Positions 1 to 64,000 of a stretch of 64,000 nucleotides of DNA are shown here, in pieces (the first letter of the stretch is position 1; every line of letters begins with the position of its first letter). The DNA comes from a candidate division WOR-3 bacterium. Its GTDB lineage: Bacteria > Hydrothermota > UBA3073 > JACQXS01 > JAGMCI01. The notes under the pieces were generated by a model. That model made no database searches. It had not been told where the DNA came from and was given only the letters and a program-made list of their open reading frames with translations. The position numbers and the translations under genes are program-made. The stretch covers positions 37,850 through 101,849 of the forward strand of contig JAGMCI010000012.1 of NCBI GenBank assembly GCA_023129325.1, in the 5' to 3' direction.

Positions 1-1185
1 GACGAGGCTGAAATAAGGGGACATAGGAGGACTTATGTTGGTGCTTTGCCTGGCAGAATAATTCAAGGTATAAAGCGTGCTAATTCAAGAAATCCGGTTT
101 TTATGTTAGATGAGATTGATAAAATAGGGATGGATTTCAGGGGCGACCCGGCAGCTGCTTTACTTGAGGCACTTGACCCTGAACAAAACAAATATTTTTC
201 AGACCATTACTTAGATGTGGTGTTTGACCTTTCCAAAGTTATGTTTATAACTACAGCTAATGTAGTAGACCCAATTTTACCTGCTTTAAAGGACAGGATG
301 GAGATAATTAATCTTCCTGGTTATATTCTTGAAGAAAAGTTAAAGATAGCCAAAAACTTTTTAATTCCAAGACAGATAAAAGAGAATGGTTTGACCTCTG
401 AGCTTATCAGGTTCACGGATGGGGCTATTCGTGAGATTATTCAGGATTATACTCGTGAGGCTGGGGTAAGGAATGTTGAGCGTGAGATTGCTAATTGTGC
501 CAGGAAGGTTGCAAAAAGAATAGCGAAGAAAAGAAGTAAGAAGTTAGAAGTTAGAAGTGGGAAGTGGGAAATAACGAGGAATAGTGTATCAGAATTTCTT
601 GGACCTCCGAAGTTTTTTTCTGAAATAAGGGAGAAGGAAGGAGAAATCGGCGTAGCCACAGGTCTTGCTTACAGTCCTGATGGTGGAACGATTATATTTA
701 TTGAAGCAACAAAGATGAAGGGTAAGCATCAGCTTAATTTGACTGGGAAGTTAGGAGATATAATGAAAGAATCAGCTCAAGCTGGTCTTTCCTGGGTTCG
801 TTCAAAGGCAAGAAACTTAGGAATCAAGGAAGATTTTTTTGAGCATTATGACATTCACATTCATGTTCCAGAGGGTGCTATTCCAAAAGATGGCCCTTCA
901 GCAGGCATTGCCATAGTTACTGCTCTTGTCTCATTACTAAGGAACAAGAAAGTCAACGCAAGCATTGGTATGACAGGCGAGATTACATTGAGGGGCAAGA
1001 TTTTACCTGTAGGAGGGATAAGGGAGAAAGTAATAGCGGCAAAGCGAGCAGGGATTCAGACTATAATTTTACCTGACAAGAATCGCAAGGACCTCATTAA
1101 AATACCTTTCTATGTGAAGCGAGGGCTTAAATTCAAATTTGTAAAAGAGGTTGAAGAGGCTATAAATTTAGCAATAGAAGAATAA
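1..1185 (+). CDS. lon: ATP-dependent Lon protease, C-terminal part (5' end lies outside the window). An in-frame GGAAGT-type repeat at 536-570 adds [13 protein letters not shown].
   Basis: Frame 1 is open from nt 1. The translation contains ...[15 protein letters not shown]..., the P-loop-proximal region, and the catalytic-domain region DGPSAGIA...[19 protein letters not shown]. Confidence 0.9.
536..570 (+). repeat. GAAGTTAGAAGTTAGAAGTGGGAAGTGGGAA hexamer-type repeat, in-frame in lon.
   Basis: The same GGAAGTGGGAAG motif occurs at 3585-3610, 3661-3678 and 60584-60620. Each copy encodes a (G/R)KWEV(G) peptide. Confidence 0.7.
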
Positions 1186-1198
1186 AAAAGGTGAAATA

Positions 1199-1261
1199 CC
1201 TGCCTGCCCCACTCCGACAAGCGAAGCGGGACAGAGACGGCGAGGCAGGCAAGGTGGCAGG
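1199..1261 (+). repeat. GC-rich palindromic element, family A (51-bp core CCTGCCTGCCCCRCTCCGACAAGCGAAGCGGGACRGAGACGGCRAGGCAGG), intergenic copy.
   Basis: Near-identical copies at 3611-3661 (+), 12361-12411 (+) and 61216-61267 (-). GC content is far above the surrounding DNA. Confidence 0.85.
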
Positions 1262-1359
1262 TGAGATATGGAATGTTTTATGTGAAATGTTATATGTTAA
1301 ACATTAAACAATCAACATTTAACAATTAGCAATTAACAATAGTATTTACAGGGGGTGTA

Positions 1360-2943
1360 ATGAAATGTTCTAAGTGTGGAAAAAATTTGCCAGAGGATGT
1401 TAAATATTGTGTTTATTGTGGTAAAGCCATACTTATGGAATGTCCGGGATGTGGCAAAACTATTCTAACTGATAGTGAGGTTTGTAAATTTTGTCAGCTT
1501 AATCTTACAGATTATAAAAAGGTCATCCAGCTCTTAAAATCCGGCAAGGAACTTGAATCCGCCTCAGGCGGATTCAAATATGAGGAAGCGAGAAAGATTT
1601 ATGAACGCGCTGCAAAATTAGGAGTAGCAAAAAATAAGGTATTTAAATTACTGAACGGAGCAACTCAAAAGCTCAGGATAATCAAAGCCAAGAAATTTGA
1701 TGCAGAGAATTTTTTAAGAGTCCGAAAATTAGGCTTAGCAAAAGAGTCTTTTCTTGAAGTTCAAAAACTGCTTCCCAAGGATGAGGAGATTGCTTTGAAA
1801 TTAGAACTTATTGAGTCCAGGATTAGAAGCAGGGCTATAAAAATAAGATGGGCAGTTATAATTATAATTCTTCTTGCAATAGGCGTGGGTTTTTATTCTT
1901 ATACAAATAGTCTCACATATTTAGCAAAGAGGGGACTTAAATCTCTTTTAAGAAGTGAAGAAACTGACATAAGACATTCAGCTATTTTGGTATTAGGTGA
2001 ACATGGTGAGCGAGCTGCCCGTCCATGGCTCGAAATGCTTGCAAATAGTGAGAATGAGCAAAAGAGAGTTTGTGCGCTCGTCAGTCTTTTAAACTTTGGC
2101 GAGACTGAAGCCTTACCTATTTTACTTGAAATAATGCGTAAAGGCAGTATTCAGGCAAGCATTGGAGCTGCGTGGGCTTTAGCGGCTACTATGGATAGAA
2201 CAATTGCTCCAGAGCTTGGTGTTTACTTGAAAGGGAAGAACGATGCCCTTAAAATATCATCTGCGACTATATTACTAAATCTTGGCTATTCCTCGGGCAT
2301 AGGGGTAATAGAAAAATCTTTAGAAAACAAAAAAACAGCAACACGATTTGAAGGATTATATGCTCTCTATTTACTTGGAAGCAAAGAAGCCCTTCAATTA
2401 TTTATACCCCAAGAGTCCGACTTACTCAGAAATTTACTTGAAGACCCAAATGACGAGATTAGGCTCCTTTCTGCACTTCTATTAAATCAATTTGAACCTA
2501 ACTTAGCTAAAGAAGACTCAGTTGCTATAGCACAGATATTATGGGGAGAATTTGCCAAGAGGGAGTATTCTGCAACGGAGATGGAAGAAATTTCTACCAC
2601 ACATCCATTTTATATTGCTAAAGAGATAATTAAAGACAAAGGTGATGAATCCATAATGGAATTCAGTCCTTCGGCAAGAGAAATAAGAAAAAGATGCATT
2701 GAGGATTTATCCAAAATTGAACTTGGAGACGAATCGGTCAGGAAAGAGCTTGAAAAATCATTAACTTCATCTGCCTCAGACGGAGATAAATATGAACGTC
2801 TTGAGGCAGCTTTGGTGTTATTCAAGTTTGACAAAAAAAGAGCTACCAGAGTTTTAAAAGAATTGATAAAGGATAAAGATGAACTCTTAAAATTAAACAC
2901 TTGTAAATTAACCCTTATGCTTAAGCAAATACTTCAAATATGA
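1360..2943 (+). CDS. Membrane protein with an N-terminal double zinc ribbon, one TM helix and C-terminal HEAT (PBS-lyase-like) repeats.
   Basis: Two CxxC pairs occur twice in the first 50 aa. Hydrophobic stretch WAVIIIILLAIGVGF. Repeated ...A(A/I)..LG..G...A.P.L...L.. HEAT-like units. RBS aggggg 8 nt upstream of the ATG. Confidence 0.6.
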   Translation: MKCSKCGKNLPEDVKYCVYCGKAILMECPGCGKTILTDSEVCKFCQLNLTDYKKVIQLLKSGKELESASGGFKYEEARKIYERAAKLGVAKNKVFKLLNGATQKLRIIKAKKFDAENFLRVRKLGLAKESFLEVQKLLPKDEEIALKLELIESRIRSRAIKIRWAVIIIILLAIGVGFYSYTNSLTYLAKRGLKSLLRSEETDIRHSAILVLGEHGERAARPWLEMLANSENEQKRVCALVSLLNFGETEALPILLEIMRKGSIQASIGAAWALAATMDRTIAPELGVYLKGKNDALKISSATILLNLGYSSGIGVIEKSLENKKTATRFEGLYALYLLGSKEALQLFIPQESDLLRNLLEDPNDEIRLLSALLLNQFEPNLAKEDSVAIAQILWGEFAKREYSATEMEEISTTHPFYIAKEIIKDKGDESIMEFSPSAREIRKRCIEDLSKIELGDESVRKELEKSLTSSASDGDKYERLEAALVLFKFDKKRATRVLKELIKDKDELLKLNTCKLTLMLKQILQI

Positions 2944-5900
2944 ATATGAAACAGGGTTTACTTAAACATCAACCGCACCTGCCCGACATCCTGCAGGCGG
3001 GGATGAACGCAGACACTAATTTAGACTACAGACTGAAGACTATAGACCAAAGACTGATAAAGAGAGGTCTTTTGTCTTTGGTCTTATGTCTCTATCCGTG
3101 GTTTTTAATGGCTCAAAACTTGCAAGTAAATCTATATTCAGGAAATTACAAGATTCAAGAACTGAAAGATAGTGAGCACCAGATACTTATGGAAAACCTG
3201 CCCGACGGTAAGGCGAGTGGGTTTGTGAACTCTTTAATTCCTGGCAAACCGATACTTCCAGCCAAAACATATATGATTGTTATACCACCAGGAGTAGAAA
3301 TTCAAAGAGTAGATATTCAGGGCAGGAAGGTTGAGCTACCAGGGAAATATAATATTAAACTATCTCCACCTATTTTCCCAATAATAAGTGGTGATGCAAT
3401 AGCAAGCTATTGCACTCCGGGAGTGCGTTATTTATATCCAAAAGAAGCAGGCAAATACATTGGAAGAGGTGGTTTAAGAAAATATGAGTTCATAAAAGTA
3501 GTTTTCTTTCCTTTTACCTATTGCCCCGAGACACGGAAATTATTTTATACCTCCACCATAACAGTATCTATAGATTATACTCCAGGAAGTGGAAAGTGGG
3601 AAGTGGGAAGCCTGCCTGCCCCGCTCCGACAAGCGAAGCGGGACGGAGACGGCAAGGCAGGTGGGAAGTGGGAGGATATTGCAAGGGATTTGCTTATAAA
3701 TTATAATGAAGCTCAAAAATGGTATAAACCTTTTGTTGAAGCAGAGGCTTCAACCTACCCTAATTATGATTATGTAATTATTACCACTCCTTTTTGCACT
3801 ACTGCTATTGACACTCTTATAAAATGGAAAAAAAGAATGGGTTATAAGACAAAAGTTGTTACCAAAGACTGGATAGATATCAGTTATCTTGGTAACGACA
3901 TACAACAGAAAATAAGGAATTTTTTGCGAGATAAATATCTTGATTGGGGGATAGAATATGTGCTTATAGTTGGTGATACTATAATCCCAATGCGAACATG
4001 CGTAACATTTAATAATGCACACGGTCCAGGAGGCTGGCCGCCTGGATGGTATACTATACCGACAGACTTATACTATGCAGAACTTACTTATCCTGATAGC
4101 TTATCGTGGAATCTTGACGGAGATAATTATTATGGTGAGGTATGGGAATGGGCAGGGGATACAATCATTCCTGAGGGTGATGATGCTCCTGATTATGTCA
4201 CAGATGTCAGACTTGGCAGGATTCCCTGGAGTGACCCGGCGAAAATCCGTCACATATGTGAAAAAATAGTTTCCTTTGAGCAAAATACAGACCCTTCTTA
4301 TAAAAAAGCCTCACTCCTTGCTGGAGGTATGATATTTTACGAAAACGAGGATAATTACTATCATAAATATGATGGTGCAGATATTATGGAAGCATTGATA
4401 GACAGTGGTATTGTAGAGCCATCGCTTGCTGTTACTTTGTATGAGAAAGCAGGTCTTAGACCAAGTTTATACCCATGCACAGCTCCTATTACAATGGATA
4501 ATATAATAAATTACTGGAATAATCGTGCCATCTTTTATGAATTTAACCATGGAGGAGTAGACAAATTTTTTAGTAGAATCTGGGCATCGGACGATGGCGA
4601 CAGTATTCCAGAATCAAGTGAAATAACAAGAAACTATTTACTATACTCCAGCTCTGCGCCACAACTTGATGATACTCATCCAGCAGTTGGATTCTTGATG
4701 TCATGCGATTGCGGGAAACCTGAGGATGGTAATAACCTTGGAGCTGCACTTTTAGAGAATGGGAGTGTAAGCATAGGAGCAGCAACACGGGCAGCATGGA
4801 CTTCTGGAGAGTGGATGGTATATTATTTTTTTAAAAACCTTTTAAGAGACACAAGCTTAACAGGTAGTAAAGTGGGAGATGCGTTTGATATGGCAAGAAT
4901 TGAATATATGCAACTTAACCCCTGGTGGCTTAATACCTATACTATCAATCTTTATGGTGAACCATCATTGAACCATTTTGGTATTACACTGAAACCTAAA
5001 CTTACAGTATTTCCTGATACACTCAATTTTGAAATCACTATGACAGAGAACAGGAAACAGAGAGCTGATTCAATATACTACCACTCAATCTACCAAGATT
5101 TAGATTGTTACTCCTACCAGTATGATAAAGCTAAAATTGCTACTCGTTTTACCCCTCTTCAAAATCCATGCTGGGTAACTGGGTGCGAAATATTTGTTAT
5201 GCCAAAAGATACAATGCCATCGATTCCAGATACTGTCTTTTTGTATGGTGCGGATAATGATACTACGCCTGGAGAAATTCTCTCCACCAAAACATGGAGC
5301 GCCCCAATTTATGCTCCTGATTTCTGGACAATAACCGTTTCTTTTGATTCCTCTTCCCTGCCCGACGGACGGCAGGCGGGTATGATAAGAAGTGGCGATT
5401 TCTGGATTGGATACAACAGTATCACTGATGGGATTAATAATATCTGTGTATGCTCTGATATGACAATTGATAGTAGTGGACAAAATAGAAATAGGTATAC
5501 CTTTGACGAGACCTGGGCTGGTATTGACTATGACTGGGGCATCACAGCATTTGTTGATTACAGAATACCTGAAGATACCGCCATATTGTGGATTAAAAAT
5601 GATGGAAATGATATTTTAAATGTCTCAAGCATTAATCCCGCACCATATGGTGCGGGACAAGACTGGGTTGTATCTATAACACCAATTTCATTCCAAGTAT
5701 CTAAAAAAGATTCTGAGGCAGTTACTGTAATTGTCAGTTCTAAAGGACTCGGCAAGGGTATCTATCATGACTCACTTAAGATTATCTCCAATGATTCTGA
5801 TAAAAATCCATATTATGAGCCTGTAAAGTTTGTAATTACTGATAGTCAAATTACACCCCCGCAGGTGTCTCAATTGCTTGATTCAATAATCCCAAACCCT

Positions 5901-6143
5901 ATTCAGCCTGGGAGCCAAATTATATATTGGCTTCCAAAATCAAGCTGGGTCACACTGAAAATCTATGACTCAATTGGCAGACTGGTGCGAGTTTTAATAG
6001 ATGAGTATGAACAAGTCGGACGGCATACTATTTCGTGGGATATGAGAAATTCATACGGCACCCGGCTCCCAAGCGGCGTTTATTTTTATAAATTAAAAAC
6101 ACTTAATAAAAGCTTAACAAAAAAACTTATTTTAATTCGTTAG
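2940..6143 (+). CDS. Peptidase C25 (gingipain-like cysteine protease) with propeptide domain and T9SS C-terminal sorting domain. It carries in-frame GC-rich repeat insertions. The true start is uncertain; the signal-like segment LLSLVLCLYPWFLMA lies ~40 aa in.
   Basis: Catalytic-domain region YDYVIITT...YVLIVGDTIIPMRTC. Paralogous to 53954-57532. C-terminus IYDSIGRLVRVLIDE...GVYFYKLKT is a Por_Secre_tail-type CTD. Repeat insertions lie at 2976-3003, 3585-3678, 3735-3760 and 5356-5380. Confidence 0.75.
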   Translation: MNMKQGLLKHQPHLPDILQAGMNADTNLDYRLKTIDQRLIKRGLLSLVLCLYPWFLMAQNLQVNLYSGNYKIQELKDSEHQILMENLPDGKASGFVNSLIPGKPILPAKTYMIVIPPGVEIQRVDIQGRKVELPGKYNIKLSPPIFPIISGDAIASYCTPGVRYLYPKEAGKYIGRGGLRKYEFIKVVFFPFTYCPETRKLFYTSTITVSIDYTPGSGKWEVGSLPAPLRQAKRDGDGKAGGKWEDIARDLLINYNEAQKWYKPFVEAEASTYPNYDYVIITTPFCTTAIDTLIKWKKRMGYKTKVVTKDWIDISYLGNDIQQKIRNFLRDKYLDWGIEYVLIVGDTIIPMRTCVTFNNAHGPGGWPPGWYTIPTDLYYAELTYPDSLSWNLDGDNYYGEVWEWAGDTIIPEGDDAPDYVTDVRLGRIPWSDPAKIRHICEKIVSFEQNTDPSYKKASLLAGGMIFYENEDNYYHKYDGADIMEALIDSGIVEPSLAVTLYEKAGLRPSLYPCTAPITMDNIINYWNNRAIFYEFNHGGVDKFFSRIWASDDGDSIPESSEITRNYLLYSSSAPQLDDTHPAVGFLMSCDCGKPEDGNNLGAALLENGSVSIGAATRAAWTSGEWMVYYFFKNLLRDTSLTGSKVGDAFDMARIEYMQLNPWWLNTYTINLYGEPSLNHFGITLKPKLTVFPDTLNFEITMTENRKQRADSIYYHSIYQDLDCYSYQYDKAKIATRFTPLQNPCWVTGCEIFVMPKDTMPSIPDTVFLYGADNDTTPGEILSTKTWSAPIYAPDFWTITVSFDSSSLPDGRQAGMIRSGDFWIGYNSITDGINNICVCSDMTIDSSGQNRNRYTFDETWAGIDYDWGITAFVDYRIPEDTAILWIKNDGNDILNVSSINPAPYGAGQDWVVSITPISFQVSKKDSEAVTVIVSSKGLGKGIYHDSLKIISNDSDKNPYYEPVKFVITDSQITPPQVSQLLDSIIPNPIQPGSQIIYWLPKSSWVTLKIYDSIGRLVRVLIDEYEQVGRHTISWDMRNSYGTRLPSGVYFYKLKTLNKSLTKKLILIR
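3585..3678 (+). repeat. Family A element inserted in-frame in the C25 peptidase, flanked by GTGGGAAGTGGGA direct repeats.
   Basis: …ggaagtggaaagtgggaagtgggaag-[51-bp element]-gtgggaagtgggagg… The reading frame is kept open and encodes SGKWEVGSLPAPLRQAKRDGDGKAGGKWE. Confidence 0.85.
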
Positions 6144-6155
6144 TTAACGAGCCCT

Positions 6156-7412
6156 TTGATGAAAAGAAACATAGAAAGACACGCCTGCCTGACGGCAAGG
6201 CAGGGATATAGGCACGGAAAGATACACCCGCCTGCCCGCTTCGCCTGCCTCGCCCACGAGTCAAGGCGGGCCAAAGCTTCAGCGAGGCGAGCCATCTGTC
6301 GGGTAGGGAAATTTAATTCCTATCTTATTTTCTGGTCCATACGGATATTGGGAGTAATATTTTTAATCTTTCCTATCCGGATTTATGGAAATGAAAAACC
6401 CGATACTTCTTTATGGCACAAGTACGAAATTTTACCTAAAAAGGGATTGTTCAAAATAAAGAGAGAGTATTCATTTCCACTTCACGATATTCTTGGCAAG
6501 GAAAAAATTTATGCCCGATGCATTGCAGCTGCACCAATAGGAGGATTAAGAGAAGAAATTCAAATTTCACTTGTGAAAATCCCTTTAAAGAAAAAGATTA
6601 TCTTCCCTCTTGCTTTTGAAGAACTTCCTATTTCTGAATTGCAAAGAGAAAAGGAGCTTGAAATTTCAAAATCCGTAATTGAGGAGCAACAAGAACTCCC
6701 AAAACCAATAAAAATTGAAATTACACCGTTGGAAATAGAGAGACCTATAATTGCAGAAATCTCTCCACCAGCGAAAATAGAAACCAAGAAGATAAAAATA
6801 ACTGCTATTAAAGCCCTTGGAGTAATCAAAGAAGAAAGCTCAATTCCCCTTTTGAGAGAAGCTTTAAAAGAAAAAGAATGGAGTATAAAGCGTGAGGCTG
6901 CCGGGGCTTTAGCAGAACTTGGCGATACGATAGGACTTTCTTTTCTCAGGACAGCTCTTGAAGAGAAAGAAACAGCCAAGAAACTTGAAATCATAAGTAC
7001 TCTTGGAAGGATAGGAGATATTGCTTCAGTTCCGTTTTTAAGAAAATTGTTAGACCATAAGGAGTGGGCAGTAAGACGGGAAGCGGCTTTTGCCCTCTCG
7101 AAAATAGGAGACAAGACTGGTCTTTCATTCTTGCAAAGAGCAGTTGGTTCAGAAGACTCTAACAAAAAGATTGAGGCGGCGATGGCATTGGCAGAAATAG
7201 GAGATGACACTGGACTCCCGGAATTAATCTGTCAACTGACAGACAAGGATAGTCATACATCTGTGAGAATCGCGGCTCTTAAATCCATTGGAAAAGTAGG
7301 AAAAAAGAATATCATTCCTGTATTAAATGAGATAATGAAAAAAGACCCTGAACTCATAGTTAGAATTATAGCTTCAGAAAGTATATTAAAGATTAATAAA
7401 AGGAGGAAATAA
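6156..7412 (+). CDS. HEAT-repeat membrane protein, paralogue of the two flanking genes but without a zinc ribbon. The annotated 5' ~150 nt are a GC-rich repeat element, so the start is uncertain.
   Basis: TM-like ILGVIFLIFPI. C-terminal ~200 aa are tandem HEAT units (ALGVIKEESSIPLLREALKEKEWSIKREAAGALAELGD...). The first 50 codons translate the repeat element at 6183-6309. Confidence 0.55.
   Translation: MMKRNIERHACLTARQGYRHGKIHPPARFACLAHESRRAKASARRAICRVGKFNSYLIFWSIRILGVIFLIFPIRIYGNEKPDTSLWHKYEILPKKGLFKIKREYSFPLHDILGKEKIYARCIAAAPIGGLREEIQISLVKIPLKKKIIFPLAFEELPISELQREKELEISKSVIEEQQELPKPIKIEITPLEIERPIIAEISPPAKIETKKIKITAIKALGVIKEESSIPLLREALKEKEWSIKREAAGALAELGDTIGLSFLRTALEEKETAKKLEIISTLGRIGDIASVPFLRKLLDHKEWAVRREAAFALSKIGDKTGLSFLQRAVGSEDSNKKIEAAMALAEIGDDTGLPELICQLTDKDSHTSVRIAALKSIGKVGKKNIIPVLNEIMKKDPELIVRIIASESILKINKRRK
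6183..6309 (+). repeat. GC-rich element, family B, long form ~125 bp.
   Basis: The reverse complement of its 3' half matches 8214-8270 almost exactly (CCCTRCCCGACWGATGGCTCGCCTCGCTGAAGCTTTGGC…GGCGGG). A partial relative lies at 37544-37614. Confidence 0.8.
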
Positions 7413-8212
7413 TGAAATGTCCTTATTGTAAACACGAGATAGCCAATGATTGGTTATATTGTGGCAATTGTGGCATAAATATTAAAAAAGAAAATCAAGC
7501 AAAAAAAATCATCCAGTCGGGACTTGAATTTGAACATCAATTTGAGTATACAAAAGCTTCAAACGAATACAAAAAAGCACTTGAACTCGGTGTCCCTGAC
7601 AAAGAGATTCTTGAACTTCTTGAAAAAGTCACAAGGAAAGAACAAGCTATTATAAATTGGATGGAAAAAGGGAAGGAGTTCTTATCAAGTCGTGAATGGA
7701 AAGAAGCAATCCGAGCTTACGAAAATGTATTGAAACTAAAGCCCGTGGATGGTTATGTTAAAACAAATTTATTGCTTGCCAAAAGAAACCTTGCCCGTTC
7801 ACATAAACGTATCGGGATACGGATAACAGTTATTGTGATAATTATAGGTATAGGAACCTTTGGCTGGTATAGTTATACGCAAACTCCAAAACAAGTTGCT
7901 CAAAAGACATTGAAGCAAGGAGTTTTATCTCAAGACCTTCTTGCCAAACAATACGCAATTGAAGCTCTGGGCGGACTCAAGGACAAAAGATTTTTCCCTC
8001 TTTTGAAAGATGCTTTAAAGGATAAAAATCCTGCCATAAGAACTACTACAGCTAAAGCTCTTGGAGAATTTGGTGATTCTGCAGCTATTCCATTTTTAAA
8101 GGAGAGTTTATTTGATAAAGAATGGCAGGTAAGATATGCGGCAGCTCAGTCTTTGGCATTAATGGGGGACACTTCTGGAATCCAACTTTTAAAACAGGCA
8201 TTGAAAAGGTAA
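7412..8212 (+). CDS. Zinc-ribbon/TPR-like/TM/HEAT-repeat membrane protein.
   Basis: MKCPYCKHEI...YCGNCG zinc ribbon. TM segment ITVIVIIIGIGTFGWYSYT. Three HEAT units. The segment following its TM matches that of 1360-2943 (FYSYTNS / WYSYTQT), indicating paralogy. Confidence 0.6.
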   Translation: MKCPYCKHEIANDWLYCGNCGINIKKENQAKKIIQSGLEFEHQFEYTKASNEYKKALELGVPDKEILELLEKVTRKEQAIINWMEKGKEFLSSREWKEAIRAYENVLKLKPVDGYVKTNLLLAKRNLARSHKRIGIRITVIVIIIGIGTFGWYSYTQTPKQVAQKTLKQGVLSQDLLAKQYAIEALGGLKDKRFFPLLKDALKDKNPAIRTTTAKALGEFGDSAAIPFLKESLFDKEWQVRYAAAQSLALMGDTSGIQLLKQALKR

Positions 8213-8213
8213 T

Positions 8214-8270
8214 CCCTGCCCGACTGATGGCTCGCCTCGCTGAAGCTTTGGCGAAGCGGGCAGGCGGGCG
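8214..8270 (-). repeat. Family B element, short form, inverted relative to 6183-6309.
   Basis: Direct sequence comparison. Lies immediately after the stop of gene 7412-8212. Confidence 0.8.
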
Positions 8271-8298
8271 TCAGCTCATAGAGTCTGTAACTGACGGA

Positions 8299-8685
8299 TT
8301 AGATTTCTTCAAGTTCTCCTGGAGCACCAAAAAGAGATTCAATTTTTAAAGTGATAATCCTTCCCGTCCCCGTTTCTTCAAAGTTAATTCCAATCTCTTT
8401 CAAAAATTTCATTACCTCTTTGCCTGTATCCAGATTCTCGGTCACAGTCAGAACTGTCTTTGAATAGGCTCTTCCTTTTAAATCAAACCTTAAACCTGCA
8501 AATATTGGTACCTTATAAGCAAGTGCCTTCTCCATTGACTCAGAATCAATTGTAATTGCATCTTCTATCCCAAGTTCAACAAGACAGGAAAGGACATCAT
8601 CCAAATATTCCTCCTTATGCAAGATTATAATAAGTAAATACATAAGTCCCCCTATACAATTGTAAAATGCAAAAATTCTAAACAA
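8299..8685 (-). CDS. Small P-II-like (DUF190/nitrogen-regulatory-PII-fold-like) protein. An alternative start at 8643 is possible.
   Basis: ~110-aa core with an alternating beta/alpha pattern resembling P-II (LDDVLSCLVELGIEDAITIDSES...GRIITLKIESL). Lies last in the operon after the antiporter and the EIIA-like gene. Confidence 0.35.
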   Translation of the reverse strand: MFRIFAFYNCIGGLMYLLIIILHKEEYLDDVLSCLVELGIEDAITIDSESMEKALAYKVPIFAGLRFDLKGRAYSKTVLTVTENLDTGKEVMKFLKEIGINFEETGTGRIITLKIESLFGAPGELEEI

Positions 8686-8843
8686 ATATTAAATTCAAAA
8701 TCCCAATGCTCCAAATAGGAGTAATAACAGTTTGAAATTTGGAGAATTGGGATTTGTTTAGTCCTGAATTTAATTCAGGATCGGATTTAGGAATTAGGAT
8801 TTTAATTTTTAATTTGTCATTTTGCATTTTAATTTTTGAATTT

Positions 8844-9356
8844 TTATTTCTTGTATATCACTCTTCCTTCCTTAGTTTCTACCTCTATTTTTTCAGGGAC
8901 CACACCGTCAAAATCCATAACAAGTCGCATCACATCTTCTGATGATTTAGCTTTAAGTAATGCCTCCTTTAATACCTTTGATTTTAAGAACCTTGCGACT
9001 TTTGCTACAGCTTGTAAATACTCTTTGCGTGCCTCAATTGGGGCAGCAATCATAAAAATTAAGTGAACTGACTTCTTATCAAGAGCCTTAAAATCAACAC
9101 CTTCCTCTGACTTTCCGAAAGCTACTTTAAGCTCCTTTGCCGTATCAGACCTCCCGTGAGGAATGGCAATACCACTCCCAATAGCCGTTGACTCTATTTC
9201 TTCCCTTTTCTTAATGACCTGAAGGAATTTATCTTTATCAGTCACAATCCCCTTGTTCACAAATAATTCTACAAGCCCCTCAATAACTGCAAACTTATCT
9301 TTAGAGACAAGATTGCAATTTATGAGCTTCTCATCTATTAGTTCTTGTAATAACAT
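8844..9356 (-). CDS. ptsN: PTS EIIA type-2 (PtsN / nitrogen-regulatory IIA-like) domain protein.
   Basis: Active-site histidine motif GIAIPHGR and the overall EIIA(Fru/Ntr) layout. RBS aaggagg precedes the start. Confidence 0.7.
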   Translation of the reverse strand: MLLQELIDEKLINCNLVSKDKFAVIEGLVELFVNKGIVTDKDKFLQVIKKREEIESTAIGSGIAIPHGRSDTAKELKVAFGKSEEGVDFKALDKKSVHLIFMIAAPIEARKEYLQAVAKVARFLKSKVLKEALLKAKSSEDVMRLVMDFDGVVPEKIEVETKEGRVIYKK

Positions 9357-9391
9357 AACCCCTCCTTTAGTTAATTAGTCCATATTTAGGT

Positions 9392-10606
9392 TCATTTAAC
9401 TTTTATCTCTGCCTCTCCTGCATGCCGTATGGCAAAAACAGTAGCTAATGGTCCTATTATTTCATTTACCGCTATTGAAGCTAAAATAATATTTATCATC
9501 ATATCACCATATACTTTAAAGCCTGGATTTTCATAAGCAATAAGAACAAGCCCAATAGCCACACCTGCCTGGGGTAAGAGAGTAAGCCCAAGATATTTTT
9601 TTACTGCCACAGGTGCACCTGAGACAACGCCTCCAATAGAAGCTCCAGCAATCTTACCTACAGCTCTGGCAACTATAAATACCAGCCCTAAAAGTCCGAC
9701 CTTAATGAGTGTTCCTACTCTCAAATAAGTCCCTGAAAGAGCAAAAAAGGCAGCATAAAGTGGAGGCGTAAAATTATCTAAAACTGATATAAAACGCTGG
9801 TCTCTTTTTAAGCCATTTATAATTATAAAACCACTCACCATATTTGCAAGTAAGAGAGATAATTTTAAAAAAATAGCAATCCCACTTACAACACAAATTA
9901 TTCCTAAACTCATTATCAAAAATCCTGCCGCTGAACGTATATATCCTGATATAAGTCTCAACAGAAAACCAAAAGCTATTCCTAAAGCTAATGAACCCAC
10001 AATCTCAATAAAAGGAATACTGATTGCCTTTAAATGAGTTAAACTCCCTGAAGTAGATGAGAGAGCTGTGGCATTACATATTCCAAAGATAATAATAGCT
10101 AATGCATCATCAAGAGCCACTACTGCCAGAGCTGTGGTAGTCAAGGGTCCTTTTGCTTTTAATTCATTCATAACTGCAAGAGTCGCGGCTGGAGCAGTAG
10201 CAGTCCCTATTGCACCCATAACAAGAGCAAATGGAAGTATTGAGCCTTGAAAATTGACAATTTTTGATATATATGGAGAGAGTAAAAGGATACTGAAGGT
10301 AACAAAGACAAAGGCGCCAATCCCTTGAAGTAGAGTTATTAACAAAACATTTTTACCAAGTTTTCCAATCCTTTTTATGTCCAGGCTCCCTCCAATCGCA
10401 AAAGCAATAACTCCTAAAGCAATGTCCACAACCCAATTAAGTTCTTCTTCTAAAATTATCTTCGGAATAAGGTGAAAGCAGGATGGCCCAATTAAAATCC
10501 CAGCAATAATGTAGCCTGTGACTTCAGGAATCTTGACTTTTCTTGCTAATCTACCACCTAAATATCCAACTACAAGAAGTATGCCTATGGCGAAAACAAT
10601 GCTCAA
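9392..10606 (-). CDS. Cation:proton antiporter (Na+/H+ exchanger, CPA family).
   Basis: ~11-12 hydrophobic segments. N-terminal GYLGGRLARKVKIPEVTGYIIAGILIGP is characteristic of Na_H_exchanger family proteins. The start overlaps the purF stop (ATGA). Confidence 0.75.
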   Translation of the reverse strand: MSIVFAIGILLVVGYLGGRLARKVKIPEVTGYIIAGILIGPSCFHLIPKIILEEELNWVVDIALGVIAFAIGGSLDIKRIGKLGKNVLLITLLQGIGAFVFVTFSILLLSPYISKIVNFQGSILPFALVMGAIGTATAPAATLAVMNELKAKGPLTTTALAVVALDDALAIIIFGICNATALSSTSGSLTHLKAISIPFIEIVGSLALGIAFGFLLRLISGYIRSAAGFLIMSLGIICVVSGIAIFLKLSLLLANMVSGFIIINGLKRDQRFISVLDNFTPPLYAAFFALSGTYLRVGTLIKVGLLGLVFIVARAVGKIAGASIGGVVSGAPVAVKKYLGLTLLPQAGVAIGLVLIAYENPGFKVYGDMMINIILASIAVNEIIGPLATVFAIRHAGEAEIKVK

Positions 10607-12135
10607 CTCAGTCGTATCCTTTCCTTCTCAATTCTCTTTATTTCTTTAACTGGGATTTGGGTTGGATAATTACCCGTGAAACAGGCAGTGCAATAAGAAT
10701 TTTTTGCACTTCTGACTTCTGTATCACCAACAGCCCTTAACATACCTTCAAGAGATTGATAAATGAGTTCATCAACCCCAATTTGTGCCTTTATTTCAGA
10801 AATGCTCTTTTCTCGGGCTATAAAGTCTTGCTTCGTTTGCATATCAATCCCATAGAAACAAGGATATTTAAGGGGTGGACAGGATGAAATAAAATATATC
10901 TTCTTGGCACCCGCCTTCCTCACTAAAGATGTGATGGCTTTGGATGTGGTGCCACGAACAATAGAATCGTCTACTAATAATACCTTCTTTCCCTGTATTT
11001 CTTGTTTTACAGGATTAAGTTTGTACCTTACATATTCTAATCTCCTTTCGTCCCTTGGCATTATAAAAGTCCTGGCTACATACCTATTTTTTATAAGGCC
11101 CTCCCTGTAAGGAACACCAAGAGTATTGGCTAAAGATAAAGCAGTTGCCCTGGCTGTATCTGGCACAGGAATTACAACATCCGGTTTAAGACCAGACTTT
11201 TTTATCTTCTTAGCAAGCTCTTCGCCAAGTCTTAATCTGGTCTCATATACAGATACATTGTCAAGAACAGAATCAGGCCTTGCAAAATAAATATATTCAA
11301 AAATGCAATGCCTTGGACTCGGTGGCTTAATAACTTTTGAAATGACTTTCCCTTTAAGGTCTATAAGTATTGCCTCACCTGGATTTACATCCCTGATTTC
11401 ATCATAGCCAAGAGTGTCAAGAGCAACTGATTCAGATGCAAAACAAAAATTATTAAATTTGGACCCCTCAGCTGGGTAGGTTGAAAGGGACCCCCCAGTT
11501 GGGTAGGTTGAAGCCTCTGCTTCAACCTTGCATCCAAATTTTAAAGGCTTTATACCATGAGGGTCTCTAAAAGCAAGAAGTCCAATATTGGCAATGAAAG
11601 AGATGCAGGAATAACTTCCAGTTACTCTTTCCATCACTCTTTTAACAGCTTCAAAAACAGGTTTTTCCCCACCTATGGATGGAGCCCACATATTGGTCTC
11701 AAGTTCAGAAGCGAGAACATTTAAGATAATCTCAACATCACTTTTCGTATTTATGTGGCGATGTCGCTTATTCACAAGCCATTTCCTTAAACTCTCATAA
11801 TTTATGACATTCCCATTATGAGCTATGGCTATGCCAAAAGGAGTATTTGTATAAAAAGGTTGCGCATCCTCAGGGTCCCCAGCTCCAATTGTCGGATACC
11901 GAACATGACCAATCCCGATTGAACCCTTAAGTCGAGTCAGGTCTTGCGGATTAAAAAGGCTCTGGACAGTCCCTTTGCCTTTTTTTAAATAAAATCTACC
12001 ATCCTTATTCGCAGAATGCTGTGCATAAGTTATAATTCCAGCCGCATCCTGCCCCCTATGCTGTATAGCAATCAGCCCAAGCCAGAGCTTGGAAGCTACA
12101 TCACGCTCGCCAAATATCCCAATAACACCACACAT
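10603..12135 (-). CDS. purF: Amidophosphoribosyltransferase (glutamine PRPP amidotransferase). It contains an in-frame repeat insertion at 11470-11527.
   Basis: N-terminal MCGVIGIFG (Ntn cysteine). PRTase motif VLLVDDSIVRGTT. A C-terminal CxxC cluster is present. The inserted segment KVEAEASTYPTGGSLSTYPAEGS is encoded by a duplicated repeat element. Confidence 0.9.
   Translation of the reverse strand: MCGVIGIFGERDVASKLWLGLIAIQHRGQDAAGIITYAQHSANKDGRFYLKKGKGTVQSLFNPQDLTRLKGSIGIGHVRYPTIGAGDPEDAQPFYTNTPFGIAIAHNGNVINYESLRKWLVNKRHRHINTKSDVEIILNVLASELETNMWAPSIGGEKPVFEAVKRVMERVTGSYSCISFIANIGLLAFRDPHGIKPLKFGCKVEAEASTYPTGGSLSTYPAEGSKFNNFCFASESVALDTLGYDEIRDVNPGEAILIDLKGKVISKVIKPPSPRHCIFEYIYFARPDSVLDNVSVYETRLRLGEELAKKIKKSGLKPDVVIPVPDTARATALSLANTLGVPYREGLIKNRYVARTFIMPRDERRLEYVRYKLNPVKQEIQGKKVLLVDDSIVRGTTSKAITSLVRKAGAKKIYFISSCPPLKYPCFYGIDMQTKQDFIAREKSISEIKAQIGVDELIYQSLEGMLRAVGDTEVRSAKNSYCTACFTGNYPTQIPVKEIKRIEKERIRLS
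11470..11527 (-). repeat. Family G hairpin element (GGGTAGGTTGAAGCCTCTGCTTCAAC), duplicated and in-frame in purF.
   Basis: Perfect 8-bp stem GTTGAAGC/GCTTCAAC. Other copies at 3735-3760 (in C25, encodes EAEASTYP) and 37713-37738 (intergenic). Confidence 0.8.
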
Positions 12136-12360
12136 ATCAATTAAAATTTTACACTTCTTTTACCTGTTGTCAAGTTTTTTAGTATTTAAAGTTCAAAAAT
12201 ATGGAAAGTAACGATTGTATCGTTGTTTGCTTCGTTTTTTACTCCAAAGATTGCAGACTTTAGGATAAGGCTTTAGCCTTGCTAATGGATTGCTCAGTTT
12301 TGCTAATTAACCAATTAACTAATTCACCAATCAACTATTTTAACCCTCTGTGCCCTCCCT

Positions 12361-12411
12361 CCCTGCCTGCCCCGCTCCGATAAGCGAAGCGGGACGGAGA
12401 CGGCAAGGCAG
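12361..12411 (+). repeat. Family A element, intergenic, in the divergent purF / DUF218 promoter region.
   Basis: Same 51-bp consensus. Confidence 0.85.
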
Positions 12412-12464
12412 GTGTGGTTGTTTTTCTTGACTTTTAGGAGTTGATGATGTAAATTACTAAAATA

Positions 12465-13112
12465 ATGATACGCACTCATCGCACAGGAATAGTTAAGGGA
12501 TTTTTGCTCTGCCTTTTATCTATTATAATAATTCTTGCTGCCCTTTCCTGCATTTACTTTTTCCATATCTATTCATTCCTCTCATATGAAAAGATATTTA
12601 AAACAGATACCGTCGTTGTTGAGGGCTGGATAAGTAATTCTGAGATGAGACAATCAGCAAATAATATACTCTCTAATAATGTGAAAAGAGTAATAGTGCC
12701 CGGTGATAAAGCTGAATTAGCCCTAATACATTATCCAGTAAATAATTATGCTGATATAGGACGTTTGCGTCTAATTGATTGTGGGGTAAATGAAGAAAAA
12801 ATTATTACTTGCCCCTTTGAAACCAAACGGAATCGTACATTAAACGCTGCTGTATATGTGAAAAAAATAATTCAAAAAAAGGGTATAAAGTCATTTATTA
12901 TTTTCACCGAGGATGTGCATGCCAGAAAAACTTATGTCTCATATAAAAAGGTATTTGGGAACAAATATAAAATTGGTGTTATGCCCATACCTAACGATGT
13001 ATTTGATAATAAAAATTGGTATAAATCAAGTGAAGGGATGAAAACAGTAATTACTGAATCAATTGCATATATATATTTAGTTTGCTTCCAGAGATTTAAG
13101 CACTGGGAATGA
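12465..13112 (+). CDS. DUF218 (SanA/YdcF/ElyC-like) membrane-anchored protein.
   Basis: N-terminal TM. The core resembles SanA (…KSFIIFTEDVHARKTY vs SanA …DFIIITQRFHCERAL). Own promoter TTGACT-17-TAAATT at 12427-12455. Confidence 0.55.
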   Translation: MIRTHRTGIVKGFLLCLLSIIIILAALSCIYFFHIYSFLSYEKIFKTDTVVVEGWISNSEMRQSANNILSNNVKRVIVPGDKAELALIHYPVNNYADIGRLRLIDCGVNEEKIITCPFETKRNRTLNAAVYVKKIIQKKGIKSFIIFTEDVHARKTYVSYKKVFGNKYKIGVMPIPNDVFDNKNWYKSSEGMKTVITESIAYIYLVCFQRFKHWE

Positions 13113-13223
13113 AGAGACCGCACTCTTTTTAATTTAAAGTATCTCACACGAGTCCGTGACTTTAAGGCTTTGGAATGGAGTTAAGAAGGTTTTTAAATTT
13201 TTTTTAAAAATTGCGAAAAAAAC

Positions 13224-13251
13224 TTGACATTAATAAAACTGATGATAAAGT
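13224..13251 (+). promoter_or_regulatory. Sigma70-type promoter (TTGACA-16-TAAAGT) with an A-rich upstream element, serving the three-gene cassette.
   Basis: aaaaaaacTTGACAttaataaaactgatgaTAAAGT. The same aaaaaacTTGACA architecture recurs at 15278, 52266, 57716, 61117, 38728 and 12427. Confidence 0.45.
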
Positions 13252-13277
13252 AGTCTACAGGAAAGTATTCAAAAACA

Positions 13278-13997
13278 ATGCCCTTAAAAACCCAAAAACT
13301 TGTACCCTCTAAAAAATTCCAGAGGGGATTTCAAATAGAAGCCATATATAATCTTGTAAAGCAGGACAAATATGATAGATATTCATACACTCAAAGACCT
13401 TCATATATGGATTCCAATCTTCCTTTGTTTGTGGCATCACCTGAAACTTCAGAGAAGGTATTTACATTTCTGGGTAAAACAGTAGGATTCCAATTTGGTG
13501 CTATTATTCTTAAGGAAGTCAGTGAGTATCTGACCAAGAAATATTCTCTTCCAGAAGTAAATCTTCTACGTATTAAAAAAGGAGAAATACAAAAATATAA
13601 AGATTTCCGTGGGCATTTAGAGAATTGCGACAAGAAAATGATTTCTTGGATAGTAAAATCTATCACCGAGGAGTTTGAAAGAACAACAAATAAGCTTTCT
13701 CTCCGTAAATTTGATGAATTCACACAATTTTGTAATATATGCAATGATTTTATTGAATGGTTTAAAGACATAAGAGCCCAAAGCTCCAAAGATGAAGTTC
13801 TTGCTGACACTTATTCCTTGTTACACAAGGTCACAAAACACTATAGCAGTAGACTTAATAAGAATAACCTAATACATTTTGGCTTTGCCGAGAAAGTTGA
13901 TTTTGTTTTAGAGAGTTATGAAATTTCTGAAAGCTGGAGTCCTCAGAGAAAAGAAATAAAATTTACTTCTACTAAAATATCATTTCAAGGTATATAA
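13278..13997 (+). CDS. Hypothetical protein, first gene of a three-gene cassette.
   Basis: 239-aa ORF with no motif I recognise. Promoter TTGACA-16-TAAAGT at 13224-13251. AT-rich codon usage. Confidence 0.4.
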   Translation: MPLKTQKLVPSKKFQRGFQIEAIYNLVKQDKYDRYSYTQRPSYMDSNLPLFVASPETSEKVFTFLGKTVGFQFGAIILKEVSEYLTKKYSLPEVNLLRIKKGEIQKYKDFRGHLENCDKKMISWIVKSITEEFERTTNKLSLRKFDEFTQFCNICNDFIEWFKDIRAQSSKDEVLADTYSLLHKVTKHYSSRLNKNNLIHFGFAEKVDFVLESYEISESWSPQRKEIKFTSTKISFQGI

Positions 13998-14003
13998 TAG
14001 GCA

Positions 14004-14459
14004 ATGGCTAAAGTAAAGTCTACTATAGAACTCATCGAAAAGGAATCGCTTGATATAAAAGTTAAGAGAATAACTCTGGAGAAATTGAGTTTTGAGAAAA
14101 AGCATAGTTTTAATGATAGCACATCTACTAAATACCATTTGGAAATTGGTGGTACTGTTTTGAAAAAGTCTGACAAAAATATGACAGCATGTTTACACAA
14201 ATTTGATGTGGAGTTTTTCGAGACCAAAAAGAAAAAGGCACCCTTTTCACTTTCTGTTGTGTTAAAAGTAATTTATGAGTACAAAGAAGTACTAACTGAC
14301 AAGCAGATAAAAAACTTTCTTAGAAGTTATGCCATACCAATAATATGGCCCCATGCTCGTGAAATCATAAGTTCACTCACGATACGTGCAGGATTCCCAC
14401 CTTTATTTCTCCCAATCCTTAAATTACCTGCAGAAATGACGATTACTAATTCAAAGTGA
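14004..14459 (+). CDS. SecB-like chaperone.
   Basis: Matches E. coli SecB in two regions: VKRITLEKLSFEKK versus IQRIYTKDISFEAP, and YAIPIIWPHAREIISSLTIRAGFPPLFLP versus [30 protein letters not shown]. Lies 6 nt after the upstream gene and overlaps the downstream gene by 4 nt. Confidence 0.65.
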   Translation: MAKVKSTIELIEKESLDIKVKRITLEKLSFEKKHSFNDSTSTKYHLEIGGTVLKKSDKNMTACLHKFDVEFFETKKKKAPFSLSVVLKVIYEYKEVLTDKQIKNFLRSYAIPIIWPHAREIISSLTIRAGFPPLFLPILKLPAEMTITNSK

Positions 14460-15190
14460 GTATTTCTTTTCAAAAAGCTCCTAATAACCACGATAGCTTG
14501 AAAAACCAGACTATTCATAACATATGTGATTTTATCATTGATAATCCAGATTATTTAGATGAACTTGATCAATTACTTTCCAAGAAAAACTTAGAAAAAA
14601 TAGGTAAATATATAAATTACTTTAGACGAAGACAAAGGCAAATAACTTATAAGGCTGCTACCTACATTGATTTAATAGAGGAACTTTGTAATCTTAATAA
14701 TAATATCATTATACACGTGGAAGCTGCGATCTTAGAACTTCTTCTTGAAAAGCTTATAAGACGACAATTGAAACCCCACAACCCACTTATTGAAACCGAA
14801 TGTTTCGTCTTCTATAATGGCAACAAGATAGAAATTGGAGAAGCTGGTGAAGGAAACATTGATGTATGTGCATATTTAGCAAGTCATAATCGTGGTTTTT
14901 TCTATGAATGCAAAATAAATGTGATTAACTTCTTATTTCCACCTTACAGGTCTACTATGAGCAGGAAAGACAGAAAGTGGATGAATTCTTTCGATCATAT
15001 ACCCTCTGAAGTGGGAGATAACAAGATATTGTTGAGACTTGCAACTATGTACAAAAGAATTGGATGTGAAAATGCTGGAGTAGATACAAAATTAAAAGAG
15101 AGTTGGCTAAATGTAAAAGCTTTCTGTTATGAGGATATTGAATTTCTTCTCAGCAGCGAGGCCGAAATTGGAGATTTTAGCCCCCTCTGA
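14456..15190 (+). CDS. Hypothetical protein with a possible PD-(D/E)xK nuclease-like motif.
   Basis: E(98)...GNIDVCAY...FYECKIN spacing fits a helix-E / strand-D / strand-ExK restriction-endonuclease-like core. This is inference from motif spacing only. Confidence 0.35.
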   Translation: MSISFQKAPNNHDSLKNQTIHNICDFIIDNPDYLDELDQLLSKKNLEKIGKYINYFRRRQRQITYKAATYIDLIEELCNLNNNIIIHVEAAILELLLEKLIRRQLKPHNPLIETECFVFYNGNKIEIGEAGEGNIDVCAYLASHNRGFFYECKINVINFLFPPYRSTMSRKDRKWMNSFDHIPSEVGDNKILLRLATMYKRIGCENAGVDTKLKESWLNVKAFCYEDIEFLLSSEAEIGDFSPL

Positions 15191-15419
15191 ACAAAAGTTA
15201 TCCTGAAACATTTTAACTTTTCTTTATTCTCACACAATCCAAAATTCAGCAGTTTTTATTAAATGTTGAAAAAAAACTTGACAAATAAAAAATTTGTGTT
15301 AAAATTACAAAAGGAGGTAATATAAGAGTCTTTTAAGGTATGTGAGTTTATGGAGTGCATTACCTTGGTAATGCAACTAAATTGACTTATATGCCTTATA
15401 AAGACTCTATTTTTATATT

Positions 15420-15875
15420 ATGATAGAAGGAGTAAAAATAAAAAAGTTGCGTGTAATTCCTGATGAAAGAGGAAGGTTAATGGAAATATTACGCTCTGAT
15501 GATTCACTATTTTCCCGCTTTGGTCAGGTCTATATGACTACGGCATATCCTGGTGTAGTAAAAGGCTGGCACTATCATAAAAAACAATTTGACAATATGG
15601 CTTGTATAAAAGGAATGATGAAAATTGTGCTCTATGACTCCAGAAAGGATTCAAAAACTTACGAAGAGGTGAATGAGTTTTTTGCAGGTGAACATAATCC
15701 AGTTCTTGTTCATATTCCTCCTTATGTATATCATGGTTTTAAGTGCATATCTCAAGAAGAGGCAATTGCAATAAATATACCTACTGAAACTTACAATTAT
15801 AATAATCCAGATGAATTCAGGGTTGACCCCTACGATAATGATATACCTTATGATTGGAAAAGAAAAGAAGGATAA
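15420..15875 (+). CDS. Cupin-fold dTDP-sugar epimerase/isomerase (RmlC / FdtA-like).
   Basis: ~150-aa cupin with DERG...L.E..R and HYHK motifs similar to dTDP-4-dehydrorhamnose 3,5-epimerase-related proteins. Own promoter at 15278-15305. Confidence 0.55.
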   Translation: MIEGVKIKKLRVIPDERGRLMEILRSDDSLFSRFGQVYMTTAYPGVVKGWHYHKKQFDNMACIKGMMKIVLYDSRKDSKTYEEVNEFFAGEHNPVLVHIPPYVYHGFKCISQEEAIAINIPTETYNYNNPDEFRVDPYDNDIPYDWKRKEG

Positions 15876-15903
15876 GAAATCAATGCAAAGTTAGCAATTA
15901 TCA

Positions 15904-16266
15904 ATGAGTAAAAAGAAAATTTCTGGAAATGATTTGGCAGAGCGTTTACTTGACTTCGCAGTGAGAGTCATTAAACTTGTAAATACTTTGCCGAAGACAG
16001 CTGTGGGGAAACATGTTGGAGGACAGCTTATGCGTGCGGGAACATCTGCAGGCTCGAATTATGAAGAAGCATGTGGTGCTGAATCCAGGCCTGACTTCGT
16101 TCATAAATTAGGTATTGCACTAAAGGAACTCAAAGAATCTCGCTTTTGGCTACGGGTCATTCACCGGGTTGAACTTATTGCTCCTCAACGTGTTGAGTCA
16201 CTGCTTCAGGAGTGTGAAGAATTATGTGCTATTATCGCAAAAAGCATCCTTACAGCAAAAAGGTGA
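15904..16266 (+). CDS. Four-helix-bundle protein of the 23S rRNA-intervening-sequence protein family.
   Basis: 120-aa helical protein; GTSAGSNYEEACGAESRPDFVHKLGIALKELKESRFWLRV matches the TIGR02436 family signature. A ~50-bp copy of its 5' end recurs at 35960-36010. Confidence 0.55.
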   Translation: MSKKKISGNDLAERLLDFAVRVIKLVNTLPKTAVGKHVGGQLMRAGTSAGSNYEEACGAESRPDFVHKLGIALKELKESRFWLRVIHRVELIAPQRVESLLQECEELCAIIAKSILTAKR

Positions 16267-16315
16267 ACTAATCATTTTAAAATGCTAATTGCTAATTTTA
16301 AATTGAATCTTTAAT

Positions 16316-17338
16316 ATGAAACTTTTAGTAACCGGTGGCGCAGGTTTCATAGGGAGTAATTTCGTAAATTTGGTGCTCCGTGAGCATCCTAATGTGAACC
16401 TCACTGTGCTTGATGCTTTGACTTATTGTGGAAACTTAGATAATTTTTCGAAAGAAGTGTGGGAGAATAAAAAATTCTCTTTTTGCCACGGTAATATTCT
16501 GGACAAGGATTTAGTTTTTAAGCTAATGAAAAATCAGGATATAGTTGTTCATTTTGCTGCCTGGACTCATATAGACCGCTCAATTTCTCTCTCTGACCCT
16601 TTTATTGATACGGATTTCAAAGGGACACAAGTTTTACTTGAAGCAATAAGAAAAGAGCCTGTCAAGAGGTTTGTTCACATTTCTACATCTGAAGTTTATG
16701 GTTCAGCTCAATATGCACCAATGGATGAAAATCACCCAATAGCTCCTCAATCTCCATATGCAGCAGCAAAGGCAGGTGCTGACAGGCTTGTATATTCATA
16801 TTGGATGACTTATAAACTACCTGTAGTAATTATAAGACCATTTAATAATTATGGACCAAATCAATATCCAGAAAAGCTAATCCCTTATTTCATCACTAAT
16901 GCGATGAAAAATAAGTCTCTTCCTGTTTATGGAAATGGCAAGAATACCAGGGATTGGCTCTGGGTTGAAGATTGCGTGAAAGGTGTTTGGGCTACTGTTG
17001 AGAAAGAAGGAATTGAAGGAGAAATTATAAATTTAGGCTCAGGAAAAGATTATTCAATTCTTGATATAGCATACTCTATCTTAAATGAACTTAAAAAACC
17101 AGAATCTCTTATTGAATTTGTTGGTGATAGACCAGGTCATGTAAAAAAGCTTGTTACCTCTTGTGACAAAGCAAAAACTCTTTTAGATTGGTCTCCACAA
17201 GTTTCCTTTGAAAAGGGTATTAAGAGAACAATTGACTGGTATAAAAACAATCCAAAATGGTGGGAAAAAATTAAAAAGAAAAAAGAATTTAAAGACTTTG
17301 AGAAAGGGTGGTATAAAAAATTAAGGGGAAGTAAATGA
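16316..17338 (+). CDS. rfbB: dTDP-glucose 4,6-dehydratase.
   Basis: TGGAGFIGSNFV Rossmann motif. SDR catalytic YAAAKAGAD (YxxxK). Length ~340 aa. Confidence 0.85.
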   Translation: MKLLVTGGAGFIGSNFVNLVLREHPNVNLTVLDALTYCGNLDNFSKEVWENKKFSFCHGNILDKDLVFKLMKNQDIVVHFAAWTHIDRSISLSDPFIDTDFKGTQVLLEAIRKEPVKRFVHISTSEVYGSAQYAPMDENHPIAPQSPYAAAKAGADRLVYSYWMTYKLPVVIIRPFNNYGPNQYPEKLIPYFITNAMKNKSLPVYGNGKNTRDWLWVEDCVKGVWATVEKEGIEGEIINLGSGKDYSILDIAYSILNELKKPESLIEFVGDRPGHVKKLVTSCDKAKTLLDWSPQVSFEKGIKRTIDWYKNNPKWWEKIKKKKEFKDFEKGWYKKLRGSK

Positions 17339-18177
17339 TACTATTGCTTTTGACATTCTTAACATTAAATAACTATGTGCTTCAACCAAATGATGTAGTT
17401 ACTATAAGTATTTCAGGAGGAGTAAATTTTACTTATAATCAAACTATATCTCCTCAAGGAAGTATTTTGATTCAATGGATACCTCCTTCTTCAGTCAGCA
17501 TGGCTTCTAAGAAAGAATCATACCAACCACTTGATAGAATTCAAGAATGGCAAGTTTTAAAAATTGTTCATATTGCAGGACTCTCTATAGAAGAGGCAAA
17601 ATTATTGATTGAAGAGAACTTCAAAGAGTATTTTAAAAACATTAGTCTTTCACTGACCGTGGCAAGTTTTAGTGATTTAGTATATGTGACTGGGAGAGTG
17701 CATAGTTCTCGTGGCTATCCTTATTCTTCAGGTAAATCTGTAAGAGAATATATTGAAGTAGCAGGAGGTCCTCTAAAGTCAGCGGATTTTAAAAGAATAA
17801 GAATTGAAAGAAAAGGCGGGAATATTATAGAGGATTCTCTCGAGCTTATAGTAGAACCTGGTGACATCATTACTGTTCCTGAAGCTCTTGTTTATATAAG
17901 AGGAGAGGTGCGAGCACCACGAGCATTTTCGTATGACCCAGATTTAAAGGTAGAAGATTATATAGGTATGAGTGGAGGACCAACAGATAGGGCAAGTTTT
18001 GGAAAGAGTTATATCATTAAGAGAAATGGGGAGAAAGTATCTCTTAAGGATGCGACTATTGATAAAGGAGATACAATTGTAATAGGAAAAGTAACTTTCA
18101 AGTGGTGGCAAGACTATCTTACCGTTGCATCTACTATTACAAGTATTGTGATTGCCTGGTTAACAATACGTAATTAA
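17335..18177 (+). CDS. Polysaccharide export protein (Wza-like, SLBB domain).
   Basis: Polysacc_synt/SLBB-like segments (GDVVTISI..., GDIITVPE, GDTIVIGK). Overlaps rfbB by 4 nt. Confidence 0.5.
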   Translation: MILLLLTFLTLNNYVLQPNDVVTISISGGVNFTYNQTISPQGSILIQWIPPSSVSMASKKESYQPLDRIQEWQVLKIVHIAGLSIEEAKLLIEENFKEYFKNISLSLTVASFSDLVYVTGRVHSSRGYPYSSGKSVREYIEVAGGPLKSADFKRIRIERKGGNIIEDSLELIVEPGDIITVPEALVYIRGEVRAPRAFSYDPDLKVEDYIGMSGGPTDRASFGKSYIIKRNGEKVSLKDATIDKGDTIVIGKVTFKWWQDYLTVASTITSIVIAWLTIRN

Positions 18178-18183
18178 GTTATT

Positions 18184-19368
18184 ATGGAGCGAAGTATAAG
18201 CATAAGGGATTACATCAAAGTAATAGTAAAGTGGCGTAAACTTATTATCTTAAATGTTCTCATCATTACTTCTCTTGCTGTAATTATTTCACTTATCATT
18301 CCTAAAAAATATACATCTACCGCATCACTACTCCCGCCTCTGCCAGGCACAGAAGCTTTTGGAGTAACTGGGATAAGCGGAATGACAGGTGCTTTAAGGG
18401 GATTATCTGGATTAACGGGTATTCCAGGTATTTCAGGAGGCACCACATCTGACTTATTTGCCGCCATTCTTGAATCGCGTCCTGTAATGGATGGAGTTAT
18501 TAAGGACTGCAATTTGAGAGATATATATAAAACAAAAACTATAAAAGCCACTTATGAAAAACTTAGTAAGCATACAGATATAAAAGTTCTTCCCGAAGAA
18601 ATAGTGACCATCGCCACAATAGCACCATCTCCCAAGCTTGCCAAACATATGGTAGACTCATATATCAAAAATCTTGATGATTTAAATAAGAATCTTGTAA
18701 TGAGCATAGGTAAGAAGAACCGAATTTTTCTTGAAGGAAGACTTAAGGAGGTCAAGAAAAATCTTGAGATAATTGAAGATTCTTTAAAAAGATTTCAAGA
18801 ACTTCATAAAACTGTATCCATAGAAGATGAACTTGAGCCTGTGCTTGAAGCAGTAAGTGACATTAAGGCACAAATTATTGCAAAAGAAGTAATTCTTGGC
18901 ATTCTTCAAAAGTATGCTACCGAAGAAAACCCTGAAGTAATTAAAGTAAAATCAGAATTAGATGAGCTTAATAAAAGATTACATAATATGGAATACAGTG
19001 GAGATAGTGAACATTTTGGGATTGGGTTTTCTGTTCCCTTTAAAAATGTCCCAAATGTTGGACTACAGCTTGCAAGACTTACAAGAGATGTGATGATTCA
19101 GGAAAAATTGTTTGCCTTCCTAACAGAACAATATGAACAAGCAAAGCTTCAAGAAGTAAAAGATACTCCCACAGTTAATATTCTTGAAAAACCCACTCTC
19201 CCAGAACGCAAGAGTCATCCAAAGCGAAGAACGATAGTCTTAATTGCTTTTGTATTTAGTCTATCAGTAGGTATTTTACTTGCTTTCTTCTTAAATTGGA
19301 CTCAAAATCTTGAACCAGAAGAAAAAGAAAAGTGGAAAGAGATAAGAATGATGCTAAAAAGAAAGTAA
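18184..19368 (+). CDS. Polysaccharide chain-length determinant (Wzz/GNVR family).
   Basis: N-terminal TM after IRDYIKVIVKWRKLI, a long coiled-coil periplasmic region and a C-terminal TM (RTIVLIAFVFSLSVGILLAFFL). Confidence 0.6.
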   Translation: MERSISIRDYIKVIVKWRKLIILNVLIITSLAVIISLIIPKKYTSTASLLPPLPGTEAFGVTGISGMTGALRGLSGLTGIPGISGGTTSDLFAAILESRPVMDGVIKDCNLRDIYKTKTIKATYEKLSKHTDIKVLPEEIVTIATIAPSPKLAKHMVDSYIKNLDDLNKNLVMSIGKKNRIFLEGRLKEVKKNLEIIEDSLKRFQELHKTVSIEDELEPVLEAVSDIKAQIIAKEVILGILQKYATEENPEVIKVKSELDELNKRLHNMEYSGDSEHFGIGFSVPFKNVPNVGLQLARLTRDVMIQEKLFAFLTEQYEQAKLQEVKDTPTVNILEKPTLPERKSHPKRRTIVLIAFVFSLSVGILLAFFLNWTQNLEPEEKEKWKEIRMMLKRK

Positions 19369-19371
19369 AAA

Positions 19372-19405
19372 AGAGTCAAGGAGTCAAGGTATCAAGGAGT
19401 CAAAG
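19372..19405 (+). repeat. Tandem octamer (AGTCAAGG)x4 in the intergenic region upstream of the dehydrogenase gene.
   Basis: agagtcaaggagtcaaggtatcaaggagtcaaag. Confidence 0.8.
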
Positions 19406-19436
19406 AAACCTTGAAACCTCGAACCCTTTCCTTTGA

Positions 19437-20822
19437 ATGCTTGAAGAAAAGATAAAGACAAAGCAAGCCAAAGTTTGCATAATTGGACTTGGTTATGTGG
19501 GGCTTCCACTGGCAATCCATTTTGCCAAAAATGGATTTAAAGTTTTGGGACTTGATATTAAAAAAGAACGAGTAAATCTTGTGAATCAGGGTAAAAGTTA
19601 TATTGAAGATGCATCAGAATTAGAGCTCAAAAAACTTGTAACCTCAAAGAGACTGAGTGCTACCTGGGACTATGCTAAAATCCCTGAATACGATGTAATC
19701 CAGATATGCGTTCCAACACCTGTAGATATTAATAAAGAACCCAATATTTCTTATTTAGTTGCTACTGCTGATGAAATTCAAAAAAGACTTCGTAAAGAAC
19801 AACTTATTATATTAAAAAGCACCAGTTTTCCAGAAACTACAGAAAATGTTCTCCTCCCAATACTTGAAAAATCAAGACTTTGTGCCAGAGGCACATCCCG
19901 ATTTGCATCGGGAAAAGTTGGTAAAGACTTTTATCTTGCTTTTTCACCTGAGAGAATAGACCCCGGGAACAAAAGGTTTACTACAGAAAATACTCCAACA
20001 GTTGTGGGAGGCATAACTCCGAAATGCACTAAACTTGCTACTCTTCTTTACAAGAGTGTTATAGATAAAGTGATTTCCGTTTCTTCCGCACGGGTGGCTG
20101 AAATGACAAAACTTCTTGAAAATACTTTTAGAAATGTAAACATAGCACTTGTAAATGAATTAGCTCAGTTATGTGAACGTATGAATATAAATATTTGGGA
20201 AGTAATAGATGCGGCGAAAACAAAACCATTTGGATTTATGCCATTTTATCCAGGACCAGGAGTTGGAGGACATTGTATTCCTATAGACCCTTATTATCTC
20301 TCCTGGAAAGCGCGTGAATATGATTTCCATACTTCATTTATAGAGCTATCTGCAAAAGTAAACGAATCAATGCCTTACTATGTGGCAAATAAAGTAATTG
20401 AAGCATTAAGCACGCAAGGGGTATGTCCATCAGCAGGAAAGATACTTATTTTAGGTGTCACATTTAAGCCTGATGTCAGAGACATTCGGGATTCACCTAT
20501 ATTAAAACTAATAAAAATTCTTGAACCACGCGTAAAAGAAATAATATATAATGACCCTTATATAAAAGAAATAGAAGTCCCTACAGGGACTGTCCCTCTG
20601 ACTTTAAAGGGACTGTCCCTATATAAGTCTAAGACATTAACTCAAAAACTATTAAAAAGCGTAGATTGCGTTATCATAGCCACCAACCACAAAGCCTATG
20701 ATTATCCCTGGCTTGTCCAGAACGCAAGTCTTATAGTAGACACCCGTAATGGCACAAAAGGCATTCCTGCCCGACGCCTCACGGGCGGGAAAGGAGGTAA
20801 TATAATAAGGCTTGGCTGTTAG
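19437..20822 (+). CDS. Nucleotide-sugar dehydrogenase (UDP-N-acetyl-D-mannosamine / UDP-glucose 6-dehydrogenase family). It has in-frame palindromic insertions at 20576-20620 and a GC-rich element at 20766-20789 in the C-terminus.
   Basis: IGLGYVGLP Rossmann motif. Catalytic region GFMPFYPGPGVGGHCIPID. C-terminal IPARRLTGGKGG is encoded by the GC-rich element. Confidence 0.8.
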   Translation: MLEEKIKTKQAKVCIIGLGYVGLPLAIHFAKNGFKVLGLDIKKERVNLVNQGKSYIEDASELELKKLVTSKRLSATWDYAKIPEYDVIQICVPTPVDINKEPNISYLVATADEIQKRLRKEQLIILKSTSFPETTENVLLPILEKSRLCARGTSRFASGKVGKDFYLAFSPERIDPGNKRFTTENTPTVVGGITPKCTKLATLLYKSVIDKVISVSSARVAEMTKLLENTFRNVNIALVNELAQLCERMNINIWEVIDAAKTKPFGFMPFYPGPGVGGHCIPIDPYYLSWKAREYDFHTSFIELSAKVNESMPYYVANKVIEALSTQGVCPSAGKILILGVTFKPDVRDIRDSPILKLIKILEPRVKEIIYNDPYIKEIEVPTGTVPLTLKGLSLYKSKTLTQKLLKSVDCVIIATNHKAYDYPWLVQNASLIVDTRNGTKGIPARRLTGGKGGNIIRLGC

Positions 20823-22171
20823 TGGAAAACACCAGTAAAAAGTCCCATTTATTTTTTACTTCAAACAAGTATTTTAAAGATAGCTCTTTAACTTTTTTAA
20901 CACAAATAGTTAACCTTCCTATTGGAATTATTACAGGTGTAATTATAGCACGGACATTTGGACCGCAGGGAAAAGGAGTAATTGACCTTGTGAAACTTTT
21001 TCCTTTTCTTTTAGCTCTATTTGGAAGTCTTGGTTTTGAACCAGGAAACGTGTATCTCTTAGGAAAACAAGCATATTCTTTCAAGAATGCAGAATCCAAC
21101 TCTCTTGCCCTATCTGTGGGAATAGGGATTATTCTTATTTTTTGTGCTTTTATATCAAGAAAATGGCTTGTTACAAATGTATTAAAGGGTATCACCCCCC
21201 TCTACTTTTATCTGGCCATTATTTCTGTGCCTTTTTTACTTTTTATTCGCTACTCTATTGCTAACTTTCAGGGTATATCCGAATTCAAAAAATTGAATTT
21301 ACTTAATTTCGCTAATTCTGTAAGCCGATTAATGTTTATCATCCTTTTTGTAGTAATTCTAAAATGGGGAGTATATGGAGGTGTTTTATCATTTACAATT
21401 TCAGCAATAGCCACATCTGCCTTCGCATCATTTATATTTTTAGAAATAAGGACTTCTAAGTTCTCACCTAATATTAGTTTGATGAAGGATTCATTTAATT
21501 ATGGGATTAAAGCCCATATTGGAAACGTGTTTCAATTTTTTAACTACAGATTCGATATTTTCATTGTAAGTTATTTTCTTGGATTAAAGGAAGTAGGATT
21601 TTATGCATTGGCAGTGGTAATTGCTGAACTTCTATGGTATATTCCTATGGCTTTTTCCGTCACTCTTTTCCCAAAAATTGCTGGATTGGATGCAATAAAG
21701 GCTAACGAATTTACAGCTAAAGTCTGTCGTACCGTCCTTTTAATTACTATAGGGGGTGCATTTTTCTTGGCTGCAATTTCTAAACCCCTTGTTTTTATTC
21801 TGTATGGCAAAATTTTTTATCCCTCTTTGACTCCTTTACGAATTTTGCTCCCTGGTATAGTTACGTTAGGACTAACTAAACTCTTAACAAGCCATTTAGC
21901 AGGACGTGGAAAACCTTATTCTATTACATATCTGAGTGGTATTTCTCTTGTATTTACTGTATTTCTTGATTTCATCCTAATCCCGAAATGGGGTATAGCT
22001 GGAGCTGCATTTGCAACAACTGTATCATATACTATCTCAGGAGTATTAGCTGTTCTTTGGTTCACAAAAGATTCACAAAAGTCCTTGAGAGATACCCTTA
22101 TTCCTCGAAAAAGTGACTTAAGAGAATACAAAAAGCATTTTCTCAACATTTTTAAAAAAACACGCCTATGA
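20822..22171 (+). CDS. Polysaccharide/O-antigen flippase (Wzx, MOP superfamily).
   Basis: ~12-14 TM segments. GTG start. Typical position in a polysaccharide locus. Confidence 0.6.
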   Translation: MENTSKKSHLFFTSNKYFKDSSLTFLTQIVNLPIGIITGVIIARTFGPQGKGVIDLVKLFPFLLALFGSLGFEPGNVYLLGKQAYSFKNAESNSLALSVGIGIILIFCAFISRKWLVTNVLKGITPLYFYLAIISVPFLLFIRYSIANFQGISEFKKLNLLNFANSVSRLMFIILFVVILKWGVYGGVLSFTISAIATSAFASFIFLEIRTSKFSPNISLMKDSFNYGIKAHIGNVFQFFNYRFDIFIVSYFLGLKEVGFYALAVVIAELLWYIPMAFSVTLFPKIAGLDAIKANEFTAKVCRTVLLITIGGAFFLAAISKPLVFILYGKIFYPSLTPLRILLPGIVTLGLTKLLTSHLAGRGKPYSITYLSGISLVFTVFLDFILIPKWGIAGAAFATTVSYTISGVLAVLWFTKDSQKSLRDTLIPRKSDLREYKKHFLNIFKKTRL

Positions 22172-23388
22172 ATGTAATATATATTACATTTGGAGAACTT
22201 ATCTCTGGAGGAATATTGAGAACACAGGTTATAAGCTTACTTTATAAAATGGCTCAAAGAATGAAAAATAAAAGTAATTTGCTTTTGATTTCTTTTATAC
22301 CATTGCGAAGTTTTATAACAGATAGAGTAGAAAATCTTAAAGTTAAGGAAAAATTTGGTTTACATAACTTTCATATATGGATTATGCCTATTCCATTATT
22401 CTGTAGATTTTTTTATATGCCAATCTGGTTATTACCTATTCTTTTTTGCTGGACTATTCCTTTTTTATTCTATATAAGCTTAAACTATAAAATAAACCTA
22501 ATCCATGCACGTAGCTATCCTGCGGCTTTGTTTTCTTCTATACTCACGAAATTTGTTGGATGCAGTTTAATATTTGATCCTCGGGGGTTATATCCAGAAG
22601 AAAGCGTTCTTTATAGAAAGTCTTCGTATAACTCAATGAGCTATAAACTATGGAAGAAAATTGAGAAAAAATTATTGCAAGAAGCTCATCAAACTGTAGT
22701 TGTATCTCAGACTTTTGCTGAACATATTAAAAAAATTGAAGATAATGCAAATATATATGTCATTCCATGTTGTGTAAATACAGAGGTGTTCAAACAGGAT
22801 AAAAGAATTCGTTACAAATATCGCAAAAAATACGGATTTAAAGAGAAATTTGTTCTCTTATATTCTGGAGGAACTGGAGGATGGTATGATTTGGGACCGA
22901 TGGTAGATTATTTCCTTCATTTTAAAAAAATTGCACTAAATGCTCATTTACTGATTTTAACTCCAAAGGTTAGTATACAATTAGAGAAAATACTGAAAGA
23001 GAAAATACAAGATGACGAATATACTATTATAATCCCAAGATATAGAGAGATTCCTAACTTACTTTTGATGGGAGATGTGGGGTTGTTTTTTTTACCTTAT
23101 TGTGATATGAGTCACACCCTTCTTTCTATAAAGGTTGGAGAATATTTAGCTTGCGGACTTCCTGCTATTGTGAGTTCAACAATAGGAGAAGCAAGCCGAC
23201 TTATAAATAAGTACGATTGTGGTATTGCAGTAAATTTAAATAAAAGTAGAACGTCATTTGATAAAGAGCTTGTGTTACTAAAAAACTATAGAACAATGCA
23301 AAAAAATGGAATTTTGTTAGTCAATGATTATCTCTCTATAGAAAAGTGTGCAGAAAAATACTTAAATCTTTATAATAAATTAGCATAG
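22168..23388 (+). CDS. Glycosyltransferase (GT-B fold, group-1-like).
   Basis: Membrane-associated N-terminus and a C-terminal GT-B-like region (…EYLACGLPAIVSST…). Lies within the glycosyltransferase run. Confidence 0.45.
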   Translation: MNVIYITFGELISGGILRTQVISLLYKMAQRMKNKSNLLLISFIPLRSFITDRVENLKVKEKFGLHNFHIWIMPIPLFCRFFYMPIWLLPILFCWTIPFLFYISLNYKINLIHARSYPAALFSSILTKFVGCSLIFDPRGLYPEESVLYRKSSYNSMSYKLWKKIEKKLLQEAHQTVVVSQTFAEHIKKIEDNANIYVIPCCVNTEVFKQDKRIRYKYRKKYGFKEKFVLLYSGGTGGWYDLGPMVDYFLHFKKIALNAHLLILTPKVSIQLEKILKEKIQDDEYTIIIPRYREIPNLLLMGDVGLFFLPYCDMSHTLLSIKVGEYLACGLPAIVSSTIGEASRLINKYDCGIAVNLNKSRTSFDKELVLLKNYRTMQKNGILLVNDYLSIEKCAEKYLNLYNKLA

Positions 23389-23389
23389 G

Positions 23390-24751
23390 ATGAATACTAT
23401 CGCAAACATTGTGGTTTTTGATACACCCCTTCAGAGAAAAAGTTTCTTATTTTTGTTAGGGATTCAATTAGTGTTTGTATATCTGATTAGTATAGAATTG
23501 GATTTAGGGATAAAACTATTTTTAATCGTATTAGGAATATCTATGCTTTTTCTTATAATGGTAGTCCCGTTTTATGCACTGCCTTTATTATACTTTTCTG
23601 TCTTCATTGGCCCCCTTGTTGCTGTCAGAATAGCAGGTAGGGTTCCTCTATTGGACTGCATAGATATATTATTACCACTAGTCATTGGTATTTTACTTCT
23701 ACGAAGGTTTCTGCAAGAAAAAGATTTCTTTCAGTTTCACATCTCACATATAGGTAGGGCTTTTATTCTTTTTTTACTTTGCATCCTTTTATCAAGCTTT
23801 GGGGCTATCAATCGTCTACGAGCATTAATGGATTGGAAGGGTTATTTATGGGGGTTTTTATTATATCTTTTAGGTTACACTCTCACAACAAATAAGAAGA
23901 AAAGTAAAAATTTTTTCTATTTCTTGGCATCTTGGGGAAGTATCCTTACATTATTGGTTATTCATTCTATATTACAAACAGAGAATCTTATGAGAGCAAT
24001 AGTTACTAGGGCAGTCAATTTAAGTTGGGGACAAACAAATTACATAGCTGCTTTCTATGTAGTCTTAATCCCAATAGTAATTTCGCTCATTTTTAATGAA
24101 AAACTAATGTGGAGAAAATCACTGTTTTTACTCATTACATTGTTTTTATTCTCCGGATTAATTTTTACTAGTTCTCGAGGAGGAATGATTGCAACTATGG
24201 TGGCTATATTTATACTATTGGCTGGTTTGCTGCGGAGAAATTTATCTCTCCAACTTGTATCAGTGATTGGATTTATAATCTTGGTTGTATGGCTACATCC
24301 AGCATCAAAGTTTCTTATTTTAAGGTTTGTAGATTTTCAGACTAGCATTTCTGCTTTAACACGAATAGTAAGATGGGAAGAAACTTGGCATGTTTTTAAG
24401 AGTCATCCGATTTTTGGAGTCGGGCTTGAGAATTTATGTTATCATTTGCAACATTTCTCTTATTTGATATTAAGCGCTCATAATCTTATTTTAGAAGCCC
24501 TATCACAAACGGGAATTATTGGTCTCTTTGGTCTTATGTTTCTTTTCTTTAGCACATTCAAAATGTTGCTCAAGAATTATCGGATTACCAGAAATCCTTT
24601 AGCATGGGGTGTCTTCTCTGGAGCACTTGGAGCAGTGATACATTCAATGGTTGAACCAAATTTTGGAGGAACTCGATTTGCCATTTTCTTTTGGGGAATC
24701 ATAGGAGTTACAGAAAAAATGCTTATGTACAGAAAAAAAGATATAAAATGA
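23390..24751 (+). CDS. O-antigen polymerase/ligase family protein (Wzy/WaaL-like).
   Basis: Polytopic membrane protein with the O-antigen-ligase-like loop FTSSRGGMIATMVAIFIL. Confidence 0.6.
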   Translation: MNTIANIVVFDTPLQRKSFLFLLGIQLVFVYLISIELDLGIKLFLIVLGISMLFLIMVVPFYALPLLYFSVFIGPLVAVRIAGRVPLLDCIDILLPLVIGILLLRRFLQEKDFFQFHISHIGRAFILFLLCILLSSFGAINRLRALMDWKGYLWGFLLYLLGYTLTTNKKKSKNFFYFLASWGSILTLLVIHSILQTENLMRAIVTRAVNLSWGQTNYIAAFYVVLIPIVISLIFNEKLMWRKSLFLLITLFLFSGLIFTSSRGGMIATMVAIFILLAGLLRRNLSLQLVSVIGFIILVVWLHPASKFLILRFVDFQTSISALTRIVRWEETWHVFKSHPIFGVGLENLCYHLQHFSYLILSAHNLILEALSQTGIIGLFGLMFLFFSTFKMLLKNYRITRNPLAWGVFSGALGAVIHSMVEPNFGGTRFAIFFWGIIGVTEKMLMYRKKDIK

Positions 24752-25698
24752 CAGCGCTTTCTATTATTATTGTAAATTTCAATACAAAGGAAGCTTTAAG
24801 GCACTGCTTAGAATCTATCATTAAAAATACTAACAGGCTTAATTACGAAATTTTGGTGGTAGATAACCACTCGTCTGATAAGAGTATCAAGATGGTAAAA
24901 AGAAAATTTCCACAGGTTGGCTTAATTGAAAATAAGGAAAATATTGGGTTCTCACGAGCGAACAATCAAGCAATTTATAAAGCTAAAGGTAAATATATTT
25001 TATTTCTTAATCCTGATACTATTATAGTAGATAATGCTATAGGAAAAATGTTCATGGTTATTGAGTCGCATCCCAAAATAGGAATATTGGGATGTAAGAT
25101 TTTAAACCCCGATGGCTCAACACAGTGGATTTCCTGCGGAAAATTTCTCACTCCTCTTACTCTCTTTCTTTGGCAAACACTTTTGGAAAAATTATTTAAT
25201 AAGAGTAAATTGTTTGGAGGACGAGAGATGAGATATTGGATAAGGAATACAAATAGAGCAGTAGATTGGGTCTCGGCTGTGAGTATGATTGTGAGACGTA
25301 AAGTAATCCAAGATATAGGTATGTTTGATGAAAACTTTTTTTCTTATCTTGAGGACGCAGAATTTTGTTATCGCGCCAAGGAAAAGAAATGGAAAGTCTA
25401 TTTTCTTGCAGATGCATCAATCATACACTTGCTTAGCCAAAGTTGGAATCTTTTTCCAAAAGAAGGGCTCATACAGACCCTGGAAAGTACATCTATATTC
25501 TTCACAAAACATTATGGGAAATTTAGCGATTTCTTTTGTAAATTACTTATTTTTTATGGTTCGTCTCTCAGACTTTCCATTTGGATAATTCATCTTTTGA
25601 TTACAAAAAAGGCAAGTTACAGAAAGAAGGTTAAAATACATAAAGAGATTTTAAAATGGTGTCTAAAAAATATATTCCTGGCCAAAAAAGAGAAATGA
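24748..25698 (+). CDS. Glycosyltransferase family 2.
   Basis: LSIIIVNFNTKEALRHCLESI...VVDNHSSDKS and DxD-like region FLNPDTII. The start is taken at the ATG overlapping the upstream stop. Confidence 0.7.
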   Translation: MTALSIIIVNFNTKEALRHCLESIIKNTNRLNYEILVVDNHSSDKSIKMVKRKFPQVGLIENKENIGFSRANNQAIYKAKGKYILFLNPDTIIVDNAIGKMFMVIESHPKIGILGCKILNPDGSTQWISCGKFLTPLTLFLWQTLLEKLFNKSKLFGGREMRYWIRNTNRAVDWVSAVSMIVRRKVIQDIGMFDENFFSYLEDAEFCYRAKEKKWKVYFLADASIIHLLSQSWNLFPKEGLIQTLESTSIFFTKHYGKFSDFFCKLLIFYGSSLRLSIWIIHLLITKKASYRKKVKIHKEILKWCLKNIFLAKKEK

Positions 25699-26834
25699 AG
25701 GTGCTCATAATAGCAAGATATTTTTATCCTCCAAGAAGGGGTGCAGAAAGAGCATTAATGACTTTAGCAAAGGAATTAGCAAGAAATAATACTGTTTTTG
25801 CTCTATGCTACGGAAAAGGAGATATGTTCCTGTATAAAGAAATCTTGATACATCAAAAAGCTCTATTTATTGAGAGAAAAACTTCTTATCTGAAAAGTAT
25901 TTTGAATATTAAGAAATGGGAGAAAGTAATAGATAAAGAAGTTAAAGAAATTAAACCCGATTTAATCTTAACTCAACTTGTACTTTCTACTTTAAGTATA
26001 AAAATAGCTCAAAAATACGCAATTTCTTCATTTGTGTTCCTTCATAGTTATGAACCATTTTGTTTCAACGCATTTGTGAATGGGACAGATTGTGACAAGA
26101 AATGTTTTAAATGTTTCAAAACTCCTAAAGAAAAAATAAAACATATATTCTACAAAGAAGAACTAAGGTGGTATAAATTTGTACTCAAGAAAGCTACTTT
26201 AGTAATATCAAATAGTAAATTTATGCGTGATTTGTGTAAAAGGTGGTATGGAATTGAATCTACAGTTATTTCCCCTTTTATTCAGTTAAAAGATTATCTT
26301 TGCAATAACAGTTCCTTGAGAGAAAAGGTAACTTTTATAATCCCGGAAGTAATTAAAGGAGCAAAGATTTTCTTAGAATTATCAAAAATTTTAAAAAGTA
26401 GAAAATTTTTAGTGATAGGTAAAGCAAAAGAAAACGATATTAAAAAAGAGTTAAAATCTATTCCTAATGTAGAATATATTGAAGAAATAGAAAATATGAA
26501 GAGAGTATATAGAAGAACAAAAATCTTAATTGCACCTTCAATTTGCCCAGAACCATTTAGTAGAGCCTGTGTAGAAGCTATGGCAAATGGAATCCCATGC
26601 ATTGTAAGCAACAGAGGTGGATTGCCCGAAGTGGTTGGAAATGCAGGAATTATTATTGAGAACCCTTATGATATAGATAGTTGGATTAGAGCTATAAAGA
26701 GTCTTGAAAATGATAAATTATATCTTAAGCTTTCGTTACGTTCAAAAAGACAGGCAAAAAAATTTGCATTTGAGTTATCCTATAAAAAATTTATGAAATT
26801 AACTGAACACTATGCATCAAATGTTAGCTCCTAA
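25695..26834 (+). CDS. Glycosyltransferase family 4 (group 1).
   Basis: C-terminal EPFSRACVEAMANGIPCIVSNRGGLPEVVG matches the GT4 E-x7-E region. ATGA overlap with the upstream gene. Confidence 0.7.
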   Translation: MKVLIIARYFYPPRRGAERALMTLAKELARNNTVFALCYGKGDMFLYKEILIHQKALFIERKTSYLKSILNIKKWEKVIDKEVKEIKPDLILTQLVLSTLSIKIAQKYAISSFVFLHSYEPFCFNAFVNGTDCDKKCFKCFKTPKEKIKHIFYKEELRWYKFVLKKATLVISNSKFMRDLCKRWYGIESTVISPFIQLKDYLCNNSSLREKVTFIIPEVIKGAKIFLELSKILKSRKFLVIGKAKENDIKKELKSIPNVEYIEEIENMKRVYRRTKILIAPSICPEPFSRACVEAMANGIPCIVSNRGGLPEVVGNAGIIIENPYDIDSWIRAIKSLENDKLYLKLSLRSKRQAKKFAFELSYKKFMKLTEHYASNVSS

Positions 26835-26855
26835 GTTGCGAAGTAAACATTAATT

Positions 26856-27992
26856 ATGCGAATAGGAATTGATGCAAGAGGTATATATAAAGAATTGGAT
26901 GGAATAGGAAGGTTTGGGATAAACCTTTTAAGAGAACTTGCGCATCTGGACAGCTTTAATGAATACATCGTTTATAAAAACCCTGAAATGAATTCCTCGA
27001 TTGTTAGTAAGCCTAATTTTACAGAAAGGATAATCAATATTCCGAGATTTACAATAAAAGAACAAGTTGTATTGCCTGAAATATTTAAAAAAGACAAGTT
27101 AGACATTTTTCATTGTTTACATAATGTTTTACCTGTCTTTTATTATGGGAAATCCATAGTTACTATCTATGATATTATGACAATTGCCTTCCCATGGTTC
27201 TATGAGGCATTCCCATTGATAAAGAGATATATAGGATTCTTTTACTTTAAATTGTCTGTGGGGTTAAGTGCAAAAAAAGCAAGTAAGGTGATAGTTACTT
27301 CAAAGTATACAAAAAAAGAAGTTATGCGATACCTGAATCTTGAGAGAGAAAAGGTTAAAATTTGCAGTGCAGCAGTGGATAAAGTATTTAAACCCATTAA
27401 TGACAATAATCTGCTTAATAATGTTCTTGAAAAATACAAAATTAGTGAGTCGTTCATTTTATATACAGGTAATTTTAAACCTTATAAAAATTTAAAAAGG
27501 ATTATTAAGGCATACGATTTGCTTTTGAAAAGAAGGAGACCATTGCCTAAATTAGTTATTGGTGGTTATGATAAAAAGTATGAAAAGCCAATTAAGGAGT
27601 TTGTTATGAAAAATGGACTTGAAGAAGAAATAGTTTTTACGGGATATATAGAGAGAAATGATTTACCATTATTAATGAATCAAGCTTTATTCTTTGTCTT
27701 TCCATCTATATATGAGGGATTTGGATTGCCACCATTAGAAGCTATGGCATGCGGAACTCCTGTTATTACATCAAATACTTCTTCGCTACCAGAGGTAGTT
27801 GGCGATGCGGCAGTTCTGGTTAACCCTTATAATATAAAAGAAATCGCAGATGCAATTGAAAATGTGCTTACAAATAAAAAACTTCGCGAGAAGTTGATTT
27901 CTAAGGGCCTTGAACGAGTTAAACTCTTCTCATGGGAGAAATGTGCAAAAGAGACATTAAAAGTGTACGAAGAAGTTTATAATGAAAAATGA
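26856..27992 (+). CDS. Glycosyltransferase family 4 (group 1).
   Basis: [38 protein letters not shown]. Confidence 0.75.
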
Positions 27993-29497
27993 ATATCTTA
28001 ATGCTTAATCCACCGTTTTCTGGGATGAAGGGAAGGTTTTCAAGGGAACAGAGAAGTCCGGCAATTACTAAGAGTGGAACTTTATATTATCCTATGTGGT
28101 TAGCTTACGCTACAGGAGTATTAGAAAAAGAAGGATTCTCTGTTAAACTTGTTGATGCTCCCGCAAATGGACTTGAAATAAATGATGTAATTGAAATTGT
28201 TAAAGATTTTAAACCCTCGCTTATTGTGATTGATACCTCAACTCCAAGTATATATAATGATATTAAAATAGCAGAAAAACTGAAAGATATTCAACTCACA
28301 ACTCACAACTCACAACTCACAACTGTCCTTGTGGGTCCACATGTTTCTGCTACTGCCGATGAGACTTTAAAATTAAGTTCTCAAATTGATATTGTATGTA
28401 AAGGAGAATACGATTATACAATTAGAGAAATAGCAAGGAAAATTAAAAATCATCCCGCACTTATGCATAAGTGCGGGGTTGATAATATTAAAGGAATAAG
28501 CTGGCAAAAAGATGGTAAAATTATACATAACCCAGATAGGCCATTTATTGAGAACTTGGATGAAATACCATTTGTCTCCAAAGTATATAAAAAACATCTT
28601 GATTACACAAAATACTTTTATGCTCACTCCCAATATCCAATTGTAACAGTAGTTGGTGGGCGTGGCTGTCCACATAAATGTGTTTATTGTGTTTACCCTC
28701 AGACTTTTAGTGGTAGAAAATTGAGATACAGAAGTATTAAAAATGTAGTAGATGAAATGGAATATATTACTAAAGAATTTAAGGGAGTAAGAGAAATTAT
28801 GTTTGAAGACGATACTTTGACTGTAAATCGTGCAAGGTGTAAAGAATTTTGCAAAGAACTCCTTTCAAAGAATCTAAAGATAAGATGGTCCTGTAATTCA
28901 AGAGCAGATGTAGATTTTGAAACCCTTAAACTGATGAACCTTGCTGGTTGCAGGTTATTTTGTGTTGGCTTTGAGTCAGGTAATCAGCAAATTCTTGATA
29001 ATATGAAAAAGGGCATAAAACTTGAAACAATGAGACAATTTGTAAAAGACACAAAAAAAGTTGGAATACTTATTCATGGTTGTTTTTTAGTTGGAAATCC
29101 AGGTGAAACTAAAGAGACTATGGCACAAACTTTGAAATTTGCTAAAGAATTAAATCCTGATACTGCTCAATTTTTCCCTATAATGGTATACCCTGGAACA
29201 GAATTATATAAATGGACAAAGGAAAAAAACTATCTTGCAACTGAAGATTATTCTAAATGGCTTACCCCAGAGGGACTTCATAATTGTGTAGTTAATTTAC
29301 CAAACTTAAGTAGTAAAGAAATGGTAGAATTTTGCGCCCGAGCAAGAAAAGAATTTTATATGAGACCCTCTTATATCACAAAAAAGCTATCTCAAGCTCT
29401 AAAAAATCCAATGGAGGGTAAGAGAATTTCCAAATCATTTATAGTATTTGCAAAACATCTCATTCAAGGAAGTAAAAAAAGGAAAACAAAAAGATGA
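27989..29497 (+). CDS. B12-binding-domain radical SAM protein. It contains an in-frame 9-bp microsatellite at 28292-28325.
   Basis: N-terminal cobalamin-binding-like domain. CPHKCVYC (CxxxCxxC) radical-SAM cluster motif. The microsatellite encodes IQLTTHNSQLTTV. Confidence 0.75.
   Translation: MNILMLNPPFSGMKGRFSREQRSPAITKSGTLYYPMWLAYATGVLEKEGFSVKLVDAPANGLEINDVIEIVKDFKPSLIVIDTSTPSIYNDIKIAEKLKDIQLTTHNSQLTTVLVGPHVSATADETLKLSSQIDIVCKGEYDYTIREIARKIKNHPALMHKCGVDNIKGISWQKDGKIIHNPDRPFIENLDEIPFVSKVYKKHLDYTKYFYAHSQYPIVTVVGGRGCPHKCVYCVYPQTFSGRKLRYRSIKNVVDEMEYITKEFKGVREIMFEDDTLTVNRARCKEFCKELLSKNLKIRWSCNSRADVDFETLKLMNLAGCRLFCVGFESGNQQILDNMKKGIKLETMRQFVKDTKKVGILIHGCFLVGNPGETKETMAQTLKFAKELNPDTAQFFPIMVYPGTELYKWTKEKNYLATEDYSKWLTPEGLHNCVVNLPNLSSKEMVEFCARARKEFYMRPSYITKKLSQALKNPMEGKRISKSFIVFAKHLIQGSKKRKTKR
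28292..28325 (+). repeat. Tandem 9-bp microsatellite (CAACTCACA)x3.7 inside the radical-SAM CDS.
   Basis: Read directly: caactcacaactcacaactcacaactcacaactg. It is in-frame because the unit is 9 bp. Confidence 0.9.
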
Positions 29498-29645
29498 AAA
29501 ATAGCACACATCACTTCGTCGGAGCTTCAGCGAGGCGAAGATTTGCACAAATTGATAAGGATAAACACAGATTATTAAAAAATGGAAGGGAAATCTTTGA
29601 AAAACAATCAGAAGAATCTGCGTTAATCTGCGTCAAAAAAACCAT

Positions 29646-30881
29646 ATGAAGATACTCTTCTTTTTATCTCTTGGAATTTTGTTATATGTATATTTTGGTT
29701 ATCCCTTACTTCTGCTTATTCTTTCTAAAATAAAGAAACCGCACAACCGCAGCACTGCACAACTGCAATCTTTCCCTTCAGTTTCCCTTATCATACCTGC
29801 TTACAACGAGGAAGAAATAATAGAGGAAAAAATTAAAAATAGTTTCTCACTTGACTACCCCGGAAAAGTTGAGATAATCCTTTCTTCTGATGGTTCAACA
29901 GACAAAACAGTAGAGATTACTTCAAAATTCAAGAAAGTAAAAATAAACGATTTTAAAGAAAGAAAAGGGAAAATGGCAACATTAAATAGGACGCTTCGTG
30001 GCAGCTATGAAGGAACGAAAGCACCAACAGGTGAAATTATTATTTTCACTGATGCAAATGCTATGTTTGAAAAAGATGCTTTAAAAAACCTCATCCGTAA
30101 TTTTGCCGATAAAAGCATTGGCTGTGTGTGCGGGGCAAAACGAATAAAGAAAGAGAACCTCCCTGCCCGCCGCTCCGCTTTGGCAGGCGGGTGCTCTCAT
30201 TTGGTAGGCGGGTGTGAAAAAACTTACTGGAAAATGGAGAACTTCTTAAAAGAAAAGGAAAGTGAAATTGGTTCCTGCATTGCAGATGGCTCAATATATG
30301 CTTTGAGGAAAGAACTTTACCCTTTTCCAAGAGAGGATAAAATTATTATGGATGATTTTGCTATCTCTCTGGGAATAATAAATAAAAATTACAGAGTTGT
30401 TTTTGAGCCTAAGGCAGTGGCATATGAGAGTGCATCTTTAAACACTTTTGCTGAATTTAAAAGAAAGGTGCGAATCCTGGAGGGAGCACTTGCGACAATA
30501 CTTTCTTGTCCAATAAAGCGAGTTGGTTTCCAAATTGTATCCCACAAAATATTACGCTGGCTTGGAGGTATATTTATGATTACCCTGTTAATTTCAAACC
30601 TGTTTATTGCCTGCCCGACATCTGGTAGGCGGGAAAGTATCTCCTATCAAGTATTTTTGATGGTGCAAATGTGTTTTTATTTATTCGCATTAGTTGGTTT
30701 TGGAGCAACTGCTATAACTGTAGCCATCCCGATTTCATCGGGACGGAAACACAAAATATTCTCTCTGTTTTATTCGCCATTTTATTTTTGCTTGACAAAT
30801 TTAGCTCAAGTGATAGGATTTCTTAAATATATAGTAGGAAGTAAACAACCATTTTGGGAAAGAGCAGAAAGAATCCGTTAG
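29646..30881 (+). CDS. Membrane glycosyltransferase family 2. It carries two in-frame GC-rich element insertions.
   Basis: SLIIPAYNEEEII...SSDGSTD GT2 motifs and C-terminal TM helices. Inserts at 30160-30213 (PARRSALAGGCSHLVGGC) and 30610-30633 (ACPTSGRRES). Confidence 0.65.
   Translation: MKILFFLSLGILLYVYFGYPLLLLILSKIKKPHNRSTAQLQSFPSVSLIIPAYNEEEIIEEKIKNSFSLDYPGKVEIILSSDGSTDKTVEITSKFKKVKINDFKERKGKMATLNRTLRGSYEGTKAPTGEIIIFTDANAMFEKDALKNLIRNFADKSIGCVCGAKRIKKENLPARRSALAGGCSHLVGGCEKTYWKMENFLKEKESEIGSCIADGSIYALRKELYPFPREDKIIMDDFAISLGIINKNYRVVFEPKAVAYESASLNTFAEFKRKVRILEGALATILSCPIKRVGFQIVSHKILRWLGGIFMITLLISNLFIACPTSGRRESISYQVFLMVQMCFYLFALVGFGATAITVAIPISSGRKHKIFSLFYSPFYFCLTNLAQVIGFLKYIVGSKQPFWERAERIR
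30160..30213 (+). repeat. GC-rich short element, family E (CCTGCCCG…GGCAGGCGGG / TTGGTAGGCGGG), in-frame in the GT2 gene.
   Basis: Related short copies at 2976-3003, 5356-5380, 20766-20789 and 30610-30633. All share CCTGCCCGAC-N(8-10)-AGGCGGG. Confidence 0.75.
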
Positions 30882-30889
30882 CTAACGGG

Positions 30890-32287
30890 ATGAAGAGAAA
30901 AAGTGATATTATATTTTTTCTTGTGCCAATTGTTTTGGATGCGGCTCTCATTATGCTCGCTTTTAATCTTTCCTATTGGATAAGATTTTACTCAGGGCTG
31001 ATACCAATAACTAAAGGAATACCCGTAATAAGACCTTACTTGTTGCTTTCAGGATTTGCCGCCATAGTGTGGATTATTGTTTTTTACATCTCAGGATTCT
31101 ATGACATAAAAAAGACTCCAGCATTAGCAGATGAGATTTATCAAATTTTGAGAGGAATAGTTATAGGAATAGTAATTGTCCTTCTGCCTACTTTCTTTTA
31201 TAGGGAGTTCACATTTTCACGAATTACTATCTTACTTGCTTATGTTTTAGGAGCAGGATTAACTGTACTGGGGAAAATGAGTATTAGAATGCTAAAAATT
31301 GCTTTATACCACAGGGGAATAGGAATCCATAATGCTTGTATAGTGGGCGGTGGCGAATCAGCAAAGGAAGTACTGAAAAAATTTAGTCAAAATCCGGTCG
31401 CTGGATATAAATTGGTCGGACAAATTATAGAAAAAGAAAGAAATACAGTAGTGCATTTATTGCCTGTGCTTGGTAAACTTTATCAATTACGAGAAATAAT
31501 CAAACTACATAAAATAGATACTCTTATTTTAACATTTTCTTTATCTGAACACAAAAAAATAGCAAAAATACTCATTAAATGTAATGGTTTACCTGTGGAT
31601 TTAAGATTTGTTCCTGACCCATATGAATTGCTTACATCAAGAATTGGATATTACGAACTCGATGGCTTTACACTCCTTGGCTTAAAAGAATTCCCTTTAA
31701 CACATTGGAATGCTTTATTAAAAAGCATATTTGACATCGTAATAACAAGTATTTTGCTTATACTCTGCTTGCCAATTATTATAATCAGTTCAATATTTGT
31801 AAAGCTTTCCTCTAAGGGCCCTCTATTTTATCATCAGGAAAGAGTTGGAAGAGACGGAAATAAGTTTAATATAATTAAATTTAGAACTATGAAGGTTAAT
31901 GCAGAAGCTTCAACAGGACCTATTTTTGCTACTGCTAATGACTCAAGAATTACAAGATTCGGGAGAAAGCTTCGTAGATGGAGCATTGATGAAATTCCAC
32001 AGCTAATTAATGTCCTTAAAGGAAATATGAGTCTTGTTGGACCAAGACCAGAGCGTCCAGAGTTTGTAAAGAAATTCAGTAGTGAAATATCACGTTATCT
32101 GGAACGACATAGAGTAAAACCAGGCATTACAGGCTGGGCACAGGTGAATGGATTAAGAGGTGATACTTCAGTCAAAGAGAGAGTAAAGTATGACTTGTAT
32201 TACATAGAAAATTGGTCGTTTGGCTTGGATATAAAAATTTTACTACGAACATTTATTGCCACATTAAAAGGAGAAAATGCGTATTAA
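30890..32287 (+). CDS. Undecaprenyl-phosphate sugar phosphotransferase (bacterial sugar transferase, WbaP/WcaJ-like).
   Basis: N-terminal TM bundle. C-terminal KFRTM...DEIPQL...GNMSLVGPRP signature. Confidence 0.85.
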   Translation: MKRKSDIIFFLVPIVLDAALIMLAFNLSYWIRFYSGLIPITKGIPVIRPYLLLSGFAAIVWIIVFYISGFYDIKKTPALADEIYQILRGIVIGIVIVLLPTFFYREFTFSRITILLAYVLGAGLTVLGKMSIRMLKIALYHRGIGIHNACIVGGGESAKEVLKKFSQNPVAGYKLVGQIIEKERNTVVHLLPVLGKLYQLREIIKLHKIDTLILTFSLSEHKKIAKILIKCNGLPVDLRFVPDPYELLTSRIGYYELDGFTLLGLKEFPLTHWNALLKSIFDIVITSILLILCLPIIIISSIFVKLSSKGPLFYHQERVGRDGNKFNIIKFRTMKVNAEASTGPIFATANDSRITRFGRKLRRWSIDEIPQLINVLKGNMSLVGPRPERPEFVKKFSSEISRYLERHRVKPGITGWAQVNGLRGDTSVKERVKYDLYYIENWSFGLDIKILLRTFIATLKGENAY

Positions 32288-33821
32288 AGTAATAATTTTA
32301 ACTATTTTCCTTTCAACTTCACTTTGTTTTACACAAACACTTTATAATTTTGAAGATGAATTGGACCCGAGACGATTAAATTGGGTATATGTATCACTCG
32401 AAAGACTGAGTGTAAAATGTGGTATCCAGCTTCCGACAGCCTTCCCATATTCAAAAGATGAGATAATTACTATATTAAATAAACTTAAGCCACATCTTAA
32501 AGATGAGTATGATTTTACATTAATTAATGCTATTGAAAAAGAAATAAAAAAGGAGAGAAAAGGATTTTCTTTTGAGGGTCATGAAAAAAGCATTTTTATG
32601 GGCACAGATATTGGGAGCAGGAGTTGGTTAGACTCAAGAAAAAATTACGAGCTTTTATCATTAGTCACTTTTTGGCTTGCTCGTGATTTTGGAACCATGT
32701 CTTCAGGATATACTGATTTAACATTTTTTAACGAACAGAAAAATCTGAAAGACACTATTCCTTATTATGACCCAGTAATAGAACCCAACTTTATTTTGTA
32801 TAATTGGGAAGGTGAAGATGCTCCAGTACTTGGAACAAAGAAATATTTTGAAGTAAAAGTTGATAAAGCTTATGGTATATTTAATTTATCTTGGGGCAGA
32901 ATTGAGATAGGAAGAGATAAAGTTCGATGGGGACCAGGTTATAGAAGTGCATTGTTCTTATCAGGCTTTTCCCTTCCTTTTGATTACTTATACAATATAA
33001 AATCAAAAATAGGAAACATCAATCTTTATGTCTTTAATGCAAGTATTCAAGACCCCCTTGAATTAAAACGCATTGCGGCACAAAGGATAGAAATTTGTTT
33101 GGGTGAAAAATTAAGAATTGGATTTACAGAAGGTGTTTTACATACAAAAAATCAGTTACTAAAGTATTTCAATCCATTTAATGTTTACTTTACTATAGAG
33201 AGACATGGCATATCTCCCGGAAATGATAATTTAGTGCTCGATTTTGATTTCAGTATAGTCCCCTGTAAAGGTGTAAAGCTCTGGTTCGAATTTTTAGACG
33301 ACGATTATCTCGTCTTTTCTAAATTAGCCCAACCAAATCAATATGGATTTCTTGCTGGTTTCCTTCTAACTTTTCCTCAAACAGATTTGAGAGCCGAAGC
33401 TGTATATGTAAATCCCTGGACTTATGCACATCGGTCAGATACCACTCATTTAACTTATAACGGTATTCCACTTGGTTTTTGGGGTGGCTCGGATGTTATT
33501 GATTTCTATCTGGAACTTATAAGGCATCTTTCTCCAAATCTTGAATTGCGTCTTAGCTATGAAAACTTTGTACACGGGGCATTGGGATTGGAAGACCGCT
33601 GGGTTGCAGCTGACACACTCAAATTCCCAAACCCAAGAAGTGTAGAAGCTCCTACTGGACGAGCAGATAGGAGAAATATATTTGGGATTGAAGTTTTGTG
33701 GCATACACAAAAATTCTCTTTGTCTGCAGGAGTGTGGGAAAGTATTATCAAAAATTATGGCAATTCAGACGAGTCATTTAACCGTCTAAGGGCAAAACTC
33801 TCATTAAATATCTTTATATGA
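32277..33821 (+). CDS. Secreted or outer-membrane protein of unknown function, possibly a Wzi-like capsule-assembly beta-barrel.
   Basis: Signal peptide MRIKVIILTIFLSTSLCF. Beta-rich, aromatic-rich sequence ending in an aromatic residue. Lies in the polysaccharide locus. Confidence 0.3.
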   Translation: MRIKVIILTIFLSTSLCFTQTLYNFEDELDPRRLNWVYVSLERLSVKCGIQLPTAFPYSKDEIITILNKLKPHLKDEYDFTLINAIEKEIKKERKGFSFEGHEKSIFMGTDIGSRSWLDSRKNYELLSLVTFWLARDFGTMSSGYTDLTFFNEQKNLKDTIPYYDPVIEPNFILYNWEGEDAPVLGTKKYFEVKVDKAYGIFNLSWGRIEIGRDKVRWGPGYRSALFLSGFSLPFDYLYNIKSKIGNINLYVFNASIQDPLELKRIAAQRIEICLGEKLRIGFTEGVLHTKNQLLKYFNPFNVYFTIERHGISPGNDNLVLDFDFSIVPCKGVKLWFEFLDDDYLVFSKLAQPNQYGFLAGFLLTFPQTDLRAEAVYVNPWTYAHRSDTTHLTYNGIPLGFWGGSDVIDFYLELIRHLSPNLELRLSYENFVHGALGLEDRWVAADTLKFPNPRSVEAPTGRADRRNIFGIEVLWHTQKFSLSAGVWESIIKNYGNSDESFNRLRAKLSLNIFI

Positions 33822-33965
33822 TGATGGTGATTCGTATAAATTCATGGTTTGATTTAACCACAGATGAACGCAGATAGACACAGATATTTTTGTTTTAATT
33901 CGTGGTTATAATTTTTGCATTTTAATATGTATTTTTAATTTTTGATATTTGATTTTTAATTTGAT

Positions 33966-34910
33966 ATGAAGTTCTTAGTTACCGGGGGGGCTGGATTTAT
34001 TGGCTCTCATTTGGTAGATAGACTTATTAGAAATGGCAATCAAGTCTCAATAATTGATAACTTATCAACTGGAAAGGAAACAAATATAAATAAAAACGCT
34101 AAATTTTATAAATTAGGAATAGAAGAAACACAAGTTGAAGAAGTATTTAAAAAAGAAAACCCAGATTGCATTTTCCATCTCGCCGCTCAATCTCAAGTTA
34201 AAAAATCTATTGATGAACCAATTTTAGACGCCACAACTAATATACTTGGAACACTAAATTTACTTGCCCTCTCCTTAAAATATTCCGCCATAGGCGGAAA
34301 GATAAAAAAATTTGTCTTCGCATCCTCTGGAGGAGTGATGTACGGAAATACTCTTAAGCCAGCTGTTGAAGAAAAAACCCCAAATCCTATCTCCCCTTAT
34401 GGAATATCAAAGCTCACAGGAGAACAATATATCAAATTTTATGGTACCCAATATGGACTATCTTACTCAATCCTGAGATACTCAAATGTCTATGGGCCAC
34501 GCCAGGACCCATATGGAGAAGCTGGTGTGGTTTCCATATTCACCAATCATATGCTTAAAAATGAAGAGTGTATACTTTATGGATTTGGAGAGCCCATTAG
34601 AGATTATATAAATGTAGTTGATGTAGTGCAAGCAAATATCCTTGCTATCTCAAGCTCAAATAATCAGATTTTAAATATTGGAACAGGAATTCCAGCTTCT
34701 GTAAATCAGCTCTTTGAATTAATGAAAATAATTACTGGTTACTCACTTAAACCTATATATCAGCCACTAAGAAAAGGAGAACTAAATAAGAATTTCCTTA
34801 ACTCAAATAAGGCTCAAAAATTGCTTGACTGGAAGCCCAAGGTAAGCTTAAAAGACGGAATTGAACAAACCATAAATTGGTTTAAAAAGAATATTGGTAG
34901 TGTAAAATAG
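33966..34910 (+). CDS. NAD-dependent epimerase/dehydratase (UDP-sugar 4-epimerase-like SDR).
   Basis: VTGGAGFIGSHLV Rossmann motif. YGISKLTGEQY (YxxxK). Confidence 0.8.
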   Translation: MKFLVTGGAGFIGSHLVDRLIRNGNQVSIIDNLSTGKETNINKNAKFYKLGIEETQVEEVFKKENPDCIFHLAAQSQVKKSIDEPILDATTNILGTLNLLALSLKYSAIGGKIKKFVFASSGGVMYGNTLKPAVEEKTPNPISPYGISKLTGEQYIKFYGTQYGLSYSILRYSNVYGPRQDPYGEAGVVSIFTNHMLKNEECILYGFGEPIRDYINVVDVVQANILAISSSNNQILNIGTGIPASVNQLFELMKIITGYSLKPIYQPLRKGELNKNFLNSNKAQKLLDWKPKVSLKDGIEQTINWFKKNIGSVK

Positions 34911-34913
34911 AAT

Positions 34914-35936
34914 ATGAAAGAATATGAAAAAGGAGGGATGATGAAAAAAATAACTGTTATTGGTGCTGGATACTGGGGCCCAAATTTAATCAGGAATTTT
35001 TACGAACTCGGCTGTCTTAAAACAGTATGTGATAAAGATGAAAAAAAACTGAATAAAATAAAGAACAAATACCCAAATGTCAAATTTACTTCTAATGTAA
35101 ATGAGGCAATCCGTCAGCCGACGGATGCAGTAGTCATAGCTACTGGAGGGGATACTCATTATGAACTTGTGAAAAAGGCATTACTCGCAAATAAGGATGT
35201 ATTCGTTGAAAAGCCTCTCACCTTATTTGCTGAACAAGCTCGTGAGTTAGTTGCATTATCAAGAAAAAAAACTCGTATACTTATGATAGGGCATCTTTTG
35301 CTTTACCACCCGGCAGTTAAAAAACTAAAAGAGTATGTGAATGACGGAACTCTTGGGAAAATATATTATGTCTATTCCCAACGTGTAAACCTTGGAAAAA
35401 TAAAAAAGGATGAAGACGCTTTATGGAGTTTTGGGCCACATGATATTTCTGTTATCTTGTATCTGGTCGACTTATTTCCTACTAAAGTTGTCGCTACAGG
35501 AGATTCATATTTGCAAACTAATATACCAGATGTCGTTTTCGTTACTCTTTATTTCCCCCAAAAAATACTTGCTCATATCCACCTTTCTTGGTTAGACCCA
35601 CATAAAATAAGAAAAACTACAGTCGTGGGGTCTAAAAAGATGGCTGTATTTGACGATATGGAAGCAACAGAAAAAATACGAGTGTATGATAAGGGAGTAG
35701 ATTATAAACCCTCTTTCAAACCTTATGGAGAAGCATTGACTCTTAGAGTTGGAGATATAGTTATTCCTAAACTTGATTCAAAAGAACCCCTGAAATCAGA
35801 ATGTCAACACTTCCTGAAATGTATAACCGAAAGAACTAATCCTTTATCAGATGGAGAAAATGGACTCCAAGTCACTAAAATCCTTGAATCAGCCCAGCAA
35901 TCACTAAGAAAAGGAGGTATGCCAGTTGAAATATAA
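34914..35936 (+). CDS. Gfo/Idh/MocA-family oxidoreductase (UDP-sugar 3-dehydrogenase-like).
   Basis: ITVIGAGYWGPN Rossmann motif and the EKPL motif. Carries an in-frame ATCCGTCAGCCGACGGAT palindrome at 35106-35124. Confidence 0.8.
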   Translation: MKEYEKGGMMKKITVIGAGYWGPNLIRNFYELGCLKTVCDKDEKKLNKIKNKYPNVKFTSNVNEAIRQPTDAVVIATGGDTHYELVKKALLANKDVFVEKPLTLFAEQARELVALSRKKTRILMIGHLLLYHPAVKKLKEYVNDGTLGKIYYVYSQRVNLGKIKKDEDALWSFGPHDISVILYLVDLFPTKVVATGDSYLQTNIPDVVFVTLYFPQKILAHIHLSWLDPHKIRKTTVVGSKKMAVFDDMEATEKIRVYDKGVDYKPSFKPYGEALTLRVGDIVIPKLDSKEPLKSECQHFLKCITERTNPLSDGENGLQVTKILESAQQSLRKGGMPVEI

Positions 35937-35959
35937 GATGAACGAACAATGCAAAATCA

Positions 35960-36010
35960 GCAGTGAAAAGTTAGCAATTATCAATGAGTAAAAAGAAATT
36001 TCCCAGAGAT
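35960..36010 (+). repeat. Duplicated fragment of the 5' end of the 23S-IVS-family gene (direct repeat of 15886-15935).
   Basis: aagttagcaattatcaatgagtaaaaagaaa(a)tttc is shared by both sites. The second copy has no intact ORF of that family; only a ~58-codon low-complexity ORF remains. Confidence 0.75.
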
Positions 36011-36156
36011 GATAGTGTGATAAAAGGAAAAAGGGGAAACAGGACAAAAGGGGGAAAATTTAATATATTTTATTCCTTTCCCTTTTCCCAATTTTTCCAC
36101 TCTGTGGTGAAGGTCGTGGTGAACCATTTTCCCTTATTTACACAAATCTGTGTCTA

Positions 36157-37026
36157 ATGAAAAAAATTTTAGCCTTTATCAGCCTCTTAAGACCTTTAAA
36201 TGGAATTATTGGAGCATCGTCTGTCTTTATTGGAGCTTGGCTAACTCATAAAAAGATTATCCCCATAGACCTTGCATTAGCTTGTATAGCTTGTTTCTTA
36301 ATAATAGGGGCTGGTAATGCTATAAATGACTATGTAGATGCTGAAATAGATATGATAAATAAACCTAAAAGACCAATCCCATCTGGTAAGGTTACAAAAC
36401 GACAGGCTCTTATTATATCTACTATACTCTTCATTCTCGCCTTGGAGATTAGTCTTAAAATATCAATTAATGTGTTCATTATTGCCCTCGTTAGTTCATT
36501 GCTTCTATTAGTTTATAATTTCAATTTAAAAAGAAAAGGAATTTCAGGTAACATTCTTGTGACTTGCCTTGGAGGAATGCCTTTTGTATACGGAGGGGTT
36601 GTTGTTAAATCATGGCTTCCCACACTTATTCCTTTCTCATTTGCCTTTTTATTACATCTTAGTAGAGAAATACTAAAGGATATTATTGATATTAAAGGGG
36701 ACAAAGTTATAAAAAGCATATCTTTCCCAATTAAACACGGAATAAAAAAATCTATCAACTTAACAATTTTAGTTTTATCTGTCCTCATATTGCTTACACC
36801 AATGCCTTTTATCTTCCATTTATACGGAATGCCTTATCTCATTGCCGTCTTAATTTGTATAGACCTGACACTTGGTCTTATAATTTATAAACTATTACGC
36901 CCAGTGGCACTCCGTCAGCTGACGGAGTGGACAGGCGAGGATAAATCCTTTATTCCAAAAGCCTGTAACCTGCTCAAATTTAATATGGTTATCGGGCTTG
37001 GAGTTTTGGCATTAGGTTATTATTAG
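36157..37026 (+). CDS. UbiA-family prenyltransferase. It has a GC-rich palindrome insertion near the C-terminus.
   Basis: NAINDYVDAEIDMINKPKRPIPSG Asp-rich UbiA motif. 8-9 TM helices. Insert 36908-36929 (CACTCCGTCAGCTGACGGAGTG) encodes LRQLTEW. Confidence 0.7.
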   Translation: MKKILAFISLLRPLNGIIGASSVFIGAWLTHKKIIPIDLALACIACFLIIGAGNAINDYVDAEIDMINKPKRPIPSGKVTKRQALIISTILFILALEISLKISINVFIIALVSSLLLLVYNFNLKRKGISGNILVTCLGGMPFVYGGVVVKSWLPTLIPFSFAFLLHLSREILKDIIDIKGDKVIKSISFPIKHGIKKSINLTILVLSVLILLTPMPFIFHLYGMPYLIAVLICIDLTLGLIIYKLLRPVALRQLTEWTGEDKSFIPKACNLLKFNMVIGLGVLALGYY

Positions 37027-37035
37027 GAGGAAAAG

Positions 37036-37683
37036 ATGAAAAACTATTTTGTTCATCCAACTGCTGTTGTTGAAAAAGGAGCTAAAATAGGTAAAGAAAC
37101 AAAAATTTGGCACTTCTCACACATAATGAAAGGAGCAAAAATTGGTAAAAATTGTTTGCTTGGTCAAAATTGCTTCGTTGCTAAAGATGCAATTCTTGGA
37201 AATGGGGTAAAGCTTGAAAACAATGTCTCTGTCTATACATTTGTGACCCTCGAAGATGATGTATTTGTTGGACCTTCAGCTGTATTTACAAATGATTTAA
37301 ACCCAAGAGCCCCTTATCCAAAAGGAGGAAAATGGATTGCTACTTATGTGCAAAAAGGAGTATCAATTGGAGCAAATGCGACCATTGTTTGTGGTATCAA
37401 TATAGGTAAATGGGCTTTCATAGGTGCTGGAGCAGTCGTGACAAAAAATATTCCTGATTATGCTATAGTTGCTGGTGTTCCCGCAAGAGTCATAGGCTGG
37501 ATGTGCGAATGTGGACAAAAACTTAAATTTAAGCCCTCCCGCCAGATGGCCCGCTTCGCCCTGTCTCGCCGAGCCAAGGCGGGCGGAGCTTCAGCAAAGC
37601 GAACAGGCGGGGAGGAAAAGGCAACTTGTCAAAAGTGCGGCAGAAAATACCATAAAGAAGGTCTTAAATGTAGTCTTATTTAA
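37036..37683 (+). CDS. Hexapeptide-repeat N-acetyltransferase (WbpD/PglD-like). Its C-terminal zinc ribbon is interrupted by a GC-rich element.
   Basis: Left-handed beta-helix hexapeptide repeats ([13 protein letters not shown]...). C-terminus reads CECG…[27 aa encoded by element 37544-37614]…CQKCG. Confidence 0.75.
37544..37614 (+). repeat. GC-rich element related to families B and C, inside the C-terminus of the acetyltransferase.
   Basis: CCCGCTTCGCC…CTGTCTCGCCGAGCCAAGGCGGGCGG…GCTTCAGC. Shares blocks with 6183-6309 and 40644-40674. Confidence 0.7.
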
Positions 37684-37995
37684 GCTATTTTTTATATATA
37701 GCTTTAATCATAGGGTAGGTTGAAACCTCTGCTTCAACTCTCATAATTTGTAATCTGTAATTCAGAATTTATAATTTTTAACTTCCTGCTTTCTACCTTC
37801 TGTGTTCTCCGCAAACTCTGCGGTTCAGGTCATCTTTGGAGTGCAAAAACGGTGCTCTTGTAAAAAGATTGTGGGCACGCCTGTCGTCAACAACGGGGAT
37901 TTCAAATCGTGCAAATGTAACAATGCTACAACCACAGACCTTGCCTTGCTAAAAATCAATGTAGGGCAAACCTTTAGGTTTGCGGAATGCAGACT

Positions 37996-38427
37996 TTAGT
38001 CTGCCTTAGGAGAAATTTTATCTGAGAACTTTTGCTCTGCAATTAAGAATGCCTCTTTAACATTCTTCCAGCGAGCACAGTAAGGGGATGAACTATACTT
38101 TCCTTTGGAATTAATTAATGCGTGGGTGGGTTCCTTTCCATACTCGTTATAAAGACGAATTAAGTCTAATAATAATTCATCATCCTTTATCAATTCTTTC
38201 TCACGAATCATATCTGCAGGGTTGATAGGTATCAAACCAGCTTCTTTGACTGCATTATTCCATAAGCCAAAATGATACCTCGCTGTACCTAAAGAAATCT
38301 TTGAATGCTTATTAAAATCTTTACTCTTTAGTGATTTTACACCCAGAGCGGATGCAATTCTTCTGATTTCTTCAATTATTTGCTGTTTTGTAACTCCGTA
38401 TATGCGAACTTGAGTTTGACTACGCAT
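37996..38427 (-). CDS. Hypothetical protein with two homing-endonuclease-associated-like repeats (…YHFGLWNNAVKEAGL / …YCARWKNVKEAF).
   Basis: 143-aa ORF on the opposite strand to its neighbours, bracketed by ~30-bp direct repeats at 37799-37829 and 38641-38690. A terminator-like hairpin (GGGCAAACCTTTAGGTTTGC) lies at 37962-37984, downstream of its stop. Confidence 0.4.
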   Translation of the reverse strand: MRSQTQVRIYGVTKQQIIEEIRRIASALGVKSLKSKDFNKHSKISLGTARYHFGLWNNAVKEAGLIPINPADMIREKELIKDDELLLDLIRLYNEYGKEPTHALINSKGKYSSSPYCARWKNVKEAFLIAEQKFSDKISPKAD

Positions 38428-38727
38428 CCCTGTGTCTGAAAAAATTCCTATTATACTTCTTATTTTACCATATCCTTTACATTTGTCAAGTATTTTTAGT
38501 CTAATTTATTATACTAATATAAACCGCAGATACATCACAGAATATCAAAATGCAAAATAGTCGGATAGATTATTGGTTTAATCTAATAAACTAACAAACC
38601 AGCAAACTGAACATCTTTTTGCATTAGCATTCTGTGTATCTGTGTTCCCCGTTTGCCAAAGCCTTGTGCGGCGGGCAGGTCTGCGGTTCTTATTCGTGTA
38701 ATTTGTGTAATTCGTGGTTGATTTTTC

Positions 38728-38754
38728 TTGACTTTCTCCCTTTATGGCTATAAT
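38728..38754 (+). promoter_or_regulatory. Sigma70-type promoter TTGACT-15-TATAAT upstream of the efflux operon.
   Basis: tttttcTTGACTttctccctttatggcTATAATg. Confidence 0.45.
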
Positions 38755-38859
38755 GTAGACCTAATAATTGTTGCAATTAGAAATAAAATACAATAAAGTT
38801 AAAAATTAAACGTTTATAATTATAAAAACAATTTGTAAATTAACTCTTTAATTTCAAAT

Positions 38860-40125
38860 ATGCAATTTTTAGTGTATATGAAAACAGCACTGCTTGCCCT
38901 GAAAACACAGCGAATGAGAACTTTCTTGACTACATTGGGCATCATCATTGGAGTGATGACCGTAATTGCTATGATGTCTATTGTTCAGGGAATGAATAAA
39001 TATGTCTACAAAATTCTTGGCACTATTGGCAGTAATGTTATCTATGTTCAAAAATATAAATGGCGCGTTGGGCCCGGAGGTAGGATGAGCAAAAAGGAAT
39101 GGCGTAAAATTGCTAAAAGGAAGGACTTTACTAATGAGGATGTCAAAGCAATATCCAAACTCTCATCCATTGAGAGAGTGACGCTGGCACAATCAATCTG
39201 GGGTGGAGGGAAGAAAATGATGTATCGTGGCGAAGAGATTGAACTTAATGAAATTGAAGGTGCTACTCCAGAATATATAGTAATATCTAACTATGAAATT
39301 GATAGGGGCAGAACTTTTATAGAAACAGACCTGACATTTAGGAGACAGATTTGTATTGTTGGTATTTATATAACAGAGAATCTGTTCAAAAAAGGCGAAG
39401 ACCCTCTGGGTAAAGATGTCTACATAGGTCCGAATAAGTTTACTATCGTTGGTATCCTGACAAAGAGAGGCACATTTATGGGCAATAATTTGGATAATAC
39501 AATACTTGTTCCATTAACTACTTTAGGAAAATTCATCAAAATAAGATTTGGTTTTCGTTCCCTTTTTCAATCACCTTTCATAGTTGCGCAGGTTCATGAA
39601 GGCCACACCATTGAAGAAGCACAAGAACAAATAGAAAAATTATTAAGACAAAGGAGAGGCTGTAAGTTTAACGAAGAAAATAACTTTGCATTAAATACTC
39701 AACAAATGATTATTGATATTTATAAAAAGATAACCTCAGGCATTTATATAGCAATGATAGGCATTGCCTCACTTGCACTAATTGTTGGTGGGATTGGGAT
39801 TATGAATATAATGCTTGTCTCGGTAGTTGAACGCACCAGAGAAATAGGTTTGCGTATGGCAATAGGAGCCAAGAGAAAGGATATACTCATCCAATTCCTT
39901 ATTGAGGCAGTGGCATTAACAGGAGTGGGCGGAGTAGTGGGTGTTTTGTTTGGTTTTGGACTTGCTAAACTGATTTCTGTATTGACACCTTTACCAGCCA
40001 GCACTACGCTGTGGAGCGTAGTGCTTGGAATTGGCTTCTCTATGTTCGTGGGATTGTTTTTTGGCATCTACCCAGCATCCAAAGCCTCGAAACTTGACCC
40101 AATAGAAGCACTTAGATATGAATAA
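38860..40125 (+). CDS. ABC transporter permease (MacB/FtsX family).
   Basis: N-terminal TM, a large periplasmic MacB_PCD-like domain and a C-terminal FtsX 3-TM bundle (…IGIASLALIVGGIGIMNIMLVSVVERTREIG…). Promoter TTGACT-15-TATAAT at 38728-38754. Confidence 0.8.
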   Translation: MQFLVYMKTALLALKTQRMRTFLTTLGIIIGVMTVIAMMSIVQGMNKYVYKILGTIGSNVIYVQKYKWRVGPGGRMSKKEWRKIAKRKDFTNEDVKAISKLSSIERVTLAQSIWGGGKKMMYRGEEIELNEIEGATPEYIVISNYEIDRGRTFIETDLTFRRQICIVGIYITENLFKKGEDPLGKDVYIGPNKFTIVGILTKRGTFMGNNLDNTILVPLTTLGKFIKIRFGFRSLFQSPFIVAQVHEGHTIEEAQEQIEKLLRQRRGCKFNEENNFALNTQQMIIDIYKKITSGIYIAMIGIASLALIVGGIGIMNIMLVSVVERTREIGLRMAIGAKRKDILIQFLIEAVALTGVGGVVGVLFGFGLAKLISVLTPLPASTTLWSVVLGIGFSMFVGLFFGIYPASKASKLDPIEALRYE

Positions 40126-40417
40126 ATTATGCAGAGATTAGTTCTGCAAAATAGAAAATAAAATTGACAGGGATTGAAAGAGTCCCGCATCCAGCACATA
40201 ATTTATGTGCGGGATAAGAGATGAGAATAAAAAGCAATGACGGACAAGATTAACAGGATTAAAGAATATATGAAATTAAATAAAAATCCTGTAATCCGCC
40301 TGAGGCGGACTGTCAAATTAAATCACTGTTAATAATGAAGTTCTTTTCGACTTACAATAATTTTGAATTTTAATTTGTAATTTTGATTTTTGATTTTATA
40401 GAGAAAGGAGGTAATTT

Positions 40418-41689
40418 ATGATAGGAATAATATTAGTATTTCTTGTCAGTGACACATTAAAAATAAACCTTGACCAAGCCAAGGAGATAGCACTTAAAGG
40501 TAACCCAACATATCAAGTGCAGACACTTTCTCATACATACAATAAATTAGGACTTTATGAGAACTTGGCTTCAGATATACTTAATCCAGCTGTCGGTATT
40601 ACATACTCTGAAGCAACATTTGGTGATTACTCTTATCCTTCGTCACCTGTCTCGCCGAGCCAAGGCGGGAAGGGCTATAATTTTAGCTTCTCTTTAAACC
40701 AGCCGGTATTTGATTTTGGGAAAGCATCCTCAATACTACAAAGCAAATTTAGCACCAATGCCTCTTTAGCATCAAGCTGGGAAGCTGAAAACCTGCTATA
40801 TTATCAAGTAGAAGGACAATATCTTACTGTCCTTAAAGTAGAAAAATTACTTGGAATGCGTAATAAGGCTATTGAACGAGCAGAAGAAAATATGAGATTC
40901 GTAACTAAAAGATTAGAATTGGGAAAGGCGTCAAGATTAGACTTTTTAAATGCAACAGTCTATCTTAATCGTGCTAAGCTTGATTTATCTGATACCCGTA
41001 AAAATTATACTATTGCTAAAAGATTATTATTAAATATACTTGGGCTTAGGCATCAATGTGAACTTTTGCTTGAACCAGTTGAGATTGAAGACGGAAAGTT
41101 TGAGTTACCAGAACTAAATATACTCATAACAACAAGCATTGAAAATAGACCAAAAATTAAAGCCGCTTATGAAGAAGTTAAAGAAGCACGACTTGGAGTT
41201 TGGAGCAGTTTCTTTTCATTTCTGCCCCAAATATCGTTCAAATGGTCCTGGAACTATAATACAGAGAATTTCCCAGACAAATTTTCAACAATAAGAAACG
41301 GGGCAACAAAGAACACAGGGTGGTATGCAACTGCGAATCTAAATTTATTTTCCTATCCATTTGAAGTTTGGAAGACAAAGACCATCCTTGACAAAACCAA
41401 TTTGAATCTGTTAAATGAAAGACTGATTGTAGTTAAAGAAGTTGAAGAGGCAAGGCTTGATTGTCTTACTATGAACGAAAATCTAAAACTTGCCAAAAGT
41501 ATGTTTGAAGCTGCCAGGGAGGGGAATGCACTCGCTAAAACACAGTACAAGCTCGGATTGATACCAATCCTTGACTTGTTTCAAATAGAAACAGACTTGT
41601 TGGACGCCGAGGCAACCTATATTTCTGCCCTGTATGATTATAAACTTGCAAGAACTAAACTCAAGTATGTAATTGGAGGTAAACTATAA
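40418..41689 (+). CDS. Outer-membrane efflux protein (TolC-like OMF). It has an in-frame GC-rich insertion at 40644-40674.
   Basis: Two OEP-type repeat halves with coiled-coil and beta segments. RBS aaggagg 7 nt upstream. The insertion encodes [11 protein letters not shown]. Confidence 0.7.
   Translation: MIGIILVFLVSDTLKINLDQAKEIALKGNPTYQVQTLSHTYNKLGLYENLASDILNPAVGITYSEATFGDYSYPSSPVSPSQGGKGYNFSFSLNQPVFDFGKASSILQSKFSTNASLASSWEAENLLYYQVEGQYLTVLKVEKLLGMRNKAIERAEENMRFVTKRLELGKASRLDFLNATVYLNRAKLDLSDTRKNYTIAKRLLLNILGLRHQCELLLEPVEIEDGKFELPELNILITTSIENRPKIKAAYEEVKEARLGVWSSFFSFLPQISFKWSWNYNTENFPDKFSTIRNGATKNTGWYATANLNLFSYPFEVWKTKTILDKTNLNLLNERLIVVKEVEEARLDCLTMNENLKLAKSMFEAAREGNALAKTQYKLGLIPILDLFQIETDLLDAEATYISALYDYKLARTKLKYVIGGKL
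40644..40674 (+). repeat. Family C element (CCTGTCTCGCC…CAAGGCGGG), in-frame in the TolC-like gene.
   Basis: Second copy at 58727-58756 in the BNR protein. Shares its core with 37561-37590. Confidence 0.7.
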
Positions 41690-41783
41690 GAGGATAAATG
41701 CCTAAAAGTCCAAAATGCCTAAAAAAGAATTTAGGAATTTAGGTGTTTAGGTATTTAGGTATTTGGAAGTAAAGGAGGGACTT

Positions 41784-42971
41784 ATGCGTAAAAAGAAAAA
41801 GCTAATTATTATTGCTGGGACGATGGTGCTTATTCTTATCATTATCTTACTTAACTTGAGAAAAGGTAAGGGCAGTAATAAGGTAGACGCTCTTGTTGTT
41901 AAAAGGGATAATATAATCTCTAAAGTGAGAACTGAAGGCACACTCAAGGCTCTTAATCAGGTCCAAATTGGTAGTGATGTTATGGGCAGAATTATCAAAC
42001 TAAAGGTGAAAGAGGGCGTTAGAGTTCGTAAGGGAGATGCCCTCTGCATTATAGACCAGAGCACCTATGTTGCCAGGCTCAAACGAGCAAAAGCTTCACT
42101 GAACTTTACACTTGCCAAACTTACTAAGGCAGAAGAAGACCTGAGACGCAATAAAGAACTCTTTGAAAACAAGCTTATCTCTAAAGAACAATATGAAGAA
42201 GCGAAACTGAATTATGAGATGATAAAGGCAGAGGCTGAATCGGCTCAAGAATCTTATAACGAGGCTAAAGAAAACTATAACAAGACAATCATAACCTCAC
42301 CAGTGGATGGTGAAGTAGTGCAACTCAACAAAGAGGAAGGCGAGATGGCTATTATGGGAACTATCAATACACCAGGCTCTGTTATAATGACAATCGCAGA
42401 ACGCTCAAAGATGTTTGTAAAGGCACTTATTGATGAGACAGAAGTAATAAAAATTGTCCCCAAACAACTAGTTACCATTACAATAGATGCATTACCAGAT
42501 ACTACTTTTAACGGCAAAGTAACCAGGATTGGGGGTATTCCAGAAAGCTATGGAACAGAGGAAGCCGTTAACTTTCCAATTGAAGTTGAAATCTTGGGAA
42601 CCCATGAAAAACTATATCCCGGCATGTCAGCTACCTGTGAGATTACTGTTGGTGTTAAAGATTCAACTCTCGTTATCCCTTATTCGGCACTGGGAAGAAA
42701 AAAGATACAAGGGAAAGAACAAGATGTAGTTCTTTTATCAAAAGGCAAAAAGGTAAAACAAACCTTAGTAAAGTTAGGATTAACAGGTGAAAAAGGAGTT
42801 GAAATTATAGAAGGCGTAGCTATAAGTGATACAGTTCTGATAGGTCCCTACAAAATACTTAGAAAACTAAAAGATGGTGATAAAGTAGAAGTAAAAATCA
42901 AAGAGATATCAGAAGTTGAGAAAAAGAGGGGCAAAAGACGAGACAAAGTCAAAGTCAGAGTTACAATGTGA
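41784..42971 (+). CDS. Periplasmic adaptor / membrane-fusion protein (HlyD/MacA family).
   Basis: N-terminal TM, biotinyl-lipoyl-like motifs and a long coiled coil. The start is taken at MRKKKK, which follows the RBS aaggaggg. Confidence 0.8.
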   Translation: MRKKKKLIIIAGTMVLILIIILLNLRKGKGSNKVDALVVKRDNIISKVRTEGTLKALNQVQIGSDVMGRIIKLKVKEGVRVRKGDALCIIDQSTYVARLKRAKASLNFTLAKLTKAEEDLRRNKELFENKLISKEQYEEAKLNYEMIKAEAESAQESYNEAKENYNKTIITSPVDGEVVQLNKEEGEMAIMGTINTPGSVIMTIAERSKMFVKALIDETEVIKIVPKQLVTITIDALPDTTFNGKVTRIGGIPESYGTEEAVNFPIEVEILGTHEKLYPGMSATCEITVGVKDSTLVIPYSALGRKKIQGKEQDVVLLSKGKKVKQTLVKLGLTGEKGVEIIEGVAISDTVLIGPYKILRKLKDGDKVEVKIKEISEVEKKRGKRRDKVKVRVTM

Positions 42972-42972
42972 T

Positions 42973-43635
42973 ATGTTAATTAACACTAAGGGATTAACAA
43001 AAGTATATAAAATGGGCAATATTGAGGTTCATGCCTTAAGGGGCATAGACCTCCAAATAGAAGAAGGTGAATATATAGCCATAACTGGACCATCAGGTTC
43101 GGGAAAATCAACTCTGATGCATATTTTAGGCTGTCTTGATACTCCGAGTTCAGGAACTTATTTATTTCGGGACAGGGAGGTGCAAAATCTATCAGAAGAT
43201 GAACTTGCAAACATCAGAAATCAAGAGGTTGGCTTCGTATTCCAAACTTTCAATTTACTTCCAAGATTAAAAGCATATGAGAATGTAGAGTTACCACTTA
43301 TATATTCTAATACAAAAGCCTCTGTGAGTGAAGACAGGGCATTTAAAGTATTGGAAAAAGTAGGTCTTCAAGAACGTATAAATCACAGGCCCACGGAGCT
43401 TTCAGGTGGTGAATGTCAGCGCGTAGCTATTGCTCGTGCACTAATAACTAACCCCAAAGTAATTTTCGCTGACGAACCAACGGGTAACTTGGATACGAAG
43501 ACAGGTAATGAAATAATGGAATTATTTAGCAGTCTACACAAAGAAGGCAGAACATTAATTGTTGTAACCCACGACCCTGAAGTCAGCAGCTATACTAATC
43601 GCATCATAAAAATAAGAGACGGAATCCTCACATAA
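42973..43635 (+). CDS. ABC transporter ATP-binding protein (MacB/LolD-type).
   Basis: Walker A GPSGSGKST. Signature LSGGECQRVAIARAL. Walker B IFADEPTGNLD. Confidence 0.9.
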   Translation: MLINTKGLTKVYKMGNIEVHALRGIDLQIEEGEYIAITGPSGSGKSTLMHILGCLDTPSSGTYLFRDREVQNLSEDELANIRNQEVGFVFQTFNLLPRLKAYENVELPLIYSNTKASVSEDRAFKVLEKVGLQERINHRPTELSGGECQRVAIARALITNPKVIFADEPTGNLDTKTGNEIMELFSSLHKEGRTLIVVTHDPEVSSYTNRIIKIRDGILT

Positions 43636-43644
43636 TAACTGAAT

Positions 43645-44505
43645 ATGGGAATATGCATATTTGTTTTATTCCTATTTTATAAAGAATCTCCTAATTTTAC
43701 AGTCTTTTATCAGCCACAAGATGAAAAAGTAGCACGAGAGGTCATTAAATTTGCAGAACAGGAATTGCCTCAAATTGTAGAAGACATTGGCTTGAAAGAA
43801 AAGATAAAAATTGATATATACATTGCATTTTCAGAAACTGAGATTAAAAAAATTAGAAATTTCCCGGATTGGGGAATTGGATGTGCTTATCCATCTAAAC
43901 GTACTATAATTCTTAAGTCGCCAAGAATTGTAAAATATCCATTGAATCTCAGGACCTTGGTAGCTCACGAAATAGCTCATGTAGTGTTAGGAAACTTATT
44001 AAAAAACATACCAATCCCTAAATGGTTTGATGAAGGAATGGCAATGTATGAATCACGCGAATGGAAAATTGGAGAAAGCATTGGGTTGTCATGGGCAAAC
44101 TTTACAAACTCTCTCTTGCCACTTTCTGAGATTGAGCAAAATTTCCCTTATAACTCAAAAGAAGCAAAATTAGCTTATATTGAGAGCTTTTCAGCTATTG
44201 CTTTTATAATTAATGAATTTGGTAAAGAAAGTCTGCAAGAAATTATCAAAAATACTAAACAAACTAACTCTTTTAACCAAGCATTAACCATAGTTTTAGG
44301 ATTAAATTATCAAGACTTTAAGAATGAATGGGAAAAATGGGTAAAAGAAAGATACACAGGCTTTAATGTTCTCTTTAAAACATTTTTTCCGTGGACACTA
44401 ATTCTCATCATCTTCTTTATCGCTCTCTTTCTGAACATTAAGCGAAAGCAAAGATACAAAAAGAAAGCTTATTATGAACCTACAAACTATACAAAAGAGC
44501 CATAG
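43645..44505 (+). CDS. Putative zinc metallopeptidase (HExxH; peptidase-MA-like) with a C-terminal TM anchor.
   Basis: VAHEIAHVVLG motif. Downstream E (FDEGMAMYE). C-terminal helix LILIIFFIALFL. Confidence 0.4.
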   Translation: MGICIFVLFLFYKESPNFTVFYQPQDEKVAREVIKFAEQELPQIVEDIGLKEKIKIDIYIAFSETEIKKIRNFPDWGIGCAYPSKRTIILKSPRIVKYPLNLRTLVAHEIAHVVLGNLLKNIPIPKWFDEGMAMYESREWKIGESIGLSWANFTNSLLPLSEIEQNFPYNSKEAKLAYIESFSAIAFIINEFGKESLQEIIKNTKQTNSFNQALTIVLGLNYQDFKNEWEKWVKERYTGFNVLFKTFFPWTLILIIFFIALFLNIKRKQRYKKKAYYEPTNYTKEP

Positions 44506-44579
44506 TTAAACTATCCTTTAGCTTGACTTATTTCTTCTCCACTATAGATTTGTATTCCACACTCTTGTTTTACAATTAC

Positions 44580-45143
44580 CTAAATTATTCTTGGAATTAT
44601 CTTACAGGGAACCCTTTTTTTGTATTCTTTGTATTCTTCCCCATATTTCTTTAAAAGGTCTTTCTCTTCAAAATGTATAATTAGTAGATAAAGAAGAGTA
44701 TAAGGGATAGAAAACAAAATAGCATATAATGATTTAAATAGAATAGCCATCCCTACAGCCAATAAGCCATTGCTCATATATAAGGGATGCCTGACAATTC
44801 CATAGATTCCTGTTGTGACCAATTTTGATTTTTTCTTTAAAGCTGGAATCGCGCCTATCTGTCTTTGGGCTAATATTTTAATGATAAAGTTTATTCCTAA
44901 AATTATTGTTCCCACAGTTAAGGCAACAGAGGTTGGAATTGCGAGCTTTGGTCCTTTAGTAAACGGCAAAACAACAGGTGGTGCCACAAAAGTCAGTAAA
45001 ATGAAAATCCTGCTAATAAATTTAGGTATTCTTTTGTTCTCAACTTTAGTTGATACTCCTCGCAACTTAAGAACTACTATTGTTATTATATACCCTATCA
45101 GATAAATCCCTATCCAGAAAAACGGATTAACTAAAAATTTCAT
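44580..45143 (-). CDS. Isoprenylcysteine carboxyl methyltransferase (ICMT/PEMT) family membrane methyltransferase.
   Basis: LVTTGIYGIVRHPLY…HFEEKDLLKKYGEEYKEYKKRVP signature. Confidence 0.75.
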   Translation of the reverse strand: MKFLVNPFFWIGIYLIGYIITIVVLKLRGVSTKVENKRIPKFISRIFILLTFVAPPVVLPFTKGPKLAIPTSVALTVGTIILGINFIIKILAQRQIGAIPALKKKSKLVTTGIYGIVRHPLYMSNGLLAVGMAILFKSLYAILFSIPYTLLYLLIIHFEEKDLLKKYGEEYKEYKKRVPCKIIPRII

Positions 45144-45144
45144 T

Positions 45145-45870
45145 TTATATCAAGCTCGTTAACACTATACATATTGCACCCATAATTATAGCAGTAATGC
45201 AGACCCGTAAATGTTTGCTTATCTCTGCTGCGGGTAGTAATTCCTCTACAGAGATATATACCATAAATCCCCCAGCAAGTGCTAACGAGGCGCCAAGTAT
45301 CTCAGTGGACATTCCCCTTAATACAAAATAGCCTAAAATAAATCCTATTAATTCAAAAAGTATTGTGCCAGTTGTAATGATAAATGATTTTAGTTTTTGC
45401 TTGGTTACATTATAAAGAGGAATAATAGTCGCTATATTCTCCGGAATATCCTGTGCTGCAATAGCTATTGCAATCGTAATTCCTAATTTTGGCTCCAATG
45501 CAAATCCAATACCAATTGCCAGTCCCTCAGGAATATTATGCAAAGCCATCCCAATGACCAGCATAATAGTACTTCTCTTAACAGAGGATTTTTCTTTTTT
45601 ACCTAATTCAGGATTAATATGTGGGACTAACTTATCTATGGGCCACATTATTCCAATTCCTGCAAAAAAGGATAGCATTATCAGATAATATGATGCATAT
45701 TCTAATCCCTTTGGTATCAATTGAAAAAACGATATTAAAATCATCATAGAACCCGCAAATGCAAGAGAACCATGTAAAATTATCTTGCTAGGTGATTTTA
45801 TAAGTCCAAGCAATGAGCCCAATATCTGGCCTGCAAAAATTAGAATTACTATTAAAAGTAATTTCTCCAT
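45145..45870 (-). CDS. zupT: ZIP-family divalent metal transporter (ZupT-like).
   Basis: HNIPEGLAIG and AQDIPENIA metal-binding helices. 8 TM segments. Confidence 0.8.
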   Translation of the reverse strand: MEKLLLIVILIFAGQILGSLLGLIKSPSKIILHGSLAFAGSMMILISFFQLIPKGLEYASYYLIMLSFFAGIGIMWPIDKLVPHINPELGKKEKSSVKRSTIMLVIGMALHNIPEGLAIGIGFALEPKLGITIAIAIAAQDIPENIATIIPLYNVTKQKLKSFIITTGTILFELIGFILGYFVLRGMSTEILGASLALAGGFMVYISVEELLPAAEISKHLRVCITAIIMGAICIVLTSLI

Positions 45871-45928
45871 ATCCTTTTATCTTCAGCAAATCTTACATTT
45901 CCATTCATTTGAGCTATTCCTTCTCTCA

Positions 45929-46729
45929 CTAATGCACCTCAAATGTCAATGTTGCTGTGCAATGAAGTTCGTTGCATTTATCCCTCATGTCCTCAGGAGC
46001 AGGTAATTTCATATCTGCCTTTATAAGCCAGGGTCCATAATGTAAAAGTCTTATCATTGCAATTCCTTCACCATCTGTAGAAGTAGCATAAGCAAAGTCC
46101 TCACGAGTTGAAAAACCACTGTATGTAGCATATACTTTGCAAAAACTCGCTGGTCTGCCATCAAATAATACTTGTATAGGTAAAAAATCACCTTCACTCA
46201 ATTCAAGAGGATTTTTCAACGGTACTATTTCAATTTTATGCCCAATCGCTTTATCATAAGCGCTCGTGTCTTCAGTTCCCACATTTATTAACGCCTTAGT
46301 ATACTGCTCATAATAAAGACTCAAAATAACTCCCTTCAATCCTGTCTTCGGTCCCATCTTGTGATGCATTTCACCTTTTTCAATATACATAGTATAAAAT
46401 CCAGGTTTCAACACAGCAGTAACTATATATGCACCTGGCTCTTTAAAATTTACCTCGGTAGCTAAAAAGCCTCCTGGATTTGGGCTTAGCTTGTGATGTT
46501 TGCCACATCTGGGACAAATAAAATAAAAATCCTTCAATTGCTCTTGCCTCAAAAAATCATCCACTGGATAATGATGCCCCCAGCCAAAATAAACCTTTGT
46601 CCTTGCCCCATATTCTGGATAAAATTCAGGATGATAATCAGTCACATTCAACCACATAGTATGGCTATATGCGAGAGAAGTGAAACAAAGTCCCAAAATC
46701 CAACCCGCTAATTTTATACTCTTTTTCAT
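45929..46729 (-). CDS. DUF4198-family periplasmic protein associated with a TonB-dependent receptor. The start is trimmed to the MKKSIKLAGWILGLCF signal peptide.
   Basis: Signal peptide plus a beta-rich domain. The upstream in-frame extension 46730-46795 covers an intergenic inverted repeat (GGGACCTT...AAGGTCCC), so it is excluded. Confidence 0.5.
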   Translation of the reverse strand: MKKSIKLAGWILGLCFTSLAYSHTMWLNVTDYHPEFYPEYGARTKVYFGWGHHYPVDDFLRQEQLKDFYFICPRCGKHHKLSPNPGGFLATEVNFKEPGAYIVTAVLKPGFYTMYIEKGEMHHKMGPKTGLKGVILSLYYEQYTKALINVGTEDTSAYDKAIGHKIEIVPLKNPLELSEGDFLPIQVLFDGRPASFCKVYATYSGFSTREDFAYATSTDGEGIAMIRLLHYGPWLIKADMKLPAPEDMRDKCNELHCTATLTFEVH

Positions 46730-46808
46730 TTTATACCTCCATTTCACCTGGGACCTTTCTCGCGAGAAGCGAAAGAAGAATGAGGAAGGTCCCAAGATTT
46801 TACAGTTG

Positions 46809-49199
46809 TTAAATCCTTATTTCTATCCCGCCATAGATGATGCGACCAGTATAAGGTGCATACATAAAGGCAGCATCATCAGGGTGTTTCTCATCTTGAA
46901 CATAGTTAAACAGGTTCTTCGCACCCGCAAAGATAGTAATTCCCTGCTCAGCAAACTTTCTACCTATACGACCGTTCATCACCCAGAATGGGTCAGTATG
47001 CTTGATATAACTCTCAGGTTGTTCCACATCCTCATCCTTGCAATAATCAATATACATACTGCCAGTGTAGTCACCACTTAATGCCAGACTCCAGTTGCCA
47101 GGTGTATAACTAAGCCCAATGCCTCCAGTAATCTCAGGAACGCGAGAGATGTGTCTGCTATCCTCAGCATATTTATTCCCATGAACAGGATGGTCTATCC
47201 AGTCGTCTCGCTCCTTTTCATACTGAGCATCAGTATAAGTCAGATTAAGGTCAAGAGAAATGTCGCGCACAAGAATTGCTCGTAAACCAGCTTCTACTCC
47301 CTGGGTATATGCTTTGCCTATATTAGCCCATTCATAAGTATAACCTAATTTTGCAGATGCTTCGCTGGCGTCTGTAAAATCAATCTTATCCTTTAAATTA
47401 GTGCGGAAGATGCTAGCATTCACTGTGAACTTTTCTGCTGAATAATCTGCCCCAAAGTTAAAGCTCATAGATTTTTCCGGTTTCAAGCCTGCAGGCTTAT
47501 TAACCCTCGGTGAACCACTGCAAAGATGTAAATCCTCGCTAAACCCATAAGGAACCCTAAACCCAGTTCCAACACTGGCTCGTAAGGCAAATTCAGGAGA
47601 CATTCTATACATTAGTGCAAATCTGGGACTAAAGGCTTCTTCCTTGTAGGTGAGCGTGCACGGCTCTGCAGGAGCAACTTTTCCAGAGCCACGAAAATCG
47701 TCTTTACTGCGATGAATATCATACCTCACTCCTAATACCAACTCCAGAACTTCACTTATTATTGAAAATTCATCCTGAAGATAAACTCCGATATCATGAG
47801 CATACTTTTTGCTTTTGGCTGTGTAAGGGTCACCATAATTTGGGTCAGAAGTATCCACACTGACATACCTGCCCGATTCATTTAACTCATTGTAGGAATA
47901 CTGAACCCCTGCTAACAAACGATGCATTCCTCCAATAGGCTGGGAATAGTTCCAATCCACTACATAAAGATTCTCATCAGCAAGATAGGGCTGCATTTCA
48001 TCTACTGGAGGCACAGTATCACCATGGGTATCCATATAGTCGCCCAAAAAGCCATCATTGGTAGCATTGCGGTTGTGAGTGCAATAGTTAAGGTCAAGGG
48101 TAGTTTCATTGCCATACTGAAATTTCTTCTTGTATCCAATCCCTACCTCATAGCGAGTTGTCTTGATGTTTTCTGTAGATGCAGAAAAAGGGTTCTCCCA
48201 TGTAGCTAGCTCACCTCCCTGTCTAAGTTCATTCAAGGTTCTGCCAGAAAAAGTAAGTTTGTCATTTCCTAATACATTATACACATTTAGCCTGGTTCCA
48301 AAAGCTAAATTGTCCGTCTTGACCCTGTCTGTACAACCATCCCCATCTTCATCAATTCCATCCCCTGTGTTTTTTTGGGCATCTACTACTATATCCATAT
48401 TTCCGTATTTTCTGGAAGCAGATAGTGTATATTCATTAGTATTAGCTGTTCCAAAATTCACACTCGCATTCACCGATGGCTCTCTCCCTGGTTTTTTAGT
48501 GATAATATTAATCACTCCCCCAATAGCAGAACTGCCATAAAGAGCAGAACCAGAACCCTTGACAATCTCTATCCTGTCCATATTTCCAGATGGGACCTGT
48601 TGTGCCCCATATACACTTGCTAAACCAGAATAAATGGGCTGCCCATCAATTAATATCTGGGTATGCCCACTCCCAAGTCCCTGAACTCTCACCATAGAAA
48701 AATTGCAGTAAGAACATTGCTGTTCAATCCTTATCCCTGGAACTCCTTCCAGAGCCTCATAAAGATTGGGAACACCTCTTTCTTTGAACCTCCGTGAAGT
48801 AATAACCTCGGTACGCACAGGAGTGTTCTTTATATATCGTGGAGTCCGGGTGCCTGTAACTACTATGCCCCCCATCTCAATTACACTCTCTTGTAACTCA
48901 AAATTAAGAACCGAAATCTCACCAGCAGAAACACTTGCTTCTTTAGTAACTGGCTTATACCCCATCATTGTTGCCATAACCTTATACTTTCCAGTAGGGA
49001 TATTGACCATAAAGTATCTCCCGTCCTCGCCAGTTGCCGCTCCAAGAGTAGTTCTCTTAACAATAATGTTTACCAATGGAAGCGTCTTGCCAGTCTCCTT
49101 ATCTGTGACTCTCCCTTCAATTTTTCCAAAGCTTTCTGCCATAACAAATACTGGCAATAGGAACATTAAAACTCCCGTAAATGATACAATCCTTTTCAT
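46809..49199 (-). CDS. TonB-dependent outer-membrane receptor with an N-terminal carboxypeptidase-regulatory-like domain.
   Basis: Signal peptide MKRIVSFTGVLMFLLPVFVMA after the RBS aaggagga. Plug-domain motifs. C-terminus ends ...GGIEIRI with an aromatic-rich barrel region. Confidence 0.85.
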   Translation of the reverse strand: MKRIVSFTGVLMFLLPVFVMAESFGKIEGRVTDKETGKTLPLVNIIVKRTTLGAATGEDGRYFMVNIPTGKYKVMATMMGYKPVTKEASVSAGEISVLNFELQESVIEMGGIVVTGTRTPRYIKNTPVRTEVITSRRFKERGVPNLYEALEGVPGIRIEQQCSYCNFSMVRVQGLGSGHTQILIDGQPIYSGLASVYGAQQVPSGNMDRIEIVKGSGSALYGSSAIGGVINIITKKPGREPSVNASVNFGTANTNEYTLSASRKYGNMDIVVDAQKNTGDGIDEDGDGCTDRVKTDNLAFGTRLNVYNVLGNDKLTFSGRTLNELRQGGELATWENPFSASTENIKTTRYEVGIGYKKKFQYGNETTLDLNYCTHNRNATNDGFLGDYMDTHGDTVPPVDEMQPYLADENLYVVDWNYSQPIGGMHRLLAGVQYSYNELNESGRYVSVDTSDPNYGDPYTAKSKKYAHDIGVYLQDEFSIISEVLELVLGVRYDIHRSKDDFRGSGKVAPAEPCTLTYKEEAFSPRFALMYRMSPEFALRASVGTGFRVPYGFSEDLHLCSGSPRVNKPAGLKPEKSMSFNFGADYSAEKFTVNASIFRTNLKDKIDFTDASEASAKLGYTYEWANIGKAYTQGVEAGLRAILVRDISLDLNLTYTDAQYEKERDDWIDHPVHGNKYAEDSRHISRVPEITGGIGLSYTPGNWSLALSGDYTGSMYIDYCKDEDVEQPESYIKHTDPFWVMNGRIGRKFAEQGITIFAGAKNLFNYVQDEKHPDDAAFMYAPYTGRIIYGGIEIRI

Positions 49200-49480
49200 C
49201 TTAAATCCTCCTTTTCCGATGTTCTTTCCACCACAGGTGGAATTAGAACATCGAGAATCCCGCCTGCCCCGATTCAATCGGGGATTTATCGGGATGAAAC
49301 TCCTTCTAAACCCACTCTCGCAAGGTCAAACTCTCAAAAGATTTCCTTCTTGCCTTGCCAGGGAAGAAAATCCGTAACTTGCGTTTTTTCTGCTTTATTC
49401 CATAAGTATCACCTCCTTTTATTGGTTATCCTATCTTTGATAGGTAAGCCTATCTTAAGAATAAAAAAATTTAACACTTT

Positions 49481-49939
49481 TTATTTTTCCTTATGTTCTG
49501 GGTGCTTGCCTGTTTTCACAAAGTAATGAAAGCGTGAAATCCAGGGAAAGTCTTCTTTGGGACAAGTTTCAATGAATTTTATGAGTTTTATGAGTTTATT
49601 CATTGTCTTTTTGCTAATATGATGTTCAATCTGGCAAGCATCTCTCACTGCTGTATCAGAGTCTACGCCGAGTATTTTATGAAAAAATTTGGAAAGCGCC
49701 TTATGTTTGTCATATATTTCTTTTGCTTTTTTGATACCTTCTTTTGTGAGTTCAATGTAGCCATATTTTTCATGCACAACTAAACCTTTATCTGAAAGAG
49801 TCTTTAATGCTTCTATCACTGATGGCGTTTTGACTTTTAAGAATTTCGCAATATCTTTTACCCTGGCTACTTTCTCAGTGAGACTTGTTACAAAAATTGC
49901 CTCTAAATAATCCTCAAGACTTGGTGTTAAAGTATTCAT
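49481..49939 (-). CDS. DtxR/MntR-family metal-dependent transcriptional repressor.
   Basis: N-terminal wHTH (EDYLEAIF...KDIAKFLKVKTPSVIEAL) and a C-terminal metal-binding/dimerisation region. Confidence 0.8.
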   Translation of the reverse strand: MNTLTPSLEDYLEAIFVTSLTEKVARVKDIAKFLKVKTPSVIEALKTLSDKGLVVHEKYGYIELTKEGIKKAKEIYDKHKALSKFFHKILGVDSDTAVRDACQIEHHISKKTMNKLIKLIKFIETCPKEDFPWISRFHYFVKTGKHPEHKEK

Positions 49940-51642
49940 ATCAAGATAAGATTTAATAATCCTCCAACTACAAGGGCTGATGCAATCATAATTAAAGCAG
50001 ATTTTAACATATCTATAAATCCTAATTCCCTTGCCATCATAGTAAATGTAGCTACACAGGGAAAATACATTGCCAATACAACCGAAGCTATTATGAGTTG
50101 CTTTAAAGTTAATCCCAATGGAACCAGCATCCCAATTGCCACATCTTTACGCAAAAAGCCAACTATAAGTGCTCCTACAGCTGGTCTTGGCAAGCCAAGA
50201 ACTCCTGTAATTACCGGAGCTGTAAATCTTCCAATAAAATCAATTATTCTTAAGGTATATAAAATATTTACAATAAAAACTCCTACAAGCACCCAGGGAA
50301 CAGCTTCTTTAATGAACCATTTTACTCTCATCCAGACCTTTTTAAAAAGACCCTTAAAATAAGGAATCCTATAAGGTGGTATCTCAGTGAATATTTCTGG
50401 ACTCTCTCCTCTGACAGTCTTATTGAGTATAAATCCTAATACTATCCATACTAAAAACAAAGTGCCAAAAATTGTCCCCAGTCCCTTTGCACCATATTTT
50501 CCAGCAAGTCCAACAATCATTGCAATTTGAGCCATACAGGGAACTGCAATTGCCATTAAAGTAGCCGCAATAAATCTTTCGCGCCTTGTTTCCATAATCC
50601 TTGTAGATAAAGCTCCTGGAACATTGCACCCAAGACCAAGCATCATTGGAACTATCGCTAATCCGTGTAAACCCAATTTGTGCATCAAAGCATCTACTAA
50701 GATAGCTAATCTTGGAAGATAACCTGAATCTTCTAAAAACGATAAAACTAAATAAAATGCAAATATATAAGGTAAAACCATAGCAAGTGGGACGAATAAT
50801 CCAGTAGTCAGAAGTCCAAGAGATTCAACAAAATCTATTTCACCTCCTATTAGTTTGCCAATTAATATATTATGAATGAATCCTTGAGACCCCAGGAGCC
50901 CAGAAAGTTTAAGCATCAAAGGAGCCCACAATCTTTCAAAAATGGGTTCAAATAAATAACCTATGAGTCCTTCACCAATAAATCTTATAATCTTAAAAGT
51001 AGCAAAAAGTATAATGAGAGCTATTGGGATTCCAGTAAATGGTGTTACAGATGCATCCGCAAGCCTTTCTAAAAAAGTATGATGCCGATGAGTTATGAGT
51101 TGAACTTTCTCTGTAATCCTGCCAACATCATGCCATTGCTCACCAGGTTCAGATTTGTATGTCCCAGGCACGGCTTCAAGTAACTCATTTACAAGTTCCT
51201 TAATTCCTTCACCAGTAAGTGCAACTGTTGGAATGACTGGAACCTGCAGTAATTTTTTTAATTTTTTATAATCAATCTTTATGCCCTTATGATGCGCCTC
51301 ATCCCATAGATTAAGGGCTACTATCATTGGTTTTTTAGTTCCAAGAAGCTGTAAAGTTAAGTATAAATTGCGTTCAAGATTGGTAGCATCCACTACATTA
51401 ATAATGATGTCCCCCTCTTCAATCATTTCACAAGCTACCTCTTCTGCTTTATTTGTTGGCTTTAAGGTATAAGCACCGGGGACATCAATAACTTCTACGC
51501 TTTCACCTTTAAGTCTCATCTTCCCTTTTTTATACTCAACTGTTGTCCCGGGATAATTTGAAACAATCACAGCAACACCAGTAAGCCTTGAAAAGATAAC
51601 TGACTTCCCAACATTCGGATTCCCCATCAATAAAATCTTCAT
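49936..51642 (-). CDS. feoB: Ferrous iron transport protein B.
   Basis: G-domain MKILLMGNPNVGKS, followed by the gate and TM regions typical of FeoB. Confidence 0.9.
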   Translation of the reverse strand: MKILLMGNPNVGKSVIFSRLTGVAVIVSNYPGTTVEYKKGKMRLKGESVEVIDVPGAYTLKPTNKAEEVACEMIEEGDIIINVVDATNLERNLYLTLQLLGTKKPMIVALNLWDEAHHKGIKIDYKKLKKLLQVPVIPTVALTGEGIKELVNELLEAVPGTYKSEPGEQWHDVGRITEKVQLITHRHHTFLERLADASVTPFTGIPIALIILFATFKIIRFIGEGLIGYLFEPIFERLWAPLMLKLSGLLGSQGFIHNILIGKLIGGEIDFVESLGLLTTGLFVPLAMVLPYIFAFYLVLSFLEDSGYLPRLAILVDALMHKLGLHGLAIVPMMLGLGCNVPGALSTRIMETRRERFIAATLMAIAVPCMAQIAMIVGLAGKYGAKGLGTIFGTLFLVWIVLGFILNKTVRGESPEIFTEIPPYRIPYFKGLFKKVWMRVKWFIKEAVPWVLVGVFIVNILYTLRIIDFIGRFTAPVITGVLGLPRPAVGALIVGFLRKDVAIGMLVPLGLTLKQLIIASVVLAMYFPCVATFTMMARELGFIDMLKSALIMIASALVVGGLLNLILI

Positions 51643-51734
51643 TGCAAAATATAAAATTAGCAATGCAAAATTAACAATTCTTTGTTTAAGCCAACAAGTT
51701 TATACTTCATTTTGAATTGCTAATTGCTAATTTT

Positions 51735-51974
51735 TCAATTTTCATTTATTTTTACTATTATTCTTCGAGCCATGCCACGCCCAAGAGCTACTTGAGTTCT
51801 GCCGACCTGAATCACTACAGGGCCACCCATAAGCTGTGAACTCATCTTCTTTATAATCACGCCTTCCCTTACCCCAAGAGCCTCGAGTTTCCTCCTTAAA
51901 CCAAACCCACCGCCAATTTCCACAACCCTGCCGCTCTCTCCAACCTTTAATTCCATTAAAGATAAATTCTTCAT
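51735..51974 (-). CDS. feoA: Ferrous iron transport protein A.
   Basis: 79-aa SH3-like FeoA (…LKVGESGRVVEI…LGVREGVIIKK…). Confidence 0.8.
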   Translation of the reverse strand: MKNLSLMELKVGESGRVVEIGGGFGLRRKLEALGVREGVIIKKMSSQLMGGPVVIQVGRTQVALGRGMARRIIVKINEN

Positions 51975-51976
51975 AT

Positions 51977-52015
51977 AAGTTAGATTAACCTATTACTGTT
52001 AGGTATTCCTAACTT
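51977..52015 (-). promoter_or_regulatory. Palindromic putative DtxR/MntR-type operator in the feoA promoter region.
   Basis: AAGTTAGATTAACCTATTACTGTTAGGTATTCCTAACTT contains TTAGGtattCCTAA and an outer AAGTTAG/CTAACTT inverted repeat. It resembles the TTAGGTTAGCCTAACCTAA DtxR-box class. Confidence 0.45.
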
Positions 52016-52265
52016 ATACTATTTAATTTATAAATGTCAAGAAAAAACGCTTTTGGGTGCAAGATTTTGTTTATTTTAAGAAATGTTATATCCTATAAGT
52101 ATAGATATATCAATATCTTGTATCTCAAAGGAGGGTATTATAAATTTTGTTTTATGTGCTATGAAAGTATAAACTCTCCAGACTTGACCCCATTCATGGA
52201 ACCTGCTCTGGTTGATACTCTGTTGTTGTTTTTGTAGAAAACTTTTTAAAAAAACTTGACAAACT

Positions 52266-52296
52266 ACTTTTTTTAAATTATATAAATACTGTAAAT
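52266..52296 (+). promoter_or_regulatory. Sigma70-type promoter (TTGACA-17-TATATA/TATAAA) upstream of the beta-propeller T9SS gene.
   Basis: aaaaaaacTTGACAaactactttttttaaatTATATAAAT. Confidence 0.45.
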
Positions 52297-52336
52297 TTAT
52301 ATAATGTTTATCTTTTTATTTTAAAATGGAGGCGTT

Positions 52337-53860
52337 ATGTCATACAAAGGTATTTTTGCCACATTATTTCTCTTTTTTAGCCTAACGACTCTTCTCCACG
52401 GGGATGAGGAAAAGATAGTCTTCGCGGTTAAGACTGACGAAGACAACTCTGTTATATATACTATTAACCCAAATGGAACTGGGTTGCAGGAACTATTTTC
52501 ATGGACTGGTGAGTTGGTAGATAGTATGGGTAGGATACACGGCTTAAGGATTTCGCCTGGTGGTGAATACATTGCATTCGCATCCAACCACGATAGATGG
52601 TATTCTCCTTTCGAGTGGAATGTCTTCCATATTGCTTCAGATGGTAGTTGGTGGGATATGGATACTCCAGATGCGGCCGCTGGCTGGTATAATCCACCGG
52701 GAGGTAGAGGTATAGTGCACGGTTATATTACAGGTTTTGGGTCTCCTGGCACTCATGCCTGGGTGACTATTGAAGGTTATCCAAATCTCATTACGACTAA
52801 TACCTCGGGTTACTACGAGGTATCCAATGTGCCTGAAGGGTCTCGTTTTATAACAGCATTCTCATTTGATTACGGTTGGTATGGATATACATCTGTCAAT
52901 GTCATAGCAGATATGTCAGTTGAGGCGCCAACATTTGGGACCACTGAGGATAACTGGGCTCGGATAAGTGCGGATGCACCTGCATGGTCGTCAGATGCAA
53001 ACTATATTTATTGGCAAGCACTTGACGAGTCAGTTCTGAAAACACCAAGAGGGGGAGATAGCTGGACAGAGATTTTTGAGGGTCCTCCAACTTATACTGA
53101 CCGCTCTACTATTGACATTTCGCCTGTGAATGGGAAAATAGTTTATACCTGGAGCGTTTGGGACCCCCACTCTGGCGGAGTTTATACTGCCAATCCAGAT
53201 GGTAGTGATACCACTAAAATTTTTGATGACGAGTGGGCTTATGCAAGTTCAGTATATTATCCACGCTGGTCACCAGATGGCGAGCGAATCGCTTATGTCA
53301 GCTTTCAAGACGACAACAACGCTGCTGTTGTTATTGATAAAAATGGTGCCTTTGAGACTTATTTTTATTATTCAGGTTATTATCTCCACATAGGAGGCTG
53401 GTCACCGAACAACAAATGGTTGGCAGTGGTAATTGAACCTATGGAGAGTAAAACTGACAGTGCATATATATGTCTTGTTAAGCCAGACTATTTAGACTCA
53501 TCCGTATGCATTTTGGGATTAGAAAATATAGAAATCGGTATTGACTGGGGTATCCTGAATCCACCAGGTGTAGAAGAAGAGACAGACGACAGATATCAGA
53601 TGTCAGATATCAGATTGCAGGTTTATCCCAATCCATTTATTAAGGAGACAATAATTCAATATACAATTTCAAATCAAAGTGAAGATGTTACACTCAAAAT
53701 ATTTGATGTTGCGGGCAGGATTGTTGAGAAGATAACTGTTGATGAACATACAGGAAATAGGACTTTATGCTGGAGACCTGATTTACCAACAGGCATCTAT
53801 TTCATTCACCTGGTATGCAAAGAGATAAATAAAACATTAAAAGTGATTAAGTTGCAGTGA
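52337..53860 (+). CDS. Secreted TolB-like beta-propeller (PD40 repeats) protein with T9SS C-terminal sorting domain.
   Basis: Signal peptide. PD40-like repeats (…YTINPNGTG…, …ISPGGEYIAFAS…, …WSPDGERIAYVS…). CTD VYPNPFIKETIIQY…LKIFDVAGRIVEKI…GIYFIHLV. Promoter at 52266-52296. Confidence 0.6.
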   Translation: MSYKGIFATLFLFFSLTTLLHGDEEKIVFAVKTDEDNSVIYTINPNGTGLQELFSWTGELVDSMGRIHGLRISPGGEYIAFASNHDRWYSPFEWNVFHIASDGSWWDMDTPDAAAGWYNPPGGRGIVHGYITGFGSPGTHAWVTIEGYPNLITTNTSGYYEVSNVPEGSRFITAFSFDYGWYGYTSVNVIADMSVEAPTFGTTEDNWARISADAPAWSSDANYIYWQALDESVLKTPRGGDSWTEIFEGPPTYTDRSTIDISPVNGKIVYTWSVWDPHSGGVYTANPDGSDTTKIFDDEWAYASSVYYPRWSPDGERIAYVSFQDDNNAAVVIDKNGAFETYFYYSGYYLHIGGWSPNNKWLAVVIEPMESKTDSAYICLVKPDYLDSSVCILGLENIEIGIDWGILNPPGVEEETDDRYQMSDIRLQVYPNPFIKETIIQYTISNQSEDVTLKIFDVAGRIVEKITVDEHTGNRTLCWRPDLPTGIYFIHLVCKEINKTLKVIKLQ

Positions 53861-53953
53861 TTTAAACAACTAAACTTAAGTGTAAAATACTTATTGCCAA
53901 GCACTGTGGAAATCCAGAGTTGACAGTGTTTGGGGATAAGAAAGGAGGTTGAG

Positions 53954-56900
53954 ATGAGGAGGTTATTTTTGTTTATTGGAGTAGTTTCTTTTATAGGGAG
54001 TTCACTTTTATCGGCATTACCTATCGGTGTGATGGGCAAGCGCAATATGAAGACAGTAAAGAAGCTATCTATAGGGAAAGGTGGAATTATTGATTTAGAA
54101 GGTAAGGATATTATTTTAGGTCCAGAGAGTTTTGAGACTGCCGTGCCACCTACAGGATGGAGTCAGTTTTCATTTCCCTGGAACCGGTCATCTAACGAGT
54201 GGTTTAAAGTTGAAGACTCAGGCCATCAAGGCAGTTATGTTGCATGGATAGACTATGACGGAAGCTATGTTCAGGACCAACTGCTACAGACTCCGGCATT
54301 AAACTTCTCGAGTTATACCGGGTGCACACTTACATTCTATGCCTGGCAAGATAGCTGGTATGATGATTATCTCTGTATTGGTGTTGCAACTCAGGGTGGT
54401 GGAGCAGATGATCCAACTTGGACCGGTTTAGGATATCTTTATCAGAGTGGCTCCAACTGGGGTGGATGGTCGATAGACCTCTCTGTATATGATGGTCAGT
54501 CTAATGTAGTGATTGGGTTTGAGTATTACACTGACACACCAGACCAAAACAGCATAGGCATAGATTATGTAACTGTCACTGCGGCTGGTGGCGGTGGGCA
54601 GCCAAATCTCAAACCATACACACCCACTGGTTGGAGTGGTCCATTAGTTTGTTCTGTGAATAATGATACAATCTCTGAAGATACACTATATGCGGGTCAG
54701 GCTTATTATTTAAGTTTTGCAGTCAAGAATGATGGCGCGGCAGATATAACTGATACATTCGCTGTCTACATTACAAAAAATGATACTCCATATTTGGGTT
54801 GGAATATTCCGAGCTTGGTTCAAAATGGGGTGGTCAGGGGGATATGTATTCCCGATACTATATTTACTCCAGGAGAGTATAGTATGAAAGTCGTTGCCGA
54901 TGCTCTTAATAATATAACTGAATCAGACGAGACTGATAATGTATGGGGCAAGATTTTTTACTGGAAGACCGGCGGAACCCCTGATATCGCAGTTACTCCT
55001 GAGTCCTTGTACTATTACTACGAAACTTCTGAAAAGGTCAAAAAAGTTAGTGGCTACTGGGATGCAAGTGAGGTGTGTGTTACTGTGGACATACCAAATT
55101 TTACAGCAGAAGAAGCAGAAGACGGAACTCAAAGGATTAATATCCCTGGATTTGGGCACCTAAGTAGAGGTGGTGTTCCATATTTACCAGCAAAAGTATT
55201 TACCCTCGCCATACCACCTGGTGCAGTTGTAACATCCGTTGATGTAAAAGGAGCAATGTCTCTCCTGCCTGGCACTTATAACATTATGTCTGCACCACCA
55301 CTCCTTCCAATGAGCAACCGTTCTAAATTGACACACCAAATAATGGAACGATATGCAGAAACTAAAGAAAAAGTATATTCTGCTGATACGTTTTTCCCAG
55401 AAGTGCTTGGTAAATTTGACGGCACAGGTGGGCTACGGAAATACAACTTGGTGGATGTGAGTGTTTGCCCGTTTTCTTACAATCCGGTTGCAGGAGAATT
55501 ACGCTTTACAAGTTCCATTACAATTGATGTTTACTACACTTTAGATGATGACAAATTACAAGAAGCAAAAAAACTTGAGAGCGATAATTTGTTTGAAGGC
55601 GAAGCAAGTGAAATTATCTATAATTACGAAATGGCAAAGGAATGGTATAGTAATAATAAGAGCACCAAATCCCTTTACGATTATGTGATAATAACTACCT
55701 CAGCTTGTAGTAGTGCTGTTTCCAGTTTGGTTGATTGGAAGACCTCGCTGGGCTACAATGTGAAGATTGTTACCAAGTCAGAGATAAATAGCGGCTCCGG
55801 GATTGATTTCCAGCAGAAACTCAGAAACTTTTTGCGAGATAAGTATCCTCAAGGTCAATGGGGGATAGAGTATGTGCTCATTGTGGGTGAAGACGCTGAT
55901 ATTCCAATGAGGAGATGTGTTCCCTGGAATGATGACCCAGATAGTCCCTGGAATGATACACTTTTATCTCCTGTCCCAACAGACCTATATTATGCCGAAC
56001 TAACGGCTACTGATAATACTTCCTGGAACAAGGATGGAGATGATTATTATGGTGAAGCTGGCGATGGCTCTGGGGGGGCTGGTGATGACTCACCTGATTA
56101 CCATGCAGATGTCCACCTTGGGAGAATTCCCTGGAGTGATAATTCAAAAATCTCACATATCTGCCAGAAAATAGTTGCTTTTGAACAGAATACTGATATT
56201 TCCTACAAGAAGGCATCCTTACTTGGTGGTGCTATGTCTAACTACTACAACGAGAATGGGCAAGGAGCAGACAGGACTGATGGAGCCGAATTAATGGAAG
56301 ATTTGATGAATGATGGGATAATAGATAGCACAAAAGCAGTTACAGAATATGAGAAAGCCGGTGTAAACCCCTCTACTTATTCTTGTGATTATCCTATCAC
56401 TCAAACCAATCTTATAAATCAATGGCAGAACAAAGGTATATTCAATGAATGGGCTCATGGTTGGCTGGATTCCTTTGCAAGAAAAGTATGGGTAGAGGAT
56501 ACGAATGAGGATAATATTCCTCAAGATAATGAGATGGCGTGGTATAATGGGCTTAAATCGACTGACGCCCCAAGTCTGGACGATAACTATCCTGCAATTG
56601 GCTTTCTGTGTTCTTGCCTTTGCAGTTATCCAGAATATACCAATAATCTGGGAGCCGCTCTTCTCTATCAAGGTTCTGCAGGTATTGTATCGTCCACCCG
56701 TGAAAGTCTTTATCGGCCTGGCTGGAGTTCAGCAGCTGACGGAGGCAATGCAAGTGTAGATTACTACTTTTTTAAGAAATTACTCTCAGATACCAACAGC
56801 ACGCATGGAAGAGTTGGAGATGCTTTAGATGCAGCAAGAAATGAGTATGCAGGGCTTGATGTATGGGATTGGCCCTCTCGTTATGTAAATATATACGGCT

Positions 56901-57532
56901 TTATGCTCTATGGTGAGCCATCTCTGTGTCACTTCGGCCGCACTGGAGGAGCCTATCTGACAGAGAGTATGTGGGTATATAATCAGGGAGACGGGTTGCT
57001 GACTGTCTCTGGCATTACCAGTAAAGGAAAAAGCTGGATTATTGATATTAGTCCTTCATCGTTTAATGTTTCCCCTGGCGATTCTCAAAATGTTACAGTA
57101 TCTGTTAATGCTAAGGGATTAGCAGAGGGCACATATAGAGATACACTGAAGATTGCTTCTAATGACCCTGATGAGTCTTTATACAATGAGCTTGTGGTTC
57201 TTAAGGTTGTTATAACAGGTATTGAGGAGCACGAAATTGTTCCTGATAATAAGCCGATTTACCTTGTTTCTCAGGGCTGGCCTAATCCTTTTAGTACATA
57301 TACTAATATAAAGTTTGTAATCCCTATGCGAACTTGGACAACGCTTTCAATCTATGACATAAGTGGGAGATTGGTTAGAAAATTGATTGATAATAAATTA
57401 GATGCCAGAGACTGGACAGTAACTTGGGATGGCAGGAATAGCAAAGGAAGAAAGGTCTCTTCTGGTATTTATTTTGTCAAGCTTTCAACTGAAGATTATA
57501 AAGCAACAAGGAAACTAATTTTGTTGAAGTAG
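53954..57532 (+). CDS. Peptidase C25 (gingipain-like) with T9SS C-terminal sorting domain; paralogue of 2940-6143.
   Basis: RBS aaggagg 5 nt upstream. Signal peptide MRRLFLFIGVVSFIGSSLLSA. YDYVIITTSAC…YVLIVGEDADIPMRRC catalytic region aligns with the first C25 gene. CTD GWPNPFSTYTNIKF…LSIYDISGRLV…GIYFVKL. Confidence 0.75.
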   Translation: MRRLFLFIGVVSFIGSSLLSALPIGVMGKRNMKTVKKLSIGKGGIIDLEGKDIILGPESFETAVPPTGWSQFSFPWNRSSNEWFKVEDSGHQGSYVAWIDYDGSYVQDQLLQTPALNFSSYTGCTLTFYAWQDSWYDDYLCIGVATQGGGADDPTWTGLGYLYQSGSNWGGWSIDLSVYDGQSNVVIGFEYYTDTPDQNSIGIDYVTVTAAGGGGQPNLKPYTPTGWSGPLVCSVNNDTISEDTLYAGQAYYLSFAVKNDGAADITDTFAVYITKNDTPYLGWNIPSLVQNGVVRGICIPDTIFTPGEYSMKVVADALNNITESDETDNVWGKIFYWKTGGTPDIAVTPESLYYYYETSEKVKKVSGYWDASEVCVTVDIPNFTAEEAEDGTQRINIPGFGHLSRGGVPYLPAKVFTLAIPPGAVVTSVDVKGAMSLLPGTYNIMSAPPLLPMSNRSKLTHQIMERYAETKEKVYSADTFFPEVLGKFDGTGGLRKYNLVDVSVCPFSYNPVAGELRFTSSITIDVYYTLDDDKLQEAKKLESDNLFEGEASEIIYNYEMAKEWYSNNKSTKSLYDYVIITTSACSSAVSSLVDWKTSLGYNVKIVTKSEINSGSGIDFQQKLRNFLRDKYPQGQWGIEYVLIVGEDADIPMRRCVPWNDDPDSPWNDTLLSPVPTDLYYAELTATDNTSWNKDGDDYYGEAGDGSGGAGDDSPDYHADVHLGRIPWSDNSKISHICQKIVAFEQNTDISYKKASLLGGAMSNYYNENGQGADRTDGAELMEDLMNDGIIDSTKAVTEYEKAGVNPSTYSCDYPITQTNLINQWQNKGIFNEWAHGWLDSFARKVWVEDTNEDNIPQDNEMAWYNGLKSTDAPSLDDNYPAIGFLCSCLCSYPEYTNNLGAALLYQGSAGIVSSTRESLYRPGWSSAADGGNASVDYYFFKKLLSDTNSTHGRVGDALDAARNEYAGLDVWDWPSRYVNIYGFMLYGEPSLCHFGRTGGAYLTESMWVYNQGDGLLTVSGITSKGKSWIIDISPSSFNVSPGDSQNVTVSVNAKGLAEGTYRDTLKIASNDPDESLYNELVVLKVVITGIEEHEIVPDNKPIYLVSQGWPNPFSTYTNIKFVIPMRTWTTLSIYDISGRLVRKLIDNKLDARDWTVTWDGRNSKGRKVSSGIYFVKLSTEDYKATRKLILLK

Positions 57533-57753
57533 GGAAAAGGTTACGGTGACGATGCCCGTTTCGTCAATCGGCTTTTGGTGACCCTGTCTGGATAGGCAGG
57601 TGTGGATTTACTTTTTTCTTGACCACCGCACAAAAAACATTTGTGCGGGGTTAGAAATTCTAAGCATAAGCCCCGCGCATAAACAATTATGTACGGGGCA
57701 TTAGCAAGATTTTTCTTGACAAACTTGGGATTCTGAATTATATAATAAATAGC

Positions 57754-58701
57754 ATGAACTATAAGGAATTAATATCTGAAATAGAGAAGGGTAAAATTAA
57801 TTCCTCTTACTTTTTGGTGGGTGAAAATACTTTCCTTAAAGAAGAAATAGTAAGTATAATAGAATCTAATCTCATTCATCCTAAATTTATTTCAACCGAT
57901 AAACTCGTTATTTATGGTGAGGATTGTCAAAACCCTGTAAGCTGGCTCTTAACTCCTCCACTTGGTTCTGAAAAGAAGCTTCTTATCCTTAAACATACCG
58001 AACAGTTGCCTCCTGAGGAGAAAAAAAATATTCAAAAATGGCTTGACTCTCTGAGTAAAAATTCAACAGCAAGCGATTCAGTTCTCATCTTAATGGCAGG
58101 AGTTAAGGCAAGTAAGATGAGCTTTAATAATACGATAACTTGTAATTGTTATAAATTAAAAGGCCAAGCTATTGGTTGGCTTAAAACATTTACTAAAAAA
58201 AAGGGCTTTGATATAGAAATAGAAGCCGCTCAAATGCTACATCAACTATTTGGAGATGACCTCTATATCCTATCAACAGAAATTGAAAAACTAATGAATT
58301 TTATTGAGCCACGAACTCTCATAAAATTAGATGATGTCCAGCAAGTCGAGAGCTTAGAACTTGCAGGTTCCATCTTTGATTTAACTCATGCAATAGCTGA
58401 AAAGAAGCTAAAAACTGCAGAGAGGTTACTTCATTTGCTTTTCCAACTGGGTAAAAAACCACCCAGCACCCTATTGTGGAGTATTGGAGCACATTTTGAT
58501 ACCTTATTAAAATTAAAAGAAGGCAAAGAAGTAAAAGTGCATAAATTTTATTTATCCAGATATAAACAACAGGCTAAAGATTGGGAATATGAAGATTTGC
58601 TTAATGTATTTTCTCTCTTGTTTAAAACAGACCTCGCAATAAAAACATCTCAAGCAAAACCACAGTTTTTGCTTGAAGAACTTATTTACAAATTATGTTA
58701 A
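57754..58701 (+). CDS. holA: DNA polymerase III delta subunit.
   Basis: 315-aa protein with the characteristic N-terminus (…YFLVGENTFLKEEI…) and the C-terminal helical domain of HolA. Promoter at 57716-57746. Confidence 0.65.
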   Translation: MNYKELISEIEKGKINSSYFLVGENTFLKEEIVSIIESNLIHPKFISTDKLVIYGEDCQNPVSWLLTPPLGSEKKLLILKHTEQLPPEEKKNIQKWLDSLSKNSTASDSVLILMAGVKASKMSFNNTITCNCYKLKGQAIGWLKTFTKKKGFDIEIEAAQMLHQLFGDDLYILSTEIEKLMNFIEPRTLIKLDDVQQVESLELAGSIFDLTHAIAEKKLKTAERLLHLLFQLGKKPPSTLLWSIGAHFDTLLKLKEGKEVKVHKFYLSRYKQQAKDWEYEDLLNVFSLLFKTDLAIKTSQAKPQFLLEELIYKLC

Positions 58702-60914
58702 TTTATTTAATCTTTTTGGCAGCAAGCCTGTCTCGCCTGTCGGCAGACAAGGCGGGTCACTTACAAACTTCGGACTACTGGGCTCAATCAATCTGGGATG
58801 GCGGTCCAGGACAACTTATGTGGGAAGATACAACACGGTATCTTAATACTCTTAATATAGATGGTAGAATATTCCCTGGTGAAATCAGACTCTTTGCACC
58901 ATCAGGAAATTGGGAGTCATCAGTTGAACTTGATATTTGGAGAGTCAATACTATTATTGCAGATACAGGAGGTATAATATATGCTGGGTGTAGCTATGAC
59001 AGTTCAATGGTGCTTAAATCACGACTGGTCAAACTTAAGGATTATGGAAATAGCTTTGTATGGGAAAAAACATTAGGAGGCTCGGATGTTTATTCACTTT
59101 TTTTACTTAAAAATGGCAATTTATTGGCAGGAGCTGGTACCTACCTTTATATATTCCCTGATGCGGAGCTTGAACCAGTTTATATAAAATCATTTAGTGG
59201 CAATATTTTAAGTCTTTATCAACCATGGGATTTTAATTATGTTTATCTTGGGACATCTGCTGGACAAATCTGGTATTCAAATAAAAATGGAGCGCAAGGG
59301 ACCTGGGAAAAGTGTCCCGGTTTACCCTATCAAGCTGGAAGTATTAATCAAATTTTTGAATCTTCAAATAAAATATTTTATGCCTGCACTGGACCTGGTT
59401 ATGGCGGAAAAGTATTCTGGTCAGTAGAAAAGGAGGGCATATATTGGGATTTATTGAAGTCATTTAGTGGAATTGATGCAATTTACTCTATCTGTGAAGA
59501 CCCGAGCCATAATTTATATATAAGCGGTGTAAGCAATGATGGGAGTGGTAAGCTTTATACTTCCTCTGATTCAGGTAAATCATGGCAGACAATTAATTCA
59601 CCCTGGGAAGAAGCTGATTTTTATCATATTCTTGCAGATTCAAATGGTAGCCTGTATGTGGGTGGTTGGTGTAGAGGAGCTAAAGCACCAAAAGGAATGA
59701 TTTTCACATCAAAAGATAAAGGAGAGACCTGGGATACCCTGTATAAGCCTCAAGGAGTCTGCCCTTCTTATATTAAAGCCCTTTATCAGACAAGAGAGGG
59801 TATTTTACTTACAGGTGGTGATACTAATGTAGTTTTGAGGTCAGGCTATAGTACAACAGGCTGGCTTGAGTCCTCTGTTTACGATGTCTTTGAAAATGCA
59901 TCCAGAGTTAATAGAAGCTTGCAATTTAAAAGACTACACTGGGATGGAAATCTAAATGGTGGCAATATAAAGATTAAAGAGAGGTCAGGACTTCTTGATT
60001 CAATCCCTGATTCTATGCTTGGCTGGGATAGATGCTATCCTGTACCACAAGATGGAAATCCAGTAGACTATAACGGTGCATTTGATGGTGATAGATATAT
60101 CCAATATCGGGTAGAATTATCATCTTCATCTTCCATTAAGACGCCTGTGGTATCACTGATTTACACAAAATTTACATATGATACCACATGCCCTTACATT
60201 GTATCAGCAATAGCCAGCGATGGTGATAGTGCCTTGCCAGGAATAGATGATGATGACTATGTAGATATTAAGTTTAGCGAATCAATGAATGCATCTCGGA
60301 TTGAAACTCGTAATATTGACAAGGCTTTAAAGCTAAGTCAAGGACATTCTTGGAGAAGTGATTCAGGACGCGGAGTTATTAAGAGAACTGGAGAATGGGT
60401 TACTCCTTCTATACTGAGAATTTATCTCTCTACCTTGAGAATAGGAGATGGAGCTGGTTATCCACCCACTATTGAGATTGGGGACACAATAACTCCTGAT
60501 TCTACAATCATTCAAGATGTCTGGGATAACCCTTGTTTTTCTCCTTGCGTAATTACAGGTTCTTTTTCTAAGACAGGCACCGAAGAAAGTAGGAAGTGGG
60601 AAGTAGGAAGTGGGAAGTTAAAGATTTATCCTAATCCATTCAGCACAAAGACAGTCATTAGTTATTCGTCATTAGTCATTAGTGAGAAAAATCTTAATGA
60701 CCAATTACCAATGACCAATAACCTGCAACACGTAGTGTTGCGTATTTATGACCTCTCTGGAAGACTAATAAAAACCTTGGTGAATGAAAACAAATCGCCA
60801 AGCACTTACAAGTTTAAACTTCACAAGGATAGCCTGAAATCGGGCATCTATTTCTTAAAACTTACAGTTGATAACAAAACTATTGACACTCAAAAACTAA
60901 TTCTCCTCAAATAA
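58695..60914 (+). CDS. BNR/Asp-box repeat beta-propeller protein with T9SS C-terminal sorting domain. It carries repeat insertions.
   Basis: Asp-box motifs SSDSGKSWQ and SKDKGETWD. CTD KIYPNPFSTKTVISY…LRIYDLSGRLIKTL…GIYFLKL. Insertions at 58727-58756, 60584-60620 and 60653-60686. Confidence 0.6.
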   Translation: MLIYLIFLAASLSRLSADKAGHLQTSDYWAQSIWDGGPGQLMWEDTTRYLNTLNIDGRIFPGEIRLFAPSGNWESSVELDIWRVNTIIADTGGIIYAGCSYDSSMVLKSRLVKLKDYGNSFVWEKTLGGSDVYSLFLLKNGNLLAGAGTYLYIFPDAELEPVYIKSFSGNILSLYQPWDFNYVYLGTSAGQIWYSNKNGAQGTWEKCPGLPYQAGSINQIFESSNKIFYACTGPGYGGKVFWSVEKEGIYWDLLKSFSGIDAIYSICEDPSHNLYISGVSNDGSGKLYTSSDSGKSWQTINSPWEEADFYHILADSNGSLYVGGWCRGAKAPKGMIFTSKDKGETWDTLYKPQGVCPSYIKALYQTREGILLTGGDTNVVLRSGYSTTGWLESSVYDVFENASRVNRSLQFKRLHWDGNLNGGNIKIKERSGLLDSIPDSMLGWDRCYPVPQDGNPVDYNGAFDGDRYIQYRVELSSSSSIKTPVVSLIYTKFTYDTTCPYIVSAIASDGDSALPGIDDDDYVDIKFSESMNASRIETRNIDKALKLSQGHSWRSDSGRGVIKRTGEWVTPSILRIYLSTLRIGDGAGYPPTIEIGDTITPDSTIIQDVWDNPCFSPCVITGSFSKTGTEESRKWEVGSGKLKIYPNPFSTKTVISYSSLVISEKNLNDQLPMTNNLQHVVLRIYDLSGRLIKTLVNENKSPSTYKFKLHKDSLKSGIYFLKLTVDNKTIDTQKLILLK

Positions 60915-60942
60915 ATCTTTAACTTCTAATTTATTTTTCAAC

Positions 60943-61016
60943 ATTCAAGAGTGCAGACTTCAGTCTGCCATTTCCTTGAGAGATAATGTAGGGGCAGGGT
61001 TTATCCCTGCCCAATA
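60943..61016 (+). terminator. Two consecutive stem-loops after the BNR T9SS gene (GCAGACTTCAGTCTGC and GGGGCAGGGTTTATCCCTGCCC).
   Basis: 7-bp and 9-bp GC-rich perfect stems. The second is followed by AATAAGATTTT. A near-identical GCAGACTTTAGTCTGC hairpin occurs at 37990-38006. Confidence 0.5.
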
Positions 61017-61215
61017 AGATTTTGTAGCCGTTCCGATGTATTGGTTCATTTAATGAATATTCTGTGTCTTTCTGTGTCTATTTTTCTCTGTGCCCTTCTG
61101 TGGTTGACTTTTTTGCTTGACAAATTGAGAACCTATTGTAAAATGGCATTGTGCAAAGAGCGTTGACTAAAGTTATAAAAGTGGAAAAAACCGTGAACCA
61201 AAAAGAGAAAGATTC

Positions 61216-61267
61216 TCCCGCCTGTCCGTCTCCGTCCCACTTCGCTTGTCGGAGCGGGGCGGGCAGG
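61216..61267 (-). repeat. Family A element, reverse orientation.
   Basis: The reverse complement matches the 51-bp consensus with 3-4 mismatches. Confidence 0.8.
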
Positions 61268-61339
61268 GAAATAGTTAAACTTAGGTGCAGGGTGAGGATA
61301 AAAGAAGCTGGTGCCTCCGGCTTTAAATTGCCCAAACAT

Positions 61340-62413
61340 ATGAAGGGAAGAGTTTATCAAGTGACCAGAAAATGTGTCTACCCCTGGTTAATAGCTAAAG
61401 GAGATGATATTATTCTTAACCCAGAAGAAGTTAAGCGTCGGATTAAACCGAGTAAGTTTGATATAAATCGTGACGGCTATCCAGAGGAAATTCTTGAAAA
61501 TGAATTCTTGAAAGTCACTATTCTCCCCCATTTTGGAGCCCGAATCTGGAGTTTGGTCTACAAAGCAAATGGCAAAGATAAATTTAAACCTACTCTTCAA
61601 TATGGGAAAAATGAGTATGTTGAACTTGGTGGTGCTGATGACCATATAGAATTTGAGCCACCGGGCAAATTGTGGAATGCTGAATTTAAGACTAATAAAA
61701 AAGGATATTACAAATATGAGAAACATGGCTTGAAGATTGTGAAACACATCAAGCTCATCCCAGGGTTACCAATTTTACAAGAAATTATAACTATTAAAAG
61801 TAAAAAGAAGAATAAAATCTTTTTCTGGCACCGAATACCAATAAATGTTAGTCTAAAAGGTCACGAACCAGTTGTATTTATTCCAACACAAGAAAAATTA
61901 GCTCACCGAAGATACCATCCAGCTTTATCCCCCTGGCCACATCACTACAAATATTATGGAATTAAATTAGGAGCTTTCATAGTCCTGAATGAAAAGACTG
62001 ATGAAAACTTGCTCTGGATAACCAAACCTAAATCATTGGATGTTTTAACAATATTAGCCAGACCACAACTCTTCATCATTGCTCCGTATTGGGTTCAAAA
62101 AGAATTAAAAAAAGGCAATCAAATAAAATATAGTTTCTTATACATTTTAGGAGAACAATGCTATTCAGGACCTGATACTTTGGCTATTAGTTCAAGAGCT
62201 AAAATTGGAGATAAAGTAATCTTTTCTCTAATTGCGAGAACAGAACGGCACATTAAGCTTGCTAAAATTTACTATTCTGATAAACCAGAAACAACTCACG
62301 AATTACCTTTGCCGCTCGTGGAACACAATTTTACTGGTATAGGTAAATTATTAGTTGGTAAAACTACTATTGATACAGAAGCTAAAATCAAGTTTAAACT
62401 TGAACTTAAATAA
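61340..62413 (+). CDS. Hypothetical protein. The annotated ORF starts at 61151, but that part overlaps a promoter and a GC-rich element, so the start is placed at the first ATG after it.
   Basis: Long ORF with no motif I recognise. The 61151-61339 portion translates repeat element 61216-61267 and the -10 region of a promoter. Confidence 0.4.
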   Translation: MKGRVYQVTRKCVYPWLIAKGDDIILNPEEVKRRIKPSKFDINRDGYPEEILENEFLKVTILPHFGARIWSLVYKANGKDKFKPTLQYGKNEYVELGGADDHIEFEPPGKLWNAEFKTNKKGYYKYEKHGLKIVKHIKLIPGLPILQEIITIKSKKKNKIFFWHRIPINVSLKGHEPVVFIPTQEKLAHRRYHPALSPWPHHYKYYGIKLGAFIVLNEKTDENLLWITKPKSLDVLTILARPQLFIIAPYWVQKELKKGNQIKYSFLYILGEQCYSGPDTLAISSRAKIGDKVIFSLIARTERHIKLAKIYYSDKPETTHELPLPLVEHNFTGIGKLLVGKTTIDTEAKIKFKLELK

Positions 62414-63273
62414 TGTATTATCTATTATTTTGGATTGCCTTACTATTCAACAGCAACACAGCAGCACAGCAACACACTGTAAATAGAGTTATTTCTTTAG
62501 TTCCTGGGGTAACGGAAACAATTTATGCCCTGGGAGCCCAGGATAAGCTTGTAGGAGTTATTACCCCTTGTGACTATCCACCAGGCATTGAAAAGCCAAT
62601 TGTAGGTAACTTTTCTTTCCCAAATTTAGAACGAATCATTTCCCTTTCACCTGACCTTGTATTTGTTGAAACCGGGGAACAGAAGTATTTATGGCCCAAA
62701 TTTGAAGAATTAGGAATCAATTTTTTAGTCGTAGCACCTAAAAGTGTAACTGAAATATATAAGTCAATTCTTGATATAGGGAAGCTACTTGATAAATCAA
62801 AAGAAGCTGATTCTATTGTCCAGGAAATGCAAAATGAACTTAATGAACTTCAGAAGCTAATCCCTAAAAGACAACGCCGTGTTTTAATTGAAATTTCAGA
62901 TAATCCACTTATAACTTGTGGTAAAGGGAGCTTTTTAGATACCTTGATAACTTTAGCTGGTGCTATCAATATAGCTCACAACATCAACAAGCCTTATCCC
63001 ATTGTATCCTCAGAATTTGTCATTAAAGCTGACCCGGAAGTTATCATAATTACTCATCCCGGCAGTTCTCCATCTGAAAGGTTAGGCTGGGAGGGAATAA
63101 CAGCTGTAAAAGAGGAGAGAATTTATTCAGATATTGACCCTAATATACTTTTAAGACCAGGACCACGAACAATCAAAGGTTTAAGGGCTTTAAGGGAAAG
63201 AATTTATCCAGAATTATTTATCCCAACACAGAACGCTACCCAAAAAATTAAAACTAATAATCTTCAAAGATGA
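62413..63273 (+). CDS. ABC-transporter periplasmic substrate-binding protein (class III; BtuF / Fe-siderophore-binding type).
   Basis: VISLVPGVTETIYALGAQDKLVGV… typical of the Peripla_BP_2 family. ~286 aa. Confidence 0.65.
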   Translation: MYYLLFWIALLFNSNTAAQQHTVNRVISLVPGVTETIYALGAQDKLVGVITPCDYPPGIEKPIVGNFSFPNLERIISLSPDLVFVETGEQKYLWPKFEELGINFLVVAPKSVTEIYKSILDIGKLLDKSKEADSIVQEMQNELNELQKLIPKRQRRVLIEISDNPLITCGKGSFLDTLITLAGAINIAHNINKPYPIVSSEFVIKADPEVIIITHPGSSPSERLGWEGITAVKEERIYSDIDPNILLRPGPRTIKGLRALRERIYPELFIPTQNATQKIKTNNLQR

Positions 63274-64000
63274 TTTTGTCCTTTATTTTAGCTATTAATA
63301 TTATACTTATGCCTCCGTTTAGTAAAAGAACACAAAAACTGCCATTTAGAGCAAAGCATCCAGCAATTGATAGACCTGAGAGAATAAGAGCTCCTGTTCC
63401 TGATTCTCTGAAAGCTATCGTTTTACTTATAGACTTCCCCGACAAACCCCATACTCACAGCCAATCAGAATTCCAGTCATCACTTTTTGACCATATCTCT
63501 GGAACTATGTGGGACTATTATCAGAAAGTCTCATATTCCAAATTTTCTCTTGATGGAACAGTAGTCCTGTGGGTTCGTGCTCCAAATGAGTATTCTTATT
63601 ATTGTAACACAGATGACTCAACTGGCACTGATGACGACCATGGATTTGACCTCGCCAACTTCCCACATAATGTTCTTGGATTAGTAAGAGATGCGGTTAT
63701 AAAGTCTGACAGCCAATATAATATTGACTTTTCAGATTTTGATATGAATGGCGATTCTTATGTTGACGCCTTATTTGTGGTTCATTCAGGTCCGGGAGCT
63801 GAAGCTACTGGAAGTGCAGATGACATCTGGTCCCATAAATGTAGTTTCTCAGATGTAAATGAATATTATCAAAATACACCAGAATTTATAGATGTAGATG
63901 GTGTTAAAGTAGATGTTTACTCTATGGAACCCGAAGAATTTCCTGACCATACTTTAATTACTATAGGTGTATTTTGTCACGAGTTTGGGCATGTTCTTGG
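63270..64000 (+). CDS. M6-family (immune-inhibitor-A-like) metalloprotease domain protein; the 3' end lies outside the window.
   Basis: Frame open from the ATG at 63270 to the window end. ALFVVHSGPGAEATGSADDIWSHK and HEFGHVLG (HExxH) motifs. Not in the supplied ORF track because there is no stop in the window. Confidence 0.6.
   Translation, partial: MILSFILAINIILMPPFSKRTQKLPFRAKHPAIDRPERIRAPVPDSLKAIVLLIDFPDKPHTHSQSEFQSSLFDHISGTMWDYYQKVSYSKFSLDGTVVLWVRAPNEYSYYCNTDDSTGTDDDHGFDLANFPHNVLGLVRDAVIKSDSQYNIDFSDFDMNGDSYVDALFVVHSGPGAEATGSADDIWSHKCSFSDVNEYYQNTPEFIDVDGVKVDVYSMEPEEFPDHTLITIGVFCHEFGHVL

Follow-up and report, generated by a model that had tools for sequence, protein, structure and literature searches.

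A mobile three-gene module joining a SecB-like chaperone to a putative nuclease-type protein, found in a candidate division WOR-3 genome and in C. difficile phages

A cassette of three co-oriented genes in the genome of a candidate division WOR-3 bacterium is the chromosomal copy of a mobile, previously undescribed three-gene module, where the gene for a SecB-like chaperone stands between a hypervariable first gene and a third gene that encodes a candidate nuclease. The module is probably a chaperone-controlled toxin-antitoxin (TA) or anti-phage system. The specific reading that we favor, and to which we give about an even chance, is that of a horizontally mobile system, toxin-antitoxin or abortive-infection in kind, that depends on its chaperone, belongs to the toxin-antitoxin-chaperone (TAC) type, is ordered antitoxin, chaperone, toxin and is equipped with a nuclease-type toxin. 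A chaperone-dependent addiction or defense module had been among the possibilities raised for this locus in the original prediction, and that reading is supported by the co-occurrence of the triad in other genomes and by the mobile, conflict-type contexts in which it is found there.

In the window, by which we mean the whole 64-kb stretch of DNA that was analyzed, the three genes A, B and C are confirmed as genuine open reading frames on the forward strand: gene A at 13278-13997 (ATG start, 239 aa), the SecB-like gene B at 14004-14459 (ATG start, 151 aa), and gene C at 14456-15190 (GTG start, 244 aa). The GTG start of C is supported because the N-terminus (M..F) is conserved in all seven homologues. 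These coordinates agree with the tight operon that had been proposed, with a gap of 6 nt between A and B and an overlap of 4 nt (GTGA) between B and C, and the PF02556 chaperone gene shares a single promoter motif with its two partners. The putative promoter region (13190..13251, forward strand) comprises an A/T tract, a -35 element TTGACA (13224-13229) and, after a 16-nt spacer with TG, a TG-extended -10 element TAAAGT (13246-13251), giving 10 of 12 matches in a consensus scan. The cassette's own TTGACA promoter is thus borne out as a motif, one that is used elsewhere in the lineage and conserved at the orthologous locus. The extended form AAAACTTGACA has 11 matches at up to one mismatch in the window against 3.2 expected, and each of its four exact copies falls in intergenic DNA ahead of a gene: purF, the A-B-C cassette, the next gene and an ORF at 52337. 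It is also present 5' of the orthologous cassette in L001, upstream of which AAAAAAACTTGACATT(A/G)ATAA is kept, and the similarity between the window and the L001 locus stops directly after the stop codon of the third gene. No conserved inverted repeats that might form an operator were found around the promoter beyond the A/T runs.

The surroundings of the cassette matched the original prediction in part. Downstream lies the expected polysaccharide locus, encoding a cupin/dTDP-sugar isomerase, a dehydratase, Poly_export/SLBB and Wzz proteins, UDP-glucose dehydrogenase and a flippase, but the gene upstream of the cassette gave no Pfam match at E<=1, and its DUF218 label was not reproduced. Similarly, the cassette is indeed AT-rich, with a GC content of 0.325 against 0.363 for the window, yet it is not set apart by this property because two neighbors are equally AT-rich, the 215-aa flanking gene at 0.324 and the cupin gene at 0.34. 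Rfam and tRNA scans of the 64-kb window returned no match, and no tRNA gene is present in the 64 kb. Exact-sequence look-ups of the flanking genes yielded only cassette-carrying contigs and no empty site, that is, no locus without the cassette, and genome-contig scans with the SecB alignment and, for the empty site, with the upstream 215-aa protein returned nothing.

The assignment of the middle gene as SecB-like held up. Protein B matches Pfam PF02556 (SecB) above the gathering score (E 3.4e-10, residues 16-136), the domain spans almost the full length of B, and B keeps the IWP(H/Y)ARE...GFPPL motif of canonical SecB from E. coli and H. influenzae. Its best match in the defense database is the PADLOC model of the CmdTAC chaperone (PD-T4-9_C, CmdC; E 3.3e-12), which is likewise the best defense-database match for every triad SecB-like protein scanned (E 3e-12 to 1e-4), and its best PHROG match is phrog_20189, the family of ORF38 of C. 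difficile phage phiCD119. On these sequence comparisons B appears to be a SecB-like chaperone of the TAC (CmdC-like) type and not a housekeeping equivalog. The alternative that B is the housekeeping export SecB, accompanied by two unrelated passenger genes, would be in keeping with its NCBI annotation as 'protein-export chaperone SecB', with the finding of no second SecB-like ORF in the 64-kb window, and with the capacity of some TAC chaperones to complement an E. coli secB mutant (PMC5105189). Against the NCBIfam SecB equivalogs TIGR00809 and NF00439x with their curated cutoffs, however, B scores 16-38 bits where the cutoffs are 102-277 (at best 37.8 bits against a cutoff of 180, and 32.4 against 102.8 for TIGR00809). 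Canonical SecB is acidic, with a C-terminal helix and acidic tail, whereas B is basic (net charge +10) and has neither; its alignment to E. coli SecB stops at residue 131 of 155, and the triad SecB-like proteins in general end 1-12 residues past GFPPLxLxPL, without the C-terminal region of the E. coli protein. The host is not a proteobacterium, and solitary SecB is essentially a proteobacterial trait, the SecB genes outside alpha-, beta- and gamma-proteobacteria mostly accompanying TA pairs (PMC4257090). Nor does the gene sit beside unrelated genes in relatives; it travels with two conserved partners, which occupy the same positions in seven lineages across phyla and mobile elements. The housekeeping alternative therefore fails, and we consider it extremely improbable.

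The same gene order was found in seven sequence lineages, including the WOR-3 genome of the window, so that the co-occurrence of the triad in other genomes, which had been put forward as a check, is positive. The copies compared were those of the window; L001; L019 and L018; L023, L031 and the L024-L032 group; and phiCD119 with the C. difficile plasmids. Their contexts include a second contig with the triad beside a type II restriction-modification pair (methyltransferase and restriction enzyme), two very AT-rich contigs, one of which carries the triad upstream of a BrxA-like gene, phage phiCD119 with related C. difficile prophages and plasmids, and two further viral contigs, in one of which the triad lies beside Rep3 and ParA genes. 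These neighborhoods differ, extending from restriction-modification and BrxA-like genes to the accessory part of a prophage and a Rep3/ParA replicon, and are typical of mobile conflict systems. The third-gene family directly follows the SecB-like gene in every lineage found, and a first gene in close linkage accompanies the pair wherever upstream DNA is available. In each of the six lineages with a visible upstream gene the chaperone comes second of the three; in the seventh, L018, the contig starts within the chaperone gene. Gene spacings range from -4 to +28 nt across the triads. Identity across lineages is 23-39% for B and 21-34% for C. Word-indexed homologue searches returned only one orthologue per protein, and of the viral-contig scans only the one with a four-sequence SecB alignment succeeded; those with the WPHAREII DNA motif and with the C alignment gave nothing, as did tblastn of the window chaperone against deposited phages. 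A metagenome scan for the WPHAREII motif produced 16 loci, all of them discarded as chance matches.

For the third protein, an E...IDV...ECK arrangement compatible with a PD-(D/E)xK nuclease core had been pointed out, and these residues turned out to be among the few invariant positions across seven lineages. In the seven-lineage alignment (A9), E94, E115, K124, D136 and E151-C152-K153 of C are invariant, in addition to M1, F5 and F26, which places a candidate catalytic core at 14735..14914 on the forward strand, with the codons for E94 at 14735-14737, for D136 at 14861-14863 and for E151-C152-K153 at 14906-14914. The order E94...D136...E151/K153, corresponding to (E)...D...(D/E)xK, is retained in all seven lineages at about 21-34% identity. 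A conserved Glu in a predicted helix is followed by a hydrophobic strand, the invariant (I/V)D(I/V/L) and, after a variable turn of 14-19 residues (14 in the window copy), by the invariant E-C-K, and such an order and spacing are typical of the PD-(D/E)xK superfamily. The predicted secondary structure of C (helix 86-108, strands 112-120 and 148-156; AlphaFold2 with a two-sequence alignment, low confidence, pLDDT 33.9) has an order that, as modeled, is compatible with an alpha-beta-beta-beta core. We therefore describe C as carrying a PD-(D/E)xK-type signature and, on the strength of this motif, as a putative member of the superfamily; the AlphaFold models of C and A, at pLDDT 34-36, are unusable as evidence for a fold. 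A search of 1.84 billion representatives recovered two remote homologues, P0009 and P0010 (E 2e-4 and 4e-4), C and P0009 align by BLASTP at 2e-11, and comparisons of C with other lineages gave hhalign probabilities of 96% and 84.5%. By sequence C had no Pfam, PADLOC or PDB match and fell into no known nuclease family, none of seven C-family members matched a nuclease family in Pfam, and querying the PDB with A and C, both as sequences and as profiles (2-, 4- and 7-sequence), gave nothing below E 0.03. Foldseek comparisons of both models with the PDB returned noise (best E 0.19 and 2.1). Weak matches to DUF7226, PXA, sorting nexin-25, PtuB, SduA and DUF4200 were set aside as chance, since each turned up in a single sequence or lineage; DUF7226 was not matched by the L001 orthologue at E<=0.1.

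The first protein belongs to no Pfam, NCBIfam or PADLOC family and shows no recognizable antitoxin or DNA-binding domain. It has a single orthologue, P0002, at 65% identity, is weakly similar to the first-gene product of L019 (BLASTP 4e-5 over residues 117-182, hhalign 8e-4), and is predicted to be mostly helical with a C-terminal beta-hairpin (AlphaFold2 with a two-sequence alignment, low confidence, pLDDT 36). Neither Pfam nor PADLOC has a model for the first or the third protein, and no recognized type II partner pair is present, A, C and their homologues in six other lineages having no match to a TA family in Pfam, NCBIfam or PADLOC. A pairing of another kind, with A as the toxin (an RNase of HEPN type), C as the antitoxin (similar to a minimal nucleotidyltransferase) and a chaperone added, is suggested by weak PADLOC matches of both WOR-3 first proteins to the HEPN end of the CARF_HEPN model (E 0.002 and 0.004), by a weak Pfam Polbeta nucleotidyltransferase match of one C-family member (E 0.028), and by the resemblance of part of the C core to the nucleotidyltransferase pattern hG[GS]...DxD. 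The two CARF_HEPN matches are not independent, however, given the 65% identity of the two proteins. The spacing in A is Rx7H and so falls outside Rx4-6H, and its L019 homologue lacks R...H at that place. On the side of C, a single member among the first four has GS, and both WOR-3 copies carry Asn in place of the first Asp of DxD. D136, E151 and K153 are invariant in all seven. The HEPN/MNT pairing was rejected on these motif grounds, and we regard it as very unlikely.

The C-terminal tail of A, residues 200-239 (13875..13994, forward strand), is poorly conserved, with alternating aromatic and hydrophobic residues, and it is encoded immediately 5' of the chaperone gene. Comparison of the two WOR-3 orthologues shows a divergent tail in which the IKF...SF segments are nevertheless kept; in the window copy its aromatic content exceeds that of the remaining protein only slightly. 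First-gene proteins of all lineages (183-246 aa) have a divergent tail with alternating aromatic residues, and the C-terminus of C, which is acidic or structured, has nothing comparable. In HigB1-HigA1-SecB(TA) of M. tuberculosis and in HigBAC and MqsRAC of E. coli, where a SecB-like protein is similarly dedicated to the neighboring gene pair and the system likewise resides on horizontally acquired DNA, the client of the chaperone bears a C-terminal extension that is variable and rich in aromatic residues and whose coding sequence comes just before the chaperone gene. By this likeness we infer that the tail of A is a candidate chaperone-addiction-like segment. Each of the four low-GC lineages has a first protein with an ssrA-like [LI]AA terminus (YALAA, YYLAA, CIAA or LIAA), which thus shares the Ala-Ala end of CmdA, the antitoxin of CmdTAC, whereas the window copy ends in FQGI. 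CmdA is labile, with a disordered C-terminal region and a C-terminal Ala-Ala that serves as a ClpX degron, and HigA1 ends in Val-Ala (10.1101/2024.02.24.581848).

The first gene is hypervariable, with no detectable homology between most lineages, and its divergence beside a conserved B and C is the pattern expected for an antitoxin or specificity partner. Because B and C form a strictly conserved pair and overlap in the WOR-3 copies, B could act on C rather than on A. In such a two-part switch the SecB-like tetramer would restrain nuclease C directly, and the first protein would be not an antitoxin but an exchangeable subunit for specificity, sensing or decoy, on which it depends what phage or stress signal sets C free. 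The detection of homology across all lineages for B and C only, the spacing of B and C (an overlap of 4 nt in both WOR-3 copies, 1-28 nt apart elsewhere), and the arms-race-like divergence of the first gene all point in this direction. The ssrA-like ends and aromatic tails, however, are on the first protein, encoded 5' of the chaperone gene as in TAC clients, while C has no such tail, and no precedent for the arrangement was found in the TAC literature consulted; we hold it to be possible but not likely. The stronger formulation, in which the tetramer directly gates the nuclease and an ssrA-like-tagged, hypervariable first protein acts as exchangeable bait or sensor in place of a classical antitoxin, seems to us distinctly doubtful. 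If true, it would constitute an immune switch made of a chaperone and a nuclease, for which no described TAC system offers a counterpart, widespread in C. difficile prophages and reaching the candidate phylum WOR-3.

Under the preferred antitoxin-chaperone-toxin reading, A, B and C would be co-transcribed from the AAAACTTGACA promoter, as the observed operon structure and promoter motif suggest. C would be a PD-(D/E)xK-type nuclease that is toxic when free, a proposal in which the conservation of the motif is observed and the fold, activity and toxicity are extrapolated from it, and A would bind and neutralize C. By analogy with HigA and CmdA, A would be intrinsically unstable, its C-terminal tail being held by a tetramer of B. 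If B were titrated, for instance by freshly synthesized structural proteins of a phage in the manner of CmdC and HigC, or if synthesis stopped upon loss of the element, A would be degraded and the freed C would cut nucleic acid, such that growth stops or infection is aborted. The LAA/IAA ends of the relatives back the instability step; the end of the window copy does not.

Against the preferred reading stands the fact that, unlike every described TAC, this module has its chaperone in the middle and partners outside HigBA, MqsRA, HicAB and CmdTA; in the described TACs the chaperone gene is third and the partners are HigBA, MqsRA, HicAB or CmdTA. In HigBAC-type systems the pair is HigBA, MqsRA or HicAB, made up of an HTH antitoxin and an RNase toxin, and the chaperone comes last; these families were not detected here. 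Also weighing against it are the unusable models of C and A, the failure of C to match any known nuclease family by sequence, the absence from A of a recognizable antitoxin or DNA-binding domain and, in the window copy, of an Ala-Ala end, and the chromosomal setting of that copy, where neither a tRNA gene in 64 kb nor an empty site was found. CmdTAC (PD-T4-9), an anti-phage system of E. coli, is likewise tricistronic with a SecB-like chaperone, but its order is toxin, antitoxin, chaperone, and the first protein of the triads is larger. CmdT is an mRNA ADP-ribosyltransferase, whereas C bears a nuclease-type D...ExK signature and gives no match to the models of CmdT and CmdA. If the preferred reading is true, the module would bring a new architecture (antitoxin, chaperone, toxin) to chaperone-controlled TA and defense systems, and also a new effector class, a nuclease-type protein, to TAC systems, for which the effectors named in the TAC literature consulted are the RNases HigB, MqsR and HicA and the ADP-ribosyltransferase CmdT.

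In phiCD119 the homologous triad consists of ORF37, ORF38 and ORF39-40, with the same order and tight spacing. ORF39 and ORF40 together represent the C family, the C gene being frameshifted in this phage, and the first protein ends in YALAA. The B and C proteins are about 24-28% identical to those of the window, and the first proteins are not detectably homologous. A C. difficile copy that is intact lies at 40763-42481 of NZ_CP149728. The three PHROGs families of these proteins are labeled 'unknown function', the C. difficile triads are annotated as hypothetical, SecB and hypothetical, and no function for the phiCD119 genes is reported in the literature searched. A 2013 survey listed the phiCD119 SecB as 'solitary' and found it to cluster with the TAC chaperones of M. 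tuberculosis (PMC3581621); the triad model, if true, would supply this protein with a function. Since the same triad occurs in prophages and plasmids of the important pathogen C. difficile, the model is directly testable in a tractable host, and it has implications for prophage-encoded resistance to phages and for the stability of the elements.

The C. difficile copies also bear on a role outside conflict, in which C would be a phage or plasmid DNA-processing nuclease acting in recombination, replication or packaging, with B as its chaperone and A as an accessory, and the WOR-3 copy would be a remnant. The presence of the triad on phages, on phage-like C. difficile plasmids and on the Rep3/ParA contig would suit such a role, and PD-(D/E)xK enzymes commonly serve phage recombination. 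Yet the phiCD119-type triad sits in accessory DNA flanked by the lysis module, with holin and endolysin, and by the lysogeny module, with integrase and repressor, and not among the replication or packaging genes, and triads also lie beside restriction-modification and BREX-like genes and in a chromosome by sugar genes. The C gene is moreover dispensable, being truncated or frameshifted in phiCD119 and two prophages, and we judge a role of this kind to be unlikely. In three of nine C. difficile-type copies the C gene alone is damaged, through two independent lesions, with the other two genes, X and B, intact; this counts toward the favored reading as an indirect hint that C may be toxic, although with two lesions the bias toward C is not statistically significant (about 0.17 by chance).

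The cassette comprises three co-oriented open reading frames on a 374,764-bp WOR-3 contig (locus tags KAW65_03210 to KAW65_03220), encoding proteins of 239 amino acids (A, 13278-13997), 151 amino acids (B, the SecB-like protein, 14004-14459) and 244 amino acids (C, GTG start, 14456-15190). A 6-nt gap separates A from B and a GTGA overlap joins B to C, in agreement with the tight operon of the original prediction. Its proposed promoter was likewise located upstream of A as a motif match, consisting of TTGACA (13224-13229), a 16-nt spacer and a TG-extended TAAAGT. The word AAAACTTGACA has 11 matches in the window at ≤1 mismatch compared with 3.2 expected; all four exact copies (12168-12178 on the minus strand; 13219-13229, 15273-15283 and 52251-52261 on the plus strand) are intergenic and lie just 5' of purF, the cassette, the next gene and the ORF at 52337, which argues that this A-tract plus -35 word is the organism's ordinary promoter type. 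The cassette is AT-rich as claimed (GC 0.325, compared with 0.363 across the window), but its neighbors on both sides are equally so. The DUF218 label given to the upstream gene could not be reproduced: its 215-residue membrane-anchored product (12465-13112) has no Pfam match at E ≤ 1, and its C-terminal half recalls the DUF218/YdcF pattern as judged by eye.

A word-indexed search of 5.8 billion protein clusters returned one orthologue each for A, B and C (64-70% identity), and all three lie on a single 4.8-kb contig, L001, where gene order and GTGA overlap are as in the window. The flanks of this second triad differ from those in the window, the promoter word is kept on its 5' side, and similarity between the two loci ends right after the C stop codon, arguing that the mobile unit is the promoter together with the three genes. 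Upstream on L001 (61-1998) are genes for a type II methyltransferase (PADLOC 2.7e-13) and a restriction enzyme resembling NgoFVII, and downstream is an HTH gene (4342-4764) within which the contig ends and which PADLOC matches best to the type VI retron HTH protein (3.4e-14).

Remote homologues of C, P0009 and P0010, were recovered when the C pair was searched with HMMER against 1.84 billion representatives (E 2e-4 and 4e-4), and pairwise BLASTP of C with P0009 gave 2e-11. Their neighborhoods provide independent confirmation. On contig L019 a 183-aa gene is followed by a SecB-like gene (Pfam 2.2e-10, CmdC 5.8e-10) and then P0010, while contig L018 carries the 3' end of a SecB-like gene (29 codons), then P0009, a hairpin and a BrxA-like N-terminus. 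This N-terminal fragment (1166-1342; colinear with BrxA, Pfam E 0.0012), at which the contig ends, suggests that a BREX locus adjoins the L018 triad. Scanning IMG/VR with the SecB-like alignment added ten loci, all with the triad except L024, whose contig ends within the C gene and holds only the first two genes complete; the viral C homologues matched a profile of the first four C proteins at 5e-17 to 3e-9. These loci form three lineages. L023 and L031 each stand alone, and the other eight loci make up a group that corresponds to the Clostridioides difficile phage phiCD119 (ORF37 / ORF38 / ORF39+40), in which holin and endolysin genes lie on one side of the triad and integrase and repR on the other. 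Intact triads are found at the corresponding position in C. difficile plasmids of 46-53 kb, where RefSeq names the products hypothetical, protein-export chaperone SecB and hypothetical. The L031 triad adjoins genes for ParA and a Rep3-type initiator, which together with a small uncharacterized gene span 5122-7885; this 36.9-kb IMG/VR contig has the appearance of a plasmid or phage-plasmid. Co-occurrence in other genomes, the check proposed for the triad, was therefore found in L001, L019, L023, L031 and the phiCD119 group, with C following the SecB-like gene in L018, among lineages that are few and of which several are represented by short contigs. A search for an empty cassette site found none.

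The middle gene is SecB-like, as originally read: B matches Pfam SecB at 3.4e-10, above the gathering score and over nearly its whole length. Against the NCBI SecB equivalog models it scores 16-38 bits, with cutoffs of 102-277, and its best PADLOC match is PD-T4-9_C (3.3e-12), the model for the CmdTAC defence chaperone CmdC. Alignment to solved SecB structures is limited to the helix region around IWPHARE...GFPPL; B stops 12 residues past this region, so the last ~24 residues of E. coli SecB have no counterpart. B is basic (net charge +10), no second SecB-like ORF occurs in the 64-kb window, and identity across lineages is 23-39%.

C is similarly divergent (21-34% identity across lineages), and hhalign connects the WOR-3 pair with the L018/L019 pair (96% probability, E 4e-9), the WOR-3 pair with the viral trio (84.5%, E 7e-6) and the L018/L019 pair with the viral trio (98%, E 7e-14). 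Only M1, F5, F26, E94, E115, K124, D136, E151, C152 and K153 are invariant in the seven-lineage alignment. The resulting pattern runs from a predicted helix Glu (within RRGDxxE in the majority of sequences) through a hydrophobic strand and (I/V)D(I/V/L) to E-C-K after a short turn. It agrees with the secondary-structure order of a low-confidence model, and PD-(D/E)xK nucleases typically show such residue order and spacing. The proposed nuclease core thus gains from the invariance of D136 and E151-C-K153 but has no sequence match to a known family in Pfam, PADLOC or the PDB; because of this, and because the 3-D models were unusable, we consider membership of the PD-(D/E)xK superfamily moderately probable. 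A nucleotidyltransferase reading, prompted by one Polbeta match at E 0.028, was rejected, since conservation extends to ExK but not to GS or to the first Asp of DxD. In phiCD119, ORF39 and ORF40 (L033, NC_007917.1, 5001-5706) are a single C gene split by a 1-bp insertion, and in the related prophages L025 and L026 the 3' part of the gene is swapped for unrelated DNA just before ECK. None of the nine C. difficile-type copies has damage in its first or SecB-like gene, while C has been hit by two independent lesions, a bias that is suggestive but not significant.

The first proteins are far more variable. Beyond its one clear orthologue, A is weakly similar to the first protein of L019 (residues 117-182; BLASTP 4e-5, hhalign 8e-4), and no homology is detectable between first proteins of the remaining lineages. 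Common to them are first position, a length of 183-246 aa, a distance of 6-26 nt to the chaperone gene and a poorly conserved C-terminal tail with alternating aromatics. In all four low-GC lineages they end in an ssrA-like [LI]AA (...DDYALAA, ...FYYLAA, ...FQCIAA, ...VPLIAA; genes at L027 3144-3740, L023 111-713, L031 3204-3809 and L019 367-918), and the phiCD119 terminus, YALAA, is also how the E. coli ssrA tag ends. The C-terminal Ala-Ala of CmdA serves as its ClpX degron, and the last two residues of M. tuberculosis HigA1 are Val-Ala (10.1101/2024.02.24.581848). Because window A ends ...SFQGI and its tail shows only slight aromatic enrichment, we infer a chaperone-client role for it from position and relatives. 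Matches of A to CARF_HEPN were weak and lacked the Rx4-6H motif, and a HEPN assignment was rejected.

The best-supported reading of the triad is a chaperone-dependent toxin-antitoxin or abortive-infection module, with circumstantial support from first-gene hypervariability, from neighborhoods of the kind seen in mobile elements, defence islands or plasmid addiction and, more tentatively, from the two lesions in C. In the protein contacts, toxicity and trigger that we infer, C would be a stable nuclease toxin and A its labile neutralizer, with B protecting the tail of A, such that loss or titration of B would free C. This trigger step is modelled on CmdTAC and HigBAC, whose chaperone is titrated by capsid protein or the tail protein gpV (PMC11618068; 10.1101/2024.02.24.581848). 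An antitoxin-chaperone-toxin order would keep the client gene beside the chaperone gene and retain the common antitoxin-first arrangement. The triad is thus proposed to work like toxin-antitoxin-chaperone (TAC) systems but departs from their description on two counts, having neither partners of recognised families nor its chaperone gene last. Pfam and PADLOC v2 contain no model for the first or third protein, and PHROGs lists the phiCD119 proteins (phrog_27061, phrog_20189, phrog_22416, phrog_32696) as 'unknown function'. Sala et al. (2013) treated the phiCD119 SecB as solitary and noted its clustering with TAC chaperones of the M. tuberculosis complex (PMC3581621). No description of the triad was found in the literature searched, the coverage of which was incomplete, and an earlier one may exist elsewhere.

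Downstream of the cassette, the polysaccharide locus noted originally is real. The intervening 229 nt (15191-15419) carry their own promoter word ~140 nt before the start codon of the following gene. Gene C has no predicted intrinsic terminator behind it, and an Rfam scan of this interval returned nothing. Between the cupin/dTDP-sugar isomerase and dehydratase genes lies a four-helix-bundle gene of the 23S rRNA-intervening-sequence type (15904-16266; Pfam 2.3e-20), which looks like an insertion into the locus because its GC is 0.427 compared with 0.34-0.35 in its neighbors.

Follow-up and report, generated by a model that had tools for sequence, protein, structure and literature searches.

Probably mobile, REP-like miniature hairpins of 21-30 nt carried in-frame by genes of a candidate division WOR-3 bacterium

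The GC-rich hairpins of family E, which recur in the window (the whole 64,000-nt stretch of WOR-3 DNA that was analysed), are probably a REP-like, non-autonomous miniature (21-30 nt) mobile element that genes can accommodate if its length is divisible by three. Copies would be pasted whole into new sites, without target-site duplication or recognisable target sequence, and later insertion of other hairpins into their loops would produce longer composite "families". An intragenic copy would survive only if its length was a multiple of three (24 nt, i.e. 8 codons), if it contained no stop codon and if it fell in a tolerant loop or at a terminus; it would then simply be translated, as 7-10 extra residues.

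Definition, abundance and orientation of family E

Family E was defined by the pattern CCTGCCCGAC-loop-(C/T)AGGCGGG, in which a short, variable loop (4-12 nt) separates CCTGCC from the GGCGGG or GGCAGG with which it pairs. The arms are GC-only and each copy folds as a hairpin from end to end. All coordinates are listed in Table 1.

Matches in the window were compared with chance expectation, as follows: CCTGCCCGAC with at most one mismatch, 13 matches (0.90 expected; none of 100 shuffles reached 13); full two-arm pattern, 4 matches (0.00 expected); AGGCGGG, 17 occurrences (1.7 expected). A relaxed two-arm scan gave 18 matches, against 0.07 in shuffles. Over 82 kb (the window and the flanking 18 kb of the scaffold), 12 simple copies and additional composites were found, versus approximately 0 expected. 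Absence of the motifs elsewhere in the genome had been proposed as counter-evidence, but further copies, some of them identical, were present in the flanking 18 kb, and identical 24-mers and 21-mers occurred at separate loci of one scaffold.

All five family E sites of the original prediction were recovered at their positions, within long ORFs that were also called by an independent gene caller; the peptides had been correctly quoted and the GT2 glycosyltransferase gene does carry two copies. The prediction had placed the remaining copies in three other genes, but there are only two (C25 peptidase and dehydrogenase), because the copies at 2978 and 5357 share ORF 2940-6143. The site at 30160-30213 is real and consists of one 30-nt copy with a trailing 3' half-copy, and two elements had been missed: the degenerate copy at 3197-3220 in the C25 gene and the 21-nt variant at 6184. 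The description of the copies as extreme GC outliers was borne out (24-nt windows with at least 17 G+C, in a window of 36% GC). Most simple copies in the window are intragenic, as had been claimed, with the reservation that about one third of the "in-ORF" copies lie at extreme ORF ends, where extension of the ORF may be an annotation effect.

Every intragenic copy keeps the reading frame, contains no stop codon and adds approximately 8 aa (7-10 residues); an example of the sequence across an insertion is NLPARRSALAGGCSH. Codon phases 1, 2 and 3 are all in use and give different peptides, so no peptide is selected, and selection at the peptide level was ruled out on this ground.

The inserted unit is an exact singlet of 24 or 27 nt and not an inverted doublet. 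Its terminal inverted repeat is limited to an imperfect 8 bp (CCYGCCYG at both ends), and no target-site duplication was found at the two exactly defined insertion sites (24 nt in the dehydrogenase gene and 27 nt in L004, a Rikenellaceae locus). Over 82 kb, simple copies were oriented 11:1 in favour of the plus strand, including copies inside minus-strand ORFs, and this is the strand of positive cumulative GC skew. In other genomes the genic copies were 15 sense and 13 antisense, so the bias tracks the chromosome strand rather than transcription, although the two are weakly separated in the window, where most genes are on the plus strand.

Table 1. Host genes, family E copies and other hairpin elements of the window
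Position	Strand	Feature	Details
1199-1249, 12362-12412, 61217-61267 (minus strand)		51-nt composite	other copies of the composite at 3611
2940..6143	+	C25-family peptidase with T9SS sorting domain, 1067 aa	Pfam PF01364, PF18962; homologue alignments
2978..3001	+	E copy, 24 nt	phase 3, peptide (H)LPDILQAG; codon 13
3197..3220	+	degenerate E copy CCTGCCCGACGGTAAGGCGAGTGG	phase 3, peptide (N)LPDGKASG
3611..3661	+	51-nt composite: 21-mer CCTGCCTG/ACGGCAAGGCAGG with 30-nt hairpin nested in loop	in-frame in C25 gene
5357..5380	+	E copy, 24 nt, CCTGCCCGACGGACGGCAGGCGGG	phase 3, peptide (S)LPDGRQAG
6184..6204	+	21-nt variant CCTGCCTGACGGCAAGGCAGG, perfect 7-bp stem	identical copy in left scaffold flank
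6270-6309	minus	inverted counterpart of the composite at 8215	
8215..8268	+	composite: E arms CCTGCCCGAC...CAGGCGGG, 36 nt of other GC-rich hairpin in loop	intergenic
19437..20822	+	nucleotide-sugar dehydrogenase (UDP-N-acetyl-D-glucosamine/mannosaminuronate-type)	461 aa vs ~433 aa in homologues
19881..19913	+	two adjacent unrelated mini-hairpins, TGTGCC-aga-GGCACA and TCCCGA-tttgca-TCGGGA	exact 33-nt insertion, CARGTSRFASG
20592..20621	+	30-nt hairpin-forming insertion, GTCCCT...AGGGAC	peptide VPLTLKGLSL
20766..20789	+	E copy, 24 nt, CCTGCCCGACGCCTCACGGGCGGG	phase 1, peptide PARRLTGG
29646..30881	+	GT2 glycosyltransferase, 411 aa	Pfam PF00535/PF13641; two E copies and one other hairpin insertion
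30162..30191	+	E copy, 30 nt, CCTGCCCGCC-GCTCCGCTTTGG-CAGGCGGG	phase 1, peptide PARRSALAGG
30192..30212	+	trailing 3' half-copy TGCTCTCATTTGGTAGGCGGG	like 3' part of 30610 copy; second AGGCGGG at 30206
30610..30633	+	E copy, 24 nt	phase 2, peptide (A)CPTSGRR(E)
30727..30743	+	other mini-hairpin, TCCCGA-tttca-TCGGGA	within 10-aa insertion IPISSGRKHK
34284..34298	+	15-nt perfect hairpin, TCCGCC-ata-GGCGGA	5-aa insertion SAIGG in epimerase gene

Insertions in the host genes

Homologues were aligned for the three host proteins (105 for GT2, 93 for the dehydrogenase, 9 for the C25 peptidase together with one in-genome paralogue), and the insertions in GT2 and the dehydrogenase were located on AlphaFold models. 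In-frame insertion into genes, as originally proposed, was supported by the gaps in orthologues and homologues. The opposite possibility, that the motifs correspond to conserved residues, was contradicted: residues encoded by family E are gaps in nearly all other sequences. Comparison with orthologues and a paralogue thus marks each copy as an insertion specific to this lineage.

In the dehydrogenase, the 24 nt CCTGCCCGACGCCTCACGGGCGGG are precisely what a syntenic, 75%-identical orthologue (L232) is missing in both protein and DNA alignments, and the site shows no target-site duplication. The extra 8-aa segment, placed by the aligner at residues 447-454, had 6% occupancy across the 93 homologues and lies in the loop between strands 433-435 and 456-458. 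The two other hairpin insertions of this protein had 0% occupancy in the same alignment: CARGTSRFASG forms a disordered loop (pLDDT <50 at residues 153-158) and VPLTLKGLSL lies in the loop that joins strands 378-382 and 393-397.

The GT2 protein is 100% identical to a candidate division WOR-3 protein; its nearest relative is at 57% identity. In its AlphaFold model (mean pLDDT 92), residues 171-180 are the least confident block (pLDDT 59), and residues 172-183, which correspond to the copy at 30162, had 2% occupancy across the 105 homologues. The trailing half-copy belongs to a 14-17-aa gap in the homologues. The copy at 30610 (residues 323-329, 4% occupancy) lies in the loop joining helices 307-322 and 332-360, and the third insertion, IPISSGRKHK (residues 361-370, 5% occupancy), is in loop 361-372 with a pLDDT of 70. 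Thus, the suggestion that the insertions would fall in surface loops was upheld, all six tested hairpin insertions of the two proteins being in loops or low-pLDDT segments. No empty-site or filled-site variant was found within the species: the other contigs that carry these proteins are all identical.

The C25 gene carries three family E copies, one 51-nt composite and other hairpins. The copy at 2978 has no counterpart in C25 homologues, in which the start codon directly adjoins the signal peptide; this copy is upstream of the signal peptide and may be in the 5' leader, if translation really starts at the ATG found at its end. The degenerate copy at 3197 corresponds to an 8-aa gap in 8 of the 9 homologues (the ninth, P0260, is poorly aligned there) and to a smaller gap in the in-genome paralogue. 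The copy at 5357, of which an identical 24-mer is present 7.5 kb upstream on the scaffold, matches a 6-7-aa gap in two homologues covering the domain (P0126 and P0260); a third full-length homologue, P0158, has residues across this site. Over the composite at 3611, homologues are gapped across much of the segment, in a variable and poorly aligned region.

The genome is a metagenome-assembled scaffold, and chimeric reads or a contaminant could in principle have produced such patterns during assembly or binning. The probability of an artefact of this kind is negligible: the ENA scaffold and a Logan contig agree base for base over 5.6 kb, a stretch that takes in both GT2 copies, and the Logan assembly of SRR13892596 is independent, which excludes an assembly artefact. 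The copies are also in-frame, and family E occurs in cultured isolates (see below). The Logan contigs for this genome are fragmented.

Other hairpins, composites and related contigs

Small perfect hairpins of many kinds are in excess in this genome (20 versus 4.6 expected) and several appear to be unique, e.g. TGTGCCagaGGCACA. The longer GC-rich "families" proved to be family E arms with other hairpins nested in the loop, and in one locus (L003) family E is itself nested inside another hairpin. In two related WOR-3-like contigs (L231 and L232) neither GGCGGG nor CCCGCC occurs and family E is absent; L232 carries its own, different hairpin insertions. All the GC-rich and hairpin elements of the window were estimated to occupy roughly 1 kb together, rather than the more than 1 kb given originally.

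The diversity of these hairpins, the seemingly unique ones and the distinct set of L232 would be expected if each palindrome was born de novo where it stands, through errors of replication or repair (e.g. template switching, snap-back synthesis or hairpin-end processing), and not copied from existing elements. For family E such an origin is unlikely: it could not yield the same 17 arm bases repeatedly, identical 24-mers or 21-mers at several loci, or arms and a loop consensus shared with other phyla, and at two sites with a known empty orthologous site neither hairpin arm was drawn from the flanks.

Family E in other phyla and phages

Outside the window, only low-GC loci were analysed for family E. 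With 14 G or C among its 17 fixed bases, the motif also matches high-GC genomes (Streptomyces, Nocardia and others), and these matches were discarded as coding or chance matches driven by base composition. Family E arms with unrelated flanks were found in low-GC Bacteroidota, Scalindua, Marinimicrobia, Patescibacteria, Omnitrophota and phage contigs, and in cultured isolates (e.g. Terrimonas pollutisoli, Pinibacter aurantiacus and Chitinophagaceae 26-R-25). Outside WOR-3 the element is mostly a conserved 27-mer or 21-mer, the loop consensus of the 27-mer being T-R-Y-GTCATTC. L004 shows a clean 27-nt presence/absence of the element between repeat units.

The flanks of 92 copies from low-GC loci are essentially random, the strongest signal being T at position -2 (42/92). 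Clustering of 93 low-GC loci bearing family E revealed no specific shared gene, and returned generic families and related phage regions (portal protein genes). In the other low-GC genomes, 30% of copies were in ORFs of at least 600 nt, versus 67% for random positions; some of the copies in other phyla are nevertheless in-frame in real genes.

Copies could also be left untranslated, by excision from the RNA, translational bypassing or protein splicing, in which case the frame would be incidental. Some yeast mitochondria are known to bypass GC-rich hairpins. This is very improbable for family E, as removal of the elements would make constraints on frame and length needless: the intragenic copies are all frame-preserving and stop-free, the lengths of copies elsewhere are multiples of three in 25/28 genic cases versus 43/65 outside genes, and the insertions are in structurally tolerant loops.

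Selection for a function, as structures for mRNA pausing, stability or processing, as DNA sites for a host factor or as a useful peptide, would explain why the arms are strongly conserved across phyla and why the 27-mer has a loop consensus. Two Chitinophagaceae genera (L002 and L013) carry a copy at seemingly the same locus, the sense RNA hairpin is slightly stabilised by a U-G pair in several copies, and some copies in other genomes are followed by a terminator-like T-run (e.g. L113). We consider such functional modules an unlikely explanation compared with a mobile element. The positions are not conserved and the copies are absent from orthologues and approximately 200 homologues; the host genes are unrelated, with three phases and differing peptides; genic copies elsewhere occur in both orientations; related contigs are entirely devoid of family E; and no match was obtained with Rfam covariance models at gathering score in the window and seven loci bearing family E.

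Comparison with known repeats

Among known systems, family E resembles the REP/REPIN-RAYT repeats, which are short (20-40 nt), GC-rich, high-copy imperfect palindromes that cluster, nest and cause no target duplication; family E copies are also found within repeat arrays flanking one RAYT-like gene. REPs occasionally occur in-frame in genes, and are defined by a conserved 5' GT[AG]G at the hairpin foot (PMC3733652, PMC6006769). Family E lacks this foot: it starts with CCTGCC, with no GTAG at positions -10 to -1. In addition, REPINs are inverted doublets whereas family E is a singlet, REPs are mostly extragenic, a point on which family E is mixed (most simple copies of this window are intragenic, but in other low-GC genomes copies fall in long ORFs less often than random positions do), and REPs are usually lineage-specific and co-evolve with a RAYT whereas family E arms are common to several phyla. 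The CGTC-tagged REPs, which include RPE-4 and RPE-6 (PMC3733652), have a CGTC tag, an 8-9-bp stem starting with A-T, a 4-5-nt loop and a CCA tail, none of which is present in family E. Membership of the GTAG and CGTC REPs was therefore rejected on their defining features, and the motif was absent from published REP tables. A literature search by sequence matched only unrelated primers, and nothing specific was found in the literature on WOR-3 repeats and GC-rich in-frame hairpins.

The Rickettsia palindromic elements (RPE), reportedly described by Ogata et al. in 2000, are also selfish palindromes found in-frame in functional genes of an AT-rich genome, where they add a peptide at tolerated sites in several unrelated genes, sometimes with two copies per gene. 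The classic RPE-1 is about 100-150 bp long. Family E is set apart by its length of 21-30 nt and by its presence in many phyla. Palindromic repeats with coding potential (MJRE) were reportedly also described in Methanocaldococcus jannaschii by Suyama, Lathe and Bork in 2005 (reviewed in PMC2229807). Like family E, MJRE are GC-rich palindromes of an AT-rich genome. Most of them are extragenic and a few lie in ORFs whose frame is unbroken, but they differ by description, being archaeal, longer and species-specific.

The PATEs of IS200/IS605 share with family E the hairpin, the absence of target-site duplication and the strand-biased orientation (as would be expected of insertion into a single strand at the replication fork), but IS200/IS605 ends have two subterminal hairpins and a conserved 4-5-nt target by the left end, where family E has a single hairpin and random flanks. 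MITEs of DDE transposases are likewise non-autonomous with short imperfect terminal inverted repeats, but are 50-500 bp long with target-site duplications.

Candidate mobilising enzymes

No transposase, Y1 enzymes included, was found in the 82 kb, and no RAYT was detected in the window by tblastn. A RAYT-like gene beside family E copies in L004 matched NCBIfam NF047646 with E = 1.3e-12, below the curated cut-off. This association was restricted to one Rikenellaceae lineage (L004, L238 and L240), a close relative (L239) being without family E, and RAYT-like homologues in Dyadobacter (L241) and in L243 are flanked by other hairpins. Family E is therefore not the cognate repeat of that enzyme, and RAYT was rejected as its specific driver. 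A tentative proposal, which we judge plausible but short of even odds, is that family E is mobilised in trans by a hairpin-recognising HUH/Y1-type transposase (RAYT or IS200-like) that acts on single-stranded DNA, is encoded elsewhere and uses one strand at the replication fork.

Implications

Most known examples of palindromic repeats inside genes come from Rickettsia, a few REP families and one archaeon. Family E extends them to an uncultured phylum, with an unusually small unit and exact boundaries. That one family should occur in distant phyla and in phages is at odds with the usual view of REPs and RAYTs as bound to a lineage. It is conceivable, if rather doubtful, that family E represents a superfamily of mobile DNA that has so far escaped cataloguing, spreads horizontally, has the smallest units known (21-27 nt) and is common to WOR-3, Bacteroidota, Planctomycetota (Scalindua), Marinimicrobia, Patescibacteria, Omnitrophota and phages; its strand-specific enzyme would need neither target sequence nor duplication, and protein loops would be routinely remodelled by 7-9 residues.

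In practice, such elements inflate protein lengths, break assemblies and place spurious peptides of the "LPDxxQAG" type in databases. If the mobilising enzyme were found, family E would be a minimal substrate for the study of hairpin transposition and a natural source of short protein loop insertions.

Occurrence and anatomy of the family E repeats

The window has a G+C content of 36%. CCTGCCCGAC with at most one mismatch was found 13 times (0.9 expected), AGGCGGG 17 times (1.7 expected) and the two-arm pattern four times (0.00 expected). The five E sites and the peptides of the original prediction were verified in the sequence. Besides the GT2 glycosyltransferase gene, two genes rather than the three proposed are hosts, namely those of a C25 peptidase and a nucleotide-sugar dehydrogenase: the copies at 2978 and 5357 share the C25 ORF, which also carries a third, degenerate copy (3197). 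The window comes from a candidate division WOR-3 bacterium, since its GT2 protein matches, at 100% identity, an NCBI WOR-3 entry encoded on a 374,764-bp scaffold. Both GT2 copies lie inside 5.6 kb of DNA identical in an independent Logan assembly.

E consists of 5' CCTGCCCGAC, a loop of 4-12 nt and (C/T)AGGCGGG 3'. Copies in the window were of 24 nt (n=5) or 30 nt (n=1), with a 21-nt variant. CCTGCC base-pairs with GGCAGG or, including one T-G or U-G pair, with GGCGGG, and therefore the whole unit folds end-to-end. E is read in codon phases 1, 2 and 3 (predicted peptides PARR..., CPTS... and LPD...); the repeating entity is the DNA, not an encoded peptide. On the same scaffold the motif recurs outside the window: 7.5 kb upstream lies a 24-mer identical to that at 5357, and an upstream site also holds the same 21-mer as 6184. 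E also nests into loops of other hairpins, and the longer GC-rich "families" are composites.

Locations of composites, other hairpins, repeats, insertion loops and neighbouring genes
Feature	Position	Remarks
51-nt composite	1199, 3611, 12362; 61217 (-)	21-mer with 30-nt hairpin nested in loop; 3611 lies mid-array of tandem heptamers
Composite	8215-8268	E arms enclosing 36 nt
GGGTAGGTTGAAGCCTCTGCTTCAAC hairpin	3735-3760 (-), 11501-11526, 37711-37738	96-100% alike
Two hairpins	19881-19913	exact 33-nt insertion
15-nt hairpin	34284-34298	
TCCCGA...TCGGGA hairpins	19896, 30727, 49267	
Non-E mini-hairpins (15-33 nt), in-frame in genes	19881-19913, 20592-20621, 34284-34298, 30727-30743, 28454-28477, 5636-5657	28454-28477 an insertion relative to L231 only; 5636-5657 is a hairpin seen within the C25 ORF, no more
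Tandem heptamers GGGAAGT/GAAGTGG, inside genes	3584-3610, 3660-3675, 538-578, 60577-60617	
AT-rich intergenic repeat families	8773-8850, 33893-33962, 51641-51760; 13199-13231, 15253-15285, 52231-52263	
GT2 insertion loops	residues 171-180, 323-331, 361-372	pLDDT 59 at 171-180
Dehydrogenase insertion loops	residues 149-159, 386-395, 444-451	pLDDT <50 at 149-159, about 63 at 386-395
C25-peptidase/T9SS-sorted paralogues	2940-6143, 53930-57532	
PF18780 protein	37996-38427 (-)	flanked by GC-rich elements (37530-37611, 37711-37738; other side 38655-38691)
Methyltransferase/endonuclease pair and PDDEXK_3 gene	L236 18431-20301	same scaffold, 7-9 kb past the right end of the window
IS110-family transposase gene with three E 27-mers	L048 4396-5732	Marinimicrobia MAG

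In-frame insertion into genes

In alignments of GT2, dehydrogenase and C25 homologues the E segments were mostly gaps, which identifies them as in-frame insertions and not as conserved residues. The dehydrogenase encoded on L232, a syntenic contig of a related organism, is 75% identical and lacks exactly eight residues, PARRLTGG; what is missing from its DNA is precisely the 24 nt CCTGCCCGACGCCTCACGGGCGGG, and the junctions are free of any duplication. Occupancy of the extra residues was 0-6% in the dehydrogenase (93 homologues) and 2-4% for the two E copies of GT2 (residues 172-183 and 323-329; 105 homologues). For C25, NLPDGKASG corresponded to an 8-aa gap in 8/9 homologues and to a smaller gap in the in-genome paralogue, and SLPDGRQAG to a 6-7-aa gap in two (P0126, P0260) of three homologues that span its domain; in the third (P0158) the site is occupied by residues. 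The copy at 2978 falls at codon 13 of the C25 ORF, ahead of the signal peptide, and may belong to the 5' leader rather than to the coding part. On a Rikenellaceae contig (L004), a 27-mer form of E is cleanly present in some tandem 112-nt units and absent from others, with no duplication.

AlphaFold models (mean pLDDT 92 for GT2 and 85 for the dehydrogenase) bore out the suggested placement in loops: all six hairpin insertions of these two proteins lie between secondary-structure elements, usually in the lowest-confidence segments. Two dehydrogenase homologues (P0274, P0275) carry unrelated 19-26-aa insertions (e.g. VDESPRSHQ twice) at one shared alignment column, ~427. This column may coincide with the loop of the window's 30-nt insertion, which makes a shared insertion hot spot possible.

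Other repeats and neighbouring genes

Genes here carry insertions of several mini-hairpin families, of which E is just one; perfect GC-rich hairpins numbered 20 in the window, against 4.6 in shuffles. Non-E in-frame examples include TGTGCCagaGGCACA, TCCCGA..TCGGGA and TCCGCCataGGCGGA, and four were confirmed as insertions by orthologue alignment. L232 carries different hairpin insertions of its own. The predicted GGGTAGGTTGAAGCCTCTGCTTCAAC family is real, with three copies; the one in the C25 gene coincides with ~4 residues extra relative to the paralogue. The heptamer array around the composite at 3611 mimics a direct-repeat flank. The AT-rich intergenic repeats include a conserved AAAAAAACTTGACA block resembling an upstream element and -35 box.

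The C25 paralogues are 48% identical, with nucleotide stretches at 73-88%; a large N-terminal extension distinguishes one, and an extra ~200-aa domain hosting the 5357 element the other. The 143-aa PF18780 protein consists of two "homing endonuclease associated repeat" domains without a nuclease domain. Beyond the window, an N6/N4 methyltransferase is paired with an MjaI-type restriction endonuclease, and a PDDEXK_3 gene is inserted between ruvC and ruvA.

Distribution beyond this genome

GGCGGG and CCCGCC were absent from 33 kb of two related WOR-3-like contigs (L231, L232; 33-35% GC), so the expansion of E is lineage-specific. One genome per GTDB species was scanned, giving at least 120 loci; high-GC matches, being expected from composition, were set aside and the low-GC loci analysed. 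Among the matches listed, the 27-mer CCTGCCCGAC-T-R-Y-GTCATTC-AGGCGGG, whose conserved loop was outside the query, made up 39/71 matches in low-GC loci, and the sources were Bacteroidota, Scalindua, Marinimicrobia, Patescibacteria, Omnitrophota and an archaeal MAG. Cultured Bacteroidota with the 27-mer included Terrimonas, Pinibacter and a Chitinophagaceae isolate. The 21-mer CCTGCCCGAC-NGGC-AGGCGGG was the main form in viral contigs, some of them phage genomes with portal genes, and a 24-mer in another MAG (L069) matches one of this scaffold's copies exactly. Flanks were essentially random around 92 non-redundant copies; the motif is therefore the whole element, with no target consensus.

In these other genomes, ORFs of 600 nt or longer held 30% of copies (67% for random positions), and genic copies divided 15 to 13 by orientation. 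Length was divisible by three in 25/28 genic copies versus 43/65 others. Among the real genes bearing E are those for a GH2 glycosidase, an alpha-L-fucosidase, a hybrid histidine kinase and an FG-GAP protein. In L048, three E 27-mers occur within ~750 nt of the IS110-family gene, which is divided between two ORFs that overlap; one copy is at the ORF junction (read as LPDFFIQAG) and two are just upstream of the gene.

Proposed mode of mobility

E has spread unit-wise by copy-and-paste: the hairpin ends are exact, and neither a duplication nor a target motif accompanies the copies. The strand bias of simple copies was 11:1 (14:2 counting composites), also covered copies within minus-strand ORFs, and favoured the strand whose cumulative GC skew is positive. 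Such traits result from the hairpin-recognising single-strand-DNA (HUH/Y1) transposition of IS200/IS605, proposed likewise for REPs (PMC6006769); DDE transposases do not yield them. From its traits, E may be mobilised by HUH/Y1 transposition. In genes, purifying selection accounts for the remaining pattern: the only copies left are stop-free, a multiple of three in length and at tolerant loops or termini.

No transposase was found in 82 kb of this genome (the window and 18 kb of flanks). The only candidate driver was a RAYT-like gene among the E copies of L004 (NCBIfam REP_Tyr_transpos, E-value 1.3e-12, below cut-off; HUH motif NHFH, Y motif YIHQNP). It was rejected: since its homologues have other hairpins of their own on their flanks and E is missing from a close relative, E is a passenger at that locus and not the cognate repeat.

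Comparison with known systems

The MJRE elements of M. jannaschii (reviewed in PMC2229807) resemble E in how they work. So do intragenic REPs and the RPEs of Rickettsia (PMC3733652). Unlike GTAG REPs and REPINs, E has no GTAG foot and occurs as singlets instead of doublets; it also lacks the tag, A-T stem base and CCA tail of CGTC REPs, the target-site duplication of DDE-type MITEs and the conserved target of IS200/IS605 derivatives. It differs from RPE-1 in size. E is absent from Rfam and from published REP tables. Given its likeness to REPs, RPEs and MJRE, the defining features that it lacks and its absence from catalogues, E is therefore a variant among intragenic palindromic repeats. Its very small size, exact boundaries and high intragenic fraction in this genome are unusual, and most unusual is that the same arms are common to several phyla and phages.

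Follow-up and report, generated by a model that had tools for sequence, protein, structure and literature searches.

The gene for a WlbB/WbpD-like sugar 3-N-acetyltransferase with a left-handed beta-helix fold (37036..37683, + strand, 215 aa; assigned by Pfam, PDB and Foldseek comparisons) in a candidate division WOR-3 bacterium contains, within its reading frame, a GC-rich composite palindromic repeat of 78 nt that is missing from the gene of the closest homologue. All positions refer to the 64,000-nucleotide stretch of DNA that was analysed, hereafter called the window. The repeat occupies 37534..37611 (+ strand), with boundaries uncertain by about 3 nt, and corresponds to 26 codons, P167-G192. 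We consider it probable that a non-autonomous selfish palindromic repeat was inserted in the acetyltransferase gene, is read through and is tolerated in a permissive surface loop of the enzyme. According to this proposal, Module B, a hairpin of 54 nt whose loop holds the 24-nt hairpin of Module A, would have landed in the gene at a codon boundary, in the middle of a loop joining the CxC and CxxC halves of a four-cysteine motif, and read-through of the 78 nt would add 26 Arg/Ala/Gly-rich residues to the protein.

The open reading frame at this locus, whose tail reads exactly as the initial annotation had quoted it for a hexapeptide acetyltransferase, encodes a protein identical to one deposited at NCBI for 'candidate division WOR-3 bacterium' (hereafter the query). 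It matches the Pfam Hexapep model with E=6.5e-25, among solved structures, WlbB of Bordetella petrii (3MQG) is the closest relative (E=6.6e-59, 46% identity), and comparison of its AlphaFold model with 3MQH by Foldseek gave a TM of 0.93. Homologues are named WlbB/WbpD-type in several sources. The adjacent gene at 34914-35936, which precedes the acetyltransferase gene, codes for a Gfo/Idh/MocA UDP-GlcNAc 3-dehydrogenase-like protein, and the surrounding polysaccharide cluster comprises, upstream, genes for an NDP-sugar dehydrogenase, an epimerase and glycosyltransferases, as well as one for a polyprenyl glycosylphosphotransferase. Both the 3-dehydrogenase and the sugar dehydrogenase genes of a Wbp-pathway neighbourhood are thus present; an aminotransferase gene was not identified in the scanned part of the cluster. 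Because of the fold, the similarity to 3MQG/3MQH and the gene cluster, WlbB/WbpD-type sugar 3-N-acetyltransferase is the best functional label. The query shares the left-handed beta-helix, the topology of the tail and the adjoining Gfo/Idh/MocA gene with WlbB (3MQG/3MQH) and WbpD, which are UDP-2-acetamido-3-amino-2,3-dideoxy-glucuronate N-acetyltransferases. With 215 aa it is longer than its homologues (188-208 aa), with the exception of P0049 and P0073 (223 aa).

Two further candidate cassettes were observed around the acetyltransferase gene. Downstream, a gene for a protein of 143 aa on the opposite strand (37996-38427, - strand) contains only two 'homing endonuclease associated repeat' domains (PF18780) and is bracketed by direct repeats of the form TCTGTGTTCYCCG...CTGCGGTTC (37799-37830 and 38639-38689), which are absent elsewhere in the window; gene and flanking repeats may form a small mobile cassette. 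Upstream, between the dehydrogenase gene and a gene for a UbiA prenyltransferase, lies a stretch (35961-36013) that is 87% identical to the start region (15881-15933) of a '23S rRNA intervening sequence protein' gene (PF05635; 15904-16266). It heads an ORF of 57 aa (35984-36157) and, judged from this similarity, resembles a second, degraded copy of the small PF05635 cassette.

In order to delimit the insert, the gene was aligned at the DNA level with that of P0002 (L116), the closest homologue (72% identity over the full length and 80% over aligned columns), which left a clean gap of 78 nt in P0002; a recent polymorphism for presence or absence of the insert was not seen in any closely related genome. 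The right flank of the GC-rich run, GAGGAAAAGGCAACTTG, is common to the query and P0106, which stems from the same sampling project, in 17/17 nt, and is therefore host sequence, giving an insert of 78 nt. A longer insert of 81 nt, bounded by the outer arms CCTCCCGCC/GGCGGGGAGG, was dropped in favour of 78 nt, since P0106 has GAGG... as host sequence. The ancestral loop is read as GQKLKFK/EEKAT, i.e. the standard 12 aa, with the insertion point at the slash. The GC content of 37534-37614 is 71.6% compared to 36.3% for the rest of the ORF and, likewise, 36.3% for the window; only 4 of 63,919 segments of 81 nt in the window reach 71.6%. The GC-rich repeat noticed at the outset is thus real, and parts of it recur at 40646-40669 (24/24), 6226-6308 and 8213-8270. 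The initial annotation had assigned 27 residues to a repeat at 37544-37614: a GC-rich repeat does encode the segment, but the peptide marked there counts 30 residues, the run starts at 37534 and the insertion amounts to 26 aa.

The insert can be read without a stop codon in five of the six frames, because the element is GC-rich and stop codons are AT-rich. The tetranucleotides CGTC/GACG and GTAG/CTAC are absent throughout 37534-37611, no target-site duplication is visible at 37534/37611 and there is no T-tract terminator at the insert. An exceptional stability of the hairpin was considered and rejected, as the z scores relative to shuffled sequence were -0.79 (RNA) and 0.04 (DNA). A search of the whole window against Rfam yielded nothing at the gathering threshold and, around the site, a single chance-level match with an E below 1; the insert itself did not match any intron or ribozyme family in Rfam. 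No tRNA or tmRNA genes were found.

The insert separates two pairs of cysteines, C157-E-C159 (37504..37512, + strand) and C198-Q-K-C201 (37627..37638, + strand), and all four residues are invariant in an alignment of 120 homologues. Of the two CxxC knuckles that had been described on either side of the inserted segment, the second is indeed of this type, while the first is CxC, resulting in the arrangement C-x-C ... C-x-x-C; their position on both sides of the 78-nt gap in P0002 was borne out. The spacer, defined as the residues between the second and the third Cys, was measurable for 103 sequences: 60 of them have 12 aa and another 38 have 13-20 aa, spacers of 23 aa and 25 aa occur in one sequence each, two sequences have 32 aa, and 38 aa are found in the query alone, so that the long spacer is not a property of distant homologues. 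The remaining length variation of the family is also confined to the position between loop residues 7 and 8. The second pair is not derived from the repeat, because all four Cys are invariant in the 120 homologues, which carry Cys pairs on both sides. In contrast to the query, WlbB, the only homologue with a solved structure, has S-R-H in place of C-E-C and no insert, and therefore does not have the four-Cys site. In the AlphaFold models, predicted beta-strands flank both Cys pairs, which, together with the invariance of the cysteines, would fit a putative zinc ribbon that may bind zinc; zinc-ribbon Pfam models gave no significant match when applied to the isolated tail.

The internal structure of the insert was resolved by blastn-short plus manual or MAFFT alignment. 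Rather than the single repeat that had been assumed, the insert proved to be made of two modules, one nested in the other, namely Module B of 54 nt and Module A of 24 nt, with every length being a multiple of three. It starts with the left arm of Module B, CCCTCCCGCCAGATGGCCCGCTTCGC (37534..37559, + strand), which aligns with 8213-8270 and 6226-6308, continues with Module A, CCTGTCTCGCCGAGCCAAGGCGGG (37560..37583, + strand), nested in the loop of Module B, and ends with the remainder of this loop plus the right arm, CGGAGCTTCAGCAAAGCGAACAGGCGGG (37584..37611, + strand), in which there are three G-to-A changes compared to the Module B consensus. A copy of one exact repeat was also searched for, and the 26 nt at the 5' end, with up to 3 mismatches allowed, matched only themselves; the insert is a mosaic. 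Module A is an imperfect palindrome with 9-nt arms, CCTG(C/T)CTCG and CAAGGCGGG; Module B is likewise an imperfect palindrome, with arms GCCCGCTTCGC and GCGAGGCGAGC and a loop holding AGCTTCAGC. Alignment revealed an intergenic copy of Module B without a nested Module A at 8213..8270 and a composite copy, with a 27-nt variant of Module A at the same nesting position, at 6226..6308. A solitary Module A, identical in 24/24 nt, lies at 40646..40669 (+ strand) in the gene for an outer-membrane efflux protein, where it is in frame and reads PVSPSQGG. The Module A copies at 37560, 40646 and 58727 have T at position 5 of the module, where other organisms have C, and this genome-specific base in three copies points to copying within this genome. 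The copy in the acetyltransferase gene is not a young one, and its hairpin is partly decayed and not visibly maintained, since it has the three G-to-A changes and folds no better than shuffled sequence. Among the approximately 35 ORFs of the window scanned with Pfam or NCBIfam, no transposase was found, including RAYT.

The window contains 19 GC-rich islands, most of which are related palindromes, and at least ten of the islands (at least nine besides the acetyltransferase insert) keep the reading frame of the long ORFs that contain them, mostly where a domain ends or in a linker. The window scan located them in a C25 peptidase (2966-3017, 3585-3678 and 5341-5397), in PurF between its two domains (11464-11503), at the C-terminal end of the NDP-sugar dehydrogenase (20749-20800), inside the domain of a GT2 glycosyltransferase (30148-30214), around the solitary Module A of the outer-membrane efflux protein (40635-40677) and in two secreted proteins (58716-58761 and 61213-61275). 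In the upstream UbiA prenyltransferase gene (36157-37026), a GC-rich perfect palindrome, CACTCCGTCAGCTGACGGAGTG (36896-36941, aa 247-262), is in frame just past the Pfam UbiA match and, by its sequence, is probably another in-frame repeat insertion.

Repeats of other types were noticed alongside. A second family, the hairpin GTTGAAGC-AGAG-GCTTCAAC-CTACCC, is present at 3735-3760, 11501-11526 and 37711-37738, and in a weaker form at 31895-31914; one copy lies 28 nt past the stop codon of the acetyltransferase gene, and two copies are located in ORFs, those of the C25 peptidase and PurF, where they are read as VEAEASTYP. AT-rich intergenic repeats of the TTTTAATTTTTAATTTGTCATTTTGCATTTTAA type occur at 8773-8849, 33893-33962, 40361-40410 and 51698-51760.

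In order to assess the distribution of the modules in other organisms, one genome per GTDB species was scanned for Module A using the pattern CCTGYCTCGCC-N4-12-CAAGGCGGG, which resulted in at least 115 loci; by our own estimate, 20 specified bases would be matched by chance some 10 times or more in 596 Gb, and more often where the DNA is GC-rich. In high-GC genomes, among them those of Streptomyces, Rhizobium and Variovorax, matches to the patterns of both modules have unconserved spacers and look like chance; these were set aside. At least 74 of the Module A loci have a GC content of at most 50% and show conserved spacers such as GAGT, GACGAGT and TGACGCGAGT. These low-GC loci are sharp GC islands in Patescibacteria (many classes), Omnitrophota, WOR-1, Planctomycetota and others. 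Among the matches listed, the module is 24, 27 or 30 nt long in 66 of the 74 low-GC loci, and at least 42 loci lie inside open frames with at least 30 codons on each side. The orientation within these ORFs, again among the matches listed, is plus in 25 and minus in 17 cases, with all six frames being used. Duplications of 2-6 nt were no commoner than expected by chance at 69 sites among the matches listed, and the flanks of these matches are not conserved except for R at -1 and Y at +1. According to Pfam, five copies lie inside known domains or proteins, i.e. the LeuRS editing domain, the BipA GTPase domain, TsaD, ComM and the tRNA-binding domain of PheT; further module-bearing genes are, from our own reading of the sequences, presumably those for RecG, ribonucleotide reductase and IleRS. 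Only 3 matches for Module A were obtained in 2.9 million viral contigs, so phages are no obvious reservoir.

The core of Module B (32 nt), GCCCGCTTCGCC-NN-AGCTTCAGC, is similarly widespread in metagenome contigs (L119-L238). Its right arm, GAGGCGAGC, is conserved in these copies though it was outside the search pattern, and 27 of 61 low-GC copies lie in long open frames. Both modules often nest in other hairpins and are seen as isolated GC islands, many of them within housekeeping genes, in AT-rich MAGs of Patescibacteria, Omnitrophota, WOR-1, Planctomycetota and further lineages. In 11 contigs (L122, L134, L135, L143, L157, L164, L174, L191, L201, L203 and L227), the Module B core is itself nested in another widespread palindrome, TGTCATTCCCGC...GCGGGAATGACA, an arrangement that points to a hierarchy of hairpin families inserting into one another. 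A literature search for the motifs of the two modules and for palindromic insertions in CPR or WOR-3 bacteria did not retrieve any description, which is not proof of absence. It is quite possible, although we propose this tentatively, that the modules form a superfamily of very small GC-rich hairpins which crosses phyla and is apparently undescribed, with Module A of the form R-CCTGCCTCGCC-(4, 7 or 10 nt)-CAAGGCGGG-Y and a Module B core of the form GCCCGCTTCGCC-NN-AGCTTCAGC-GAGGCGAGC, and that these modules nest in each other, are mostly 3n in length and almost stop-free, and colonise genes (aminoacyl-tRNA synthetases, translational GTPase, TsaD) of AT-rich uncultured bacteria such as Patescibacteria, WOR-3, WOR-1 and Omnitrophota. 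If this is true, the near-identical cores across phyla would mean that the modules have either spread horizontally or share a conserved machinery that mobilises or recognises them.

The effect of the insert on the protein was assessed by structure prediction with and without it, as had been proposed for this locus. The query was modelled by AlphaFold2 with 120 aligned sequences, and the mean pLDDT of the model was 92.9. Confidence drops towards the insert, from 87 for residues 161-170 to 70 for 171-180 and 63 for 181-190, with a helix predicted at 169-179, and returns to 90-97 for residues 191-215, where strands are predicted at 193-197, 204-208 and 211-214. The model of the insert-free P0002 (pLDDT 96.1) shows the same beta-helix and equivalent strands in the tail at 169-171, 178-182 and 185-188. 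The two models thus have the same high-confidence tail strands, and the insert is predicted to be looped out in the form of a short helix and a flexible loop while the beta-helix and the tail fold are kept. Since the predicted fold is kept and the insert bulges out, we infer that the enzyme probably still works and that the insertion is nearly neutral.

Insertions of other kinds are found at the same position of the loop in homologues. P0049 and P0073 have 20 extra residues there, encoded by an AT-rich repeat of the TTCGCGAAT type (L117:640-715 and 760-830 for P0049), which also extends the C-terminus and follows the stop codon. P0106 (L242) and P0090 (L243) have 13 and 11 extra residues, respectively, with a TTAAG-rich coding sequence. 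All three kinds of insertion start with a Pro codon. The loop, which has been struck independently at least three times, would fit a permissive site of a compact beta-helix enzyme, at which selection acts as a filter.

The repeated lengthening of this loop in the family could also be taken to mean that the insert was co-opted, i.e. that a basic helix with a net charge of +6 provides binding to membranes or polyanions, or recruits a partner, and is kept by selection. The helix at 169-179, predicted with moderate confidence by AlphaFold, and the age of the copy, which is old enough to have accumulated substitutions, would agree with such a role. However, the same nucleotide modules are present in unrelated genes and in intergenic DNA in both orientations, the peptide encoded by the insert is common to no homologue, and the three G-to-A changes look like AT-biased decay rather than conservation, and we consider co-option improbable.

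A function of the nucleic acid in cis seems unlikely to a similar degree. In this case, the insert would act as an mRNA hairpin affecting stability, pausing or translation, or as a DNA site for a protein of the nucleoid or gyrase type, as proposed for REP/BIME, with coding being incidental. The nested palindromic arms and the strong conservation of the Module A and B cores across phyla, which suggests that some conserved factor recognises them, speak for such a role. The 25 plus and 17 minus copies of Module A within ORFs, among the matches listed, argue against a strand-specific role of the RNA, and the insert has no Rfam match, a fold no more stable than that of shuffled sequence and no T-tract terminator.

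As regards the mobility of the proposed selfish repeat, target-site duplications are absent, the ends are hairpins, modules nest in the loops of other hairpins and both orientations are used, which suggests, by analogy, a hairpin- or single-strand-directed mechanism as proposed for REP rather than a DDE transposase.

The insert, 78 nt long and stop-free, would be read through. That it is translated, and not removed by bypassing or splicing, is suggested by its 3n length and open frame, since neither of these processes imposes either property. The opposite reading, according to which the insert is left out of the mature protein by translational bypassing, as in T4 gene 60 or in the 'byp' elements of yeast mitochondria, or by removal from the RNA, could draw on the presence of a GC-rich hairpin in AT-rich coding sequence and on the AAG codons that closely precede (37531) and follow (37618) the element. 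It is nevertheless very improbable: the frame is interrupted, by a stop or a length other than 3n, in bypass elements, which have matched take-off and landing codons, but is open across the 78 nt examined here, Module A measures 24, 27 or 30 nt in nearly all low-GC loci among the matches listed (66/74), and no intron or ribozyme family was matched. A repeat-induced chimera or a binning error hardly needs to be considered, since, although the source is a MAG and a single project supplied the contigs with the protein, the reading frame is kept across the junctions, the host sequence is collinear with the homologues on both sides and in-frame modules of the same kind occur in well over a hundred independent contigs.

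To our knowledge, the colonisation of genes by palindromic repeats in frame is textbook material for Rickettsia only. The Rickettsia palindromic elements (RPE) are inserted in frame in unrelated protein genes of an AT-rich genome, are read through and occupy sites compatible with the fold, as described by Ogata et al. (2000 Science 290:347; 2002 Genome Res 12:808) and recounted in a later article (PMC10969869); they end in a CGTC tag (PMC3733652). The 78-nt insert and the copies in the window resemble them in being palindromic, interspersed and in frame in coding genes. However, RPE measure about 100-150 bp, are restricted to Rickettsia and have the CGTC tag, whereas the units described here are 24 and 54 nt long, modular and nested, the core sequences of the modules span several phyla, and neither a CGTC nor a GTAG tag is present. 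The insert is therefore excluded from the RPE family by its length and the absence of the tag.

REP/BIME elements, which have a GTAG or CGTC tag and are associated with an IS200/IS605-like tyrosine transposase (RAYT) (PMC3733652), are alike in being short (20-40 nt), GC-rich, imperfect palindromes that are present in many copies and are often clustered or nested. They too lack target-site duplications, and a minority of REPs are intragenic. The sizes agree as well, Module A being 24-30 nt long with 9-nt arms and the core of Module B 32 nt. In contrast to REP/BIME, the GTAG/CGTC tag is absent from the consensus sequences of Modules A and B and from the insert, and the modules are frequently intragenic. 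No RAYT gene was found among the approximately 35 ORFs of the window that were scanned. Other precedents from bacteria are MITEs that create in-frame fusions, such as QMITE1 of Coxiella (PMC5896051), and intragenic ERIC and BOX elements (PMC10969869). MITEs share with the modules that they are small non-autonomous repeats with open frames that alter host proteins, but they have terminal inverted repeats and target-site duplications and are usually larger than 50-100 bp, whereas no duplication was detected for Module A.

Comparable elements are known from organelles. In fungal mitochondria, GC clusters, double-hairpin elements and 'byp' elements represent GC-rich hairpins that invade AT-rich genomes, and the byp elements, being skipped by the ribosome, need not be 3n long. 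Repetitive hairpin-forming elements have been described in sponge mitochondria (PMC2800124) and coding palindromes in those of Nematomorpha (PMC6649704). The mitochondrial repeats have in common with the modules that they are GC-rich, reside in an AT-rich host genome including its coding regions and are sometimes nested; they differ in being organellar systems.

Taken together, the kind of event observed here is known, and what appears to be new, in the sense that it was not found in the searchable literature, which is not proof, is the family of elements, the host phylum, the modular nesting and, most of all, the distribution across phyla. The single locus is a clean but modest case and more interesting as an entry to the wider phenomenon: an RPE-like process is now seen in a WOR-3 bacterium, apparently affecting about ten genes per 64 kb by means of much smaller modules, which are common to Patescibacteria and other candidate phyla. 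For annotators and users of structure prediction, the case is a warning that such segments represent selfish DNA and not functional motifs, and it accounts for a part of the odd 'lineage-specific insertions' and of the Arg/Ala/Gly/Pro-rich peptides in the proteomes of MAGs. The insertions act as a natural scan of proteins for loops that permit insertion, and the proposed superfamily of hairpin modules, if it holds true, would quite generally supply the proteins of these lineages with insertions in their loops.
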